Virus record (IMG/VR): IMGVR_UViG_3300046058_000043
Span: 1 to 53,521 of that record
From: a virus
Reading direction: 5' to 3' (one strand)
DNA: 53,521 nucleotides
Below are positions 1 to 53,521 of the stretch, one piece after another (position 1 is the stretch's first letter; each line of letters opens with the position of its first letter). The notes under the pieces were generated by a model that ran no database searches, was not told where the DNA came from, and worked only from the letters and a program-made list of their open reading frames with translations. The translations under genes and the position numbers were made by a program.

Positions 1-55
1 CCGTGTGGATCTCTCGCCAACTCGCCTCAAGGCTCGCCTGCTCGACCTCCGTGAC
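1..55. repeat. Exact 55-bp copy of window end (53467..53521): circular-assembly overlap or terminal redundancy
   Basis: ccgtgtggatctctcgccaactcgcctcaaggctcgcctgctcgacctccgtgac occurs at 1-55 and again at 53467-53521. Confidence 0.9.
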
Positions 56-193
56 GAGGGTCGCGTCGAGCTCGTCTGGGGCGTCCATCCTGAGACCCAC
101 CAGCCTCGGAGCTACGCGCCAGCCGACCTGGTCGAGCATCCAGCGGACCGTCTGCCCGGTGACACGCTTGGAGGTGTGCGCGCCGATGACTGA
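2..193 (+). CDS. 3' part of junction-spanning wHTH-like protein (5' part at 53327..53521)
   Basis: Frame of ORF 5..193 continues the frame opened at ATG 53327 across the 55-bp overlap; text ...LADRVDLSPTRLKARLLDLRDEGRVELVWG is winged-helix-like. Confidence 0.7.
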   Translation, partial: RVDLSPTRLKARLLDLRDEGRVELVWGVHPETHQPRSYAPADLVEHPADRLPGDTLGGVRADD

Positions 194-440
194 CTACCGC
201 GACCATCGCGACGTCGACGTCCCCGAGACAGTCCGGGAGCTCTCGAACTCGTGCATCTACGTCTACCGCGAGCTCGCGATCGCCGAGGACTCGCTCACGG
301 CGACGGAGATCTCGGACCGCTGCGCGCTGCCCTACCGGACGGCCGCCAACGTGTCCCGGCGCCTCGTCGAGGAGACCGAGCACGTCGATCGGCATCACGT
401 CGACGGGCGCGAATATGTCTACCACGTGGTTGCCGAGTAA
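186..440 (+). CDS. Small winged-helix DNA-binding protein
   Basis: ATG 186 overlaps upstream stop (ATGACTGA); ELSNSCIYVYRELAIAEDSLTATEISDRCALPYRTAANVSRRLVEE...GREYVYHV looks like HTH plus wing. Confidence 0.6.
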   Translation: MTDYRDHRDVDVPETVRELSNSCIYVYRELAIAEDSLTATEISDRCALPYRTAANVSRRLVEETEHVDRHHVDGREYVYHVVAE

Positions 441-524
441 CGATGCAAGATCCTACGACGTCTCCCATATTGATACGTCATCAGCCCCTACGATATCAGC
501 AAGGCGACTGTTCCAAGGTAAATC

Positions 525-1058
525 ATGGAGAGCGACAAATACCCGGCCGACTGGGAGCGCCGACGGCACGCCGTCTTCAAGCGCGACCAGTGGGAATGCC
601 AGGGTTGCGGCCTCGTCTCCGAATCAGGCGACGGCCTCCACGCTCATCACGTCAAGCCGATCAGCAAGGGCGGCGGGCACAGCCTCGACAACCTGCTCAC
701 GTTGTGTGGGGAGTGCCATACCGAGGTACACTCCTCGGGGCAGGAACTAAACCTAACGCCAGTCCAGACTTATCCCTGCGCGGAGTGCGACGACGAGTAC
801 GTCGAGGGCGAGTCGGTCAAGGGCTCGTTCTGCTCCGAGCGCTGCTGGCTCGCCCACAAGGCGACGAAGGCACTCGACGGGATCGAGGAGAACGGACGTA
901 TCTGCGCGACGTGCTTCGCGAACTTCCCGAAGCAGGACACTGTCTGCCCGAACTGCGGCAACTGGAACGCCCAGGAAAATCATCGTGACGAGCTGGACGA
1001 CGTCGATCTCGATCTCCGGAATCTCGTCGCGACCGTCATCCAGGAATACTGCGACTGA
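525..1058 (+). CDS. HNH endonuclease with C-terminal FCS-type/zinc-ribbon extension
   Basis: WECQGCG...HAHHVKPISKGGGHSLDNLLTLCGECHTEVH HNH signature; later FCSERC and CATC...CPNCG. Confidence 0.85.
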   Translation: MESDKYPADWERRRHAVFKRDQWECQGCGLVSESGDGLHAHHVKPISKGGGHSLDNLLTLCGECHTEVHSSGQELNLTPVQTYPCAECDDEYVEGESVKGSFCSERCWLAHKATKALDGIEENGRICATCFANFPKQDTVCPNCGNWNAQENHRDELDDVDLDLRNLVATVIQEYCD

Positions 1059-1117
1059 ACCAACCGCCGGCGGCTGTTCATCACGCACGTCGTTCGCGGC
1101 GTGCGTGACTCTTAGTC

Positions 1118-1777
1118 ATGGCTACGTCACAAGCACCCCAGACCTCGACAGACGAGTGTAAGCACTGCGAGACCGACATCGAGGACGGCGAGTTCTACAC
1201 GCCGGGGTACTGCTCACACGACTGCTTCCACACGTACCAGGCCGAGACCGTTCTCGATGTCGTCCGCGCGGACCACCGCGTGTGTGGCACCTGCTTCGAG
1301 TTCATCAAGGAGGTCGAACCACCGGGGGACGACTGGAAGGCTGGTCGCGCATCGAGAGTGGAGGCCGCGCTCGATAACGGCGCCGAGTTCCACAACCTCG
1401 GCGGCCAGGCCGCACTTGATGTCACCGAGTGTTCGAGCGCGCCGCGGACGGCCGTCGAGTCGGTGATCGGATTCGAGTATCGGACCGCCGAAGCCGACAC
1501 GGTCGTCAAGGAGGTAGAGACGTCGTCCGGGATCCGAGCATACCAGACTGGGACGGGCTGTAAGTGCGGCGCCGTCGATGTCAGTTCGACGGACGACATT
1601 CTGCGCGAGTGTTCGCCTCGGCGTGTCCTCACGAACGCCGTTCTGACGCTCCGACTCCTCGAGTACGAGGGCAAGATCGACAAGCGCGTCGACACGGAGC
1701 TGTTTTTCGACACCTACCGCGAGACGCGCGACTTCGACGTCGCACTCGGGAAGGCGCTGTACACGCCCGAGAGCTGA
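1118..1777 (+). CDS. Cysteine-rich hypothetical protein (CxxC, YCSHDC FCS-like finger)
   Basis: 219-aa acidic ORF, CKHCE, YCSHDCF, CGTCF motifs. Confidence 0.6.
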   Translation: MATSQAPQTSTDECKHCETDIEDGEFYTPGYCSHDCFHTYQAETVLDVVRADHRVCGTCFEFIKEVEPPGDDWKAGRASRVEAALDNGAEFHNLGGQAALDVTECSSAPRTAVESVIGFEYRTAEADTVVKEVETSSGIRAYQTGTGCKCGAVDVSSTDDILRECSPRRVLTNAVLTLRLLEYEGKIDKRVDTELFFDTYRETRDFDVALGKALYTPES

Positions 1778-1794
1778 ACACAGGTTTCATTCAC

Positions 1795-2139
1795 ATGTCG
1801 AGTGACACCCAGCCACCCCGCGAGCCGAGCGCGTACCGCCCGACACTCCACTTTAAGGAGCGCTTCGAGGACGCGTTCGATGAGCACCGTCGCCATCTGG
1901 ACGGCGAGATCGTCCGGCGGTGCATCTTGGACGGCGAGCTCGTCGAGCAGGGACGGAACGCCGCCCGGTTCGTCGAGGATATCGAGGGCGTCACCTACGC
2001 GATCGTGGTGAACCCACGCTCCCGCTGCGTCGCCAGCGGCTACCCCGTCTCGCTGGACTGGACCAGTGCAGTCGAGTCGGGGCGCTGGACCGAGTCCCAG
2101 CTTGAGGACATCAACGCGTTTCTGGCCGACTCCCGATGA
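1795..2139 (+). CDS. Hypothetical protein
   Basis: ATG 1795 inside ORF 1564..2139; acidic from MSSDTQPP onward, while the upstream part of the ORF is Arg-rich and overlaps the previous gene. Confidence 0.55.
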   Translation: MSSDTQPPREPSAYRPTLHFKERFEDAFDEHRRHLDGEIVRRCILDGELVEQGRNAARFVEDIEGVTYAIVVNPRSRCVASGYPVSLDWTSAVESGRWTESQLEDINAFLADSR

Positions 2140-2255
2140 CGGCGTCAGTCCCAGTGTGGGCTGCTCGAGGGAACTGCATCGCACCAGGACGCGCGGACTG
2201 ACCACAAATCACCTCGGCCCTCACCGGAGGCCATGTACGAGACCAGGGATGACGC

Positions 2256-2328
2256 GGCGTCCTGACCACGCCGGGAGCTGACCGTCGCCCGAGGATTCGC
2301 GGGGCAACCGCGAGCCGGGCGTCAGGAC
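2256..2328. repeat. Nested inverted repeats in a gene-free gap
   Basis: gtcctgac 2259-2266 / gtcaggac 2321-2328; cgcccg 2286-2291 / cgggcg 2316-2321; tcgcgg 2297-2302 / ccgcga 2308-2313. Confidence 0.6.
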
Positions 2329-2380
2329 ATGACGGTCGCGGTAGCCACTCCGCCCCGGCCACCCGCTCCAAGTACCCCTT

Positions 2381-2477
2381 GCTCGGGCTGGCGAGGACGA
2401 GCCAGGCTGCGTTCGAAAAATGCGATAGTTGTTGACCGTCCGCAGCCCTGTCGCGCGTTCAAATCGCGCTCCGAGCC
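2381..2477 (+). tRNA. tRNA-like element: possible intron-containing tRNA (candidate anticodon UCG), decayed tRNA or attP-type tRNA copy
   Basis: Acceptor gctcggg 2381-2387 / tccgagc 2470-2476; T-arm gcgcg-TTCAAAT-cgcgc 2453-2469; D-like stem tggc/gcca with GG loop; anticodon-type stem 2405-2411 / 2441-2447 encloses 29-33 nt, not 7; T4 run at 2487-2490. No clean bulge-helix-bulge, no upstream TATA. Confidence 0.4.
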
Positions 2478-2497
2478 TCGACACCATTTTCATACCC

Positions 2498-3112
2498 ATG
2501 ATCGACACCCTGCACCCAGACGCCGTCTACATCGCCGGCGTTGTGCTGGTCACGATGCTCGCCGCGGCCCGACTGTACGCGCCGGGCGACTGGTTTAGTG
2601 AGGGCTCCCGGTTCTGGGCGCCGGCCCGCCGGCTAGTCGTCCCGCTGCTCCATCGGCTGTTCTCCGATGCTGACGGCGAGCTCTACGCCGAAACTGATGT
2701 CAGTCGCGCCGAGCGCGTCGCGACGCTTCAGGACGTGACCGTGGACGATGTCCTGAACGATCTCGCCGCAGCGGGCTATCGGCCCCAGCCGTTAGCGTCG
2801 TTCGCGACTGACTGGGAAGGCCGCCCGGAGGCGGCGTCGTGGGCCCGATACCACGGTTCGAAGCCGTTCCCTGGGGCGCCGGAGTGGCTTCGACGTCGTC
2901 AGGTCCACGTCCGGCTGTTCAAGGTACCTGCGACGGCCAGCGGCGGCCCGGCAGTGGTCATCGCGGCGCACGAGGAGCCGACGAGTTGGCGCCCGGATCT
3001 CTGGCGGGCCCACTACTCCGGTCGTGACGTCTCGATCGAGCGTGGCGTCCGGATGGCTGCCGAGGATCTCGATCTCGAAGGCATCCCAACAAAACGCTAT
3101 GACCATGAATGA
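2498..3112 (+). CDS. Hypothetical protein with N-terminal transmembrane helix
   Basis: ATG 2498 in ORF 2429..3112; AVYIAGVVLVTMLAAARLY hydrophobic segment. Confidence 0.55.
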   Translation: MIDTLHPDAVYIAGVVLVTMLAAARLYAPGDWFSEGSRFWAPARRLVVPLLHRLFSDADGELYAETDVSRAERVATLQDVTVDDVLNDLAAAGYRPQPLASFATDWEGRPEAASWARYHGSKPFPGAPEWLRRRQVHVRLFKVPATASGGPAVVIAAHEEPTSWRPDLWRAHYSGRDVSIERGVRMAAEDLDLEGIPTKRYDHE

Positions 3113-3333
3113 GTCTCAAGAGACAGATTCGCGTCTTGGTGGGCGGCGTCGCAGTTCTCACACTGCTGGCGCTGATCGCCGCCGACACGATACATCCGAC
3201 GGTAACGTTCGCGACCGAGGACAAACTGCTGGTCACGTCGCTGATCACAGGCCTCCTCGGGATCGACATCGCGCTGAACCAGCTCCCGATCTCGCTCGAC
3301 ACGGGCGACAGCGGAGGGAAGGGCGATGAGTAA
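3109..3333 (+). CDS. Small membrane protein
   Basis: ATGA overlap with upstream stop; two hydrophobic stretches (VLVGGVAVLTLLALIAA, LLVTSLITGLLGIDIAL). Confidence 0.55.
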   Translation: MSLKRQIRVLVGGVAVLTLLALIAADTIHPTVTFATEDKLLVTSLITGLLGIDIALNQLPISLDTGDSGGKGDE

Positions 3334-3649
3334 CGCCGCCCTCGTAGACGTTCTCGGGATGGTTGCGGGCGCGATCTGGATGTCGGCAGCGCTCTACTTC
3401 CAGTTCCTCCGGCGCGAGATGGTCCACCCGGCCTACGTCAGCGTGCTGATGCTGATCGGCGTCGCGCTGATGATGGGCTCGTCGGCGCTCACGATCGCCG
3501 GGAAGCCCGGAACGGTCGAACTGCTCGGCATCGCAGCGAACGCGCTGTTCATCGCGTTGGGCTTGGCCGCCTGGATCGGCCTCGAACGGTACGCCTTGCT
3601 CGAGGAACGCAAAACCGCTGGCGAGGACGCCCGGTCGCTCTCACGATGA
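3326..3649 (+). CDS. Multi-pass membrane protein
   Basis: 107 aa with three hydrophobic segments; overlaps neighbours on both sides. Confidence 0.6.
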   Translation: MSNAALVDVLGMVAGAIWMSAALYFQFLRREMVHPAYVSVLMLIGVALMMGSSALTIAGKPGTVELLGIAANALFIALGLAAWIGLERYALLEERKTAGEDARSLSR

Positions 3650-3780
3650 CCTTCTACTGCCCGTTCTGTGACTCCCGCGTCGGCTTTTCTCCGGCGGGGG
3701 AACGGAACGGCGAGGACATCTGTGCGAGCTGCAAGGCCGAGCTCGGGACGATCCGGACACCCTGGGGCGTGACCGACTGA
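3646..3780 (+). CDS. Mini zinc-ribbon protein (44 aa, below ORF-track cutoff)
   Basis: MTFYCPFCDSRVGFSPAGERNGEDICASCKAELGTIRTPWGVTD; CPFC...CASC; ATGA overlaps at both ends. Confidence 0.55.
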   Translation: MTFYCPFCDSRVGFSPAGERNGEDICASCKAELGTIRTPWGVTD

Positions 3781-4235
3781 TGGACACTGACGAAACATAC
3801 CTCGACACGAGCTACTACGTCCGGCTGGCTGGCGAGACGCCGCCAGTATTCGTCCAGGAGTATTACCAGTCACGGATCAACGACCCGGACGACACGCTCG
3901 TCGATCACGACCCCGACCCATTCCGAGATCACCATGTCCTGAACGAGGACGTCCCGATCGATGGGCAGGTCGCGTTCTACTACCCGGACCGTCTCTCCCC
4001 TGACGTCGACAAGGGCGCGTGGTCGTTCGCCTTCCCGTTTCGCGATTATCGGAAAGACGGTGCGCCCTGGGCGGCGTTCCCAGAGAAGCCGAAGTGGAAG
4101 CGCCATCCCGTCTGGAAGTGGACGAACCCAGAGCAGGATCCACACGAGCACCTGACGCTGAAGCCGAGTCTCGGCGTCGGGGAGCCGCTCTCGTTTCACT
4201 GCTGGATCCGCGACGGAGAGATCGAATGGCTATGA
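3780..4235 (+). CDS. Hypothetical protein (C-terminal SFHCWIRDGEIEW motif)
   Basis: 151-aa acidic ORF, start overlaps upstream stop. Confidence 0.6.
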   Translation: MDTDETYLDTSYYVRLAGETPPVFVQEYYQSRINDPDDTLVDHDPDPFRDHHVLNEDVPIDGQVAFYYPDRLSPDVDKGAWSFAFPFRDYRKDGAPWAAFPEKPKWKRHPVWKWTNPEQDPHEHLTLKPSLGVGEPLSFHCWIRDGEIEWL

Positions 4236-4468
4236 GTCGGAAGACGATCACCATCTCCGAAGAGGCCTACAACGCCCTCGACGGGGAGAAGCGAGAGGGC
4301 GAGTCGTTTACCGAACTGGCGTTCCGGGCTGCCGAGGCACTCGAAGACGGGGACGGCGCAGCGAACACGGATCCGAACACACTCACAGAGGAGCACATCG
4401 ACGACATCGGTACCGAGGTCGAGGACAGACTACAGCGGATCCTCGAAAACGCCCACCTGCACGGCTGA
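4232..4468 (+). CDS. Archaeal putative-antitoxin-like protein (VapB/DUF217-like N-terminus), no adjacent toxin
   Basis: MSRKTITISEEAYNALDGEKREGESFTELAFRA resembles the KtItlsdevYe.L...K..gESFS signature as I recall it. Confidence 0.5.
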   Translation: MSRKTITISEEAYNALDGEKREGESFTELAFRAAEALEDGDGAANTDPNTLTEEHIDDIGTEVEDRLQRILENAHLHG

Positions 4469-4483
4469 ACACGGAGTGAACAC

Positions 4484-4670
4484 ATGGGATACACAGCAGC
4501 CTGCGACAAGTGCGGCGGCCGGTGCGAAGAGGGGCCCGGCGCTACTCGGACAGTTCGGTCAGGGCTGGTTCCGAACGAGCGACCTCGCCGGCGAGATCAA
4601 CGCCGCCGGCTACAGCGAGGGCGACACCGTCACGCTGTGTGGCGAGTGCGTCGCCGACATGCTACTCTGA
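4484..4670 (+). CDS. Small 4-Cys zinc-ribbon protein needing a +1 frame change near 4531-4538 (or GTG 4476 start in the distal frame)
   Basis: ATG 4484 frame gives MGYTAACDKCGGRCEEG with GC-rich third positions, then loses them. The frame of 4476..4670 gains them from about 4536 and ends ...TLCGECVADMLL. The switch sits at the run ggggccc. Confidence 0.4.
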
Positions 4671-4672
4671 TC

Positions 4673-4960
4673 ATGGACGAGCGTGAGGCGTCTCGGCGTC
4701 TGTACTGGGACGACCGCGACGGCAGCGAATACTGCTGTCCCGGCTGCGGCCGGCCACGTGAGGCCGTCGACGGCATCGAGCTCCACCATCGCGACCGGCG
4801 CCGGCGGAACGCCGACCCGGACAACCTGATCGGCCTCTGTTCGGACTGCCATCAGGACGGCGAGCACGGGAACCGCCGTGGTGACCCGCAGCGGCTCCAG
4901 GAACCGAGCCCCTACGATACCGACCCACCGTCCCCGGACATCGACACTCCGGGCTTCTGA
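4673..4960 (+). CDS. HNH endonuclease (packaging-associated position)
   Basis: CCPGCG...ELHHRDRRRRNADPDNLIGLCSDCHQDGEH; directly upstream of the terminase genes. Confidence 0.8.
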   Translation: MDEREASRRLYWDDRDGSEYCCPGCGRPREAVDGIELHHRDRRRRNADPDNLIGLCSDCHQDGEHGNRRGDPQRLQEPSPYDTDPPSPDIDTPGF

Positions 4961-4996
4961 TCGTGCTATGACAGTCCGGACGGTAACGATCCTGCC

Positions 4997-5608
4997 ATGA
5001 CAGACGACTCAGACCTCGAGATCGCCGAGCAGGCCCCCACCGACGCGGAGGGCCATCCGGTGCATCCGGACTCGGACAAGAGTCACCGCATCTGTGCGGC
5101 GACGAAGTCCGACCGGACGACACCGACCGATCATGGCCGTGAGCGTGACGACGTCAACTACTGTACGCTCGCCGCTGGTTGGGGCGTCGACGGGAAAAAC
5201 GAGGGGACATGCTCTCACCATCTCGGCGCTGTCGATCGTCGTGGCGAGAACAACCCGAACTACGAGCATGGCGCCTATTCCGAGTTTCAGGATTTCATGC
5301 TCGACAGTCTCTCCGACCAGGAACGGGAGGCCGTCGACGCGCTGGATCTCGATGAGGACGCTGACCAGTTCGCGAAGGACGTCGTCAAGGAGGCGTACGC
5401 GAAGTACCTCCGAACCTGCGACGATCGGTTCCTCCGTGAGACGCGCCAATGGGCCAGCGAGTTCGGCGTGATCGAGACGCCGGTGGACGAGATCGAGATG
5501 TCCGCGGACGTCGACCAGACGACCGAACATGAGCTCGGCGATGATGAGAAAGAGATCGCCCTCGAGGTCATCCGGCAGCGCCAGCAGGAAGACGCAGGAG
5601 GCGACTGA
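4997..5608 (+). CDS. Small-terminase-like / packaging accessory protein A
   Basis: Position upstream of TerL; C-terminal QTTEHELGDDEKEIALEVIRQRQQEDAGG is paralogous to the tail of 6874..7368. Confidence 0.45.
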   Translation: MTDDSDLEIAEQAPTDAEGHPVHPDSDKSHRICAATKSDRTTPTDHGRERDDVNYCTLAAGWGVDGKNEGTCSHHLGAVDRRGENNPNYEHGAYSEFQDFMLDSLSDQEREAVDALDLDEDADQFAKDVVKEAYAKYLRTCDDRFLRETRQWASEFGVIETPVDEIEMSADVDQTTEHELGDDEKEIALEVIRQRQQEDAGGD

Positions 5609-5610
5609 TC

Positions 5611-6861
5611 ATGGACGAACTCACACTCGACGAGCTTCCACAGCCAGAAGCGGAAACGACCGTCTCCCCGGATGAACTCTGCGTCGACGGCGACAACCCG
5701 AACGAGCAGTCCGACGAGATGTTCGGGCTCCTCGTGGACAACCTTCGCGAGAAGGGCTGGATCGGCAACGCGATCGTCGCGAACACGGGTGACCTTCCTG
5801 GGTACGACGGCAACGCTGAGGGGCTGATCGCCGATGGCGAGCACCGCTGGCGGGCGGCCCAGGAGGTCGGCCTCGAGGAGGTCCCGGTCAAGCTCTACGA
5901 CTTCGAGGACGACGCCGAACGCCGGCTCTGGCGCCAGGAGCTCAACAAGATCTCCGGCGAGCACGACTCCAAGCGCGACGCCCTCGAGTACGACTACCTG
6001 CTGAACGCGGGGCGCGGCGAGGACGTCCAGGACCTCGTCGACGCGGCCGACGAAGATCTCGACGAGTTGCTCTCGGAGATCCGCGTGGACAACGCGACGG
6101 CGCCCGCCTACGAGTACGACCCTACGACACAGGTCCACTTCGAGGACGCTGTCGCAGGTCTCCACGAACACGTCGACGACGACAGCGTCGACGTCGTCCT
6201 CACGGACCCGCCCTACGGCGTCGATCTCGACTTGAGTGAGACGCTGGGGAGTTCGGAGACCGAGCACGCCGGCTCGCTGGAGAACGACGGCTACGAGGAA
6301 GCGGTCGACCTCTGGCGTGCGATCGTCCCCGAACTCAAGCGAGTGCTCGCCGAGGACGGCCACCTCTACGCGTTCGCCTCCTGGAAGACGTTCGACGACT
6401 TCTGGGACGTCCTTCAGGACGCCGGCTTCGAGGTCCTCAACTGCGTCGTCTGGCTGAAGTCGGCCCCGAACAACCAGACGTCGTTCGGCAGTGGCGGCGT
6501 CCGCTACGGCTACCAACACGAGTTCATCCTCTACGCCGTCCACGACGTCGCCGATGCCCGATCGCTCGACCGGACGGTGTCGGACGTCATCCTGCACAAG
6601 CACTCCTCAGACGGCAACGAGCACCCGACCGAGAAGCCGGTCGGCCTCCTGGAGACGCTGCTGGAGCAGTCATCTTCCCAGGAGGATGTCGTCCTGGACC
6701 CGTTCCTGGGCTCGGGGAGCACCGCAGTGGCGGCGCTTCGGAACGAGCGCGATTGTATCGGCTTCGAGGTCGACGAGGAGACCTACCGCCAGGTGATCGA
6801 GCGACGCGTGGCCGAGGCCGAGCGCCAGCTCGAGGCCGGCGTCAACGCCGGCGAACACTGA
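5611..6861 (+). CDS. ParB-like N-terminal domain fused to beta-class N6A/N4C DNA methyltransferase
   Basis: N-terminus ...IADGEHRWRAAQEVGLEEVPVK (ParB/Srx-like); VVLTDPPYGV (motif IV) precedes VLDPFLGSGST (motif I). Confidence 0.85.
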   Translation: MDELTLDELPQPEAETTVSPDELCVDGDNPNEQSDEMFGLLVDNLREKGWIGNAIVANTGDLPGYDGNAEGLIADGEHRWRAAQEVGLEEVPVKLYDFEDDAERRLWRQELNKISGEHDSKRDALEYDYLLNAGRGEDVQDLVDAADEDLDELLSEIRVDNATAPAYEYDPTTQVHFEDAVAGLHEHVDDDSVDVVLTDPPYGVDLDLSETLGSSETEHAGSLENDGYEEAVDLWRAIVPELKRVLAEDGHLYAFASWKTFDDFWDVLQDAGFEVLNCVVWLKSAPNNQTSFGSGGVRYGYQHEFILYAVHDVADARSLDRTVSDVILHKHSSDGNEHPTEKPVGLLETLLEQSSSQEDVVLDPFLGSGSTAVAALRNERDCIGFEVDEETYRQVIERRVAEAERQLEAGVNAGEH

Positions 6862-6873
6862 ACGAGACTGAAC

Positions 6874-7368
6874 ATGAGCGACACCGACTACCGGGCGATC
6901 GACATCCCTGAGGACAAGCCGCCCGAGGAATACCACTGGACGGAGCGGCGAGCAGAGATCCTCGAGTTGATCGAGAAGGCCGGGCATCCGGACTCAATCA
7001 GCCCGACGCGTTTAGCCTCCCGGTACGATGTCTCGAAGAGCCAGATCTCTCAGGACAAGGCCCGGCTGCAGCAGTACGTAGTGGGCCGGATGGACGAGGA
7101 CCGCGTCGACGCGATCACGGCCACGGTCTACGAGACGGCGATCCGGAAGCTCATGGAGAACGACGAGTACCGGAAGGCGGCGAAGACGGCGTCGGAGTGG
7201 AACGAGTGGCTCGGCGATCGCGGCCACGTCGGCCGCGAGCCCAACCGTCTGGAGGCCAACGTGAACCAGTCGACTGAACACGAGCTCGCCGAGGACGAGC
7301 AGGAACTCGCGCTCGAACTCATCCGGCAGCGCCAACAGCAGGACGACGGGGGGCTGGCCGATGTGTAG
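6874..7368 (+). CDS. Small-terminase-like protein B with HTH
   Basis: ISPTRLASRYDVSKSQISQDKARL HTH; immediately upstream of and overlapping TerL; tail QSTEHELAEDEQELALELIRQRQQQDDGG. Confidence 0.55.
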   Translation: MSDTDYRAIDIPEDKPPEEYHWTERRAEILELIEKAGHPDSISPTRLASRYDVSKSQISQDKARLQQYVVGRMDEDRVDAITATVYETAIRKLMENDEYRKAAKTASEWNEWLGDRGHVGREPNRLEANVNQSTEHELAEDEQELALELIRQRQQQDDGGLADV

Positions 7369-8989
7369 CATGAGCAACGACGTCGACCCGGAAGCCGCAG
7401 CGGAGCGCCTTGCCGCGGCGACGACGTCGCCGGAGACCAAACGGGACTTGCTGAACCCCTTCGAGGGGCCGGCCTCGTGGATCGACTTCGCCAACGAGCT
7501 GACGCGGAACTACATGGCCGAAGAGATGGAGGATGACCCCTACCACCTCCTGGGCGATCACCACGAGCGCTGGCTCGAGGTGTTCGACGGCGGCGACCGG
7601 GTCCTTCTGTGTCACCGTGACGGGTTGAAGACGACGATCACGCTCACCTACCTGATCGCCTCGCTGGAGTACAAGGACGGCTTCCGGGCGATCTGGGCGA
7701 TGAACAATCAGGGCTCGGTCAAGAAGAAAGCCGACACCGAGTTCTGGAAGATGGTCGAGCGCAACGAGTGGCTCACCAACCTCAACGGACCGCGCAAGAA
7801 GGACACGATCGAGGCCAAGGAGTTCGCGAACGGCTCGATCATGAACTCGGGCTGGCTGTTCGGTGGGATCGAGGGCGACCGCGCGCACCTGCTCGTCCTG
7901 GACGACATCATCAAGGAGAAAGGCGACGGCGACACCGAGGACGTCCTCGACTGGATCCAGGCCGTGTCCGTCCCGATGGTCAAGGAGGGCGGCCGGACGG
8001 TGATGATCGGGACCCGCAAACGCCCGGACGATATCTACAACGACTACCGCGCTCTCGAGGGCTACGCGTTCGACGAGTACCCGGCGATCCTCGACTACTG
8101 GGACCAGCAGTTCGGCGCCGATGACGACTGGGCCGACCGGCGGCCCGACGAAGAGCTGTACACCGAGGTTGAGGATCCTTGGAACGAGGGCGAGACCCTC
8201 CAGGTCCTCTGGCCCGAGGCCCGCGGCCCGGAGTGGCTCGCCCACAAGCGGTCCCAGATGTCCGACCACCGCTTCTGGCGGGAGTACTGCCTCGTCATCA
8301 TGGGGTCGTCGGGCAACCTGATCGACGCGACCGATGTCCGGACGCCCGCCCAGGACGGTGGCTGTTCAATCGACGATCGCGACCCGCCGCCGAAGTACCG
8401 CGCCGGGCCCGGCGAGGCCATCATCCTCGGCCACGACCCTGCGAACTCGCCCACCGGCGACGATGCCGCGTTTTCGGTCTGGCTCCTCCAGCGGGACGGC
8501 CGGCGCCGCCTCCTGGACGCCCACGCCGAGGTGGGGATGCAGCCCAGCGAGGTCAAGACCCAGCTGGTCGAGTACGACCGCCGATACGATCCGGCGATGA
8601 TCGTGATCGAGAACAACGGGATGCAATCCTACGTCGCCGAAGACGCGATCGAGTTCGACGCCCAGCTGGCCGCGAAGGTTACTGGGCTGACGACCACCGG
8701 CGCAAAGCACAGCTGGGAGAACGGCATCCCGCGGATCCGGACGCTCGTCGACAACGGCTACATCCTCTTCCATCGCGGCCACCGGCCGACCGAGGACTTC
8801 ATTACAGCGATGCAGTCCCTCGAGCGGCGTGACGGGAAGCTCCACGGCCACACACCGGACCTCATCGCGAGTTGGTACATGGCCGAGAAGGGCTTTCGCC
8901 GGCTGGAGGACATGGGCCTCGTCGACGATGAGGGCGCCGACGACCAGGCCGACACGGACGGCGACAGTGGCGGCCTGACCTATCTCTAA
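7361..8989 (+). CDS. terL: Terminase large subunit
   Basis: CHRDGLKTT (Walker A-like), HLLVLDDII (Walker B), MIGTRKR coupling motif, C-terminal nuclease-like ILGHDPA...VIENNG; alternative ATG at 7370. Confidence 0.9.
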   Translation: MCSMSNDVDPEAAAERLAAATTSPETKRDLLNPFEGPASWIDFANELTRNYMAEEMEDDPYHLLGDHHERWLEVFDGGDRVLLCHRDGLKTTITLTYLIASLEYKDGFRAIWAMNNQGSVKKKADTEFWKMVERNEWLTNLNGPRKKDTIEAKEFANGSIMNSGWLFGGIEGDRAHLLVLDDIIKEKGDGDTEDVLDWIQAVSVPMVKEGGRTVMIGTRKRPDDIYNDYRALEGYAFDEYPAILDYWDQQFGADDDWADRRPDEELYTEVEDPWNEGETLQVLWPEARGPEWLAHKRSQMSDHRFWREYCLVIMGSSGNLIDATDVRTPAQDGGCSIDDRDPPPKYRAGPGEAIILGHDPANSPTGDDAAFSVWLLQRDGRRRLLDAHAEVGMQPSEVKTQLVEYDRRYDPAMIVIENNGMQSYVAEDAIEFDAQLAAKVTGLTTTGAKHSWENGIPRIRTLVDNGYILFHRGHRPTEDFITAMQSLERRDGKLHGHTPDLIASWYMAEKGFRRLEDMGLVDDEGADDQADTDGDSGGLTYL

Positions 8990-9000
8990 CCCGAGAAACC

Positions 9001-10905
9001 ATGAGTAGCGACGACACATCCGACGGCTTGCAGGAGCAGCGCATCGATCTCTCAGTCTCGACGCTCGACAAGGGCGCGACGATGTCGAAAGCCCGCGAGA
9101 CGACACAGCTCGACGAGCGTCGGATCGCGATCGACGCCGGCCTCGGGATCCAGCCGCCGTACGACCCCGAGACGCTGGCGGCCTTCCAGGAGATCAACGA
9201 GACGCACCAGGCGTGCGTCCGCAAGAAGTCCCGCTACGAAGTGGGGTACGGCTTCGACATCGTCCCACACTCGCAGGCTGACGAGCCCGACCGGGACAGC
9301 GAGGCCTACGACGACGTCGAGACGTTGTGGCGGAGCGGCGATTCGCGCTGGCAGATCGGACCCGAAGGCACAGCGGCCTCAACCCCTGAGGAGGTCCTGG
9401 AGCTCGCCCGCCAGGACTACCATGGCATTGGGTGGGCGGCCCTCGAGATCCTCGTCGAGGGTGACGGGACACCGATCGGTCTGGCCCACGTCCCAGCGAC
9501 GACCGTCCGAGTCCGGAAGACATCGAAAACGATCGAGACCGAGGACGGCGAGGAGAAGGAGGTCATCGAGAGCGGCCACGGGTATCTGCAGGTCCGCCAG
9601 GGCCGGCGCCGGTACTTCGGTGAAGCGGGCGACCGCTACGGTGACGACCCGACGTTCGTCGATCGAGAGACCGGCGATGTCGCGAGCGATCCCTCGGAGC
9701 TCGACAACGAGCCGGCAAACGAGCTCCTCTTCATCCCGAACCCGAGCCCGCTGTCGCTGTACTACGGTGTCCCGGACTGGGTCGCTGCGATGCAGACGAT
9801 GGGTGCCGACCAGGCCGCCAAGGAGTGGAACCACGACACGTTCGAGCACCTCGGCATCCCCTACTACGTGGTCAAGGTCACGGGCGGCACGCTCACGGAG
9901 GACAGCCGAAAGGAGCTCCGGGAGCTGATGGACAACCTGAAGGGGACTCGCTACCGGACGGCGATCCTCGAGGTCGAGGAGTTCCTCGACGAGACGGATC
10001 TGGAGGGCGAGGACGGCGCCGAAGCCGACATCGAGCTCGAACCGATCGGCTCTCGCGAGGACCTGGACATGGAGTTCCAGGCGTTCCGTGAGCGCAACGA
10101 GCACGAAATCGCTAAAGTGCACGAGGTGCCGCCGATCCTCATCAACGTCACGTCGACGTCCAACCGAGCCAACTCCGAGGCGCAGGTTCAGGAGTTCGCG
10201 CAGGACGTCATCGCACCCGAGCAGGCCAAGTTCGAGGCCCGGCTCTACAAGATCCTCCACCAGACCGCGCTCGGCGTCGACGACTGGACAATCGACTTCG
10301 AGCTGCGGGGCGGCGACAACCCCAAGCAGGAGGCCCAGATGACGGAGCGTCGCGTGCGCTCCTACCGGCTGTCGGGCGTCGCGACGGTCAACCAGACGCT
10401 CGAGGAGCTGGGGCTCCCCACCCGCGACGACGAGATCGGCGACATGACGCTGGCCGAGTACGAGGCCGAGATCGGCGGCGACGCCGGCGCCGGCGGCGGT
10501 GGCGAGACAGAGGCCAGCCAGTCGGTCCACGCGCCGCCGGAGGAGAACAAGATCGGCGAGCGCGAGTGGGAGATCGTCGAGAACCAGCTCGCCACCAAGG
10601 ACGCGATCGAGCAGACGCAGTTCAACAGCTCGAATCTCTCGGAGGGACTCTACGACATCGAGGCCCAGGAGCTCTACCTGAGCTTTGAGCGTCCGGACGG
10701 CCAGAACTCGCTGTACGTCTACGTCGACGTCCCGCAGTCTGTCTGGGCGGCGCTGACGAACGCTGGCAGCCACGGGAGCTACCACTACGAGCACATTCGC
10801 CTGGAGTACGGGTACATGGAGATCACGAACTTCCACTCGCGGTTGCCGGAGGGCCCGGCGCCGGATCCGGAGGACGTTCCGGACGACATCCCCAGCGGCA
10901 TCTAA
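9001..10905 (+). CDS. Portal protein with C-terminal KTSC-like domain
   Basis: 634 aa directly after TerL; C-terminus LYDIEAQELYLSFERPDGQNSLYVYVDVPQSVWAALTNAGSHGSYHYEHIR. Confidence 0.8.
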   Translation: MSSDDTSDGLQEQRIDLSVSTLDKGATMSKARETTQLDERRIAIDAGLGIQPPYDPETLAAFQEINETHQACVRKKSRYEVGYGFDIVPHSQADEPDRDSEAYDDVETLWRSGDSRWQIGPEGTAASTPEEVLELARQDYHGIGWAALEILVEGDGTPIGLAHVPATTVRVRKTSKTIETEDGEEKEVIESGHGYLQVRQGRRRYFGEAGDRYGDDPTFVDRETGDVASDPSELDNEPANELLFIPNPSPLSLYYGVPDWVAAMQTMGADQAAKEWNHDTFEHLGIPYYVVKVTGGTLTEDSRKELRELMDNLKGTRYRTAILEVEEFLDETDLEGEDGAEADIELEPIGSREDLDMEFQAFRERNEHEIAKVHEVPPILINVTSTSNRANSEAQVQEFAQDVIAPEQAKFEARLYKILHQTALGVDDWTIDFELRGGDNPKQEAQMTERRVRSYRLSGVATVNQTLEELGLPTRDDEIGDMTLAEYEAEIGGDAGAGGGGETEASQSVHAPPEENKIGEREWEIVENQLATKDAIEQTQFNSSNLSEGLYDIEAQELYLSFERPDGQNSLYVYVDVPQSVWAALTNAGSHGSYHYEHIRLEYGYMEITNFHSRLPEGPAPDPEDVPDDIPSGI

Positions 10906-11000
10906 CAGGCGGCGCGGTGCGGTTATCCCCGACTGGGCGGCGCGCGGTTCGACTCCGCGCCGGGGACCTTCGCCGGGGCAGTGCGGCCCGGCACTAAACG

Positions 11001-11114
11001 ATGGCTGATTCTGAAACCAACCGAACGCGCGGCGAGAAGCGTGGCCTCGTGTCGACCGACGACGTCGACGCGGACGACGCTGACGCCGACGCCAACGACG
11101 ACGCGGAGGACTGA
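11001..11114 (+). CDS. Possible 37-aa acidic peptide
   Basis: MADSETNRTRGEKRGLVSTDDVDADDADADANDDAED; GC-rich third positions; between portal and protease. Confidence 0.35.
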   Translation: MADSETNRTRGEKRGLVSTDDVDADDADADANDDAED

Positions 11115-11117
11115 CAC

Positions 11118-12689
11118 ATGACCGACCGAGACGCACAGCTCACCAAGCGCGTCGACTACGTCGCCAAGGACGCCGAGGAGCAGACGGCGACTGGCGTCGT
11201 GATGGTCCCGAACACGGTCGACCACCAGGGCGACTGGGAGCGTCCGGCGACTATCGAGGCGTTCGCCAACCAGTTCGGCGCGTTCATGGACGTCGACGAG
11301 GCGGACGGCGGCGTCATGCACGCCGTCTGGCCGTCGGAGTGGATGTCCCTTGACCGCAACGAGGTGCTCGACGCCCCCGAGGAGATCGGCGGTAGGGACG
11401 TCCCCGAGGGTGCGTGGGTTCAGAGGTGGGCGTACCACGACGACGATCTCTGGGGACTCGTCGAGGACGACATCCTCGGCGGGCACTCGATCGGCGCGGT
11501 CAACGCCCAGTGGGACTTCAACGGCGAGGACCCCGAAGATCTCCCCGATGACGTCACCGTCCCCGACGAGGTCGACGTCGCGGAGTACTGGGAACTGACT
11601 GACGGCATCGTCCAGGAGGTCAGCGCGGTCGACATCCCGGCGGTTCCCGACGCCCAGATCCTTTCGACGTCGAAGGCTCGCGCCGCCACGGCCGAGAAGC
11701 GCCTTTCCGACCACCTCGGCAACCGCGATGGCTTCATCGAGGAGGCACAGGAGCGCGGGCACAGCGAGGAGGCCGCCGAGCGGCTGTGGAGTGTCCTCGA
11801 CCGCGGCATCAACGTCGAGGGTGCCGGCGAACCCGGCGCGAAGGCGAAGCTGACCAGCGCGGCGACGGCGTTCCTCAACGCGCTGACCGGAGCCGACAGC
11901 GGCGACGGCAGCGAGCGACGCGCGGGCGCACAGGCAGCCAAGAACGCCAGTAGCCCAGACCGTGTCACCAAGGAGGACACAGTCGGTGTCGATGTCTTCC
12001 GCATCACAGCGGCCGACGATGACGACACGGACTACGATGGCGACCTGCTCGGCATGGGCGTCGACTTCCCCGAACACGACGTGTACGTCGACTGGCGCCG
12101 GGATGCGTTCCCGGATGCGCTCGAGGATCCGCACGTCTCGATCTACGGCAGCATGGAGGATCTCGAGCAGGCGACCGGGAACCAGATCGAGTCGCTGGAC
12201 ACAGTCGATAGCCCGACCGACGGGTTCGCGTCTGAGGCACAGCGAATCCGGCAGAAGGCACTCAAAGAGGCAGACAATCACGCCCCCGAGGGCGACACCT
12301 CGGATGCTGGCGGCTCCGAGACGGAGGCCGCCAACAACACTGACATGAGCAATGACGACCCGATGGCCGACGCCCCTGAGTGGGCGAAGGCCCTGGACGA
12401 CCGCATCGACTCCCTCGAGTCCGAGAAGGATGCCGACGAGGGCACTGACGATGACCTGATGGCCGATGCCCCCGAGTGGGCGAAGGACCTCTCCGACCGC
12501 GTCGACGAGATCGAGGCTGAGAAGGACGCCGACGAGGGCAAGCCCGAGTGGGCCAAGAACCTCGAGGAGCGCGTCGACGCGATCTCGAAGCAGACCGGCA
12601 CCGACACCCAGCAGCTGGGCAAGTCCGGCGAGGAAGAGACCGAGAAGGACGGCGGGTTCACGCTGGACCCGCGGAAGGCCCGGAGGTAA
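11118..12689 (+). CDS. XkdF-like prohead serine protease fused to repeat-containing scaffold-like region
   Basis: ATGVVMVPNTVDHQGDWERPATIEAFANQFGAFM...GGVMHAVW...GGHSIGA matches XkdF/S78_2-type order; coiled-coil acidic C-terminal half; sits before the capsid gene. Confidence 0.7.
   Translation: MTDRDAQLTKRVDYVAKDAEEQTATGVVMVPNTVDHQGDWERPATIEAFANQFGAFMDVDEADGGVMHAVWPSEWMSLDRNEVLDAPEEIGGRDVPEGAWVQRWAYHDDDLWGLVEDDILGGHSIGAVNAQWDFNGEDPEDLPDDVTVPDEVDVAEYWELTDGIVQEVSAVDIPAVPDAQILSTSKARAATAEKRLSDHLGNRDGFIEEAQERGHSEEAAERLWSVLDRGINVEGAGEPGAKAKLTSAATAFLNALTGADSGDGSERRAGAQAAKNASSPDRVTKEDTVGVDVFRITAADDDDTDYDGDLLGMGVDFPEHDVYVDWRRDAFPDALEDPHVSIYGSMEDLEQATGNQIESLDTVDSPTDGFASEAQRIRQKALKEADNHAPEGDTSDAGGSETEAANNTDMSNDDPMADAPEWAKALDDRIDSLESEKDADEGTDDDLMADAPEWAKDLSDRVDEIEAEKDADEGKPEWAKNLEERVDAISKQTGTDTQQLGKSGEEETEKDGGFTLDPRKARR
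12355..12600 (+). repeat. Three tandem ~28-30-aa coding repeats in the scaffold region
   Basis: DDPMADAPEWAKALDDRIDSLESEKDADEG / DDLMADAPEWAKDLSDRVDEIEAEKDADEG / KPEWAKNLEERVDAISKQTG. Confidence 0.85.
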
Positions 12690-12695
12690 CTACAG

Positions 12696-13643
12696 ATGAC
12701 GATCAGCTCTACCCGAACGCAGAACGAGAAGGCGATCGAGAAGCTCGACACCTCGGACATGGCCGGCGGCGTCCTGCCCCGTGACCTGTTCGAGGAGTGG
12801 TACCAGAAAGTCGTCGACTCGGCGACCATGCTGGAGGGGGCCCGCACCGAGGACCTCCCCCGGCCGCAGATGGACCTGCCGCGGATCAGCGTCGGCGAGC
12901 GGATGCGCCGCGGATCGACTGAGAACTCCGGTGACGACGGAGATGGCGAGGTCAACACCGACGCGGTGAGCTTAGACGTCGAGAAGGGCACGCTCGCGTA
13001 CGATCTGTCGCGCGAGTCCGTCGACGACACGCTCGACAACGTCGACGAGATCGTCCTGGACATGCTGGCCCGGCAGTTCGCGGTCGACACCCAGGACCTC
13101 GGGATCAACGGCGACGAGTCCGATGCGGACGCGTTCCTCAGCCAGAACGACGGCTGGCTGAAGATCCTCTCGAACTCAACGGACACCGCCACCTACGACC
13201 ACACCGATGCCAACGGCAACGCCCAGCCGATCAACACGAGTCTCTTCAACGAGATGATCCAGGCGATGCCGAACAAGTACCTCCGGTCGGACCGGTTCGA
13301 GCCGGTGTTCTACGCTAACGAGAACAAGGTCCAGCAGTACCGGATGGCACTGACCGAGCGCGAGGATCCGCTGGGTTCGGCAGTCATCTTCGGCGACGAG
13401 GACATCACGCCGTTCAGCTACCGCGTCGAAGGCGTCGCTGCCTGGCCGGAAGACCAGATCGTGTTCACGCACCCGCAGAACTTCGTCTACGGGCTCTACG
13501 ACGAGGTCGAGATCCGCGTCCTCACCGAGACGGACAAGGTCGCCGAGAACGACCTGTTCGCCCGCTACTTCATGCGGATTCGCGACGACTTCGCGATCGA
13601 GGACGAGGAGGCCGCCGTCCACGGCACCGGGATCGAGGTCTGA
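12696..13643 (+). CDS. Major capsid protein (HK97-fold type)
   Basis: 315 aa, follows protease/scaffold; composition and position typical. Confidence 0.8.
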   Translation: MTISSTRTQNEKAIEKLDTSDMAGGVLPRDLFEEWYQKVVDSATMLEGARTEDLPRPQMDLPRISVGERMRRGSTENSGDDGDGEVNTDAVSLDVEKGTLAYDLSRESVDDTLDNVDEIVLDMLARQFAVDTQDLGINGDESDADAFLSQNDGWLKILSNSTDTATYDHTDANGNAQPINTSLFNEMIQAMPNKYLRSDRFEPVFYANENKVQQYRMALTEREDPLGSAVIFGDEDITPFSYRVEGVAAWPEDQIVFTHPQNFVYGLYDEVEIRVLTETDKVAENDLFARYFMRIRDDFAIEDEEAAVHGTGIEV

Positions 13644-13656
13644 GGTGGTCTGAGAG

Positions 13657-14028
13657 ATGGCTACCACGAATGAGCAGGTCCGTCAGCGGTACGAAGCCGG
13701 CGGGCTACTCAACGACGGTGCGCCTCGAAACACGGTCACGGACGGCCCCGGCAACGGTGCCGAGACCGCCGTCGGCGAGGACACGGACGTCCACGTCGTC
13801 AACCCCGACGGGACGAACGCGGTCAACCTCGACGCAGCGGCGGAGGCCGGCCGCGAGGTCGCCATCGTCCACAACGGCGGCGCCAACACGCCGACGCTGT
13901 CGTTCGCCGATGCGGACTTCGTCGGGACGGGACCGGCAAACATCACCAGCGCGGGCGCCACGGCCACACTGGTTAACGTCGACGGCACGACCAGCGGCTG
14001 GGTCGTCAAGGCGACCGGGAGTGCCTGA
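13657..14028 (+). CDS. Head-associated hypothetical protein (possible decoration protein)
   Basis: 123 aa immediately after the capsid gene. Confidence 0.5.
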   Translation: MATTNEQVRQRYEAGGLLNDGAPRNTVTDGPGNGAETAVGEDTDVHVVNPDGTNAVNLDAAAEAGREVAIVHNGGANTPTLSFADADFVGTGPANITSAGATATLVNVDGTTSGWVVKATGSA

Positions 14029-14030
14029 TC

Positions 14031-14450
14031 ATGCCACGAGTACGCTACACCGCTGACAGCGGTCGGTACCGTATCACCGGGCAGACGTTCGAGCCGGGCG
14101 ACGTCCACGAGGTCAGCGCAGCACTGGCCGACCATCTCGTCGACGACGTCGGCGAGTTCGAGCGCGCCGACGATGCCGACGCCGGCGCCGGCGAGACCAA
14201 GCCAGCGTCTGCCGATGTTCACGAGGGGGATAGGCCGCTCGATGCGGACAAAGCCGACGACGCGAGCGGAGCTGATGATCTCGTCGCGACGCTGCAGGAC
14301 CAGACGATCCCCGAAATAGAAGACGACCTCGAGAGCGGCCGCTTCGATGATCGCCTCGATGAGCTCGCCCAAGCCGAATCTGAGGGCAAGGATCGCGCCG
14401 GGATCCACGACGCGATCGGTGTCCGCCGCGCGGAGATCGAGGAGGCCTAA
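14031..14450 (+). CDS. Acidic hypothetical head-module protein
   Basis: 139-aa ORF, tight spacing. Confidence 0.55.
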   Translation: MPRVRYTADSGRYRITGQTFEPGDVHEVSAALADHLVDDVGEFERADDADAGAGETKPASADVHEGDRPLDADKADDASGADDLVATLQDQTIPEIEDDLESGRFDDRLDELAQAESEGKDRAGIHDAIGVRRAEIEEA

Positions 14451-14453
14451 CCC

Positions 14454-14762
14454 ATGCCTGCGCGGGATGCCAGCACGGTGATCACAGACTCGAAGGCGTT
14501 CGGCGCACCCGAGACGGCCAGCGCCTTGATTGACGGCTACCACGCGCCGGCGATCTGCGTTGCGTTGGAGAGCCTCGAGGGCAACGCCGATGACACGCTG
14601 ACGATCGAAATCGTCGGCGCAGCTGGCTCCTACGAGGTCGACAGCCGAACGCTCTCGGCGACTGGGAGCTACGTCGTCGATGTTCCGCAAGCCGATGAGG
14701 TGCAGTTGACCAGCGCGAATGGCTCGACGATCAGCGCTGAAGCACGGAACAACCCGAGGTAA
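14454..14762 (+). CDS. Hypothetical head-module protein
   Basis: 102-aa ORF, tight spacing. Confidence 0.55.
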   Translation: MPARDASTVITDSKAFGAPETASALIDGYHAPAICVALESLEGNADDTLTIEIVGAAGSYEVDSRTLSATGSYVVDVPQADEVQLTSANGSTISAEARNNPR

Positions 14763-14768
14763 CCAGAG

Positions 14769-15518
14769 ATGCCCACCGGCTACTGCACCGTCGAGGACGT
14801 CCGCCGGGCGCTCCAGAAGACGATCGACAGCTTCGACAGCGGCGCCTGGGGCGCGGACGATCACCAGACGGTCGTCGACGCGATTACGAGTCAGACCGAA
14901 TGGCTTGAGAAGACGACAAAGCGCCACTGGTACGACCCCAACGGGATCACCGAGGACGACAAGGACCCAATCCCGACGTCAACGAAGTCGCGGAACGACG
15001 AGGAGTCGGTCACGACCGGCGGCGCCACTGTTGTCGGCGAACCGGTGACGCCGAAGACGTGGCACCAGGGCTACACCAAGATCCGGCTGGCCCGTCGGGA
15101 CGCCGGCGCCGTCGAGCAGCTACTGGTCGCTGGTGAGGATGGCTTCGAGGACTGGGTGGCCAGCGACGAGTACGCCGGCGGGCAGTTCCCTGCCGCCCTC
15201 GGCGACGACTACTACGTCCGGGTGAACAACGGCGGCTGGTCAGAGCTCTACCTGGACGCCGATCACTTCCTGGACGCAGACAGTGAGCCCATCCTGGACT
15301 CGTACAGCAACGCCGTGTACGTGACCTTCGAGTACGGCCATGAGGGCATCCCGAAGAACGTCCGGCGGGCGGTCGCGATGCGCGCCGGCGCGCAGCTGCT
15401 CGCGCCTGACGACGAGGCTGCGCTCGGGATTCCGGAGCAGTCGTCACTGCAGTCGGTCGAGACGAAGGTCCAAGCGCTCGAGCGACAGGCCGAAGAACTC
15501 CTGGAGGTCTATCTGTGA
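14769..15518 (+). CDS. Head-tail connector/adaptor (gp6-like N-terminus)
   Basis: MPTGYCTVEDVRRALQ resembles the yaTveDvk..l start of head-tail connector proteins; position. Confidence 0.55.
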   Translation: MPTGYCTVEDVRRALQKTIDSFDSGAWGADDHQTVVDAITSQTEWLEKTTKRHWYDPNGITEDDKDPIPTSTKSRNDEESVTTGGATVVGEPVTPKTWHQGYTKIRLARRDAGAVEQLLVAGEDGFEDWVASDEYAGGQFPAALGDDYYVRVNNGGWSELYLDADHFLDADSEPILDSYSNAVYVTFEYGHEGIPKNVRRAVAMRAGAQLLAPDDEAALGIPEQSSLQSVETKVQALERQAEELLEVYL

Positions 15519-15766
15519 GACCGGATCGCCCCTACCGCGCGCTGCGCGCTGGCGTCGGCGCTGCGGTGATCCTGGTGGTCGTCGGGCTGTGGGCCCACGG
15601 CCAGGCCACCGGCTCGCCGCTCGAGACGATCTGGCAGGTCGTGATGCTGGCGCTGGTGCTCGCCGCCGCCTACTCGGTGTTCGGGCAGCGGACGGTCGAG
15701 AACGCCGTCGAGACTGCACAGGAGCTCCAGGGTAGCGATACGGAGGGTGACGATGGTGACGCTTGA
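15515..15766 (+). CDS. Small membrane protein (GTG start)
   Basis: Two hydrophobic helices (GAAVILVVVGLWA, VVMLALVLAAAYSVF); GTGA overlap. Confidence 0.45.
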   Translation: MRPDRPYRALRAGVGAAVILVVVGLWAHGQATGSPLETIWQVVMLALVLAAAYSVFGQRTVENAVETAQELQGSDTEGDDGDA

Positions 15767-16220
15767 TTCGGACTTCGAGTCGAAGCTTCAGGAGGCCCTC
15801 CTCGACGGCGCCGAGCACGAGTTCGTCGGCAAACAAGGGAATCTCGTCCATCAGGCGATCCAGCAAGCTCATGAGATCCTTCGAGAGTACGGCTCTCGAT
15901 ACGACTACTCGATTGAGCCGATCATCGAGTCGCTGGGCCAGGTGGACATCGAACGCACCGACAACCGACTTCGGATCCGAGTCGGCTGGGACTATCCAGC
16001 AGCGCCGTTCTTCGAGCTGGGGACCAGTGACCACACCGTCGAGGGGAACCCGATCCTTTCGTTCGTGTGGGAGGATCCGCCGGCGTGGGTACGCGAGCAG
16101 TTCGATCGCGAGGGCGACGGCTGGCGCGTGTTCTTCCACGAGACCGAGCCTTCAGGCATCCCCGAGTCGCGGTTCGTGAGAGATGCGCTGAACTGGCTTC
16201 GGAGGGAGATACAGCGATGA
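15747..16220 (+). CDS. Head-tail joining protein (HK97 gp10-like, tentative)
   Basis: 157 aa, position; YPAAPFFELGTSDH region. Confidence 0.45.
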   Translation: MTMVTLDSDFESKLQEALLDGAEHEFVGKQGNLVHQAIQQAHEILREYGSRYDYSIEPIIESLGQVDIERTDNRLRIRVGWDYPAAPFFELGTSDHTVEGNPILSFVWEDPPAWVREQFDREGDGWRVFFHETEPSGIPESRFVRDALNWLRREIQR

Positions 16221-16384
16221 TCTGCGACGTTTGTGGCGACGATAAAGGCGTAGTGTACCGCTCCGGCTCTGTTTGTCGTCCGTGCCCCGGTTGTGGCCGT
16301 CCACGACCTGGCCGGAATCTCCCGACTGATCCTATCAGACCCGTCGAATCTCTGCTGCGTGCCTGTGCGAGGTTGAAAAGATGA
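16217..16384 (+). CDS. Mini zinc-ribbon protein (55 aa)
   Basis: MICDVCGDDKGVVYRSGSVCRPCPGCG; ATGA overlaps at both ends. Confidence 0.5.
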   Translation: MICDVCGDDKGVVYRSGSVCRPCPGCGRPRPGRNLPTDPIRPVESLLRACARLKR

Positions 16385-16866
16385 GCGCCGAAGTCGACTG
16401 GGTCCTAGAGCAGCTGGGCAGCGTCGTCGGTTCCACGACGGTACCGCTCAAGCGCGTCAACCGGGACGAGAGTGAAATCCTCGAGGACGACATCCGGAAG
16501 CGCAAGGGCGACCTCCAGCAGGCCAACTTCGTTGGCGCAACGCTCGCCGATCGCGACCCCGAACCGCTCGGGTTCGAGTACGATCACGAAGTTGAGACTG
16601 TGGTTGGCGTCCGGGTTGAGGGACTCCACGCGGCTGAGTGGGGGCACATCGACCCGGCCGGTGCCGACGGTATCCCATGGGATGAACTGGTCCGGCGAAT
16701 CAAGCGGGCGCTGCTCGCAGAGCGAACATACCCCGCTGTCGGCGCTCCGGACACGGACTACCATTCGCTGCTGATCACGAACGTGGCGCCGGACTCGGCG
16801 TCGTACCGCGACTACTACCGAACCGACTTCGACGTCGTCTTCCAGGGCGACGAAACGCTACCATGA
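16381..16866 (+). CDS. Tail completion/terminator-like protein (positional)
   Basis: 161 aa immediately upstream of the major tail protein. Confidence 0.45.
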   Translation: MSAEVDWVLEQLGSVVGSTTVPLKRVNRDESEILEDDIRKRKGDLQQANFVGATLADRDPEPLGFEYDHEVETVVGVRVEGLHAAEWGHIDPAGADGIPWDELVRRIKRALLAERTYPAVGAPDTDYHSLLITNVAPDSASYRDYYRTDFDVVFQGDETLP

Positions 16867-16897
16867 TCCGACACACTGACACGAACGGTGGTATCGC

Positions 16898-17857
16898 ATG
16901 ACCGGGGCCGGCACGACCAGCGTCGTCTGGACCCGCGAAGACAGCTACGGCACGCTCCCAACCGGCCCGACCTACGTCTATCCCGGCCGGGACGTTCAGG
17001 TGAGCAGTCTGGAGCTGCGGAACGCGCTCCAGCGCTCGCGACTCCCCGACGACAACGAGGCGATCGAGGCGGTCGCCCAGCAGCTTGAGGGTGCGTACGA
17101 GATCGAGTACGACCTCTGCCACCCCTGGGCGCTGACGGACGTCTTCGTCAGCGAACACACGGACAGCGACTCCGACGGCGTCCTCGAGTGGTCGATGGGC
17201 GCCGGCCAGATGCCGACGTCGCGCTGGTACATCGGCGTCGACGTCGGCTCGTCGACGTGCGAGCGCGAACTGAAGGGCGCGGCGACGACGTCACTGCAGG
17301 TCCAGATCTCCGATGGATCGAACGTCCGCGTTTCCCAGACGATCGTGTACGGCGACGAGGAGAAGAACTCGAGCATGACGCCAGGCTCGATCGAGGGGGG
17401 CGACCAGTCGCCGTACGTCTACCACGGCGGGAGCCTGACCGTTGACGGGACGACCCAGAAGAAGATGCAGGAGGCGACGCTGGAGATCACGAACAACGGC
17501 TCGCTCGACCGCGGTTGGAACCGGAAGGCGATCGACGCCGTCGCGGGCGACGCCGAGTACAACCTCTCGGCGTCGAAGATCGTCGACGACTCGCTGTCGA
17601 GCAACGTGACGCTGGCCTACGGCAACTCGACGGCGCCGGTCTCGACGTCGGGCATCGACGGCGTCTCTGGTGAACTCCCGCTGACGCGTGGCGACGGCGA
17701 TGAAATCACGCTCTCGCTGACGGGCGTCCGTCCGGATACGTACGGCTGGGACAACATCCCGCCGAGCGGTGACGAGCGCGTCCAGGAGTCGATCCAGTTC
17801 TTCGTCGACGTCGTCACCGCCGAGGCCGACGTCTCGATGGCCGACCCGTTCGCGTAA
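16898..17857 (+). CDS. Major tail protein (non-contractile tail)
   Basis: 319 aa, sits directly before the chaperone/tape-measure pair; no sheath-like gene present. Confidence 0.65.
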   Translation: MTGAGTTSVVWTREDSYGTLPTGPTYVYPGRDVQVSSLELRNALQRSRLPDDNEAIEAVAQQLEGAYEIEYDLCHPWALTDVFVSEHTDSDSDGVLEWSMGAGQMPTSRWYIGVDVGSSTCERELKGAATTSLQVQISDGSNVRVSQTIVYGDEEKNSSMTPGSIEGGDQSPYVYHGGSLTVDGTTQKKMQEATLEITNNGSLDRGWNRKAIDAVAGDAEYNLSASKIVDDSLSSNVTLAYGNSTAPVSTSGIDGVSGELPLTRGDGDEITLSLTGVRPDTYGWDNIPPSGDERVQESIQFFVDVVTAEADVSMADPFA

Positions 17858-17876
17858 CAACCTTCTCTGATATATC

Positions 17877-18440
17877 ATGCCACTTAATACAAAAACTACG
17901 ACTACCGACGAGGCGACCGACGATCTCGAAGCCCAACGCGAGGAACTCGCCGACGAGGTCGCGCAGATCCATCCCGACGAGCGATCTCAGGACAACGACG
18001 AGTTCGTGCGTCTGAGCAACGAAGCGTCCGAGATCGAGCGCCAACTCGCCGGTCTTGAGTGGGCCCGCGAAGAGTTTGGCGGCGACGCCATGTTCGAACT
18101 CGGCGGGCTGACGACGTCCGAGGTCGCCGAGGTGAACGACCGCGTCGCGGACTTCCAGGCGACGACGATCTCGCCGACCGAGTCTGCAGAGGGGGCGGCG
18201 AGCATCTTCTGGATTGCCCAAGGGATGCGCTCGGCACCGTTCTTCGACGCTCAGGATCTCACCGATACCGACGATCCGTTCCAGTACAAAGTCGACCAGA
18301 TCGGCGGCCTTCCGAAGCAGCTGACCGACTGGCTCGAGTCGGAGATCAACAGCCTCTCGACGGTCGGTGACCGGGAGGGAAACTCCTTCATGCAGCTGGT
18401 CGAGGCCAAGAGCGAGACCTACCACGAGACCTCGGAGTAA
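17877..18440 (+). CDS. Tail assembly chaperone (G-like)
   Basis: 187-aa acidic protein directly upstream of the tape measure, with a slippery heptamer near its 3' end. Confidence 0.7.
   Translation: MPLNTKTTTTDEATDDLEAQREELADEVAQIHPDERSQDNDEFVRLSNEASEIERQLAGLEWAREEFGGDAMFELGGLTTSEVAEVNDRVADFQATTISPTESAEGAASIFWIAQGMRSAPFFDAQDLTDTDDPFQYKVDQIGGLPKQLTDWLESEINSLSTVGDREGNSFMQLVEAKSETYHETSE
18377..18383 (+). promoter_or_regulatory. -1 programmed frameshift slippery heptamer G_GGA_AAC
   Basis: In the chaperone frame the codons are gaG GGA AAC; the -1 frame is open from 18371 to 18574. Confidence 0.6.
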
Positions 18441-18574
18441 CGGTCGCGAAGACGATTCTCATGTACAACGGTCACGATCCACGAGCAGTCGATGACTACC
18501 CCTGGCGTGACGTCGAGGCGTTCCTGATCATGCTTCCCCATCTGAAGCAGCAACTCGGAGGGTCGTTCGGATGA
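18383..18574 (+). CDS. T-like -1 frame extension of the tail chaperone (63 codons)
   Basis: -1 frame reads LLHAAGRGQERDL...MYNGHDPRAVDDYPWRDVEAFLIMLPHLKQQLGGSFG and stops at 18572-18574, overlapping the tape-measure ATG 18571. Confidence 0.5.
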   Translation, partial: LLHAAGRGQERDLPRDLGVTVAKTILMYNGHDPRAVDDYPWRDVEAFLIMLPHLKQQLGGSFG

Positions 18575-20022
18575 CCACGTTCGAGACTGGCGCCCAGTTG
18601 GACGTCACGGTCAACCCGAGCAGCCTTCGGAGCGCTCGCCAGACGATCGAAGACGAGATCGGCGACGTCCAGGTCGACGTCTCGACCAGCGCCGGCGGAG
18701 GCGGTGGTAGCGGCTCCCGAATCGCTGGCCGTGAGCGGGCGATGTCGCGCCAGCTGCTCTCCTCGCAGGACGAGAGCCTGATGTCTATCGACGACGCCTG
18801 GACGGACAACCTCGATCTCAACGAGGAGCGCAACGACCTTCTTCAGCAGTTGCTCGAGCAGAGCGAGAAAGATTCACAGACGTCTCGGGGCGGGAGGATG
18901 GGCAGTATGGGGATGGGTGGTATCGGGTTAGCGTTGGGTGTCGGTGCGATCGCGTCGTCGATAGGCGCGAATATCGTCACCTGGCTCAGCGATGCGATGC
19001 CGAGTATCGGCCCTGGAGACATCGTCGACCCCGTGCAGATCGGCCCCGGTCATATAATCGATGCAGCGGCATCAGTCGAGGCTTCAGATGTCGTTACCAC
19101 CGCGGCCACGGTCGGTGTCGGAAACGTTGTCGGTACGGCCGCGACGGTCACCGTGGGTGCGCTCGTCGCGAGCAAGGCGACGATCACTCCCACGAGCGTG
19201 ATCGACACAGCGGCAAGCATCTCTGCAACGGATCTGATCTCGGTGGCGGCCGACATCTCTGCCACCGCTTTGATCACCACCGGCGCGTCGATCTCTCCCG
19301 GTGACGTGGTCGCGAATGCAGCTGCCGTAGCGGCAGCAGATCTGGTTTCTGGGACCATCACCGCGGAGGCGTTGATGGAGCATCTCACCGATAGTGGGTC
19401 GTCATCCAGTAGTGGTACGGGACCGACTGGTGACACTTCGACCGACATTGAGGTGACACCTGAGGGGACCACGGCAGTCGGCGAAACGCCGTTCATTGAT
19501 CCGGAGGGGCAGCTCAGTATGAGTGAACGCTACCATACGCCGCTGCAGGACGCCGATATCGAAAATGCTGAATCGACAGGTGAACCGGTCGACGTAACTG
19601 CAGGGTCTGATGCCTACTCGACAGGCCCTGACGGAACAGGGGGTTCGACGGATTGGGAAGCGTTGGGAAAAACCGGTCTGGCCGCAGGATCGCTGGCGGC
19701 TGGGGCAACTCTCGCAGCAGCCGATGGGCCGCTCCCATTCGGCGATGCAGCTGGCGCTGGCATCGCAGCGAGGGGCGGCGGGGCTGCACTTCTATCGGGT
19801 GTGTTCGCTGGGTCCGCTGCAGGTCAGGAAGGTCCCCAGTCCGCGTCGCGTGGTTCTGGTTCTGGAAACCAATCGACGACTGAGACGGCGGAAGTCAATC
19901 AGGAGAACCGCATCGAGATCAACGCTGATCTGTCCGACCTCGAGCGGGAGGTCACCGATCAGGTCCGTGATCTCGAGCAACAGGTGAACGACCTCGAAAA
20001 CGCTCTTCAGAGGCGACGATGA
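18571..20022 (+). CDS. Tape measure protein
   Basis: 483 aa after the chaperone pair; N- and C-terminal coiled-coil text, Gly/Met-rich hydrophobic patch, periodic Ala/Val/Thr core. Confidence 0.7.
   Translation: MTTFETGAQLDVTVNPSSLRSARQTIEDEIGDVQVDVSTSAGGGGGSGSRIAGRERAMSRQLLSSQDESLMSIDDAWTDNLDLNEERNDLLQQLLEQSEKDSQTSRGGRMGSMGMGGIGLALGVGAIASSIGANIVTWLSDAMPSIGPGDIVDPVQIGPGHIIDAAASVEASDVVTTAATVGVGNVVGTAATVTVGALVASKATITPTSVIDTAASISATDLISVAADISATALITTGASISPGDVVANAAAVAAADLVSGTITAEALMEHLTDSGSSSSSGTGPTGDTSTDIEVTPEGTTAVGETPFIDPEGQLSMSERYHTPLQDADIENAESTGEPVDVTAGSDAYSTGPDGTGGSTDWEALGKTGLAAGSLAAGATLAAADGPLPFGDAAGAGIAARGGGAALLSGVFAGSAAGQEGPQSASRGSGSGNQSTTETAEVNQENRIEINADLSDLEREVTDQVRDLEQQVNDLENALQRRR
19051..19380 (+). 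repeat. About nine consecutive 12-residue coding repeats in the tape measure
   Basis: AATVGVGNVVGT / AATVTVGALVAS / KATITPTSVIDT / AASISATDLISV / AADISATALITT / GASISPGDVVAN / AAAVAAADLVSG. Confidence 0.8.
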
Positions 20023-20627
20023 GCCAGATTCCAACTATCAAGATCGACGCGAACTTCGGAAGTGGGTCCGTGACGGGCGTCTTCCAGCCCTCGCTCCCTG
20101 ACGACGCCAGCAACGCAATCAGCGACGGCATCCGGACGGGCTATCTCCTCTCGGGCGCTGGCGACGACGCGATCGGGTTCCTACTCGGTCTCGTCGGCGA
20201 GGACGAGTCTGCTCGCAAGGGATTTTCGCTCGATCCTGGCGGCGGCGAGCATACGATTGAGCTCCGGGCGCAGGTCACGAGCGGGCACACGACCGACAAC
20301 GACGGCCAGACGCTCCAGTGGGGAAGTTCGGCTGACCCGAGCGCCGAAACCGAGGCGACTGCGACCGGCGCAGACGCGGTCACGAAGGCCCAGGTGTTCA
20401 CGAACTACATGCGTGTCGCGAGCGGCGGCACGGACTCGCTTTCGCCGGCACGCTTCCAGTGGGGCGAGTACTCGCCGGATGGTGTCCTCGACGACGAGCT
20501 GCAGGTCCTTCTGGAACAGCCAGAGTTCACCAGAAAGGGACCGGATACGTACGAGATGTCGACAACGCTTGTTGAAACGGCGACGCTCTCCGGGCTTCTC
20601 GACGGCGATAAGCAGACTGACGGATAA
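20019..20627 (+). CDS. Distal tail protein-like (positional)
   Basis: 202 aa, ATGA overlap with the tape-measure stop. Confidence 0.5.
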   Translation: MSQIPTIKIDANFGSGSVTGVFQPSLPDDASNAISDGIRTGYLLSGAGDDAIGFLLGLVGEDESARKGFSLDPGGGEHTIELRAQVTSGHTTDNDGQTLQWGSSADPSAETEATATGADAVTKAQVFTNYMRVASGGTDSLSPARFQWGEYSPDGVLDDELQVLLEQPEFTRKGPDTYEMSTTLVETATLSGLLDGDKQTDG

Positions 20628-20629
20628 TT

Positions 20630-21793
20630 ATGGACCAAGACCTCAAACTCTACACGCTGGTCGCGACCGGAGCAGGCCAAACAGATCGTGAGAACAATCT
20701 CCGCCAGCAGATCGCCTCTTCGGGGGTTCTCAATCAGGACGGCGGGAACATCGAACAGATCGCGAGTGAGCCCGCCGACCAGCAGATCCGCGGCCACTAC
20801 CGGGCACGCTACGCTGCGAAGATGGCGCAGGAACTCGAAGAACTCGCCTCCAGTGGGTTGGGCCCGCTCCCCGTCACGGCGCTGTCGGATAGTGTGTCGA
20901 CGGCACTGGATGGCTACTACGAGATAGAGTCCGCCGATATCGCCCCGCCCCGAGCAGCAACCGAGGCCGTCCAGCGCTACGACGTCTCACTCTCGAAAAA
21001 GGGCACCCGGAACAGCGCCTGGCGCGCACTCGAGACGAATCCCTCGCAGGTAGACCATGATGAGCAGTGGGGGAACGACACGACAGAGCTTGTCGGCATG
21101 CCGTCGACGGCGTCGAAAGTGCGCTGGTACCGCGACGAAACAAGCGCGGTCGCGCCGGCGTCGGCGACGTCGACGCGACAGGCTGAGCTCGGCGACGTCG
21201 AGATCTTCGACCTTGCGGACGGTCGGTCGGCGCTCTCGCTCTCGAGTGATCAGGATCTGTGGCTTATCTACGACATCGACTACGGCGCTGAGGAGACCGT
21301 CGACATCCGTGTCTGGGACACACGAGGCTACGACAGCAAACACGACAACGACGGCGGGCTGCAGTGGGCGAAGCTTTTCAATACGCAACACGACTTCGAC
21401 GACCTCGTCGTCCTGGACTCGGGTGTCCTCCGCCTCGAACTCGACGAGGCCGCCGGCACGATCACGGCCGAAACCTGGGAGTCGTCGACGTCGTCCTGGA
21501 CCTCCGTCGGGATGTCGAACGACTCGTCGTGGTCGCTGCTCGACGTCGACCTCACGCACGTGGGGATGGTCCGCGTCGACGCGCAGCTGACGTTTAGCGA
21601 TGGCTCCAGTCTCTACGCGCTCGACGCGATCCTCGGGCGCGGTGACGACTCGGTGCTGTTCGCGATCCCCGATGGCGAGTCCGCGCCGATCCCGTCGGGG
21701 ATCGTCGACTGGCTTGACCCGGTCGCTGCGTCGACGGTCTACGCGACGGCCGGGCAGAAGGACCTCATCGACCGACAGGAGGTGCGTCGATAG
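20630..21793 (+). CDS. Tail tip/baseplate-like protein (positional)
   Basis: 387 aa after the Dit-like gene. Confidence 0.5.
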   Translation: MDQDLKLYTLVATGAGQTDRENNLRQQIASSGVLNQDGGNIEQIASEPADQQIRGHYRARYAAKMAQELEELASSGLGPLPVTALSDSVSTALDGYYEIESADIAPPRAATEAVQRYDVSLSKKGTRNSAWRALETNPSQVDHDEQWGNDTTELVGMPSTASKVRWYRDETSAVAPASATSTRQAELGDVEIFDLADGRSALSLSSDQDLWLIYDIDYGAEETVDIRVWDTRGYDSKHDNDGGLQWAKLFNTQHDFDDLVVLDSGVLRLELDEAAGTITAETWESSTSSWTSVGMSNDSSWSLLDVDLTHVGMVRVDAQLTFSDGSSLYALDAILGRGDDSVLFAIPDGESAPIPSGIVDWLDPVAASTVYATAGQKDLIDRQEVRR

Positions 21794-24262
21794 ATGCCGA
21801 CTGAAAGCTGGTCCAGCGCAGGGAGTTACAGTTGGACTGTTCCGGACGGCGTCGAGAAAGTCACTATCCGCTGCTGGGGGGCCGGTGGCGGCTACACGAC
21901 GGATGCAGGCGGTGCTGGTGGGTACACCGAAGGCGATCTGTCCGTCTCCGGGGGCGACACGCTCGAAGTGTACGTCGGCGGCGGTGGCGGGTTCAAGACC
22001 AATGGCGGGTTCAACGGCGGTGGATCCGGCGGAGATAACGGGTCAAACGGCAGCGGCGGTGGGTCCGGAGGCGGGGCCAGCGACGTCCGATACAACAGCA
22101 CCGCGCTCGCCGACCGCGTCATCGTCGCCGGTGGTGGCGGCGGCCTCGGCGGCCACTCCTCTGGCAGTGGGTCGTACAACCCCGGCGGTGATGGTGGCGG
22201 CGACACCGGTCAGGACGGCGCAGAGTCGTTCGTCGGCGATGCAGGGCACGGCGGGACGCAATCTGGTGGCGGGGCCGGCGGGTCCGGCGGCGGGAACGAT
22301 GGTCAGGATGGGTCGTCCGGCTCCGGTGGTGCCGGCGGCGATCCCAAAAACGGATGGAGCGGTGGCGGCGGTGGCGGTGGGGGATACTACGGCGGCGGTG
22401 GCGGTGCCGGTCTGGACACCAGCGGCGGCGCTGGCGCTGGCGGCGGTGGATCGAGCTACACCGGTGGCGTCACGGCCGCCTCGACGACGGTCGGCGGGGG
22501 CGCTAACGCGACGGACGACGGACAGGTCGAGATCGAGTACTACTACGCCCCTGTTGCCCCGAGCAACGTCGACGCGACGGTCGTCGACGACGATCAGATC
22601 GACGTCGACTGGGACCACGACTCGAACAACGAGGACTACGACCTGCAGATGTCGCGTGACGGGTCGTCGTGGACGGAGCCGGCGGACTACGACATGTCCG
22701 TCTCGAACGGGACGGCGTCGGTTTACCCCAACTCCGACAACGACTATCACACTCAGGTCGGCATCGACTCGGGGTTCCAGTTCCGGGTCCGGGGGGTTAA
22801 CTCGCAGGGCGATACGTCGTCCTGGACGTCCAGCGACACGGTCTATACGACGCCGATTCCGCCGCATAACCCGGCTGTATCGCGTCCCGGTTCAGACACC
22901 TTCGAGGTGACGTGGACGCGGAAGTCCGACATCGGGAACTACAACCACGTCGAGGCGCGCAAGGACGACGGGAGCGGGTATGGGAGTTGGACGACGATTA
23001 ACACCCACTACCCGTCGCAGGGAGAACAGATCATGGTCACCTACGAGACCGGGCAGAGCTACGAGTTTGTCGACTCAGGGTACTTCGAGGAGGGCGCTCG
23101 TTACCAGTTCCGCATCGAGCGGACCGAGAACCGTGGCGACGAATACCGAGTCTCGGAATACGCGTACGCCGACTACGGCAACCGGGGGAATGTCTACTTC
23201 GAGGACGATTTCGAGTCCGGGGATCTGTCGAAATGGGACAACACGTACCTCGACACGTCCGAGTCCGGGGTAGTAACTGGCGGGATCGAAGATACGGCAA
23301 TCGACGGATCCGACAGCGGATCGTACTGCCTCAGGCTGGACGGCAACAGTACAGTGATGAAGGACCTCGGCGATATGAGCGGCGAATCAGGTGTGATCGT
23401 CCGCTGCGCGATGGCTATCGGGTCGATGGACACGAACCACGGCGACGACATTCGCATCGAATGGTACGACGGATCGACGTGGCAGACGATACACCAGATC
23501 AACAACATTCCCGACAACAACGACTACGAGGCATCGGCGTACAACAAGTCGGACTGGTTTGAGGTCCACGCTACCGTCCCCGACTCATACATGTCGTCGG
23601 ATGCCCGGGTGAGAATCACGGGGAACAACATGGGCGGCGCGGACCACCGAGGATACGACCGTATCGTCGTCAGCGACATCCTACACGAGCACACCCGGCC
23701 TGCCGCCCCATCAGACCTTGCGCTCGACGCCTCGACGGATCGCGAGATAACACTCTCGTGGACGAACAACGCTGCCTTCCCCTCGAAGCAGGAGACGAAG
23801 TTCAGGCCGACGGGCAGCGATACATGGGACCATCACGCCGATCTCCCTGCAGACCAGACAAGCGAGACTCGAGATGGGTTACTGGACGGCGAGCAATATG
23901 AGGCGTTTGCTCGGACCACCATCCAGCAATACCGTCGTGGGACTGGCGGCACGTACTTCTTTGACGACACGTCTACGAAAACGGCCATCACGAACCTCCC
24001 GCCGGTTGAGCTGGCGGTTGAGTCCGTCGACGGCCGTCACGCCACGATCTCGTGGACTGACCCCTCGAACAACGCCGACGGCTACCGGCTGCTGCTCCGC
24101 GAGGATGACAGCGGCAGCTACTCGCAGGACGGGAGCGACGTCGCACCGGTCGGCGAGGGGGAGACGCAGTCTACCCAGACGACCGAACTACTCGATGGGA
24201 TGCTCTACGGCACCACCGTTGAGACATACACTGAACACACCACTGCGAGGGAGGACCAATAA
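21794..24262 (+). CDS. Tail fibre protein: glycine-rich N-terminal domain plus several FN3-like modules and a jelly-roll-like segment
   Basis: SYSWTVPDGVEKVTIRCWGAGGGY...GGGGG tracts...GQVEIEY; repeated ...DWD/SWT...D..Y FN3-like units (APSNVDATVVDDDQIDVDWD, APSDLALDASTDREITLSWTN, LAVESVDGRHATISWTDP). Confidence 0.7.
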   Translation: MPTESWSSAGSYSWTVPDGVEKVTIRCWGAGGGYTTDAGGAGGYTEGDLSVSGGDTLEVYVGGGGGFKTNGGFNGGGSGGDNGSNGSGGGSGGGASDVRYNSTALADRVIVAGGGGGLGGHSSGSGSYNPGGDGGGDTGQDGAESFVGDAGHGGTQSGGGAGGSGGGNDGQDGSSGSGGAGGDPKNGWSGGGGGGGGYYGGGGGAGLDTSGGAGAGGGGSSYTGGVTAASTTVGGGANATDDGQVEIEYYYAPVAPSNVDATVVDDDQIDVDWDHDSNNEDYDLQMSRDGSSWTEPADYDMSVSNGTASVYPNSDNDYHTQVGIDSGFQFRVRGVNSQGDTSSWTSSDTVYTTPIPPHNPAVSRPGSDTFEVTWTRKSDIGNYNHVEARKDDGSGYGSWTTINTHYPSQGEQIMVTYETGQSYEFVDSGYFEEGARYQFRIERTENRGDEYRVSEYAYADYGNRGNVYFEDDFESGDLSKWDNTYLDTSESGVVTGGIEDTAIDGSDSGSYCLRLDGNSTVMKDLGDMSGESGVIVRCAMAIGSMDTNHGDDIRIEWYDGSTWQTIHQINNIPDNNDYEASAYNKSDWFEVHATVPDSYMSSDARVRITGNNMGGADHRGYDRIVVSDILHEHTRPAAPSDLALDASTDREITLSWTNNAAFPSKQETKFRPTGSDTWDHHADLPADQTSETRDGLLDGEQYEAFARTTIQQYRRGTGGTYFFDDTSTKTAITNLPPVELAVESVDGRHATISWTDPSNNADGYRLLLREDDSGSYSQDGSDVAPVGEGETQSTQTTELLDGMLYGTTVETYTEHTTAREDQ

Positions 24263-27024
24263 TGCCGGCTCAGTTCACTACCGATCTGCCCGCTGCGAGC
24301 GGCCTCCAGCTGGACGCCAGCGTCGAGGACGAACTCACCGCGACGTGGGACGACGTCCTCAACAACGGCGAGTTCCACCTGGAGTTGCGCGACGACGATC
24401 CCGATGGCAACCACCCAGACTACCAGGACGAGGCGACGGTCGGCGTAGGGACGACCTCGCACCAGATCACCGGGCTCCAGGACGGCGAGCAGTATTCGGT
24501 CCGGCTCCGAACGCAGACGGCCTACAAGACCGGCTCGTGGCTCGAGGCCGAGGACATCACGAAGTTTCCGGCCCCCGACAGTCTCACCGCGTCGACGTCG
24601 GCGACGTCGGTCTCGCTGGACTGGGCAGAGTACGCTGACAATGACTCCGGGAGCAAGATCTTCCGGGCGCGGGTATTCGACGGCAGTGTCGAGAGCTTCG
24701 AGCAGATCGGCACGACCGGGGCCGACGACACGACGGTCACCGACGACGGTGTGCTGCCGCAGCGAGAGTATCGCTATTACGTCCGCGAGCACACGGAGTG
24801 GGTCTACGCCGACACCGAAGAGATCAGCGCGACCGCGGACGCGACGGGCAAGCCGACGTCGCGGATCCCCGCATCGGGCTGGTACGTCGAGATCGACGCG
24901 GCCGACGGCTCCACCCATCGGCCGAGCGTCCTCGACGAAGCGCAGATCGTCCCGAAGGTCAATGGCCTGCCGCGCGTTCGCATCCCAGTCACAAAGTCGA
25001 CGAAGTGGCAGGCCGACGCGTTCGAGAAGGCTGCAGTGCGCGTCTGGCACGACGGCGAGCGCCAGCCGGCCGAGGTCCTTCTGGACGTCGAGCAGCAGCC
25101 CGGTCGGACGGTGCTGGTCGCCCGCGGCGGCGAGCAGCTCCGAGAGCGCGTCGAGGCCGAGTACGACTCGCGCCCCGTCCACGAGGTCGCCGAAGAGCTG
25201 GTCGCCAGCGAAACGTGCTACGCGACCAGCGTCGACACGCCAAGAGCGTCGAGGACCGAGGACGTCGTCCAGGACGTCACGACGGACGCCGACTGGGCAG
25301 GGATCACACAGACGACGGACCTAAGCACGCGTCCGGTCGACGTCGCCAACGGCTTGTCACTGTTGCAGTCGTGTTTCACAGCAGACGGCTACGATGGGGA
25401 CGAGGTTGCTGACGGGACCTTCAGCGAGGACATGGCCTACTCCGGCGACGGGAACACTGACGAGTACGGCGCCGCGCGGTGGCTCGACACCAGTGGCCAG
25501 GTCGCGGAGTGGACGTTCACGACCGGCTACGAGATCCCAGAAAGTCAGGTCGGCATCTGGATCCGTGCCGAGGCCCCTGGCAGTGCCACGCCCGAAACCA
25601 GGGTCTATCTCGACGGCAACCACCTGACAACGATCAACTATTCAGACTCGTTCGGTCGTCTCGGGCTCAGCTGGCGCGACTACGGCGACGACGGCGAGAG
25701 CTTTGTCTCGAACGGCTGGACGTACGGCGACCTCGCGGCGGGCGAGCACACGATCCGCGTCGAGATCACGCAGTCTGCAAGCGACCCGACGGTGATCGAC
25801 CACGTCGCGCTCGCAGACAATCGCTACGACATCACCTTGGACGAGGAGCCGACCTGGGTGTCGTCGACGTCGCGAAACGCGCTCGACGGGCCCGAACACT
25901 ATCCAATCGAGACGATCCGCTTCGACGTCTCCAACACTGTGTTGAGCGTGATCGGTGGCGACCTCACGACGTCGTTCGACAGCGTCGACGGCCAGCAGGC
26001 GGTCGGCATCACCAACGACGGCGACGACGCGCTGGTCACGGCGTCGAACACCGAGACCGTCTCGGCGGACTGGGCGTCGAGGACTGGCGAGATCCAGGCC
26101 GAGGCGACGCTCTCGCGCTGGCCGATCGGCCAGACCCCGCAGGGCCGGACGCCACGGTACGGCTACAACGGCCAGTCGGTGGACTCGCTGACGCTCACAG
26201 CACAACTGGACGATATGCCGCTGGTGCTCGACAGGCAGTTCGACGCGACGGTCGTCGACGTCCTCCGCGAACTGGCCGAGCAGCTGGGCGACAGCGTCTT
26301 CGCGTTCGAGATGGATGACAGCGGCGGCCGTCTCGAGTGGGCCGAGCGCGAGCAGCGGACCACGACCGTCGACGCATCGCTCGCGGACTTCAACGTCACG
26401 ACGACACGGGACCCGATCGAGCGGGCAATCGTCTACGGGAGCAACCAGTCCGTCCGCCGCGAGCAGATCACCGCCGAGCATGGGACGGCGGTCTCACTCC
26501 AGCACGAACGACTCCTGAAGGGATCGGTCGACGTCTATGACCCGGACACCCAGGAGACGTTCGACCGCGGAGCAGACTACGAGATCTCCCACCGCGACGG
26601 CACGATCACGGCGCTGGCCGGCGGCGACCTCGTCGACGGGGCGGCCTACCGCGTCGACTATGAGCACCAGACTCGGGGCGAGTTCGTCGCCGACGGCGTC
26701 GATCCCGCCGACGCGAACACGGAGGTCCGGGACATCACGGGGCTGACGACCGACCGGGCGTGCGGGCAGGCGGCGCTGCGGATCGTCGAGACGGGGCTGG
26801 AGCCGCATCACGAGGTCGAGGCGACGTGGCCGAGCGACGTTGATCTCCCGCCGGTCACGGACGCGCTGGTCGTCGACGGGCTACCGATCGACACGGCGGT
26901 CCAGACTCAGCAGATCGACGCTGGGCCGGCGGAGATCGTCACGACTGGTGGGTCTCGGCGGCCGGTCGAGGACGTCATCCGCGAGATCGACGAGCGGTTC
27001 TCGTCGATCTCGCGGCGGGTGTGA
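24262..27024 (+). CDS. Large tail fibre/spike protein with N-terminal FN3-like modules
   Basis: 920 aa; LQLDASVEDELTATWDD and LTASTSATSVSLDWAEY FN3-like units; last gene of the plus-strand structural block. Confidence 0.65.
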   Translation: MPAQFTTDLPAASGLQLDASVEDELTATWDDVLNNGEFHLELRDDDPDGNHPDYQDEATVGVGTTSHQITGLQDGEQYSVRLRTQTAYKTGSWLEAEDITKFPAPDSLTASTSATSVSLDWAEYADNDSGSKIFRARVFDGSVESFEQIGTTGADDTTVTDDGVLPQREYRYYVREHTEWVYADTEEISATADATGKPTSRIPASGWYVEIDAADGSTHRPSVLDEAQIVPKVNGLPRVRIPVTKSTKWQADAFEKAAVRVWHDGERQPAEVLLDVEQQPGRTVLVARGGEQLRERVEAEYDSRPVHEVAEELVASETCYATSVDTPRASRTEDVVQDVTTDADWAGITQTTDLSTRPVDVANGLSLLQSCFTADGYDGDEVADGTFSEDMAYSGDGNTDEYGAARWLDTSGQVAEWTFTTGYEIPESQVGIWIRAEAPGSATPETRVYLDGNHLTTINYSDSFGRLGLSWRDYGDDGESFVSNGWTYGDLAAGEHTIRVEITQSASDPTVIDHVALADNRYDITLDEEPTWVSSTSRNALDGPEHYPIETIRFDVSNTVLSVIGGDLTTSFDSVDGQQAVGITNDGDDALVTASNTETVSADWASRTGEIQAEATLSRWPIGQTPQGRTPRYGYNGQSVDSLTLTAQLDDMPLVLDRQFDATVVDVLRELAEQLGDSVFAFEMDDSGGRLEWAEREQRTTTVDASLADFNVTTTRDPIERAIVYGSNQSVRREQITAEHGTAVSLQHERLLKGSVDVYDPDTQETFDRGADYEISHRDGTITALAGGDLVDGAAYRVDYEHQTRGEFVADGVDPADANTEVRDITGLTTDRACGQAALRIVETGLEPHHEVEATWPSDVDLPPVTDALVVDGLPIDTAVQTQQIDAGPAEIVTTGGSRRPVEDVIREIDERFSSISRRV

Positions 27025-27030
27025 TCTCAG

Positions 27031-27768
27031 CTACTGCTGTACAGTGATTCGGCGCTTGTAATCCGCAACCCGATCACCGTTCTGATGTGCGCTGACTTCC
27101 CACTCTGCAGCGTTGCCTGCCGATAGCCGGCTAACACCGTCCTTTCGCCAGTAGACGAGCTCGTCCCCGTCGTAGAAGTTGATGTGGATGTACACTCGAG
27201 ACAGTTCGTCGTCAGTCTCATTCTCGAGAGTCCCAGAGACGACAGGTGGTTCCTGGCCCTGATCAAACTGTTCTGCGGTGATCGTTACCTCTCCGTCATT
27301 CTGGGGCGTTAGAGACTCGAGACGCACGGTCGTATCGACGGCAACGCGCGTGATTCGGTCTGGATCGTCGACAGCTGCTGGAATGTGGACCTGTGCAAAT
27401 TCGCCTGGACCGAGATACCGAGGCATCGTCCAGCGGCTTCCAAGCTGAACGTCTCCGTCGTAGAAATCAACTGCGACTCTAGCACTTGCGATCTCTTCCC
27501 CACGCGTATTTTCAACGACTCCGACAGCTGCAGGGGACTCCGTCCTCGGGTCATATCCCCACTGGAACTCGCGAAATTCTACACCTCTATCCGAGAACGC
27601 GTCAAGTACGTCCCCTCGGTTGAAGAACAACGGCTGGTCGTCGTTCTCTTTCTGGTTGGGATCACTGGCGTCTGAACTGGTCGGTTCGCTCGTAGAGCTG
27701 AGGCAACCGGCGAAGGCGGCACTGCCGGTGATCCCGAGGAACTCTCGACGCCCGAGTTGATCAGCCAT
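27031..27768 (-). CDS. Tat-signal lipoprotein with two FxLYD-type domains (paralog A)
   Basis: MADQLGRREFLGITGSAAFAGC (twin-Arg + lipobox Cys); VAVDFYDGDVQLG and IHINFYDGDELVY. Start trimmed from the 27975 ORF. Confidence 0.75.
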   Translation of the reverse strand: MADQLGRREFLGITGSAAFAGCLSSTSEPTSSDASDPNQKENDDQPLFFNRGDVLDAFSDRGVEFREFQWGYDPRTESPAAVGVVENTRGEEIASARVAVDFYDGDVQLGSRWTMPRYLGPGEFAQVHIPAAVDDPDRITRVAVDTTVRLESLTPQNDGEVTITAEQFDQGQEPPVVSGTLENETDDELSRVYIHINFYDGDELVYWRKDGVSRLSAGNAAEWEVSAHQNGDRVADYKRRITVQQ

Positions 27769-27823
27769 GCCCGTAACTAATCGTAACGATATGATAAGTG
27801 ATAGGCCGATTCTCCTCACGCCG

Positions 27824-28564
27824 TCATTGAGCGTGGAGGATAATCTCGTGATCGGCCGCTTGCCCCTCAACGTCTGGCGGTGTTCGGATGAGCGAGCTGG
27901 CTTCGAAGCGCCACCGAGCATTCGCTGACAGACTGTCGCGGCTATCGAATGTGGTGCCCCGCAGTCTCCCGGCATCGTCGTATACCTGAGCGATCACGTA
28001 CAACGTCCCCTCAACACCAGTTTCGCCAGTACTGATTTCTCCGGTTACGGTTACACCAGACTCTGGTTCGGCTACCATCTCGCTCTTGACGACGTCGGCG
28101 GTCGCTGGCGGGTTAGTAATCGCGCGTCGGTCCGCCTCAAGGATGTCTGCCTCGATGTTCTGAACGATGTCGCGGCCTTCGTCCAAGTCCCGTCCTTTTG
28201 TGAATCGCTGGTAGTGGCGCCAGGTCGTCTCCCCCGGAAGTAGCTCGACGCTGCCCCGGCGCGTATCCATCAGCTCGTCGGCGTCGTCGTAGAAGCGCAG
28301 CTGGAGATCCAGCCGACCGTGATCGACCTCAGTTGTGTTCTCGACGTCGACATACGCCCAAGGGACTTGGCCACTCTCCGAAGCGGTGACCGACGCGCCG
28401 TCGATCAGGGTGGTGCTGGTGATCTCGACAGAAGCCCTGGGTGTGGTCTCCGGTTCGTCGTTGCTGCTCTCGTCTCGGGTATTGTCCGTTGTTCCATAGC
28501 AGCCAGTGAGGGCCGTGATGCTGGCGGCACCGATGAACGTCCGCCGCGAGAGTTGTTCGGTCAT
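27824..28564 (-). CDS. Tat-signal lipoprotein with two FxLYD-type domains (paralog B)
   Basis: MTEQLSRRTFIGAASITALTGC; LQLRFYDDADELM and VIAQVYDDAGRLR. Confidence 0.75.
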   Translation of the reverse strand: MTEQLSRRTFIGAASITALTGCYGTTDNTRDESSNDEPETTPRASVEITSTTLIDGASVTASESGQVPWAYVDVENTTEVDHGRLDLQLRFYDDADELMDTRRGSVELLPGETTWRHYQRFTKGRDLDEGRDIVQNIEADILEADRRAITNPPATADVVKSEMVAEPESGVTVTGEISTGETGVEGTLYVIAQVYDDAGRLRGTTFDSRDSLSANARWRFEASSLIRTPPDVEGQAADHEIILHAQ

Positions 28565-28607
28565 GCTTGCAACTAACAGGTTATATTTTGAAAAGCAATT
28601 CTACTCT

Positions 28608-28632
28608 AAAACCCGGTGTCGCACCGGGGTTT
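28608..28632 (-). terminator. Hairpin plus T-run between 28642 gene and 28564 gene
   Basis: Minus strand reads aaaccccggtg-cga-caccgggtttt, then a TATA-like aaatata about 25 nt before ATG 28564. Confidence 0.5.
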
Positions 28633-28641
28633 AACTGACGG

Positions 28642-29094
28642 TCAGGAAACTAACTCCACGACGTCTGAGGGGGTCGTGACGGAGATCTGCCCATCGAGAT
28701 CGCCGACGAACGCCTCTGCATCATCAGCTGCTGACGACGGGACGACTAGGACTCGTTTGTAGCCCTGGAGTCGGAACTCTTCGAGTTGTTCCTCTGCGTC
28801 GCTGTCCAGACTGTCGCTGGTCTCGACCTCCACGATGAGATTCGGCGACCCGGGAGGGCTCTGAACGACGTGATCTGGGATCGAGTTGATCCCGAGATCA
28901 AGCCCTCGAGTGTTCCCCGCAGCGCTGTCTGAGTAGTGGTGGTGGTCGACGTAGACGCTCGTCGATTCTCCAGCCGACTGCTGGAGCTGCTTGTGCGTCT
29001 TCTTTACGAGGCCGTCGTGTCCCTTCGGGCCTGAGAGAACTTTCCAACCGATCGCTGCAACCGCTGCTGCGCCTGCAATTGCTGGCAGTGCCAT
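28642..29094 (-). CDS. Membrane-anchored protein with PD-(D/E)xK/VRR-NUC-like core lacking the Lys
   Basis: N-terminal MALPAIAGAAAVAAIGWKVL helix; ...NSIPDHVV-x12-LIVEVETSD...EEQLEEFRLQGYKRVLVVP. Confidence 0.45.
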   Translation of the reverse strand: MALPAIAGAAAVAAIGWKVLSGPKGHDGLVKKTHKQLQQSAGESTSVYVDHHHYSDSAAGNTRGLDLGINSIPDHVVQSPPGSPNLIVEVETSDSLDSDAEEQLEEFRLQGYKRVLVVPSSAADDAEAFVGDLDGQISVTTPSDVVELVS

Positions 29095-29195
29095 ATTTGA
29101 TCACGTCTCCTGTTATGTTTCGTGGGAGACATTCGAACAAGTTGTTACAGGAACATAAATTTCTAGCATGGGTATGGCAAGTATCTTGGTCGCAA

Positions 29196-29603
29196 CTATG
29201 CGACCAGAGAGCTGTTGTTCTCGCCGCTCTCGCGAACAGGAATGTCGACTTCCAGATCATCGTAGGGGACAACCGGGCGCTTCGCCCGTCCGTCCGTCTC
29301 GATCTCGACGACGCCGATCTCGGCGAGGAAGTTCAGATCCTCACTGACGTTCTTGATGTCGCGCTCGACGAGCCGGGCGGTCTCGCGCATACTGTCTGGT
29401 TCGTACTCGGCCACCGTTTGGAGCAGTTCGAGGTTCGTCTTGCTCAGGACGCGGCTCAGCGTTGCGAGGTCGGGGACGCTCAGGACGTCGACGTCGACGT
29501 CGGCACCGTCGTCGATCGCTGAGGCGTCCTCCTTGACCTGCTCGAAGAACTCGTCGGTCGTCTCGATCTGGATGTGGAGAGTGTCGCTCATGTGGTGTGG
29601 CAC
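29196..29603 (-). CDS. HVO_A0114-family-like HTH protein (TumA-like antitoxin candidate)
   Basis: LSRVLSKTNLELLQTVAEYEPDSMRETARLVERDIKNVSEDLNFLAEIGVVEIETDGRAKRPVVPYDDLEVDIPV matches my memory of that family. Confidence 0.65.
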   Translation of the reverse strand: MPHHMSDTLHIQIETTDEFFEQVKEDASAIDDGADVDVDVLSVPDLATLSRVLSKTNLELLQTVAEYEPDSMRETARLVERDIKNVSEDLNFLAEIGVVEIETDGRAKRPVVPYDDLEVDIPVRESGENNSSLVA

Positions 29604-29624
29604 CTCGGTTTGGTTGGCACCCGC

Positions 29625-29912
29625 TTACAGCCGATCGTCGATATCTGCCTCGAAGCGCTCGACGAGTGCTTCGACGCCGGGAAACTCGATGTGTTCGACC
29701 GTGTCGCCCTCGTGCCGTTCGTGGACGCCGTGGGAGTTGTCGTAGCGAACGAGCGTCTCGCCGTCGATCGTCCCGAAGTGAAGCCGGTACTTGACGCCCT
29801 CGGGGAATTTCTCCGATTCGGGAACGCGCATGATTTTCACGCGGATCACGTAGTCGCCGTCGACGCGGCGATAGTTGGCTTCGACGTCGACTTCATCGTC
29901 GGTGGGTGCCAT
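29625..29912 (-). CDS. TumE-like (DUF6516-like) toxin candidate
   Basis: VIRVKIMRVPESEKFPEGVKYRLHFGTIDGETLVRYDNSHGVHERHEGD...FPGVEALVERF. Confidence 0.6.
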   Translation of the reverse strand: MAPTDDEVDVEANYRRVDGDYVIRVKIMRVPESEKFPEGVKYRLHFGTIDGETLVRYDNSHGVHERHEGDTVEHIEFPGVEALVERFEADIDDRL

Positions 29913-30085
29913 CCCTGTTTGTTGGTAGAGACGCCATCATAATAAGGGTGTTGGTGTTGTTACCATCAACTGAATTCCTCGTACGCGCACGTTTCTTGAA
30001 GAATAGAAAGAACTCCCCCGGGGTGACGGAATCGTGTGGTAGAGCGGGGAAAGCCTTACAATATCGGCGGGTTACGGGTTTCTAT

Positions 30086-30412
30086 ATGGAATATCAGAAG
30101 CAGGAGAATATCGCGGATGTGCTGTTCGCAGTTTCCGTCGCACTTGGCGTGATGGCTGTTCTTGGTGTGCCTGCCCTCGAGGCGATTCGTACCGTTGTCT
30201 GGGCGGTGGTCGCGGCGATCGAGCCGACGCTGGCGGATGCGCTTGCAGCAGTCCTCGCGATCCACGTTCCGGAGCTGGTCCCTCGCGGCGTCGACGCGAT
30301 CGTGACCGTTGCGCCGGTCCTCGGGGAGAGGGGCGGTGCGCCGGTTGGAATCGTTGGGGCAGCTGGAGTCAGCCTCCTGTACTGGCGCCGGCGTTCGGGC
30401 CCATCTGAGTAG
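30086..30412 (+). CDS. Multi-pass membrane protein
   Basis: ATG 30086 in ORF 29906..30412; three hydrophobic segments. Confidence 0.5.
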   Translation: MEYQKQENIADVLFAVSVALGVMAVLGVPALEAIRTVVWAVVAAIEPTLADALAAVLAIHVPELVPRGVDAIVTVAPVLGERGGAPVGIVGAAGVSLLYWRRRSGPSE

Positions 30413-30548
30413 ATAACAGATTTAATCCCGCAATCTGACACTATTTCGGCGTAGAACGCGTCTCGACGCCGATGAGTGGCGTCTGGACGGTTGCTCGGGC
30501 GGCGTTTCCCCCGGGTTCGAGCCGCCCAAATCGGTGTTCAACCCCGTC

Positions 30549-30563
30549 GTTTCCGCTGGAAAC
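30549..30563. repeat. Dyad GTTTCC-gct-GGAAAC (origin-recognition-box-like half sites, tentative)
   Basis: Perfect 6+3+6 palindrome in a gene-free stretch; a 7-bp-stem hairpin gggcggc/gccgccc lies at 30497-30527. Confidence 0.3.
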
Positions 30564-30611
30564 TGACAGCAGAGCGGTAGATAAACCGAATATCGCTTGG
30601 TGAACTTCGCC

Positions 30612-30974
30612 ATGAGTCCCAACTCCGAGCAGCGCGAGCGTATCAAATCTCGACGGGAGGCGCGTAAACGGTACTGGTCGGCCCACGACCGAGACAGCTA
30701 CCAGTGTCCCGGCTGCGGCGCAGGTGACGTCCTGATCGAGGTGCATCATCGAAATGGCGACCCGTTCGACAACCGTCTAAAGAACCTCGTCGGCCTCTGT
30801 CACGAGTGCCACGTCCGCCGGCATCGGCGCCGGAACATCGACGATCGTCTCGCAGCGATGCGCGATGCCGTCGACGAGCTGGGCGCTGGTAGGAATGCGG
30901 CAAGCCAGACTGAGCAGAATGTTGTTCTAACTCTAAAAAGTGAAAATGCGGTTCGTACGGCTACAGCACGATAG
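30612..30974 (+). CDS. HNH endonuclease (third copy)
   Basis: YQCPGCG...IEVHHRNGDPFDNRLKNLVGLCHECHVRRH. Confidence 0.8.
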   Translation: MSPNSEQRERIKSRREARKRYWSAHDRDSYQCPGCGAGDVLIEVHHRNGDPFDNRLKNLVGLCHECHVRRHRRRNIDDRLAAMRDAVDELGAGRNAASQTEQNVVLTLKSENAVRTATAR

Positions 30975-31121
30975 CCAGTCCCGCTAAAACACCGAGGGAT
31001 CTGACGGCCAGTTCGGTTGCGGTGTCGATGTCCATGTCATGTTCACCTCTTAATTGCAGATAGATTGTTAGTTCTTATATTATTTTCCCAGGACGGCACC
31101 AATTCACGCCATCCCTGTTGA

Positions 31122-31541
31122 CTATCCCCAGTCGTAGCCCCACTCGCGCAGTTGGTCGCCGACCTCGTCGAGATGTGCAAACCCGACGAGCAGCGCAGCC
31201 TCGCGCAGGTCGGCTTTCTTCACCGACTCGCCGAGCGCGCTCTCGACGTCCGCACGTGCTTCGCGCTGCTGCTCCAGCGTCGAATCCTGGAGGTGCAGCT
31301 GTACGGTCTTCGCTCGCCCGTCCGTAATGCTATCTCGGTCGTAGATCCAGGGTAGCCCAGTGGCCGCCGGCGTCTCGCTCTCCTCGTCACCGTCCCGCTG
31401 CTCGGTCGCGTCGAGATCGGACTCACGCCCCGTCCTGATCGACGAGGACGTCGACTCCGCCTCGGTCTCGTCCGGGTCACCACCGCCGTCGCCCCCACCG
31501 AGCGGATCGTCGCTGCTGGCACCGCTCTTGAACCCGGTCAT
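31122..31541 (-). CDS. ParA-partner protein (centromere-binding candidate)
   Basis: 139-aa acidic protein, ATGA-coupled downstream of parA. Confidence 0.5.
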   Translation of the reverse strand: MTGFKSGASSDDPLGGGDGGGDPDETEAESTSSSIRTGRESDLDATEQRDGDEESETPAATGLPWIYDRDSITDGRAKTVQLHLQDSTLEQQREARADVESALGESVKKADLREAALLVGFAHLDEVGDQLREWGYDWG

Positions 31542-32407
31542 GCTTCCACCTCGAGCGCACCGGGCTCCGGCGGGTTCGGCGCTTCGATCCTGACTTGCTC
31601 CTCGAGATAGCGGGCGAGTCGATCGAACTGGGCGAGCGTTTCGACCTCGTAGTCACGACGCCGGCTACGGTGTTCCTGGACGTAACGGAACGCCGAGCAC
31701 TGCTGCTTCCAGCAGCCCTCCATCAGTGCCGTCCGATCGCCGATCACCTCGGGCGTTGGGAACGCGATCTCCTCGATCATCTCCTGCTGGTCGGACGTGT
31801 TCTTCACGCCGTTCGGGACCGCACCCAGCACGCCGACGTCGATGTTCAGCTGGTCGGCGAAGTTCGTCGCGAGTTCCTCGAGGCCATGGACTGCTGCCTC
31901 GCCCTTCGCCGACGGTTCGACGGGGAGGACGAGGTTCCGCGTCGCGTAGATCGCGTTGTACAGGTGGTCGGACTCGGTCGCCGGCGGGTCACAGATCAGG
32001 ACGTCGTACTCATCGGCGACGCCCGCCTCCTGGAGGACGCGCTGGAGCTGCGCGTAGATGTTGTACGCATCGCCGAGATCCTCGGCTTTGCTCTGTTCGC
32101 GTGCGAGGTGGGTCGACAGGTCCGACAGCATGTTGTGTTCCGGGACGATGTCGACGCCCTCTGCAGAGCGGAGCAGGTCCTCAAACGGACCGCGCGGGCT
32201 CTGGACCATGTGCCGGACGAGGTTGTCCGCGTCGCCGTCGGCCCGATCGTCGTCGACGCCGAGCAGTCGACTGAGGTCGCCGTCCTGCGGGTCGAGCGGG
32301 ACGACCAGGACGTCGAGCCCGGCGCGAGCGTGCGCGATGCCGAGGTTCGCTGTCAGCGACGTCTTCCCGACCCCGCCGGCTTCGGAGTAGACCGTGTACG
32401 AGAGCAT
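31538..32407 (-). CDS. parA: ParA/Soj-type partition ATPase
   Basis: YSEAGGVGKTSLTANLG deviant Walker A, VLVVPLDPQ, LICDPP. Confidence 0.9.
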   Translation of the reverse strand: MLSYTVYSEAGGVGKTSLTANLGIAHARAGLDVLVVPLDPQDGDLSRLLGVDDDRADGDADNLVRHMVQSPRGPFEDLLRSAEGVDIVPEHNMLSDLSTHLAREQSKAEDLGDAYNIYAQLQRVLQEAGVADEYDVLICDPPATESDHLYNAIYATRNLVLPVEPSAKGEAAVHGLEELATNFADQLNIDVGVLGAVPNGVKNTSDQQEMIEEIAFPTPEVIGDRTALMEGCWKQQCSAFRYVQEHRSRRRDYEVETLAQFDRLARYLEEQVRIEAPNPPEPGALEVEA

Positions 32408-32468
32408 ACCCGACTCCGATGGATTACTCCGTTATCAAAGTACGTCAGACAAGACAGCTACGACAGAC

Positions 32469-32511
32469 ATCTAAGACAGTTATCTAAGACTCTTAGATTG
32501 GTGTCTTAGAT
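32469..32511. promoter_or_regulatory. Four iterated 9-mers ATCTAAGAC (2 direct, 2 inverted) upstream of parA: parS/operator candidate
   Basis: atctaagac 32469-32477 and 32482-32490; inverted tcttagat 32491-32498 (8/9) and gtcttagat 32503-32511. Confidence 0.6.
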
Positions 32512-32555
32512 ATGTCTCCGTCATCAATTAGGAGATCCACTGCTATTCGAATGGT

Positions 32556-32729
32556 ATGCCAGCTCCGTGGGAAACCAAAGGCGGGGACTGCCTTCAGTGT
32601 GGAACAGAATTCAATTGGTATACCGCAGACGACTCAGGCGGGTGGGAGAAGCACCTGTGCTCAGACTGCGGCTGGGATCCAGAGAACCATAGCAAACCAA
32701 CCGGGGAAGCTTGGGGTAGCGACTCATAG
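32556..32729 (+). CDS. Mini zinc-ribbon protein (57 aa, below cutoff)
   Basis: MPAPWETKGGDCLQCGTEFNWYTADDSGGWEKHLCSDCGWDPENHSKPTGEAWGSDS; preferred over the non-acidic overlapping ORF 32512..32733. Confidence 0.55.
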   Translation: MPAPWETKGGDCLQCGTEFNWYTADDSGGWEKHLCSDCGWDPENHSKPTGEAWGSDS

Positions 32730-32770
32730 ATAAACTAATCTTTTGTATTTGACGTGAGAAGTATGCCGAT

Positions 32771-33433
32771 ATGTCTACTGTAGATATTGAAATCCCTCTC
32801 TGGGTGAAAATCACGCTTGAGCGGTATGCTGTAGAGCGGATCTGCCGGTGGGATGGGCGCTTCAACTCAGAAGGCGACCCTGCAAGAGAGGCCTACGACG
32901 AGATGATGGACGAGTTGCGCGAACAGTTTGAACCGGTTGACGGTGGGTCGGGTCGGTTTGTCGTCGAGATCACGGAATACGTTGATTCAGATGAACGGGT
33001 AGTTGCGAAGATCGTTAGCGGGAGCCGGGACACGAATGAGAATGTCCCCGTTAGTGGCGGCTTCCTGCAAAACTGGCGTGAGATACTCCTGTCTCGCTAT
33101 CCACCTGTCGAAGACATCGTGCTACCGGTGCTCGAGTCGAGTCCCACGGGACTGTGGCTGGTCATGCCTCATGTAGAGCAGTACGATATTGAATGGGATC
33201 GTGACAGAATTGATCCGAAGGCAGACCGTCTGAAGAATCTCGATGAGGTAGAACCCGTAATGCGGGGTAGCTTCGGTGGGGGATTAGATATCTACTGGAC
33301 TGAGAACTGGGGCGCGTACCGAGGCGAATATCGGCTAATAGACTACGGCGGCGTCGTACTCCACAGAGAGCCAGCTCTACGGCCAGAAGAGTATCCGTTC
33401 CAAGATCCTGCCTGGAATAGCGAGGATGATTGA
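32771..33433 (+). CDS. Minimal protein-kinase-like fold candidate (Bud32/RIO-sized)
   Basis: Motifs in kinase order: DGGSGRFVVE (G-loop), VVAKIV (VAIK-like Lys), LWLVMPHVE (hinge), GLDIYWTENWG (catalytic D...N, spacing +1), RLIDYGG (DFG-like). Confidence 0.4.
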   Translation: MSTVDIEIPLWVKITLERYAVERICRWDGRFNSEGDPAREAYDEMMDELREQFEPVDGGSGRFVVEITEYVDSDERVVAKIVSGSRDTNENVPVSGGFLQNWREILLSRYPPVEDIVLPVLESSPTGLWLVMPHVEQYDIEWDRDRIDPKADRLKNLDEVEPVMRGSFGGGLDIYWTENWGAYRGEYRLIDYGGVVLHREPALRPEEYPFQDPAWNSEDD

Positions 33434-33474
33434 GCCATCAGAGAGCCATCCAGCAGCTGGCTATCAGCGGGTTG

Positions 33475-33798
33475 CTACTCGTCGTACATATCTCGGTGCG
33501 TTCGCGGGTTCGGTGCGACCTCCTGGCCGGTGCGCTTCCAGCGCTTCCGGGCGATGGTCCGCGCGGCCTCGCGAACGGCGTCGACGCGATCGTCGTCCAG
33601 AGCGTCGAGCTCGTCACCGTCGGTGACGCGATGGTATCGCAGGTTGGGGATCTTGGGCTGCGTGAAGCGGAACGTCAGCTTGTGTCGGTTCAGGTTCGCA
33701 TCAGTGATTCGGACGCTCACGTTCTGGAGTTCCTCATCGCCCTCCATCCCGTTGCCGTACGCCTCGGTGATCGAGCCGAGTGTGACTGTTGACATCAA
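33475..33798 (-). CDS. Hypothetical protein
   Basis: 107-aa ORF with mixed charge. Confidence 0.5.
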   Translation of the reverse strand: MMSTVTLGSITEAYGNGMEGDEELQNVSVRITDANLNRHKLTFRFTQPKIPNLRYHRVTDGDELDALDDDRVDAVREAARTIARKRWKRTGQEVAPNPRTHRDMYDE

Positions 33799-33916
33799 CG
33801 ACGAGGATGGGTGCTACGAGTGTAAACGTCAGCCGTGCGTGTAGTGAAAGTGAAAGTGAACGGCTCGCAACGTGCGGGACCGAAGACATATATGAAGACA
33901 AATTGATCTCATTATT

Positions 33917-34033
33917 ATGGAACCTGCAGGTACCATACTGGGATTCATCCCTGCAGCCGCCCTCTGGGCCGCTGCATATCTCTGGTTTCGCGAAACAACA
34001 GACTTGATCAACAGCTCCATCACGCACCGGTAG
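33917..34033 (+). CDS. Possible 38-aa single-pass membrane peptide
   Basis: MEPAGTILGFIPAAALWAAAYLWFRETTDLINSSITHR; atatat box at 33888-33893, 24 nt before the ATG. Confidence 0.35.
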   Translation: MEPAGTILGFIPAAALWAAAYLWFRETTDLINSSITHR

Positions 34034-34143
34034 GGCACCGTCGAACGGTCTCCCGTGGGGGTTTAGTTAGACACGAGGAGATCGAGGCGCGCTGTCGCGA
34101 CGCCTTGCACTGGGAGGCTGGAAGCCGACCGACGACGGCGACC

Positions 34144-34187
34144 CTTAACCAACAGACGGGCGGGGATGACCGCTGGTGTTGGTTAAG
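34144..34187. repeat. 11-bp inverted repeat CTTAACCAACA / TGTTGGTTAAG
   Basis: 34144-34154 and 34177-34187, 22-nt spacer; third TAACCAAC copy near 34213. Confidence 0.6.
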
Positions 34188-34228
34188 ACCAGACTCTGTT
34201 ATCGATCTGTAACCAACGGAGATCGCGG

Positions 34229-34789
34229 TCAGTTCGGCCAGTTTTCGTACATCAGCTGTGCAGTCTCTATCGTGGCGTCCAAATCAGGATCACCGTGCCT
34301 GGGGGCAGTCCGTCCAACCATCGCGACGGTGTTCGCCGCCCGGAAGAACACCACCGCGACATCCGTCACGTAGGCATACCCCTCGTCACCGATGTCGACG
34401 TCTTCAAGCGAGTACTGTGATTCGCTCTCTTCTTTGACGCCGTCGAACGAGGTCGTCGCCTCTTCCACCGTCTCGAACACTCCAACGAGTGTCAGCGTCA
34501 GCGTATCGTCGGGATGATAGCGGAAGTACCGGACCGATGCATCACCACCGGCGTCGGTGATGTTGGTCGCGCCCCCGACATCGTCCGCTTCGTCGCTACG
34601 ATCGTCGAGGACCTCCCAGCCTGCCTCGTCGAACTGATCGACCGACAGTTGTAACTCCGACGCCGACGCGTCGATCGTCTCCGGGCCCGACGACGCATCG
34701 CTCGTGAACTCTTGGACGGTGTCGAGACAGCCAGCGCTGGCGAGTGAGAGCCCCGTCCCCACAAGTGCAAGGTACGCCCGTCGATGCAT
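34229..34789 (-). CDS. Secreted lipoprotein (third one in the island)
   Basis: MHRRAYLALVGTGLSLASAGC signal + lipobox; acidic mature part. Confidence 0.7.
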   Translation of the reverse strand: MHRRAYLALVGTGLSLASAGCLDTVQEFTSDASSGPETIDASASELQLSVDQFDEAGWEVLDDRSDEADDVGGATNITDAGGDASVRYFRYHPDDTLTLTLVGVFETVEEATTSFDGVKEESESQYSLEDVDIGDEGYAYVTDVAVVFFRAANTVAMVGRTAPRHGDPDLDATIETAQLMYENWPN

Positions 34790-34917
34790 ATCGCAACGGC
34801 ATCACTCTGCCTGCATAGGTGTTATGCCACAGACAAGACGACGTCCGACTACTCTGATCGGGTCGCTGTTGGTACTTCTGAACTCAACGATACCTTATCT
34901 GCCGTCGTCGCCAAGTA

Positions 34918-35085
34918 ATGGGAATGCCCTCTATAAAAGATCAGCCGCGGTTGATAGCCCGCTGTGAAGCCTGTGGCTCCGTCTACGCGGCTGTTGAGAT
35001 GCCTAATGGGCGGATCGCTCCAATCGGCCGTTTAGAGGGATGTAAATGCGGTAGTTCGGACTTCTCAGAATACGAGTCAGAATAG
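34918..35085 (+). CDS. Mini zinc-finger protein (55 aa, below cutoff)
   Basis: MGMPSIKDQPRLIARCEACGSVYAAVEMPNGRIAPIGRLEGCKCGSSDFSEYESE. Confidence 0.5.
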   Translation: MGMPSIKDQPRLIARCEACGSVYAAVEMPNGRIAPIGRLEGCKCGSSDFSEYESE

Positions 35086-35155
35086 AGGGTAACTCTGCCT
35101 ACAACGCCAGCCAGGTCGTCGTCAGAACAGCGTCAGTCGCCGAGCGGATCGTCTG

Positions 35156-35404
35156 TCACCGGCAGCGATCGACCCACCGACACCACGCGTCGAAGTCGTT
35201 AGCACCACACTGCTCGGCGATGCTGCGGAGCGTCCCTGTGCGGAGTCGGTCATGCATCGGTACTGAGACGACGCGGACGTCGTCGGGATCGTTTGGATTC
35301 TCGTAGCGGAGCTTCACGTGGCTGCCCGTTCGGCCCACCGGTGAAAAGCCGTGCTTGCTCAGCGCTTTCACCACATCACGGCCGGAGAAATCAGTCGGCG
35401 GCAC
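35156..35404 (-). CDS. hicA: HicA-family toxin (GTG start)
   Basis: VPPTDFSGRDVVKALSKHGFSPVGRTGSHVKLRY...VPMHDRLRTGTLRSIAEQCG; GTG 35404 lies 5 nt after the hicB stop. Confidence 0.75.
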   Translation of the reverse strand: MPPTDFSGRDVVKALSKHGFSPVGRTGSHVKLRYENPNDPDDVRVVSVPMHDRLRTGTLRSIAEQCGANDFDAWCRWVDRCR

Positions 35405-35411
35405 GGCCCTA

Positions 35412-35687
35412 CTACAGACACTCCGGGAGGCCGTCTGATGCCTCGCGTTCGGCTTCGATCTCGTCAGGGTCGAGGCCGATCTCCTCGAAGAATTCACGCT
35501 CCTCTTCGGGCGAGTCGATCGACTCGCCCACTTCACTCTTGTACAGCGCCACCGCTTCGTCGAGGTTCTCCAGCGCCTCCTCGCGCGTCTGGCCTTGGCT
35601 GGCGACGCCCGTCTCTGTATCACGAGCGACCCACCAGCCGTCGTCTTCGGTGAGCGTGATCGACGGCTCGATACCGGTGCTCATCAT
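35412..35687 (-). CDS. hicB: HicB-family antitoxin
   Basis: ITLTEDDGWWVARDTETGVASQGQTREEALENLDEAVALY. Confidence 0.7.
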   Translation of the reverse strand: MMSTGIEPSITLTEDDGWWVARDTETGVASQGQTREEALENLDEAVALYKSEVGESIDSPEEEREFFEEIGLDPDEIEAEREASDGLPECL

Positions 35688-35787
35688 CTCGGGATATGAG
35701 TTGGCACGGTAAAACCTTGTGGGCGCTACGCCCACATAGACGATCCTGCGCCAAAGATTAACACTAACCCACAGAGTACAGCAGATT

Positions 35788-36198
35788 ATGGTCTACAAAT
35801 CGGAGGATCTCTGGGCAGCAGGGTCTCCCGAGCCCCCACTTCGAGATCAGGTAGTAGAGTTTCTGGAAGCTAATCCTGACCAGTACTTCTCTGCTGGAGA
35901 GGTCTCGGAAGCTGTTTTCGACCTAGATCCAGCAGAAGAGGCATTTGAAATCATACCAGAGGATAAAATCGAGCTGGCGATGAATGAACGGTTCTGGTAC
36001 ACACTCAAGGCAGAACTCACGCTTGAGAGATTACTGGAAGAGGGTCTTGTCGAGAAGCGATCGATCCGGATCTCGGACGAGATTGACGCGTTAGAGGCCG
36101 AGGAACCTGATGTTTTTGAGGATCTGGATGATGATGGGCCCTACGACTTTCAGGGTAACAGGTCGACGTATTATCGGATAGTACCGGCCGAGGTATAA
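35788..36198 (+). CDS. Hypothetical wHTH-like protein, A/T-richer codons
   Basis: 136-aa acidic ORF; QVVEFLEANPDQYFSAGEVSEAV. Confidence 0.55.
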   Translation: MVYKSEDLWAAGSPEPPLRDQVVEFLEANPDQYFSAGEVSEAVFDLDPAEEAFEIIPEDKIELAMNERFWYTLKAELTLERLLEEGLVEKRSIRISDEIDALEAEEPDVFEDLDDDGPYDFQGNRSTYYRIVPAEV

Positions 36199-36215
36199 CA
36201 GGAGGGCTGAACAAC

Positions 36216-36395
36216 TCACTCGGCATCGCCCATCGCCTCGCGGGCGTCGATCCGGCGCTCGAGGAACTCGCGATCGAGCGCGTACTCGTAGCTGCGGCCG
36301 TCCTTCTCTCGGTGGACGACGCCGGCGTCGACGTCGCCCTCTGCGGCGTACTGAGACGCCGCTTCGAGGTCATTGTTCGCTGCGAGATGCTTCAC
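36216..36395 (-). CDS. Small protein (59 aa, GTG start)
   Basis: VKHLAANNDLEAASQYAAEGDVDAGVVHREKDGRSYEYALDREFLERRIDAREAMGDAE; GTGA overlap with the upstream stop. Confidence 0.4.
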   Translation of the reverse strand: MKHLAANNDLEAASQYAAEGDVDAGVVHREKDGRSYEYALDREFLERRIDAREAMGDAE

Positions 36396-36610
36396 GAGAG
36401 ATCACCCACGGTCGCGCGCAGTTGCTCGGTCTGCCACATCATCTGCAGGAGGGCAATGTTGAGCGGGACCACGACGGCCGTCGCGACCACCGATGTGTCG
36501 GGCGCCCAGCCTTCGGTCCAGCCGTACGCCACGCCGGCGGCCAGCAAGAGATGGGCCACAACGCCAGCGTGGTAGAGGCGGCGCTCGCGAGCGCCGGCGT
36601 TACTCCCCAT
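36392..36610 (-). CDS. Small two-helix membrane protein
   Basis: MGSNAGARERRLYHAGVVAHLLLAAGVAYGW...VVATAVVVPLNIALLQMMW; start overlaps the stop of the 36600 gene. Confidence 0.45.
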   Translation of the reverse strand: MGSNAGARERRLYHAGVVAHLLLAAGVAYGWTEGWAPDTSVVATAVVVPLNIALLQMMWQTEQLRATVGDLS

Positions 36611-37031
36611 AGGGATCACCGTAGTCCTCGCAGAGTGCTTCGACGGCGTCCCGGATCGCGTCCGGGTCGTCGCGCTCGTACGCGTCGAGAAGGTCGTTGA
36701 GCAGCTCGCCGTCGACGGGGATCGTCTCGGTGGCGCCCTGACGTGGGCCGTCAAGGAGCTGGTGAAGCCGATCGGCATTGACTCGGATCGTCCCGGAGCC
36801 GACGTCCTCGCGCGGGTCGTCGGTGAGCTCCCACAGCCCTCGCGCAAGCTTCTCGACGTGCTCATGCTCGCCGAGCCGTTTCAGCCGCTGGTTGATGTAC
36901 GTCTGTTCCACGCCCGTGAGGTCGTTCAGGTGGCCAGGCGTCGCCCTGCCGTCCCGCAATGCGTCCAAGATCGCCTCGTCGGCGTCATTCAGTTGTCGAG
37001 GTTCAAGCACTGACTGGTGTTTTACCGCCAT
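36600..37031 (-). CDS. wHTH repressor-like regulator (lysogeny-switch candidate)
   Basis: DADEAILDALRDGRATPGHLNDLTGVEQTYINQRLKRLGEHEHVEKLARGLWELT; divergent from the early operon; TATA-like box about 30 nt upstream of ATG 37031. Confidence 0.6.
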   Translation of the reverse strand: MAVKHQSVLEPRQLNDADEAILDALRDGRATPGHLNDLTGVEQTYINQRLKRLGEHEHVEKLARGLWELTDDPREDVGSGTIRVNADRLHQLLDGPRQGATETIPVDGELLNDLLDAYERDDPDAIRDAVEALCEDYGDPYGE

Positions 37032-37087
37032 GGTGGTAACTTTCTTTTCCAACCACTAATAAGTATCTACTATTACCACCAACTGTA

Positions 37088-37102
37088 CTAACTAATAGTT
37101 AG
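37088..37102. promoter_or_regulatory. Perfect 15-bp palindrome CTAACTA-A-TAGTTAG in the divergent A/T-rich control region
   Basis: Read directly at 37088-37102; also ggtggtaa 37032-37039 / ttaccacc 37073-37080. Confidence 0.6.
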
Positions 37103-37210
37103 TTATAAGTAGGTGGGCGTACAAGATGTATTCGTGAGGCAGGGACGGTCGGCAGAAAACTGCCGGCCGGCGGTGCTCCAACACCGCCGACCTGCTTCCT
37201 GAGAGAAGCA

Positions 37211-37945
37211 ATGTCGACTACCAACGCAACCCACGAAACCGTTTCGGATGAACCGCAAGCAACTGACCTCGAAGAGCGCGACCTGCGCGCCCTGGAGGAG
37301 TACCTGACCGTGCTCGGCGATCTGGACCGCGCCGCCGCTCGCGACGACGAGTATCTGGTCGTCTCCCAGTCGGGCAAGGAGTACCTCGTGAACACCACGC
37401 GCGGCGCCTGCGAGTGCCCAGATCACGAGTACCGCGACGTCGAGTGCAAGCACATCAAGCGCGTGAAATACGCCACGGGCGAGGAACCGGTCCCCGCCGA
37501 CGTCGACGCCGACCCGCTGCTCGGCGAGCACGTCGACGCCGAGCGCGAGATCGCGACCGACGGCGGCGTCGCTGTGGCGTCCGCCGACGGCGGCCCGGAC
37601 GAGGACGACGGCCTGGAGCTCGAGCGCAGCGGGCACAAGCTGACCTACCTCGGGCAGGATGGCGAAGGCTGGCACCACCACCACGACGTCGACGCCGACC
37701 GGATCCTCGTCGTCGACGACGCCGGCGAGGACGTCGAGCGCGGCGTCGCGGTCCACCGCCAGATCGATGCCGACACCGTCGACCACATCGAAGCCGGCGT
37801 GACAACTGACACTCTGGAGCGCTGGATGGCGTACGTCGCCGGCGAACGTGGCTGGGACGATCGAGCGCTGACGCAGATCGACACCACGACGATCTGGGGC
37901 ATCGTCGAGCGAGCACTCGACGCCGACGGGGAGGACCAGCGATGA
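37211..37945 (+). CDS. SWIM zinc-finger protein, first gene of the early operon
   Basis: CECPDHEYRDVECKHIKR fits CxCx(n)CxH. Confidence 0.6.
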   Translation: MSTTNATHETVSDEPQATDLEERDLRALEEYLTVLGDLDRAAARDDEYLVVSQSGKEYLVNTTRGACECPDHEYRDVECKHIKRVKYATGEEPVPADVDADPLLGEHVDAEREIATDGGVAVASADGGPDEDDGLELERSGHKLTYLGQDGEGWHHHHDVDADRILVVDDAGEDVERGVAVHRQIDADTVDHIEAGVTTDTLERWMAYVAGERGWDDRALTQIDTTTIWGIVERALDADGEDQR

Positions 37946-38091
37946 CCGAGATCGTCCGCGTCCCGTCGCTTCGCGATCGCCGCAACCCATGCACGAAGCT
38001 CCACGAGACCCACACGGGGCGGCTCCGAGTACAGGACCGATACGGCTACAAACTGTATGTTGAGCCCCACGAGGTGGTCGCCGATGTCTGA
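37942..38091 (+). CDS. Small hypothetical protein (49 aa)
   Basis: ATGA overlap upstream, ATGTCTGA overlap downstream. Confidence 0.4.
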   Translation: MTEIVRVPSLRDRRNPCTKLHETHTGRLRVQDRYGYKLYVEPHEVVADV

Positions 38092-38476
38092 GGCACTCGA
38101 CAAGCTCGCGATCGAAGAGGCGCTGCGGGGCCGCGCGATCGGTGGCGGCGAGTCCGAGCAGTGTCGCTGCTGCCGGTCAGTAATCCGCCAGGGCCAGCCG
38201 GCGACGATCCGCGTCAACCGGTCGGCCGACGAGACGCGCTGGACGGTCGTCGGCATCTGGGGCGCTGGCTGTGCGCCGGCCGAGATCGAGCGGTCGCCGC
38301 TCGGCGTCGAGTCCGCTCTCGCCGAGATCCACGTCGCGCTGGGCGCGATCGACCAGCGCAGCTGGACGCAGACCGCCCGCCCCGACGTGATCGACATGGT
38401 CAGCGCTCGCGAGGAGGGCGGCGGAACCGAGCCTGACGTCGACGTCGCGCTGATCGTGATGGAGGGCCAGCGATGA
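38084..38476 (+). CDS. Hypothetical protein
   Basis: ATG 38084 in ORF 38057..38476, MSEALDKLAIEE... Confidence 0.55.
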   Translation: MSEALDKLAIEEALRGRAIGGGESEQCRCCRSVIRQGQPATIRVNRSADETRWTVVGIWGAGCAPAEIERSPLGVESALAEIHVALGAIDQRSWTQTARPDVIDMVSAREEGGGTEPDVDVALIVMEGQR

Positions 38477-38577
38477 ACCGCTTCGAGGTCGGCATCTCGG
38501 TCCCGAAGACCGGCCGCGAGGTCGTCGTCTCGGCCTCGCGCGAGAACGGGTTCAACGTGGGACACCGGAAACAATGA
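38473..38577 (+). CDS. Possible 34-aa peptide
   Basis: ATGA overlaps at both ends bridge two genes. Confidence 0.3.
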   Translation: MNRFEVGISVPKTGREVVVSASRENGFNVGHRKQ

Positions 38578-38879
38578 GTGGCGAGACGCAGGAGGACGGC
38601 CAGAGCTACGGCATCGAGCCCAGCACGATCTTCCAGTCGATCACGGACCCAGACACGCACTTCTCGATCATCGTTTCCCAGCCCGGCGACGACGATGGGT
38701 GCCGCGTCGGCGAGCCCACGGAGCTGGTCTGCGATGCGTGTGGCGCTGCGACGAAACTGACGCGGGAGCCGTCTGCGGGTATCGACGACTTCCCCCACAG
38801 ACCCGATTGTCCGCAGCGATTTACGCACTGGGGCTGGTACCTGGACGTCGTCGACGACGGCCACACGCCCGGCGGCTGA
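38574..38879 (+). CDS. Hypothetical Cys-containing protein
   Basis: 101-aa acidic ORF; CDAC...C. Confidence 0.55.
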   Translation: MSGETQEDGQSYGIEPSTIFQSITDPDTHFSIIVSQPGDDDGCRVGEPTELVCDACGAATKLTREPSAGIDDFPHRPDCPQRFTHWGWYLDVVDDGHTPGG

Positions 38880-38933
38880 CGTTCGGCTCTCCTTCTTACG
38901 CGATCAGTTTGCGGGAGCCCACGAGACGAATGG

Positions 38934-38960
38934 ACGTCGGAAATGGCGGTGTGCTTTATA
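38934..38960 (+). promoter_or_regulatory. orc1 promoter: ACGTCGGAAAT element + TTTATA box
   Basis: acgtcggaaat 38934-38944, tttata 38955-38960, ATG 27 nt later. Confidence 0.55.
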
Positions 38961-38986
38961 TGCCACCCTCTCGTCATGTCGGGCAT

Positions 38987-40048
38987 ATGTTTCAGGACGC
39001 GGGGGTATTCGACGAGGACTATCTACCGCAGCAACTTCCTCACCGCAGCGCCGAGCGAGACGAGCTCGGCCGTGCGTTTGAGCCAGTCCGCCGGGGGCGG
39101 ACAGCGGAGAACGTGCTGATCCATGGTCCCAGCGGCGTCGGGAAGACGACAATCGTCCGCCACTGGCTCGGCCAGCTCGAGGACGAAGCGGACGGCGTCG
39201 CGACGGCCCACTTGCGCTGTCTCCGGATGACGCCCTGCGACGTCCTCCAGGAAGCCCACAAACAGCATCCGACGGCGTCGGCGACGGCCGCGCTGCCGAA
39301 CATCACCGACCTCAAGCGCTCGCTGCGAGACCAGGTCGACCAGCCCTTCGTAGTGGTGCTGGACGAGGCGCACACGCTCACGCAGGCGTCCGTTCTTGAG
39401 GCGCTCGATGAACTCCCCGAGATCTCGATCGTCGCGATCTGCCACGACCCCGTCCGCTGGCGGGCTCGCCTCGACGACGCCGTCGGTGCACGGATCGAGG
39501 ATCGGGCGATCGAACTACAACGCTACTCGCCGCCGGAACTCACGGACATCCTGGGGATGCGAGCGGGCAGCGGGCTCGACTCGGACGCCTACCGAACCGC
39601 GCAGCTGCGGGAGATCGCCAAGAACGTCGACGGGCGGGCGCGGCGGGCGATCCAGACGCTCAGGGCTGCCGCCGATCGTGCCCTCGAGCACGGTCGCCAT
39701 GCGATCGCCGACGAGGACGTCGATGCGGCGTACGACATCGCGAACCAGCGAATCCGTAAGCAGCAACTCGAGTCGATGAGCTACCACCATCACGTCGTTT
39801 ACGCTCTGGTCCACGAGGCTGGGGCGCTCGCGAGCGAGGAACTTCACACCCGCTACGAGACACTGAGCGAGGGATACTACGCCGACCGGGACCAGACACC
39901 GGTCGGTCGGCGCCAGCGCCGAAACGCCGTCGCCGATCTCATCCGCTACGACCTCATCGAGGACGACGGCATCAACAGCGGTCGCCAGCTGCGGGTCGCC
40001 GACGACACGATCGCGCCGCCGATCGATCGGTCAATCGCTACTACTTAA
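38987..40048 (+). CDS. orc1: Orc1/Cdc6-type AAA+ replication initiator
   Basis: VFDEDYLPQQLPHRSAERDELGRAF...VLIHGPSGVGKTT (Walker A)...FVVVLDEAH (Walker B); C-terminal winged-helix-like region. Confidence 0.85.
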   Translation: MFQDAGVFDEDYLPQQLPHRSAERDELGRAFEPVRRGRTAENVLIHGPSGVGKTTIVRHWLGQLEDEADGVATAHLRCLRMTPCDVLQEAHKQHPTASATAALPNITDLKRSLRDQVDQPFVVVLDEAHTLTQASVLEALDELPEISIVAICHDPVRWRARLDDAVGARIEDRAIELQRYSPPELTDILGMRAGSGLDSDAYRTAQLREIAKNVDGRARRAIQTLRAAADRALEHGRHAIADEDVDAAYDIANQRIRKQQLESMSYHHHVVYALVHEAGALASEELHTRYETLSEGYYADRDQTPVGRRQRRNAVADLIRYDLIEDDGINSGRQLRVADDTIAPPIDRSIATT

Positions 40049-40055
40049 GTTTTTC

Positions 40056-40080
40056 ACGTCGGAAATAGCGCCCATTTATA
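40056..40080 (+). promoter_or_regulatory. Second copy of ACGTCGGAAAT + TTTATA promoter architecture
   Basis: acgtcggaaat 40056-40066, tttata 40075-40080, ATG 40110. Confidence 0.55.
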
Positions 40081-40109
40081 AGCTGAATCGCGGCCAACGT
40101 CCGGTCGTC

Positions 40110-40373
40110 ATGGCAACAGAGACTCGGACCAAGACGATCGACCTCGTGAGCGACCTCGGCGGCGAGATCGAGGACGGCGCCCAGCGCACGGCGACCTTGG
40201 AGCTCGAGTATCACGAGGACGGCGGCCGGACCGTGACGATCAGCCACGGCGTCGAGGAGTGGACGCTGGAGTTCGACGCTGAGGGGCGGTGCGTGAACCG
40301 CGATCCGCCGGCGTCAGCCTGGCCCCAGTGGATCGACGACGCTGTCGAACTTGTCAAAACGGAGATCCGGTGA
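40110..40373 (+). CDS. Hypothetical protein
   Basis: 87-aa acidic ORF. Confidence 0.55.
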   Translation: MATETRTKTIDLVSDLGGEIEDGAQRTATLELEYHEDGGRTVTISHGVEEWTLEFDAEGRCVNRDPPASAWPQWIDDAVELVKTEIR

Positions 40374-40381
40374 GAACGATG

Positions 40382-40621
40382 TCAGTCAGCGGCCGACCTA
40401 CTCGTCGTCAAATTTCCCTGGTCTTCGCCCTCCTCGATGCGGACTTCGAGATCGTCGATCAGATCATCGATCGAGTCGCGAAGCAAATCGCTTCGAGAGG
40501 TGGCGCTGTCGAGCACGCCCTCGACCTTCGCTTTCCGAATCAAATGGTCCAACCGCTCGACCCTCTCATCGTCAGCGCGGAACGTCACGCGCTTGACACC
40601 CTCGTCGCGATCCTCACTCAT
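40382..40621 (-). CDS. Ribbon-helix-helix (CopG-like) protein
   Basis: VKRVTFRADDERVERLDHLIRKA. Confidence 0.55.
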   Translation of the reverse strand: MSEDRDEGVKRVTFRADDERVERLDHLIRKAKVEGVLDSATSRSDLLRDSIDDLIDDLEVRIEEGEDQGNLTTSRSAAD

Positions 40622-40627
40622 GTCCTA

Positions 40628-40719
40628 CCGTATGACGGGGGTGTTAAAAGGCGTTTACCCATTCGCATGGGCATACCGTCATACCGCATGACAAAGACTA
40701 AGAGCAAGGCCGTCATACC
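40628..40719. promoter_or_regulatory. CCGTCATAC operator-like repeats between divergent RHH genes
   Basis: ccgtatgacgg 40628-40638 (inverted), ccgtcatacc 40676-40685 and 40710-40719. Confidence 0.55.
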
Positions 40720-40728
40720 GTCATGCGG

Positions 40729-40893
40729 ATGAGTCGGATAACAATTCGCCTCCCGGACGAACTCGATGACGCCGTCGAGGAGTTCATTGGCTACGGCAGC
40801 AAGAGCGAGTTCTATCGGGAAGCGGCCGAGGAGAAGCTGGCCCGGGACGGCGATTACGAACGGAGTGGCAGTGAGGAAACCCCAGCAGAGTAG
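40729..40893 (+). CDS. Ribbon-helix-helix (CopG-like) protein, 54 aa, below cutoff
   Basis: MSRITIRLPDELDDAVEEFIGYGSKSEFYREAAEEKL. Confidence 0.65.
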   Translation: MSRITIRLPDELDDAVEEFIGYGSKSEFYREAAEEKLARDGDYERSGSEETPAE

Positions 40894-40899
40894 CCGTTT

Positions 40900-40944
40900 C
40901 CGCGTACAGGCGACCCACCCTGACAAGTGAACGCCTGTACGCGG
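40900..40944. repeat. Perfect 13-bp inverted repeat
   Basis: ccgcgtacaggcg 40900-40912 / cgcctgtacgcgg 40932-40944, 19-nt spacer. Confidence 0.85.
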
Positions 40945-40983
40945 CGACCGGCCCCAGAATCGCCCGCTAAACACGACCGATCC

Positions 40984-41048
40984 GAGGACCAGGCGAGGAT
41001 AGGCAGGGTGGCTTTATAAAAGTCAACCCATCCCCTCGCCTGGTCCTC
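40984..41048. repeat. Perfect 15-bp inverted repeat bracketing a TATA box
   Basis: gaggaccaggcgagg 40984-40998 / cctcgcctggtcctc 41034-41048; tttataaaa at 41013-41021 lies in the spacer. Confidence 0.85.
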
Positions 41049-41109
41049 ATTCTGGTCGGTCGGAAATGATCCCGGGCTGTTGGCGCAGCCCGGCTGCAGG
41101 AAGCATCCA

Positions 41110-41526
41110 ATGTCCGAATCCAACACGACTGACAAAGGTAATACGCGACGTACTGACGGTAAGACTGACCTACCCGACAGTAATGCGGTGCATTCCGCAC
41201 CGAAAGGCGACGACGCTGCAACCACGTTCGCCGAGCACGACCTCTCGTCGTTCCAGCGGTACATCCTAACGATCCTCGCCGACGAGTCGCGGTACGGCCT
41301 CGCCATCAAACGCGAGCTTGAGGCCCTCTACGGCGACGAAGTGAACCACGGGAGATTATATCCAAACCTCGACGAGCTGGTCGAGCTCGGCTTCATCGAC
41401 AAGAGCGAACTCGACAAGCGGACCAACCAGTACGAGCTGACCGACGAGGGACGGGACGCGCTCAAGGACCAGCTGGAGTGGGAACTCCAGCGCGTCGACC
41501 CGCCGCACGGAGGTGACGAGGCGTGA
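41110..41526 (+). CDS. PadR-family winged-helix regulator
   Basis: FQRYILTILADESRYGLAIKRELEALYGDEVNHGRLYPNLDELVELGFI. Confidence 0.7.
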   Translation: MSESNTTDKGNTRRTDGKTDLPDSNAVHSAPKGDDAATTFAEHDLSSFQRYILTILADESRYGLAIKRELEALYGDEVNHGRLYPNLDELVELGFIDKSELDKRTNQYELTDEGRDALKDQLEWELQRVDPPHGGDEA

Positions 41527-42242
41527 GCGCCGCCGACGTCGACGAGCCTTGCCGGCAGTGCGGTGAGCCCGCTGGGAAGATCTACCGCTGCCAGCACTGC
41601 GGTGCTCCGGATCCGCTGGACGGCGACGGCAGCGATGACGAGGAGAGCAGCGGCCGACACGTCATGGCCGACGGCGGGCACACGCTCCGCGGCCCGGCGG
41701 GTTTTCGGGAGGTGAGTTCGATGGCGAGTGAGCAGTCCACGGACGACAGTCCGGCGTTTCTCCATACGGGCTGGCTGAAGAAGAAGGCCGACGTCCCGGC
41801 GTCTCAGGTGCTGGCTGTCAAGGAAGCGTTCACCACGAGAGAGCAGCTTCTGGACGCCCTCAAGGACGGCGAGGATCTTACCGACTACTCCGGGATCGGG
41901 ACTGCGACATCGAGCGCGCTCTGGGACTGGTACAAGAATGTCCACAACGGCGAGGTTGAGCCGGACGGCACGCTGGTCCTGGACGACGACGGGCTGCATC
42001 TCCCCGACTGGCTGGTCGGCTACGTCGGCACGTTCACTGTCGAGACGCCGTCGATCACGATGCGGCCAACCACCACCGACCGCGGGCTCTCCGAGGTCAG
42101 CAGCATCCTCGGCGCGTACCCCGATGACGGAGACTGGAACGACCACCTCGAAGCCGGTCAGATCGGCCTTTCCACGCCCGGGCATGAAGAGCGGATCTAC
42201 GATCTCGATGACCAGCGCAGCGACGACGGAGGTGAGGAGTGA
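41523..42242 (+). CDS. Zinc-ribbon + helix-hairpin-helix-like protein (GTG start)
   Basis: CRQCGEPAGKIYRCQHCG; later LTDYSGIGTATSSALWDWY. Confidence 0.55.
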   Translation: MSAADVDEPCRQCGEPAGKIYRCQHCGAPDPLDGDGSDDEESSGRHVMADGGHTLRGPAGFREVSSMASEQSTDDSPAFLHTGWLKKKADVPASQVLAVKEAFTTREQLLDALKDGEDLTDYSGIGTATSSALWDWYKNVHNGEVEPDGTLVLDDDGLHLPDWLVGYVGTFTVETPSITMRPTTTDRGLSEVSSILGAYPDDGDWNDHLEAGQIGLSTPGHEERIYDLDDQRSDDGGEE

Positions 42243-42724
42243 TGTCGCAACCGTTCAGCAGCACCGACGATCCGTGGGCCCGGCTCCCGTCGTTCGAGCG
42301 AGACGGCGTAGTGGTTCACATCACCACCTACGCCGGCGACGACCACTCGGCCGCAACGACGGTTTTCACGAGCCGGTCGAGTTCCGAAGTCTTCCACGCC
42401 GACAAGCACTGCCACCGGCTCCACCGAAGCGACACGATCCGTACAACCGACGGGGAAAGGCGTTGGATCAAAGCGCTGCCGCTTGAGCGGGTGATGACTT
42501 CCTGGCTCAACCCGATTCGACCCTGCAACTACTGCACCCAGGACATCCACACGACCGCCGAGATCGCACAAGAGTATGACAACGTCCCCGAGGTCTGTCT
42601 GAAGTACTACGAGCCCGGCGACAGCGTGGTCAAAACGAAAGTCCGGACCGATCCCGAGAGCGGTGAAACATCCGTTCGCGAGAGTTCTCGCCCGGCCTAC
42701 CCCAGCGGAGGTGACGACGCGTGA
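42239..42724 (+). CDS. Hypothetical protein
   Basis: GTG 42239 / ATG 42242; CHRLH...CNYC. Confidence 0.55.
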   Translation: MMSQPFSSTDDPWARLPSFERDGVVVHITTYAGDDHSAATTVFTSRSSSEVFHADKHCHRLHRSDTIRTTDGERRWIKALPLERVMTSWLNPIRPCNYCTQDIHTTAEIAQEYDNVPEVCLKYYEPGDSVVKTKVRTDPESGETSVRESSRPAYPSGGDDA

Positions 42725-42963
42725 GCTCCTCCTCCGCCCAGCGCTTCCTGTTCGAGGCCGCCGAGGAGGACGGCGTCGAGGTCGGGATCGAGGACAACAT
42801 CCTCGTCGCCCGCTGCGCCGACCACACCGACGAGCAGATCGATACCGAGGTCGTCCACGATCTCGCCGGCAAGCACGGCCTCGACGTCGAGCGGTCGGTC
42901 GCCGACTTCGACGAAGGCGTCGTCCGTGTTTACATCGCGGCCCCGGGAGGTGGTGGGGCGTGA
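42721..42963 (+). CDS. Hypothetical small acidic protein (GTG start)
   Basis: 80-aa ORF, GGAGGTGA 6 nt upstream. Confidence 0.5.
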   Translation: MSSSSAQRFLFEAAEEDGVEVGIEDNILVARCADHTDEQIDTEVVHDLAGKHGLDVERSVADFDEGVVRVYIAAPGGGGA

Positions 42964-43463
42964 CCCGGCGCGATATCCAACCCGGCGACGTCGTCTACGA
43001 CTTAGCTCAAAAATCGACGCCGAAGCTACAGGTTCAGCGCGTCGTTGCCGAGACGGTCGCCGAGTACGCCGAGCGCGAGGACTTCAACCTCGCCGAGTAC
43101 AAGGCCCACCCGCGCCTGCCCGTCAGCAAGTCCGACCGCGTCCTCGAGTGCACGTACATTCCAGACGATCCCGGCGCCGCGCCCTCCGACGGCAACCCCT
43201 ACGCCGTGCCGGCGGGCCGCCTCGCCCGGGCGCCGGTTGAGATCGCCGACGGCAGCCATCGCGTTCAGGACGAGTTGCGCCTCGAGGTTCTGGACGTGAT
43301 GTTCCAGCGAGCGAAGGGCCTCGACGAGGACCCGACCAGCGACATGCCAGAGAGCTTCGTCGACGCGGTTCGGCTGCTCGCTGGCGAGCGCTGCACGCCG
43401 CTGCTCGACGAAGCCGAGGAACTCGCTGACGCTGCTCGGCTCTCTGGAGGTGACGATGCGTAG
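42960..43463 (+). CDS. Hypothetical protein (GTG start)
   Basis: GTG 42960 in ORF 42663..43463; upstream part of that ORF is Arg-rich overlap. Confidence 0.55.
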   Translation: MTRRDIQPGDVVYDLAQKSTPKLQVQRVVAETVAEYAEREDFNLAEYKAHPRLPVSKSDRVLECTYIPDDPGAAPSDGNPYAVPAGRLARAPVEIADGSHRVQDELRLEVLDVMFQRAKGLDEDPTSDMPESFVDAVRLLAGERCTPLLDEAEELADAARLSGGDDA

Positions 43464-43641
43464 CGCTCGCCGGAGCTTCCCTGCGTCGATCGACGGGGCG
43501 CTCGCGAGCGCCGGCGTCGGCGACCAGGACACCACATGCCCACACGGAACCGAGGGGTGTCCCGGACCGAACAACCCGGCCGGCGAGCTGCCCTGTGCCG
43601 CGTGTTTCCTCTCGCAAGGAGGTGATGCCGGTGGCGAGTAA
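43456..43641 (+). CDS. Small Cys-rich protein
   Basis: ...TTCPHGTEGCPGPNNPAGELPCAAC. Confidence 0.45.
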   Translation: MRSARRSFPASIDGALASAGVGDQDTTCPHGTEGCPGPNNPAGELPCAACFLSQGGDAGGE

Positions 43642-43816
43642 CGCCGTCGACGCAGAGGAGCGCTACCAGACCGCGCTTGAGCAGGCCGTCGAGGCGACCG
43701 AAGAGCACGGCGACGCGCTGGTCGCCTGCGACCAGGCCGCCACCAAGCACGCCGTCAAGGACCGGCTGGTCGAGCTGTTCGACGACGTCCGCGAGGAGGT
43801 CGATCGCGATGTCTGA
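43625..43816 (+). CDS. Small helical protein (alternative GTG start 43631)
   Basis: MPVASNAVDAEERYQTALEQAVEATEEHG... Confidence 0.5.
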   Translation: MPVASNAVDAEERYQTALEQAVEATEEHGDALVACDQAATKHAVKDRLVELFDDVREEVDRDV

Positions 43817-44096
43817 GGATGCGGCGCGTCCCGACCGGTTCACGGACATCCCGACGCCGGACCGGTTCTTCCTGCAGGTCGATCTGGTCGAGATCGAGAT
43901 GCGGCCGATGGATCACGACGACATCCGGTTCACCACCCAGAACGTCCCGGGTGGGAAGTTCGGCTTCGAGATCGCGGCGTCGTACGAGTACGCCGGCTAC
44001 GACTGCAAGCAGCATGTCTGTCTCGACCGAGAGGGCGCGGAAGCACTGTACGACGCGCTTGGCGAGGCGCTGGGCAAGGACGGTGATCAGCGATGA
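43809..44096 (+). CDS. Hypothetical protein
   Basis: ATGTCTGA junction; MSEDAARPDRF... Confidence 0.55.
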   Translation: MSEDAARPDRFTDIPTPDRFFLQVDLVEIEMRPMDHDDIRFTTQNVPGGKFGFEIAASYEYAGYDCKQHVCLDREGAEALYDALGEALGKDGDQR

Positions 44097-44902
44097 GCCG
44101 CGCGAAAAAGTATCGCCTGGAGGTCGACGCGATAGAACGCCATCCGGGCGATAACGACCACTACGCGCTAGCTGTCGAGCCGCCGCTCAACCGCGACGAC
44201 GTCTACTGTCGCATCAACTGCCAGGGGCGGACTTGGGGCGGCTCGTCGAAAGCCCTCGAGACACGGGACGCTGCAATCGAGTACATCCACGAACGACTCG
44301 AGCGACTCGAAGAGAAGGCACTCGACGACAAGTACCGCGGTGTCACGAGGTACCCCGAACCGCCGAAGCCAGCCAACACGCGCTACGTGGTCCACCCGGA
44401 CTACGAGGGCGAGATCGGCCCGCGGGAGGTCTGGGGCGATGCGACGCTGTCGACGTTTGGCGCCGGCGCCGCAGACTCACAGTACGCCGAGACGCCGTGG
44501 TACCAGCACCGCGAGGCTTACGACGAGTGGCTCGCCCCGCTGCGAGAGGATCCGGGAGCACTCGTCTACCGCGTCTACGCCAAGGACATCGCCGAGATGG
44601 CGTACTTCTGGTACGTCGTCGATGAGAACGACCAGCTGTTCGCGGTTCGATACCGTCCTGAGTCCGGGCGGCTCAAAGGCCCGTTCGAGTCGTCCTGTAC
44701 CTCGGCAACGCGACGTGCCGGGGGGATCGGGATCACCAACGCACCGCCAGCAGACTGCCAGCATCTCAACGTCGACCAGACGCCGTTCGCGAACGGCGTT
44801 GACGGCGAGGCCGTCACCGAGTGGATCGAGACCGAGTCGCCGCCAGCGCTCGCGAAGGCCGATGCAAATCAGGTCGACAAGGACGGTGATCACGATGAGT
44901 GA
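44093..44902 (+). CDS. Hypothetical protein
   Basis: 269-aa acidic ORF. Confidence 0.6.
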   Translation: MSRAKKYRLEVDAIERHPGDNDHYALAVEPPLNRDDVYCRINCQGRTWGGSSKALETRDAAIEYIHERLERLEEKALDDKYRGVTRYPEPPKPANTRYVVHPDYEGEIGPREVWGDATLSTFGAGAADSQYAETPWYQHREAYDEWLAPLREDPGALVYRVYAKDIAEMAYFWYVVDENDQLFAVRYRPESGRLKGPFESSCTSATRRAGGIGITNAPPADCQHLNVDQTPFANGVDGEAVTEWIETESPPALAKADANQVDKDGDHDE

Positions 44903-45356
44903 GCCCCAACCTGGCGTCCCGTCGACGGAGCTGCCGGGCGACCCCAGCAAGGGCGCCGCCGCGTTCTTCCTGGTCACGCAACTCCCGTTCGCGGCTGACG
45001 ACGCCAGTCCCGAGGAGCTCGTCACTGTCTGGACCCACGAGTGGGCCGACGAGGACGAGACCTGGGGCGTCGCGCTGAACGGCACTGGGCAGAACCGGCT
45101 CTGGTACGGCCCGCTCTATCACGGCGGCGACGCGACGGTGTCGGTCCGGCACCCTGCCGGGACGGCCGTCGTCGCGATCAACCAGCAGGCGCTCGGCGTG
45201 CTCAAGCCCGACGCCAACGAGTGGTTCTGCGACCAGGACGCGATCCCGAACTGGGAACAGGCGACGCTGTTCGCGATCCACGAACGGCTCGATGAACTAG
45301 GTCACGACGTCCCGAGCATCGAGGAACTCCTGGAGGTGGGCCCCGATGCCGAGTGA
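44895..45356 (+). CDS. Hypothetical protein
   Basis: ATGAGTGA 8-nt overlap; MSEPQPGVPSTE... Confidence 0.55.
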   Translation: MSEPQPGVPSTELPGDPSKGAAAFFLVTQLPFAADDASPEELVTVWTHEWADEDETWGVALNGTGQNRLWYGPLYHGGDATVSVRHPAGTAVVAINQQALGVLKPDANEWFCDQDAIPNWEQATLFAIHERLDELGHDVPSIEELLEVGPDAE

Positions 45357-45621
45357 AGCGATCTGGGCCGCTGTAACCGGCGCCATCGGCGGCGCGGGAG
45401 TGATGCGGCTGTTCGACAAGCGACAGTTCGGCTGGCGGCCGAAGCAGGTGAAGCTCGTCCGAGACAACATCGCGCTCTCGCTGCTCGCGAAGGGCGCACT
45501 CGAACGGATGGACGAGGACGAGCCAGCAGCCCTTGAGGAGGAGATCCGGCCAACCGTCCACGACGCGCTCGGCGAGGAATTTGACGTCGATCTGACGGAG
45601 GTGTGCGGCGATGTCGAGTGA
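45346..45621 (+). CDS. Hypothetical protein with N-terminal hydrophobic segment
   Basis: AIWAAVTGAIGGAGVM. Confidence 0.5.
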   Translation: MPSEAIWAAVTGAIGGAGVMRLFDKRQFGWRPKQVKLVRDNIALSLLAKGALERMDEDEPAALEEEIRPTVHDALGEEFDVDLTEVCGDVE

Positions 45622-45925
45622 GCAGGCTGACCTTCGCGCAGAGCTCCTCGATGTCATCGCCGAGAGAACCTCGCCCGACGAGCCCTGGATCTCGACCCGG
45701 GCGCTCGTCCAGATCGTTGACGGCGACACCGAGGCGATCAAAGACGAGCTCAACCGCGCCGCCAACAGTAATGAGCTGCTGGAGTGGCGCGGGCAGTTCG
45801 CCCCGGTCGAGAGAGAGCATCTGGTCGCCGTCATCGAGGCTGAGAAGGACGCCGACGTGACGCGCCAGCAACTGATCGCTCGGACCAACCGCCTCGTTCG
45901 GGAGGTGTCGGAAGATGGCGAGTGA
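45611..45925 (+). CDS. Hypothetical wHTH-like protein
   Basis: 104-aa ORF. Confidence 0.5.
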   Translation: MSSEQADLRAELLDVIAERTSPDEPWISTRALVQIVDGDTEAIKDELNRAANSNELLEWRGQFAPVEREHLVAVIEAEKDADVTRQQLIARTNRLVREVSEDGE

Positions 45926-46181
45926 CGGAGTGCCCGGCGACATCGATCGCGACGTCGTCTACGTCGCCGGGCGGCAGAACGGCGGCGGAAACCAGCGGAG
46001 AGCCCACGTTGACCGCCAGTGTCCCGCACTGCAGCGCGCGAACGCCGTGTTCGAGCGCTCGCTGGACGTCTACCCTGACTCTCCGGACTGGTGTGAGGCG
46101 TGCACTGGCGAGATCGACCGCTCAGGACCGCAGGATCACTCGCACTACAACGCGCTGAAAGCGGAGGCTGATCGCTCATGA
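45915..46181 (+). CDS. Hypothetical Cys-containing protein
   Basis: 88-aa ORF; QCPALQ...WCEAC. Confidence 0.5.
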   Translation: MASDGVPGDIDRDVVYVAGRQNGGGNQRRAHVDRQCPALQRANAVFERSLDVYPDSPDWCEACTGEIDRSGPQDHSHYNALKAEADRS

Positions 46182-46852
46182 GACAACAGACTCGGGAGAA
46201 GGCGCTGACCGAACGCGAGTTCGAGCGGCTGCTGATCGGTGCAGGGTCGCTCGGCGATTCGATGGAACGGCTCGAAGCCCGCGCGGCGATCCTCATCGGC
46301 GGGCGGTTGGGGATGCGACCCGGCGAGGTCACGCATCTCTCATCGGACTGGATCAACCGTCGCAGAGAGATGATCCACATCCCGTCCCACGACCCCTGTA
46401 CGAAAGGCCGCGACGGCGACCGCTGTGGGTACTGCAGGCAGGCGGTGACGCAGCAACTCAAGCACGACGACAGCAAAGTGTTCGAGGACGTCCTCGAAAG
46501 CTACTGGAACCCGAAAACAGACGCCGCAGTCCGCGACGTCCCGTACCGCTTCTCGCAGCGTGTCGGGGTCGCTATCGAGATGCTCCTTGAGGAGTACGAC
46601 GGGTGGCCCCACTCGTTTTCTACGCTTCAGCGCCGGCTGAACGAGTCGCTCGATGCCGCACCGGACCTCGACAGAGAGTCGACGACGCTCCACGGACTCC
46701 GTGCGACTGCGGCGTCGTATCACGCCGGACGTGGCCTCGACGCAGGCCCGCTGCAGTCGATGTTCGGCTGGGAGGACCTGTCGACGGCACGCAACTACAT
46801 CGCCGTCGACGGCGAGATGACTGCTCGCGCGCTCGGGGAGGTGCACGGATGA
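46178..46852 (+). CDS. int: Tyrosine recombinase/integrase (short, catalytic domain only)
   Basis: GRLGMRPGE (Arg I), KTDAAVRDVP, LHGLRATAAS (H-x-x-R), FGWEDLSTARNYI (W...Y). Confidence 0.8.
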   Translation: MRQQTREKALTEREFERLLIGAGSLGDSMERLEARAAILIGGRLGMRPGEVTHLSSDWINRRREMIHIPSHDPCTKGRDGDRCGYCRQAVTQQLKHDDSKVFEDVLESYWNPKTDAAVRDVPYRFSQRVGVAIEMLLEEYDGWPHSFSTLQRRLNESLDAAPDLDRESTTLHGLRATAASYHAGRGLDAGPLQSMFGWEDLSTARNYIAVDGEMTARALGEVHG

Positions 46853-47016
46853 TGGGCGACGGTAGCGAGCAGGAGGGGTGCCCATACTGCGGAGATACGG
46901 ATGCCCCTGCCACGTCGCACTATCCGCCGTTCTGCCCTCTCTATCACAAGGAGCAGTGGCAGCAGAAGAATCTGACAGAACACACGGACGCTGACCAGGA
47001 CGGTGGTCTGCGATGA
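46849..47016 (+). CDS. Mini zinc-binding protein (55 aa)
   Basis: MMGDGSEQEGCPYCGDTDAPATSHYPPFCPLYH. Confidence 0.5.
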   Translation: MMGDGSEQEGCPYCGDTDAPATSHYPPFCPLYHKEQWQQKNLTEHTDADQDGGLR

Positions 47017-47459
47017 TCGAGCACGACGAGTCCGGCCACGAGGCCATCGTACTGGGCGATGTCGACGACGAGATCGCGACCGACCTCGAGCACGCCCTCG
47101 ACCTGATCAAGCGTGCTCGCGACGACCTGAGCGACCGCGGTGAGCACGAGGCCGCTGCCGAGGCGATGCTCGCGACGATCGGCCCCGATCACATCCTCGA
47201 CCAGCACCAGATGATCGCCGGCTCGATCCGGCGCATCTGCGCGGGATCGGACGACCATCTCCAGGATGCGCTCGCCCTCGTCGACGACGTCCAGAGTGAC
47301 GACCTCAGGGACGCCCGCCAGCTGCTTCAGAGCATCTGCGAGCGCCTGGCCGGGCGGCCAGCGGTTCGGCGCGAGAGCGTCGACCAGTGCATGCGGTGCG
47401 AGGCGGTCGTGATCGGCGGCGGGCCCTGTCCCGGCTGCGGCGGGAGGTGGTTCCGGTGA
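47013..47459 (+). CDS. Hypothetical protein with C-terminal zinc ribbon
   Basis: ...CMRCEAVVIGGGPCPGCGG. Confidence 0.55.
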   Translation: MIEHDESGHEAIVLGDVDDEIATDLEHALDLIKRARDDLSDRGEHEAAAEAMLATIGPDHILDQHQMIAGSIRRICAGSDDHLQDALALVDDVQSDDLRDARQLLQSICERLAGRPAVRRESVDQCMRCEAVVIGGGPCPGCGGRWFR

Positions 47460-47749
47460 CTCAACTCCCACGGCGTCCCTCGCGAGACAACGCCGCAACT
47501 GGCTGCACGTTCGTCGACGAGACTGATCAGGATCCGGATCTGCCAGAATACATCCGCAAATGCACCTGCTCGACTCACACTGGCGCCTGTCGCGAGTGTA
47601 ACTTCAAGATCACCGTCTCGACGTCTGGCGTAGAGTATGGCCACCGGCGAAAGAACAACCTCGGCCCCAACGCGGTTGATCGACGCGACTGCTCGCACAG
47701 GTCATCCGAGGTCGATCCAGCGGGCGGACGGGGAGGTGCGTCAGCATGA
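47456..47749 (+). CDS. Cys-rich hypothetical protein (GTG start)
   Basis: GTG 47456; CTCSTHTGACRECN. Confidence 0.45.
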   Translation: MTQLPRRPSRDNAATGCTFVDETDQDPDLPEYIRKCTCSTHTGACRECNFKITVSTSGVEYGHRRKNNLGPNAVDRRDCSHRSSEVDPAGGRGGASA

Positions 47750-49752
47750 GCAACCCGTTCACGAAGTCACTCGATCCGAACTTCCGCGGGCGCTACGTCC
47801 GCGTGGTCAGCAACGATGGCCAGGAACTCAAGGGCTGGCTAGAGCGGATGCACCATCACGACCGGCACGTCGTGCTGCGTGACGCCGTCGACGTCGACCG
47901 CGACGAGGAGCTCGGCGCAGCAATGGTCGCCCACGTCGACGTGATAGAAGTCGTTGATGCGCCCTCGCGGATCGAACGTGTCGCTCTCGAAGACGTCGAG
48001 CCGGCGCCGTACCACGCCCGGGACATCTCGGTAGAGGGGAACCGCCAGTACGTCGATCAGGTCCGCGACCGCGGGTTCGTCGGGTCGTATCCCGTCGTCC
48101 GGCCGATCCACTGCGGCTGGGAGATTGTCGAAGGGCACAAGCGGATCTGGGCCTGCCGTCAGGCTGGCCTCGATACCCATCCGGTCGAGATCGTCGACGT
48201 CGACGAGTGGACGGCCGCGCGCCGGTTCGTCGCCGACCACCTGCCCGACGAACGTCACGTCCAGGACGACGGGACGACCGGGAGCGGCTGGTACGGCGCC
48301 GAGGCGATCCCGTCGGCGATCGACGAGCTCGTCGGCCGCTGGGGGACCGAGGCGCTGGAGCTCGATCGCGTCGCGTTCAACGTCGACCGGCTCGACCTGG
48401 ACGTCGGCGAGGACACCGCCGCCGGCGCCGGCGTCGACGACGATGAGGAAGCGGCGGACGATGCGTCGATCGAGGCAGTCGAGACGGGTGCCGACGCCGT
48501 CTCGATCGAGGACCTCGCCGATGACATCACAGGCCTCGGCGACGTCGGCGTCGAGAACCTGCAGGCAGCAGGCTACGAGACCACGGCCGACCTGGAGGGC
48601 GCCACAAAGGGCGCCCTGTTGGACGTCGGCCGCGTTGGCGAGAAGATCGCGACCCAGTTGCTCGCCGAGGATGCTGGCGAGGACGACCAGGGCGGGGACG
48701 AGCCTCCGGAGACGGCGCCCGATACAACCATCTGTAATATCGAGGATTCGGCTGGTTCAGACGATGGCACTGTCGATCAGGGAGACGCCAGTGATCACGA
48801 GGAAGCCGAGGACCTCAACACGGGCGACGATCTCTCGGACGACCAGCAGGCGTTCACCCTCGAGTGGGGTCACTGGGGCCCGCCGCACAGCGGGACCTAC
48901 CACGTCGACGAAGACTGCTTTGCACTCGGTCGGTCGGACTCAGACCGCGAGCCCGTCCCGCTCCCGCAGCGCCGCGACGAACTGGCGGATGACGGGGACT
49001 GGTCGGCCTGTGGGCACTGCTCCGGCGCCGATGACGGCGAGGAATCCGAACCGGACGTCGTCGACGAACAGTCCGACGTCGAGTCCGAGGGCGACGTCGA
49101 CGTCGACGAGCCCGACCAGAAGGACGGGGCCCAGCTGACCGACGACACGTACCCCCGCGACTGTCACTGCGGTGCGACGCTCCAGAACTCGCTTGAGCTC
49201 GCGGTCCACCGGACCGAGGAGCACGGCGTTCCCCAGGAGAGAATCGGCCACCTCGAGCAGGGCGAGTTCGAGGCGATCGTGCAAGACGCCGACGACATCG
49301 CCGAGATCGCCGAAGCAGTCTCGTTCGGCATCGAGAAGACGATGCGGATGCTCGGCGTCTACGGTCTCGCCGACGTCGTCGGCGCGACCGATCTAGAGCT
49401 CTCGGACATCACCGACTTCGAGTTCGAGGGGGTCGGTGTCGATGGCGGCTCCAGCGACGACAGTGGCGGCGAGCGCGACGAGCGCACGTCACCGACGATC
49501 GACGTCGCCGACCTCAACGACCCGCTTGCCGATGACGCCAATGTCGACGGTGAAGGCGAGGAGAGCGGGTCCTCGGCCGACAAGCTGTCCGCCGCCGAGA
49601 TCAACGCGGCCGCGGACGAGCACGACTACCTCGCCGACGTCGCTGACGAGCTGGGCGTCGAGTCCCAGAAGGCTCGATCGCTTCTCGTGAGCCACGGACG
49701 GTACGGCGATGTCTCCGAAGCATCCCGCTACCACGGAGGTGTCAGCCAGTGA
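47746..49752 (+). CDS. Sm-like N-terminus + ParB/Srx-like nuclease domain + HhH + long acidic tail
   Basis: RYVRVVSNDGQELKGWLERMHHHDRHVVLRDAVDV (Sm1-like); VVRPIHCGWEIVEGHKRIWACRQAGL (ParB-like); ITGLGDVGVENLQAAGY (HhH-like). Confidence 0.6.
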   Translation: MSNPFTKSLDPNFRGRYVRVVSNDGQELKGWLERMHHHDRHVVLRDAVDVDRDEELGAAMVAHVDVIEVVDAPSRIERVALEDVEPAPYHARDISVEGNRQYVDQVRDRGFVGSYPVVRPIHCGWEIVEGHKRIWACRQAGLDTHPVEIVDVDEWTAARRFVADHLPDERHVQDDGTTGSGWYGAEAIPSAIDELVGRWGTEALELDRVAFNVDRLDLDVGEDTAAGAGVDDDEEAADDASIEAVETGADAVSIEDLADDITGLGDVGVENLQAAGYETTADLEGATKGALLDVGRVGEKIATQLLAEDAGEDDQGGDEPPETAPDTTICNIEDSAGSDDGTVDQGDASDHEEAEDLNTGDDLSDDQQAFTLEWGHWGPPHSGTYHVDEDCFALGRSDSDREPVPLPQRRDELADDGDWSACGHCSGADDGEESEPDVVDEQSDVESEGDVDVDEPDQKDGAQLTDDTYPRDCHCGATLQNSLELAVHRTEEHGVPQERIGHLEQGEFEAIVQDADDIAEIAEAVSFGIEKTMRMLGVYGLADVVGATDLELSDITDFEFEGVGVDGGSSDDSGGERDERTSPTIDVADLNDPLADDANVDGEGEESGSSADKLSAAEINAAADEHDYLADVADELGVESQKARSLLVSHGRYGDVSEASRYHGGVSQ

Positions 49753-49835
49753 ACCGCTGGTCCGGCGTTATCGTCGTGCTACTCGCCGCGGCCGCGCTGC
49801 TCGCGATCGTCGCGATCAACGGAGGTGGCGTCTGA
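49749..49835 (+). CDS. Possible 28-aa transmembrane peptide (GTG start)
   Basis: VNRWSGVIVVLLAAAALLAIVAINGGGV; GGAGGTGT 6 nt upstream; GTGA overlap. Confidence 0.3.
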   Translation: MNRWSGVIVVLLAAAALLAIVAINGGGV

Positions 49836-50141
49836 CGTGCGTCCGACGTGTCAGGCGGTTCGAACGCGAGGCTTTAAGAAGCGAGACTCCGTGGGACTCC
49901 GTAATCAGGATAGGAGAAATCGACGTTGCGGCCACACCCGTCGCTCGCGGGTTGTGGAGGCAGAGGGTAGGATATCTGTCTCTGCGGCGCGAGTGACCTT
50001 AAGCTTACCGGACAGCAGTAGCTGTGCGTATCTCCAGCGCAGCGGCGCTCACAGCTTCGAATCCAGCCGTTTAGCCCAGAGACTCGTGTGCGGAAGGACC
50101 CACCCGACGTTCGAACGCGGCGCCCAGCCGGTGGTCTGTCG

Positions 50142-52829
50142 ATGACCGGCGACGGCCTCCTGGGCGACCGCGAAGGAGAGCTGACGCTGACCAGCCAGGA
50201 CGTCGCGGCGCCGGTCGCGACGGTCGCCCTGGACGGCGACCGGACAGTAACCGAAGTGTGGCAGGACCTCCTGCTTGACTCGGATGTCCAGGACGAGTTC
50301 GTGCGCTCAGTGCGGGCCGTCGCTGCGGGCCGAACACCGACCGAGTTCGTCGACGCCCTCGAGGCGTCTGCCCTGGCGCCGTGGCTCCAGACGCCGATGG
50401 TCGCGATCGCCGCCGGCGAGAGCGAGGAACTGGACGAGGAGTTGCCACACCGCGCGACCGTCAAGTTCGTCGCCGGCATTCGGCAGCTCGGTTCGGCCTG
50501 GTACTCGGAGCTTGAGGAGATGTTCCCTGCAGCACGACTGTTTGGTGCTGGATCCCAACCCACGATCGCCGTCTCGATCGACCAGGAGACGTTCGGCGAC
50601 CAGCGCCGCGATCAGCGCGAGGCCCTCTGTCAGCTGCTGACCGCGCTCGCCCACCACTGCGATGTCCGGGTCGTCGGGAGCGGCCTCGACCACCGCTGGC
50701 TCGCTACCGAGCACCAGCGCAATCTCCCGGGCGATATTAGCGAGCAGTGCAGCACTGCCCGTAGTGAAGCACCACAGGCTGATCTGGTCGCGACGGCTCG
50801 CGACGAACTCAGCTACGATGGGTCCGAGGTTGCGATCCTCCGCGCACTTGCCGATGAGTCGACGGAGACGCTGTCGTACCACCAGCTTCGGCAGGCGACC
50901 GATCTCAGCCAGTCCCGGGCGTCGCAGTGCTTCAGCCGGCTGGAGGGCCTCGGCCTGATCGGGACGTTCCGGACCGGCAACAGCAAGAGCGCCGAACTGC
51001 TCGCCGCTGGCCGCCAGCTCGTCGACGAGTTCGACGAGGACCTTGGCCGGCAGCAGCAACTCCGGGCAGCCGTCGAGGACTACACCAGCCAGTCCGAGGA
51101 GGAAAGCGCAGGACGGGAGGGCGTTCCTGACGAGTTTAGCGACCCCCCAAAATCCTCCTCCAATAGCCGTGCCGCACGCGCATGCACGGGGGAGGGGGAG
51201 GCAGCGACCCGGCCGGACCGCTGCCGGCTGGCCGAGGTGCACGAGACGCACCTCCTCCCGCGGTGGCTGGGCGACGTGGCGGCTGTGGAGGCCGGCCAGC
51301 GCGACATCACGCTGCTGGATCACCCGATCGAGGAGCTGGAGGACCGGGGAACCCGGCTCTGGAGCTACGACCACGACGCCGATCGCCTGCTGGTCGCCGC
51401 GGAGTACGACAATCCCATGCAGCATGCGGTCTGCGTTGCACTCGCTTTAGCTGACGTCCGGACGTGGTCGGCAGTCGCCCCGCCGGAACGGATCAAGACC
51501 GACGTTGCCGCCGATCCGGAACTGATCCGAGACAAGCGCTGTATCGGCGCGTTCCCCGACGAGGCCATCGATGAGCCAGAGGTGTTCATCGAGAACATCA
51601 AGGAATGGGCAGCGGGCCTCTGCGAGATGACGCGGGACCTCTGGCACGGCAACTACCAGGACCGCAACAGCTTCCGGGGCGATATCACGCAGTCGGCCCT
51701 CGGGCTGATGGGCACGGTCTCCGACATGCTCGATCTCCTAGACGTCGACGTCGTCCGAGTGACGCAGGTCCCCCGGGCTCAGACGTTCGACGAGGTCGAC
51801 GAGCAGACGCTGGCCGAGCACATCGGCGTCTCGACGGCCGTGATGTCGCGGTACCGCGACTTCAGCGCCTACCGGCAGCTGTTCGAGGAGGACGAGGAGC
51901 GCCGTGCTGCGGTTCCGACGCTCGACGACGTCGACGCCACCGATCCGCACGGCGTGGTCACCACTCGGACCGTCGTTGTCGGGCCGAACGTCTCGGACTT
52001 TGAGAGCACGGTTCGATCGAGAGCCCGGAACCCGCGAGAGCTCCACGAGGACGCCCCGGAGTTCGCCGTCCCCGTCACGATCGGCAACGGCGGTCGTCGG
52101 CAGACCTACCACCAGTCGCTGCAGTCGGTGTGCTCCCGAAAGAACCTGGAGGCGACCGCCGAGACGACGGCGCTACTCCGGGCACTAACGGGGACGCCGG
52201 TCGACGCCGCGAGGGCGGTCAGCCAGGGCCTCAGCACCGAAGGCTTCCATCGCGAACTCCGCCCCGAGGAAGTCCGCGTCGCCCTCTCGACGCTGGACTG
52301 GCGGCGGATCCTCCCCGGAACGGGCGAGACCGTCCAGAAGGTCGTCAAGACGCTGCTGACTGCGACCGAACCGCTCAGTCAGCGGGAGCTGGCAGACCGC
52401 GCTGGCGTCACTGAGCAGTCGATCCGCGACAACCGGGGCGTCCTCGAAGCACTGGACCTGCTCCGCGAGACCGCGGACGGCTGGCGGCTTTCGCTGCCGT
52501 TCCGAACCAGCGAGGAGCGCTGGAGCGGCATCAAGCCGGAGCTTCTGGAGTGCTCGGCGATGACGACGGTCACTGACGTACTCTGGGAGATCGCGGAGGT
52601 CCTCGTCCCGACGGACCGACTCGTCGACCCTGACGATCCGATCGGCGGCGCGTTCTACGCTGCCGACCCGCCGGGCGAGCTGCAAGAGGTCTGGCCGGAG
52701 ATCGAGGCCTGGGTCGACGTCGTCGTAGCGCTGCTTGATCAGCCTGTGAGAACACAGGACATAGTGGTGTCCTTCGGCCCCTCGATCGAGCAACAGCCGA
52801 TCGCGGCGGTCCAGGGAGGTGCGGCATGA
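50142..52829 (+). CDS. Large orphan protein with at least two wHTH-like modules
   Basis: ATG 50142 in ORF 50088..52829; VAILRALADESTETLSYHQLRQATDLSQSRASQCFSRLEGLGLI and LSQRELADRAGVTEQSIRDNRGVLEALDLL; no Walker A seen. Confidence 0.65.
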   Translation: MTGDGLLGDREGELTLTSQDVAAPVATVALDGDRTVTEVWQDLLLDSDVQDEFVRSVRAVAAGRTPTEFVDALEASALAPWLQTPMVAIAAGESEELDEELPHRATVKFVAGIRQLGSAWYSELEEMFPAARLFGAGSQPTIAVSIDQETFGDQRRDQREALCQLLTALAHHCDVRVVGSGLDHRWLATEHQRNLPGDISEQCSTARSEAPQADLVATARDELSYDGSEVAILRALADESTETLSYHQLRQATDLSQSRASQCFSRLEGLGLIGTFRTGNSKSAELLAAGRQLVDEFDEDLGRQQQLRAAVEDYTSQSEEESAGREGVPDEFSDPPKSSSNSRAARACTGEGEAATRPDRCRLAEVHETHLLPRWLGDVAAVEAGQRDITLLDHPIEELEDRGTRLWSYDHDADRLLVAAEYDNPMQHAVCVALALADVRTWSAVAPPERIKTDVAADPELIRDKRCIGAFPDEAIDEPEVFIENIKEWAAGLCEMTRDLWHGNYQDRNSFRGDITQSALGLMGTVSDMLDLLDVDVVRVTQVPRAQTFDEVDEQTLAEHIGVSTAVMSRYRDFSAYRQLFEEDEERRAAVPTLDDVDATDPHGVVTTRTVVVGPNVSDFESTVRSRARNPRELHEDAPEFAVPVTIGNGGRRQTYHQSLQSVCSRKNLEATAETTALLRALTGTPVDAARAVSQGLSTEGFHRELRPEEVRVALSTLDWRRILPGTGETVQKVVKTLLTATEPLSQRELADRAGVTEQSIRDNRGVLEALDLLRETADGWRLSLPFRTSEERWSGIKPELLECSAMTTVTDVLWEIAEVLVPTDRLVDPDDPIGGAFYAADPPGELQEVWPEIEAWVDVVVALLDQPVRTQDIVVSFGPSIEQQPIAAVQGGAA

Positions 52830-53023
52830 CTCGCCGCTGCTCCAGCTGCGGGAATCCACTCACCCAGACGCCGTATGAGCTCTGGCTGTTCCACATCTGC
52901 CAGTCGTGCTACGCCGACCAGTCAACGCGGAAGTGGTCCGATAGCATCGGAACCGAACGGAAGTGGCGCTACGTCCCGCGCTGGCACATGGATGCCCTCC
53001 AGGACGGTGAGCCCGATGTCTGA
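52826..53023 (+). CDS. Mini zinc-ribbon protein
   Basis: MTRRCSSCGNPL...HICQSCY. Confidence 0.55.
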   Translation: MTRRCSSCGNPLTQTPYELWLFHICQSCYADQSTRKWSDSIGTERKWRYVPRWHMDALQDGEPDV

Positions 53024-53207
53024 GGATCGACTCGAACGTGCTGCCGCCGATGCGAACCACGTTTGCACAGTCTGCGGCGGCTACGTCAAATCGAAGCGTG
53101 AAGCCGAGGTTGATGCCGACGAGCGCTTCGGCCATCGGAGGTGTCTCGACGCTCTGAACCGCTCGCCTTTCTCGGACAGTGCTCAGGACGGTGATCGTGA
53201 TGTCTGA
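53016..53207 (+). CDS. Small zinc-binding protein
   Basis: ATGTCTGA junction; HVCTVCGG...HRRC. Confidence 0.5.
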   Translation: MSEDRLERAAADANHVCTVCGGYVKSKREAEVDADERFGHRRCLDALNRSPFSDSAQDGDRDV

Positions 53208-53334
53208 TAAGGCGACGTATCGGATCCACGATGAGCCGCCGGTCGTCACGGACGACCTGCAGGCAGTCCAGGCGGCGAAGCAACTCGGCTACGAGGTCAC
53301 GAAGGTCGATCAGGACGGTGATCGCGATGAGTGA
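53200..53334 (+). CDS. 44-aa protein, below cutoff
   Basis: MSDKATYRIHDEPPVVTDDLQAVQAAKQLGYEVTKVDQDGDRDE; coupled at both ends. Confidence 0.4.
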   Translation: MSDKATYRIHDEPPVVTDDLQAVQAAKQLGYEVTKVDQDGDRDE

Positions 53335-53521
53335 CGCCAACCAGTCCAGCGGCGGCCTGGGGCCCTGGGTCACTGACGACGAGATCGTCGCCGCGCTACG
53401 GGAGGCCTGGAACGCCGGCGAGCGCGACCCGCTTGAGGGCGGCGTCACCAGAGCAACGCTCGCCGACCGTGTGGATCTCTCGCCAACTCGCCTCAAGGCT
53501 CGCCTGCTCGACCTCCGTGAC
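53327..53521 (+). CDS. 5' part of junction-spanning wHTH-like gene (continues at 56..193)
   Basis: ATG 53327 (ATGAGTGA overlap); no stop before the window end; same frame as 5..193. Confidence 0.7.
   Translation, partial: MSDANQSSGGLGPWVTDDEIVAALREAWNAGERDPLEGGVTRATLADRVDLSPTRLKARLLDLRD
53467..53521. repeat. Exact 55-bp copy of window start
   Basis: Identical to 1-55. Confidence 0.9.

Follow-up and report, generated by a model that had tools for sequence, protein, structure and literature searches.

Two predicted FxLYD lipoproteins beside the distal tail genes of a haloarchaeal siphovirus: a possible role at the surface of the infected cell

Why does a tailed archaeal virus carry two genes for predicted lipoproteins directly next to the genes of its distal tail? 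The question is raised by a locus in the virus record IMGVR_UViG_3300046058_000043 (IMG/VR), which was analysed over its whole length of 53,521 nucleotides (“the window”). The virus is a BJ1/Humcor1-like haloarchaeal siphovirus, in which a ParA gene is also present; a search of the window for tRNA genes and integration signals was negative, and DNA searches of the region against phage and plasmid collections returned no match. Judging from their sequences, the products of the two genes, termed A and B, probably alter the surface of the infected cell, perhaps blocking other viruses. We class them as accessory (“moron”) surface lipoproteins, for which superinfection exclusion is a plausible role. 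The reading preferred here, to which we assign a probability of roughly 0.4, is that A and B are separately captured, Tat-exported moron lipoproteins that would guard the cell against superinfection, or the progeny against re-adsorption. The locus is of interest for the way in which haloarchaeal tailed viruses may exclude one another at the cell surface. The features of the locus are as follows:

21386..30561, mosaic block that spans the two distal tail genes, genes A to C and the TumE pair (blastn against IMGVR_UViG_3300046057_000055)
21794..24262, plus strand, glycine-rich tail protein, 822 aa (ALK/LTK glycine-rich PF12810, 5e-21; fn3 PF00041, 8e-13)
24262..27024, plus strand, distal tail protein, 920 aa, last gene of the structural module (phrog_18315 end to end, 4e-187)
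26979..27015, perfect 16-bp inverted repeat with a 5-nt loop, within the 3' end of the 920-aa tail gene
27031..27768, minus strand, gene A, 245-aa Tat-type lipoprotein with two FxLYD domains (ORF; same product called by JGI)
27789..27798, minus strand, AT-rich box CTTATCATAT, -30..-21 from the A ATG, found by eye
27824..28564, minus strand, gene B, 246-aa Tat-type lipoprotein with two FxLYD domains (ORF)
28581..28594, minus strand, AT-rich box TTTTCAAAATATAA, -30..-17 from the B ATG, found by eye
28608..28632, minus strand, hairpin (7-bp G+C-rich stem, 3-nt loop) and TTTT after the C stop codon
28642..29094, minus strand, gene C, 150 aa, Gly/Ala-rich hydrophobic N-terminus and PD...ExE...Q core
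29196..29912, minus strand, putative toxin-antitoxin pair, upstream of C
29196..29603, minus strand, HVO_A0114-type HTH protein of this pair (PF25212, 9e-29, 99.5 bits, cut-off 27.6)
29625..29912, minus strand, TumE toxin of this pair (PF20126, 4e-13, 49.5 bits, cut-off 23.4)

The switch of strand right after the last fibre gene, as described in the initial annotation, is evident from the coordinates: the 920-aa tail gene ends at 27024 and A at 27031, so that the two genes converge across a 6-nt gap. The inverted repeat, 16 nt past the A stop codon, is likely a terminator for the converging transcripts. Downstream of C, the hairpin CCCGGTG-CGA-CACCGGG (28628..28612), the stem of which forms in the MFE fold as well as in the centroid fold, likely serves as the terminator that separates C from B; it was not among the sites reported by a scan for terminators of the bacterial type. 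The AT-rich box before B is a candidate archaeal TATA box for a leaderless transcript, and that before A is likewise a candidate TATA box. The earlier view that C is set off by a hairpin with a T-run and by a promoter-like box agrees with these elements. TumE scores above its Pfam cut-off and adjoins a small HTH partner; the TumE/HVO_A0114 pair is an addiction or defence module separate from A, B, and C.

Gene A was taken to start at Met70 of a longer ORF, which gives the 245-aa product that agrees with the JGI call. The N-termini of the two proteins (MADQLGRREFLGITGSAAFAGC in A, MTEQLSRRTFIGAASITALTGC in B) carry a twin-arginine motif of the type RR-x-F-(L/I), GRREFLG in A and SRRTFIG in B, followed in each case by 18 uncharged residues and by a lipobox with the cysteine at position 22 in both (FAGC in A, LTGC in B). 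Measured against the pattern [LVI][ASTVI][GAS]C, the lipobox of B is canonical, whereas that of A is a tolerated variant with Phe at -3; in homologues it reads AGC or SGC. Homologues of Halostagnicola, Natronomonas, Halobacterium, and a metagenome keep both the RR motif and the lipobox. At E<=0.1, neither A nor B was reported by TIGR01409, the Tat-signal model of NCBIfam, which we count against the preferred reading; the Tat signal is predicted from the motif, which six homologues conserve. Moreover, the NCBIfam model NF038353 (FxLYD_dom) matches two stretches in each protein, with 68.7 bits (3e-19) for A and 50.2 bits (1.7e-13) for B. These scores lie above the curated cut-off of 23 bits, and the FxLYD domains are therefore real rather than chance matches. 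A and B share 24% identity (E=1e-5), a weak yet significant paralogy, and the initial description of two paralogous predicted Tat lipoproteins with two FxLYD domains each is thus upheld.

The AlphaFold2 model of A (mean pLDDT 68), which was built on just three sequences and to that extent weighs against the preferred reading, comprises a disordered stretch (residues 1-46) ahead of two beta-sandwich domains with strands at 63-149 and 161-244. In this model the FxLYD modules of A have the beta-sandwich character proposed earlier, as a tandem; the Foldseek search suggested along with it led to transglutaminase C-terminal barrels, WxLIP, AglB, and arrestin, i.e., generic tandem Ig-like folds, with no enzyme-like match and no functional lead. 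Neither A nor B matched Pfam, PHROG or PADLOC, or any of 50,697 phage records by tblastn, and the lack of resemblance to any PHROG, PADLOC or known superinfection-exclusion protein also weighs against the preferred reading. From Pfam, the FxLYD domains gave no more than a hint of DUF2393 (E=0.17), and among PDB sequences the FxLYD profile gave chance FtsZ matches only. A full-text literature search returned the string FxLYD in unrelated work only, in line with the initial statement that the family is uncharacterised, and yielded no functional datum for any FxLYD protein, a further point against the preferred reading.

For the most part, the relatives of A and B are not viral but solitary genes near IS elements, carried on megaplasmids or chromosomal islands of haloarchaeal cells, which also counts against this reading. 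The closest gene to A is found in Halostagnicola (45% identity), the closest to B in Natrinema zhouii (33%), and the nearest relatives of B are located on haloarchaeal megaplasmids (25-33% identity). Since A and B resemble different cellular genes at 45% and 33%, compared to 24% between themselves, they appear to have been captured separately. The same architecture, i.e., RR motif, lipobox, acidic linker and two FxLYD domains in 230-260 aa, is encoded on Natronomonas PL131, Halobacterium pHSAL2 and Halalkalicoccus plasmid 1, as well as on a Natrinema zhouii plasmid and the Halostagnicola chromosome, and no viral neighbours were found at any of these loci. Haloarchaeal members of NF038353 thus share Tat motif, lipobox, acidic linker, and both domains with A and B, which differ from them in being virus-carried and placed beside distal tail genes. 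The GC3 of A, B, and C (0.61-0.70, compared to 0.79-0.92 in the large structural genes) likewise suggests a foreign origin. Word-indexed homologue searches gave three matches for A and three for C, and a search with the FxLYD domain profile returned P0003 alone, which was already known. Scans of IMG/VR with A, B, and the alignments of the A and C families found nothing beyond the same virus; the A family gave no match when scanned against metagenomes, and a scan of genomes gave one relative, in Halostagnicola.

FxLYD proteins are nevertheless encoded by other viruses. A protein of 116 aa, with KRREFLKK...TAGC and a single FxLYD domain (5.8e-20), is encoded by at least nine cultured myoviruses of the Hafunaviridae (Haloferacalesvirus); it is 90-92% conserved among VOLN27B, Hardygib1, and HRTV-10/18/19/20/22/23/26. 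Like A and B, this protein (hypothetical protein VOLN27_93 and its homologues) unites Tat motif, lipobox, and FxLYD in a haloarchaeal tailed virus, but it has a single domain, resembles A only locally (32% identity over 59 residues), and belongs to a myovirus family unrelated to the siphovirus studied here. Its gene is surrounded by replication genes, close to a Rad3-type helicase, instead of tail or fibre genes, which is counted against the preferred reading. In the Clostridioides difficile phage phiSemix9P1, an accessory region encodes phi49, a protein composed of zinc ribbon, transmembrane helix and FxLYD domain (9.5e-24); such bacterial members differ from A and B, for which a lipid anchor is predicted. 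By tblastn, phi49 also matched Latilactobacillus prophage proteins annotated as “putative superinfection immunity protein” and a lysogeny-module protein of Aeromonas LPM4. All of these were rejected for lack of an FxLYD domain, and they are not counted as support because the matches fall in the zinc-ribbon, transmembrane, and linker part of phi49.

Over 9.2 kb, 21386..30561 is about 98.5% identical at the DNA level to IMGVR_UViG_3300046057_000055 (blastn); between the two viruses, proteins within this block are 97-100% identical, compared to 27-58% for the flanking proteins. A, B, C, and TumE show 0-1 differences each, and divergence reaches 5-6% at the edges. The 920-aa tail protein has 29-31% identity to proteins of HJTV-4, BJ1, and Humcor1. 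In the related virus L006, its residues 321-560 are swapped (20-35% identity, compared to 55-85% elsewhere), and the slot matching A and B holds different Tat lipoproteins and secreted proteins. A virus-related surface role of A and B is favoured by the near-identity of the tail and A/B block between divergent viruses, by the joint change of central tail domain and Tat lipoproteins in L006, and by the FxLYD proteins of the Hafunaviridae and the C. difficile phage. On the other side, the co-variation of tail gene and lipoproteins was seen in two lineages only, and the idea that FxLYD pairs recur beside the tail genes of related viruses or proviruses was not borne out: eight further BJ1/Humcor1/HJTV-4-like relatives have no FxLYD gene after the tail module, and five of the eight have an unrelated transmembrane protein in this slot. 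As the block also carries C and the toxin-antitoxin pair, the linkage of A and B to the tail genes could be purely physical. This possibility and the eight relatives devoid of FxLYD genes count against the preferred reading.

According to the initial annotation, C is a nuclease-like protein and forms one cassette with A and B. The motifs P73-D74, E89-V90-E91, Q103-x3-F107 and G111-Y-K-R-V-L-V-V are indeed present, and among 56 aligned family members (out of 67 representatives found) D74 is invariant, while H26, P73, E89, V90, Q103, L104, L116, and P119 are conserved to at least 90%. The order of a P-D pair, three hydrophobic residues with E-V-E, a Q-x3-F helix and a GYKRVLVV strand resembles the PD...EV.S...G..Y of Uma2. 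However, the Lys that is canonical in PD-(D/E)xK, Uma2, and VRR-NUC proteins is Glu91 in C (an ExE variant with conserved D74 and E89), and C differs from them also by a hydrophobic N-terminal helix, which is borderline at KD17 = 1.76 and gives Gly-zipper matches in some family members. Matches to nuclease families all fall below significance: Uma2 (PF05685) was hit at E=0.046 with 13.7 bits (cut-off 27), and the C profile found nothing significant in the PDB, with the VRR-NUC chain 4qbn at E=1.7. No significant profile or structural match thus places C in the PD-(D/E)xK group. The AlphaFold model (pLDDT 40) is too poor to test the fold; its order of secondary structure, alpha-beta-beta-alpha-beta-alpha-beta-alpha plus a long unassigned stretch in which a further strand is possible, would be compatible with that fold. 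The PD...ExE...Q core is thus as initially described, while a nuclease assignment of C is at most tentative. As to the cassette, C has an 87%-identical homologue in L006, which is devoid of FxLYD genes, and a 56%-identical one at locus L008 that adjoins ParA/DUF8160, again with no FxLYD gene, while A/B homologues are single genes in cellular replicons; the claim of one cassette is therefore abandoned. That A, B, and C make up one cell-surface system of two lipoproteins and a membrane-tethered PD-(D/E)xK nuclease is accordingly very improbable. The three genes are adjacent, co-oriented, and moved together in the mosaic block, and both the conserved motif and the N-terminus of C would suit such a system, but the C family and FxLYD genes do not co-occur, which largely refutes it. 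Moreover, C has its own terminator hairpin and B its own promoter-like box, the nuclease assignment is not significant, and the domain of C would sit in the cytoplasm rather than at the surface, as basic residues follow the helix (positive-inside rule). C is regarded here as an independent gene and an unrelated neighbour of A and B, possibly a membrane-tethered small protein with a restriction-endonuclease-like motif.

Two further explanations concern A and B themselves. They might be ordinary haloarchaeal envelope lipoproteins of host-megaplasmid origin that serve, e.g., adhesion, envelope stability or ligand binding, and that are carried by the virus as passenger or lysogenic-conversion genes, beneficial or neutral to the host, with no role in virus-virus competition. 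We regard this as quite possible, given the same architecture on haloarchaeal plasmids and a chromosome in the absence of viral neighbours, the GC3 of A, B, and C below that of the viral core genes, and the related siphoviruses that lack A/B-type genes. It fits less well with FxLYD envelope proteins in two unrelated haloarchaeal virus lineages and a bacterial phage, and with the finding that A and B have 0-1 substitution inside a freshly exchanged tail-gene block. A host-beneficial conversion gene would also be a poor match for lytically propagated viruses, and 90-92% identity is maintained across nine cultured myoviruses, isolates which we take to be virulent. Alternatively, A and B could act at the envelope in egress, lysis or virion maturation, for instance by loosening the S-layer or holding it in place while virions are released, or as decoys that would prevent progeny from sticking to cell debris. 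Bacteriophages frequently have genes for lysis or for action on the envelope behind the tail genes, the small transmembrane protein in the same slot of BJ1-like relatives could be holin-like, and the FxLYD gene of the Hafunaviridae has genes of the lytic programme as neighbours. Yet the model of A has no enzymatic domain and found no enzyme-like match, the genes have their own promoter-like boxes and run on the other strand than the late operon, and the block yielded neither a holin nor an endolysin as a partner, which renders such a function improbable.

According to the preferred reading of A and B as moron lipoproteins, each gene would have been captured separately from the haloarchaeal accessory gene pool and come to lie at the end of the tail module, to be transcribed from its own AT-rich promoter on the strand opposite the late structural genes. 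If the proteins follow the established haloarchaeal Tat-lipoprotein pathway, they would be exported in the folded state, the signal peptide would be cleaved before Cys22, this residue would be lipid-modified, and the mature protein would reside on the outer face of the cell membrane. There, two Ig-like FxLYD beta-sandwich domains would be displayed on an acidic Ser/Thr-rich stalk beneath the S-layer. At this site A and B might mask or bind an envelope component that is recognised by the co-inherited distal tail proteins, and might thereby shield the infected or carrier cell from superinfection, or keep progeny virions from re-adsorbing. The hypothesis of superinfection exclusion is backed indirectly by the joint transfer of A and B with the tail genes and by the occurrence of FxLYD lipoproteins in unrelated viruses of haloarchaea. 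A position of lipoproteins at the haloarchaeal virus-host interface is implied by mutations in host Tat lipoproteins that accompany the resistance of Haloferax to a pleolipovirus (bioRxiv 10.1101/2024.09.12.612678).

In line with the initial annotation, no described archaeal equivalent of virus-encoded surface lipoproteins next to receptor-binding genes was found. Bacteriophage lipoproteins that mediate superinfection exclusion include Llp of T5, Cor of phi80 and N15, and Ltp of the Streptococcus phage TP-J34, and llp adjoins the receptor-binding gene of T5. A and B resemble these in being virus-encoded and, as predicted, lipid-anchored and exposed on the cell surface, as well as in their apparent transcription apart from the late structural genes; as with llp, they adjoin putative genes for host recognition, with which they are co-inherited. 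They differ in that no relation of sequence or fold was detected (PHROG, PADLOC, tblastn, Foldseek), in their host, an archaeon with an S-layer envelope, in the predicted Tat instead of Sec export, and in the presence of two genes with two Ig-like domains each. A far-reaching extension, which we consider doubtful, is that FxLYD lipoproteins are the first archaeal counterpart of receptor masking by Llp and Cor, i.e., a membrane-tethered Ig-like module that archaeal viruses (the present siphovirus, Hafunaviridae) and bacterial ones (phiSemix9P1) would place on the surface of the infected cell, where it would hinder the virus itself or its competitors in adsorbing or entering. In the present virus lineage, the genes of such lipoproteins would be exchanged jointly with that part of the tail which binds the receptor.

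If A and B turned out to be plain passengers, the locus would still be a clean example of a block of tail and accessory genes that was recently exchanged between divergent archaeal viruses. If, however, adsorption or entry is blocked by A and B, or by the simpler homologue of the Hafunaviridae, this would be the first function for an FxLYD domain and a pointer to the receptors of these viruses in the host envelope. The exclusion idea is directly testable, because the Hafunaviridae copy is available in the cultured pairs VOLN27B/Halorubrum sp. LN27 and Hardygib1/Haloferax gibbonsii.

The window represents the genome of a tailed haloarchaeal virus, complete or nearly so: the plus strand encodes terminase, portal, prohead protease, HK97-type capsid protein and tail tube, a ParA gene is present, and a search for tRNA genes found none in the window. 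Proteins of HJTV-4, BJ1, Humcor1 and CGphi46 match the 920-aa tail protein from end to end at 29-31% identity, which places the virus among the BJ1/Humcor1-like siphoviruses as a distant member. The region 21882..30971 is matched at 100% identity by a Logan contig and is also borne by two JGI/IMG-VR contigs. Behind the distal tail genes lies an accessory region (approximately 27 to 37 kb) of lower GC content and mostly minus-strand orientation. The distal tail genes and the first features of the accessory region are as follows:

21794..24262, plus: 822-aa distal tail protein; N-terminal ALK/LTK-type glycine-rich domain (PF12810, 5e-21), then fn3 domains
24262..27024, plus: 920-aa distal tail protein, 3' of the 822-aa tail gene
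26979-27015: perfect 16-bp inverted repeat, 5-nt loop
27031..27768, minus: gene A, 245 aa, Met at 27768
27824..28564, minus: gene B, 246 aa
28642..29094, minus: gene C
29196-29912, minus: TumE toxin (PF20126, 4e-13) and adjoining HVO_A0114-type HTH protein (PF25212, 9e-29), directly upstream of C

The ORFs A, B and C agree in position with the initial annotation, and the start of A is also the JGI call. The annotation of A and B as FxLYD proteins with Tat-type lipoprotein signals was borne out: NF038353 (FxLYD_dom) is found twice in each protein, at 68.7 bits in A and 50.2 bits in B (cut-off, 23 bits), which establishes their membership of the FxLYD family. The N-termini of A (MADQLGRREFLGITGSAAFAGC) and B (MTEQLSRRTFIGAASITALTGC) both present a twin-arginine motif; after it come 18 uncharged residues, a lipobox whose cysteine is Cys22, and an acidic Ser/Thr-rich linker. 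The predicted Tat assignment is based on this motif and its conservation in homologues; the NCBIfam Tat-signal model matched neither protein, nor did Pfam, PHROGs or PADLOC. In the AlphaFold2 model of A (built from three sequences; mean pLDDT 68), residues 1-46 are disordered and are followed by two beta-sandwich domains of six strands each (pLDDT 70-88). Foldseek matched generic tandem Ig-like modules only: transglutaminase C-terminal barrels, WxLIP, the AglB C-terminal domain, and uncharacterised or carbohydrate-binding phage proteins. No enzyme-like feature was seen in the model or these matches.

The initial annotation combined A, B and C into a single superinfection-exclusion-type surface cassette. 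The three genes are not a unit: L006, a related virus contig with homologous tail genes, bears an 87%-identical homologue of C and no FxLYD gene, and in the comparison locus L008 a 56%-identical homologue, likewise lacking an FxLYD neighbour, directly follows ParA and a DUF8160 protein. Conversely, relatives of A and B occur in cellular replicons as single genes, with C absent. These include genes on the Halostagnicola sp. A56 chromosome (45% identity to A), in a region of Natrinema salifodinae that resembles a mobile element, on a Natrinema zhouii plasmid (33% identity to B; interrupted by an IS5 element), in Natronomonas pharaonis PL131, on Halobacterium salinarum pHSAL2 and on Halalkalicoccus jeotgali plasmid 1. 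The RR motif and lipobox are common to the complete homologues; three records are N-terminally incomplete, those of N. salifodinae and N. zhouii being truncated and the H. jeotgali annotation starting within the signal peptide. FxLYD_dom was matched in the homologues scanned, with the Natronomonas copy (22 bits) just below the cut-off. A and B share 24% identity (E=1e-5), and each is nearer to cellular genes than to the other, which argues for separate captures or an old duplication and against a recent tandem duplication.

Gene C is part of a small protein family (~150 aa; 67 representatives at 50% clustering) in which H26, P73, D74, E89, V90, Q103, L104, L116 and P119 are conserved. As regards its proposed nuclease identity, the motif order (PD, x11-LIVEVE, Q-x3-F, GYKRVLVV) is similar to that of Uma2 and other PD-(D/E)xK families, but no nuclease family was matched significantly: Uma2 (13.7 bits on C; cut-off 27) and the VRR-NUC chain 4qbn (E=1.7) both stayed below significance, and other family members yielded sporadic sub-threshold matches to other restriction-enzyme families. 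Glu91 occupies the canonical Lys position of these nucleases. The order of secondary structures in the C model (pLDDT 40) is compatible with a PD-(D/E)xK fold. The Gly/Ala-rich, hydrophobic N-terminus forms a helix that is borderline as a membrane span (KD17 = 1.76), after which basic residues would place the domain in the cytoplasm. C is possibly a membrane-tethered protein with a restriction-endonuclease-like motif. The family might also be linked to the partition or maintenance module (L008 7685-9550; window 31122-32407). In L008, the C homologue and the ParA and DUF8160 genes upstream of it share the same orientation; in the window and in L001, another comparison locus, the family member follows ParA on the same strand at a greater distance.

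Alignment with the first 21 kb of IMGVR_UViG_3300046057_000055 is confined to a block at 21386..30561 (9.2 kb, 98.5% identity). Within it, both distal tail proteins, A, B, C, the HVO_A0114-type protein and TumE are 97-100% identical, whereas the flanking proteins (two tail-module proteins and ParA) are 36%, 58% and 27% identical. Nucleotide differences number 0-1 in A, B, C and TumE, both edges reach 5-6% divergence, and SNPs are concentrated in 22.3-23.2 kb, in 25.0-25.9 kb and at the edges. This profile shows that the host-recognition tail end and the accessory genes, A and B among them, were recently exchanged as one piece; such a mosaic block joining tail and lipoprotein genes is new. TumE, of a family described by Durairaj et al. 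(2023; PMC10584680), and the HTH protein constitute a putative toxin-antitoxin pair. Since the linkage extends to C and this pair, that of A and B to the tail genes may be merely physical. SNP-dense patches between virus variants fall within the 822-aa tail gene, and a small HNH endonuclease gene (30597-30974; sub-threshold Pfam matches) lies just outside the right-hand boundary.

Recurrence of FxLYD pairs beside tail genes in related (pro)viruses was not observed: an FxLYD gene follows the homologous last tail gene in none of eight further relatives (HJTV-4, Humcor1, four IMG/VR proviruses and two metagenome contigs). In five of these, a conserved protein of ~190-220 aa with one TM helix, unrelated to FxLYD proteins and perhaps a holin or exclusion factor, is encoded downstream (L015 7921-8586, L019 13381-14034, L020 12921-13586, L021 13286-13846 and L022 15534-16130, the last with further genes in between), and another of the eight, L030, carries a different 143-aa membrane protein. 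In L006, the closest relative, the slot (11698-16972) is occupied by three different exported proteins, namely two lipoproteins, one of 369 aa (Tat-type, RR plus AGC) and one of 346 aa, and a Tat-type secreted protein of 192 aa. In its C-terminal half, the 346-aa lipoprotein looks by eye like HJTV-4 gp43 (L014 7726-8217), whose gene comes straight after the last tail gene of that virus. The L006 homologue of the 920-aa protein retains 70-85% identity over residues 1-320 and 55-78% over the C-terminal third, and identity falls to 20-35% in residues 321-560, which by this comparison form a swapped central domain.

Unrelated viruses carry FxLYD proteins as well. One of these, VOLN27_93 of Halorubrum virus VOLN27B (Hafunaviridae; L032 4857-5207), has 116 aa, KRREFLKK, TAGC and one FxLYD domain (5.8e-20). 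With homologues of 90-92% identity in Hardygib1 and HRTV-10/18/19/20/22/23/26, at least nine isolated Hafunaviridae carry this gene, annotated as hypothetical, among replication genes and adjoining a Rad3-type helicase. HF1 and HF2 are absent among the matches, so that the gene looks accessory in that genus. The family is thereby newly tied to viruses in two haloarchaeal lineages. The Clostridioides difficile phage phiSemix9P1, which is temperate and carries RepB, encodes a zinc ribbon-TM-FxLYD protein, phi49 (L033 4695-5213; 9.5e-24), in its accessory region, where regulators, a CRISPR array and a signal-peptide protein are its neighbours. Bacteriophage "superinfection immunity" proteins from one search lacked the domain and were discarded.

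From these features, A and B appear to be virus-borne surface-lipoprotein morons. Following the known haloarchaeal Tat-lipoprotein pathway, they would be exported folded, cut before Cys22 and lipidated there, and displayed beneath the S-layer on the outer membrane face. The two Ig-like ectodomains might then bind or shield the envelope component that the co-inherited tail proteins use, excluding superinfecting virions or protecting progeny. T5 Llp acts in this manner on FhuA. We tentatively give this role a probability of about 0.25-0.3; resemblance to Llp, Cor and Ltp is limited to logic and position, and an assignment to a known exclusion family is not established. The main rival, somewhat likelier though well short of even odds, takes A and B for envelope proteins of the host type that travel as passengers or as conversion genes with no connection to virus entry. 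The majority of FxLYD lipoproteins known so far are cellular; a viral role is favoured by the exchange of A and B together with the tail end, by the different lipoproteins that accompany the swapped tail domain in L006 and by the FxLYD proteins of unrelated viruses. Literature searches found no paper on FxLYD in the domain sense, and none that describes an exclusion lipoprotein encoded by an archaeal virus. In Haloferax volcanii, resistance to the pleolipovirus HFPV-1 is reported to be accompanied by mutations in host Tat lipoproteins (preprint 10.1101/2024.09.12.612678). The exclusion hypothesis is open to test in cultured Hafunaviridae-host pairs.

Several intergenic signals accompany these genes. 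AT-rich boxes 17-30 nt 5' of the B and A ATGs are consistent with leaderless haloarchaeal transcripts, and a hairpin with a 7-bp G+C-rich stem, then TTTT, lies 3' of the C stop codon. The inverted repeat at 26979-27015, within the 3'-terminal 45 nt of the gene for the 920-aa tail protein and 16 nt beyond the stop of the converging A, may be a bidirectional terminator while coding at the same time. Elsewhere in the window, 5611-6861 and 9001-10905 cover a ParB_N-DNA methylase fusion protein and the portal protein, which bears a C-terminal KTSC domain.
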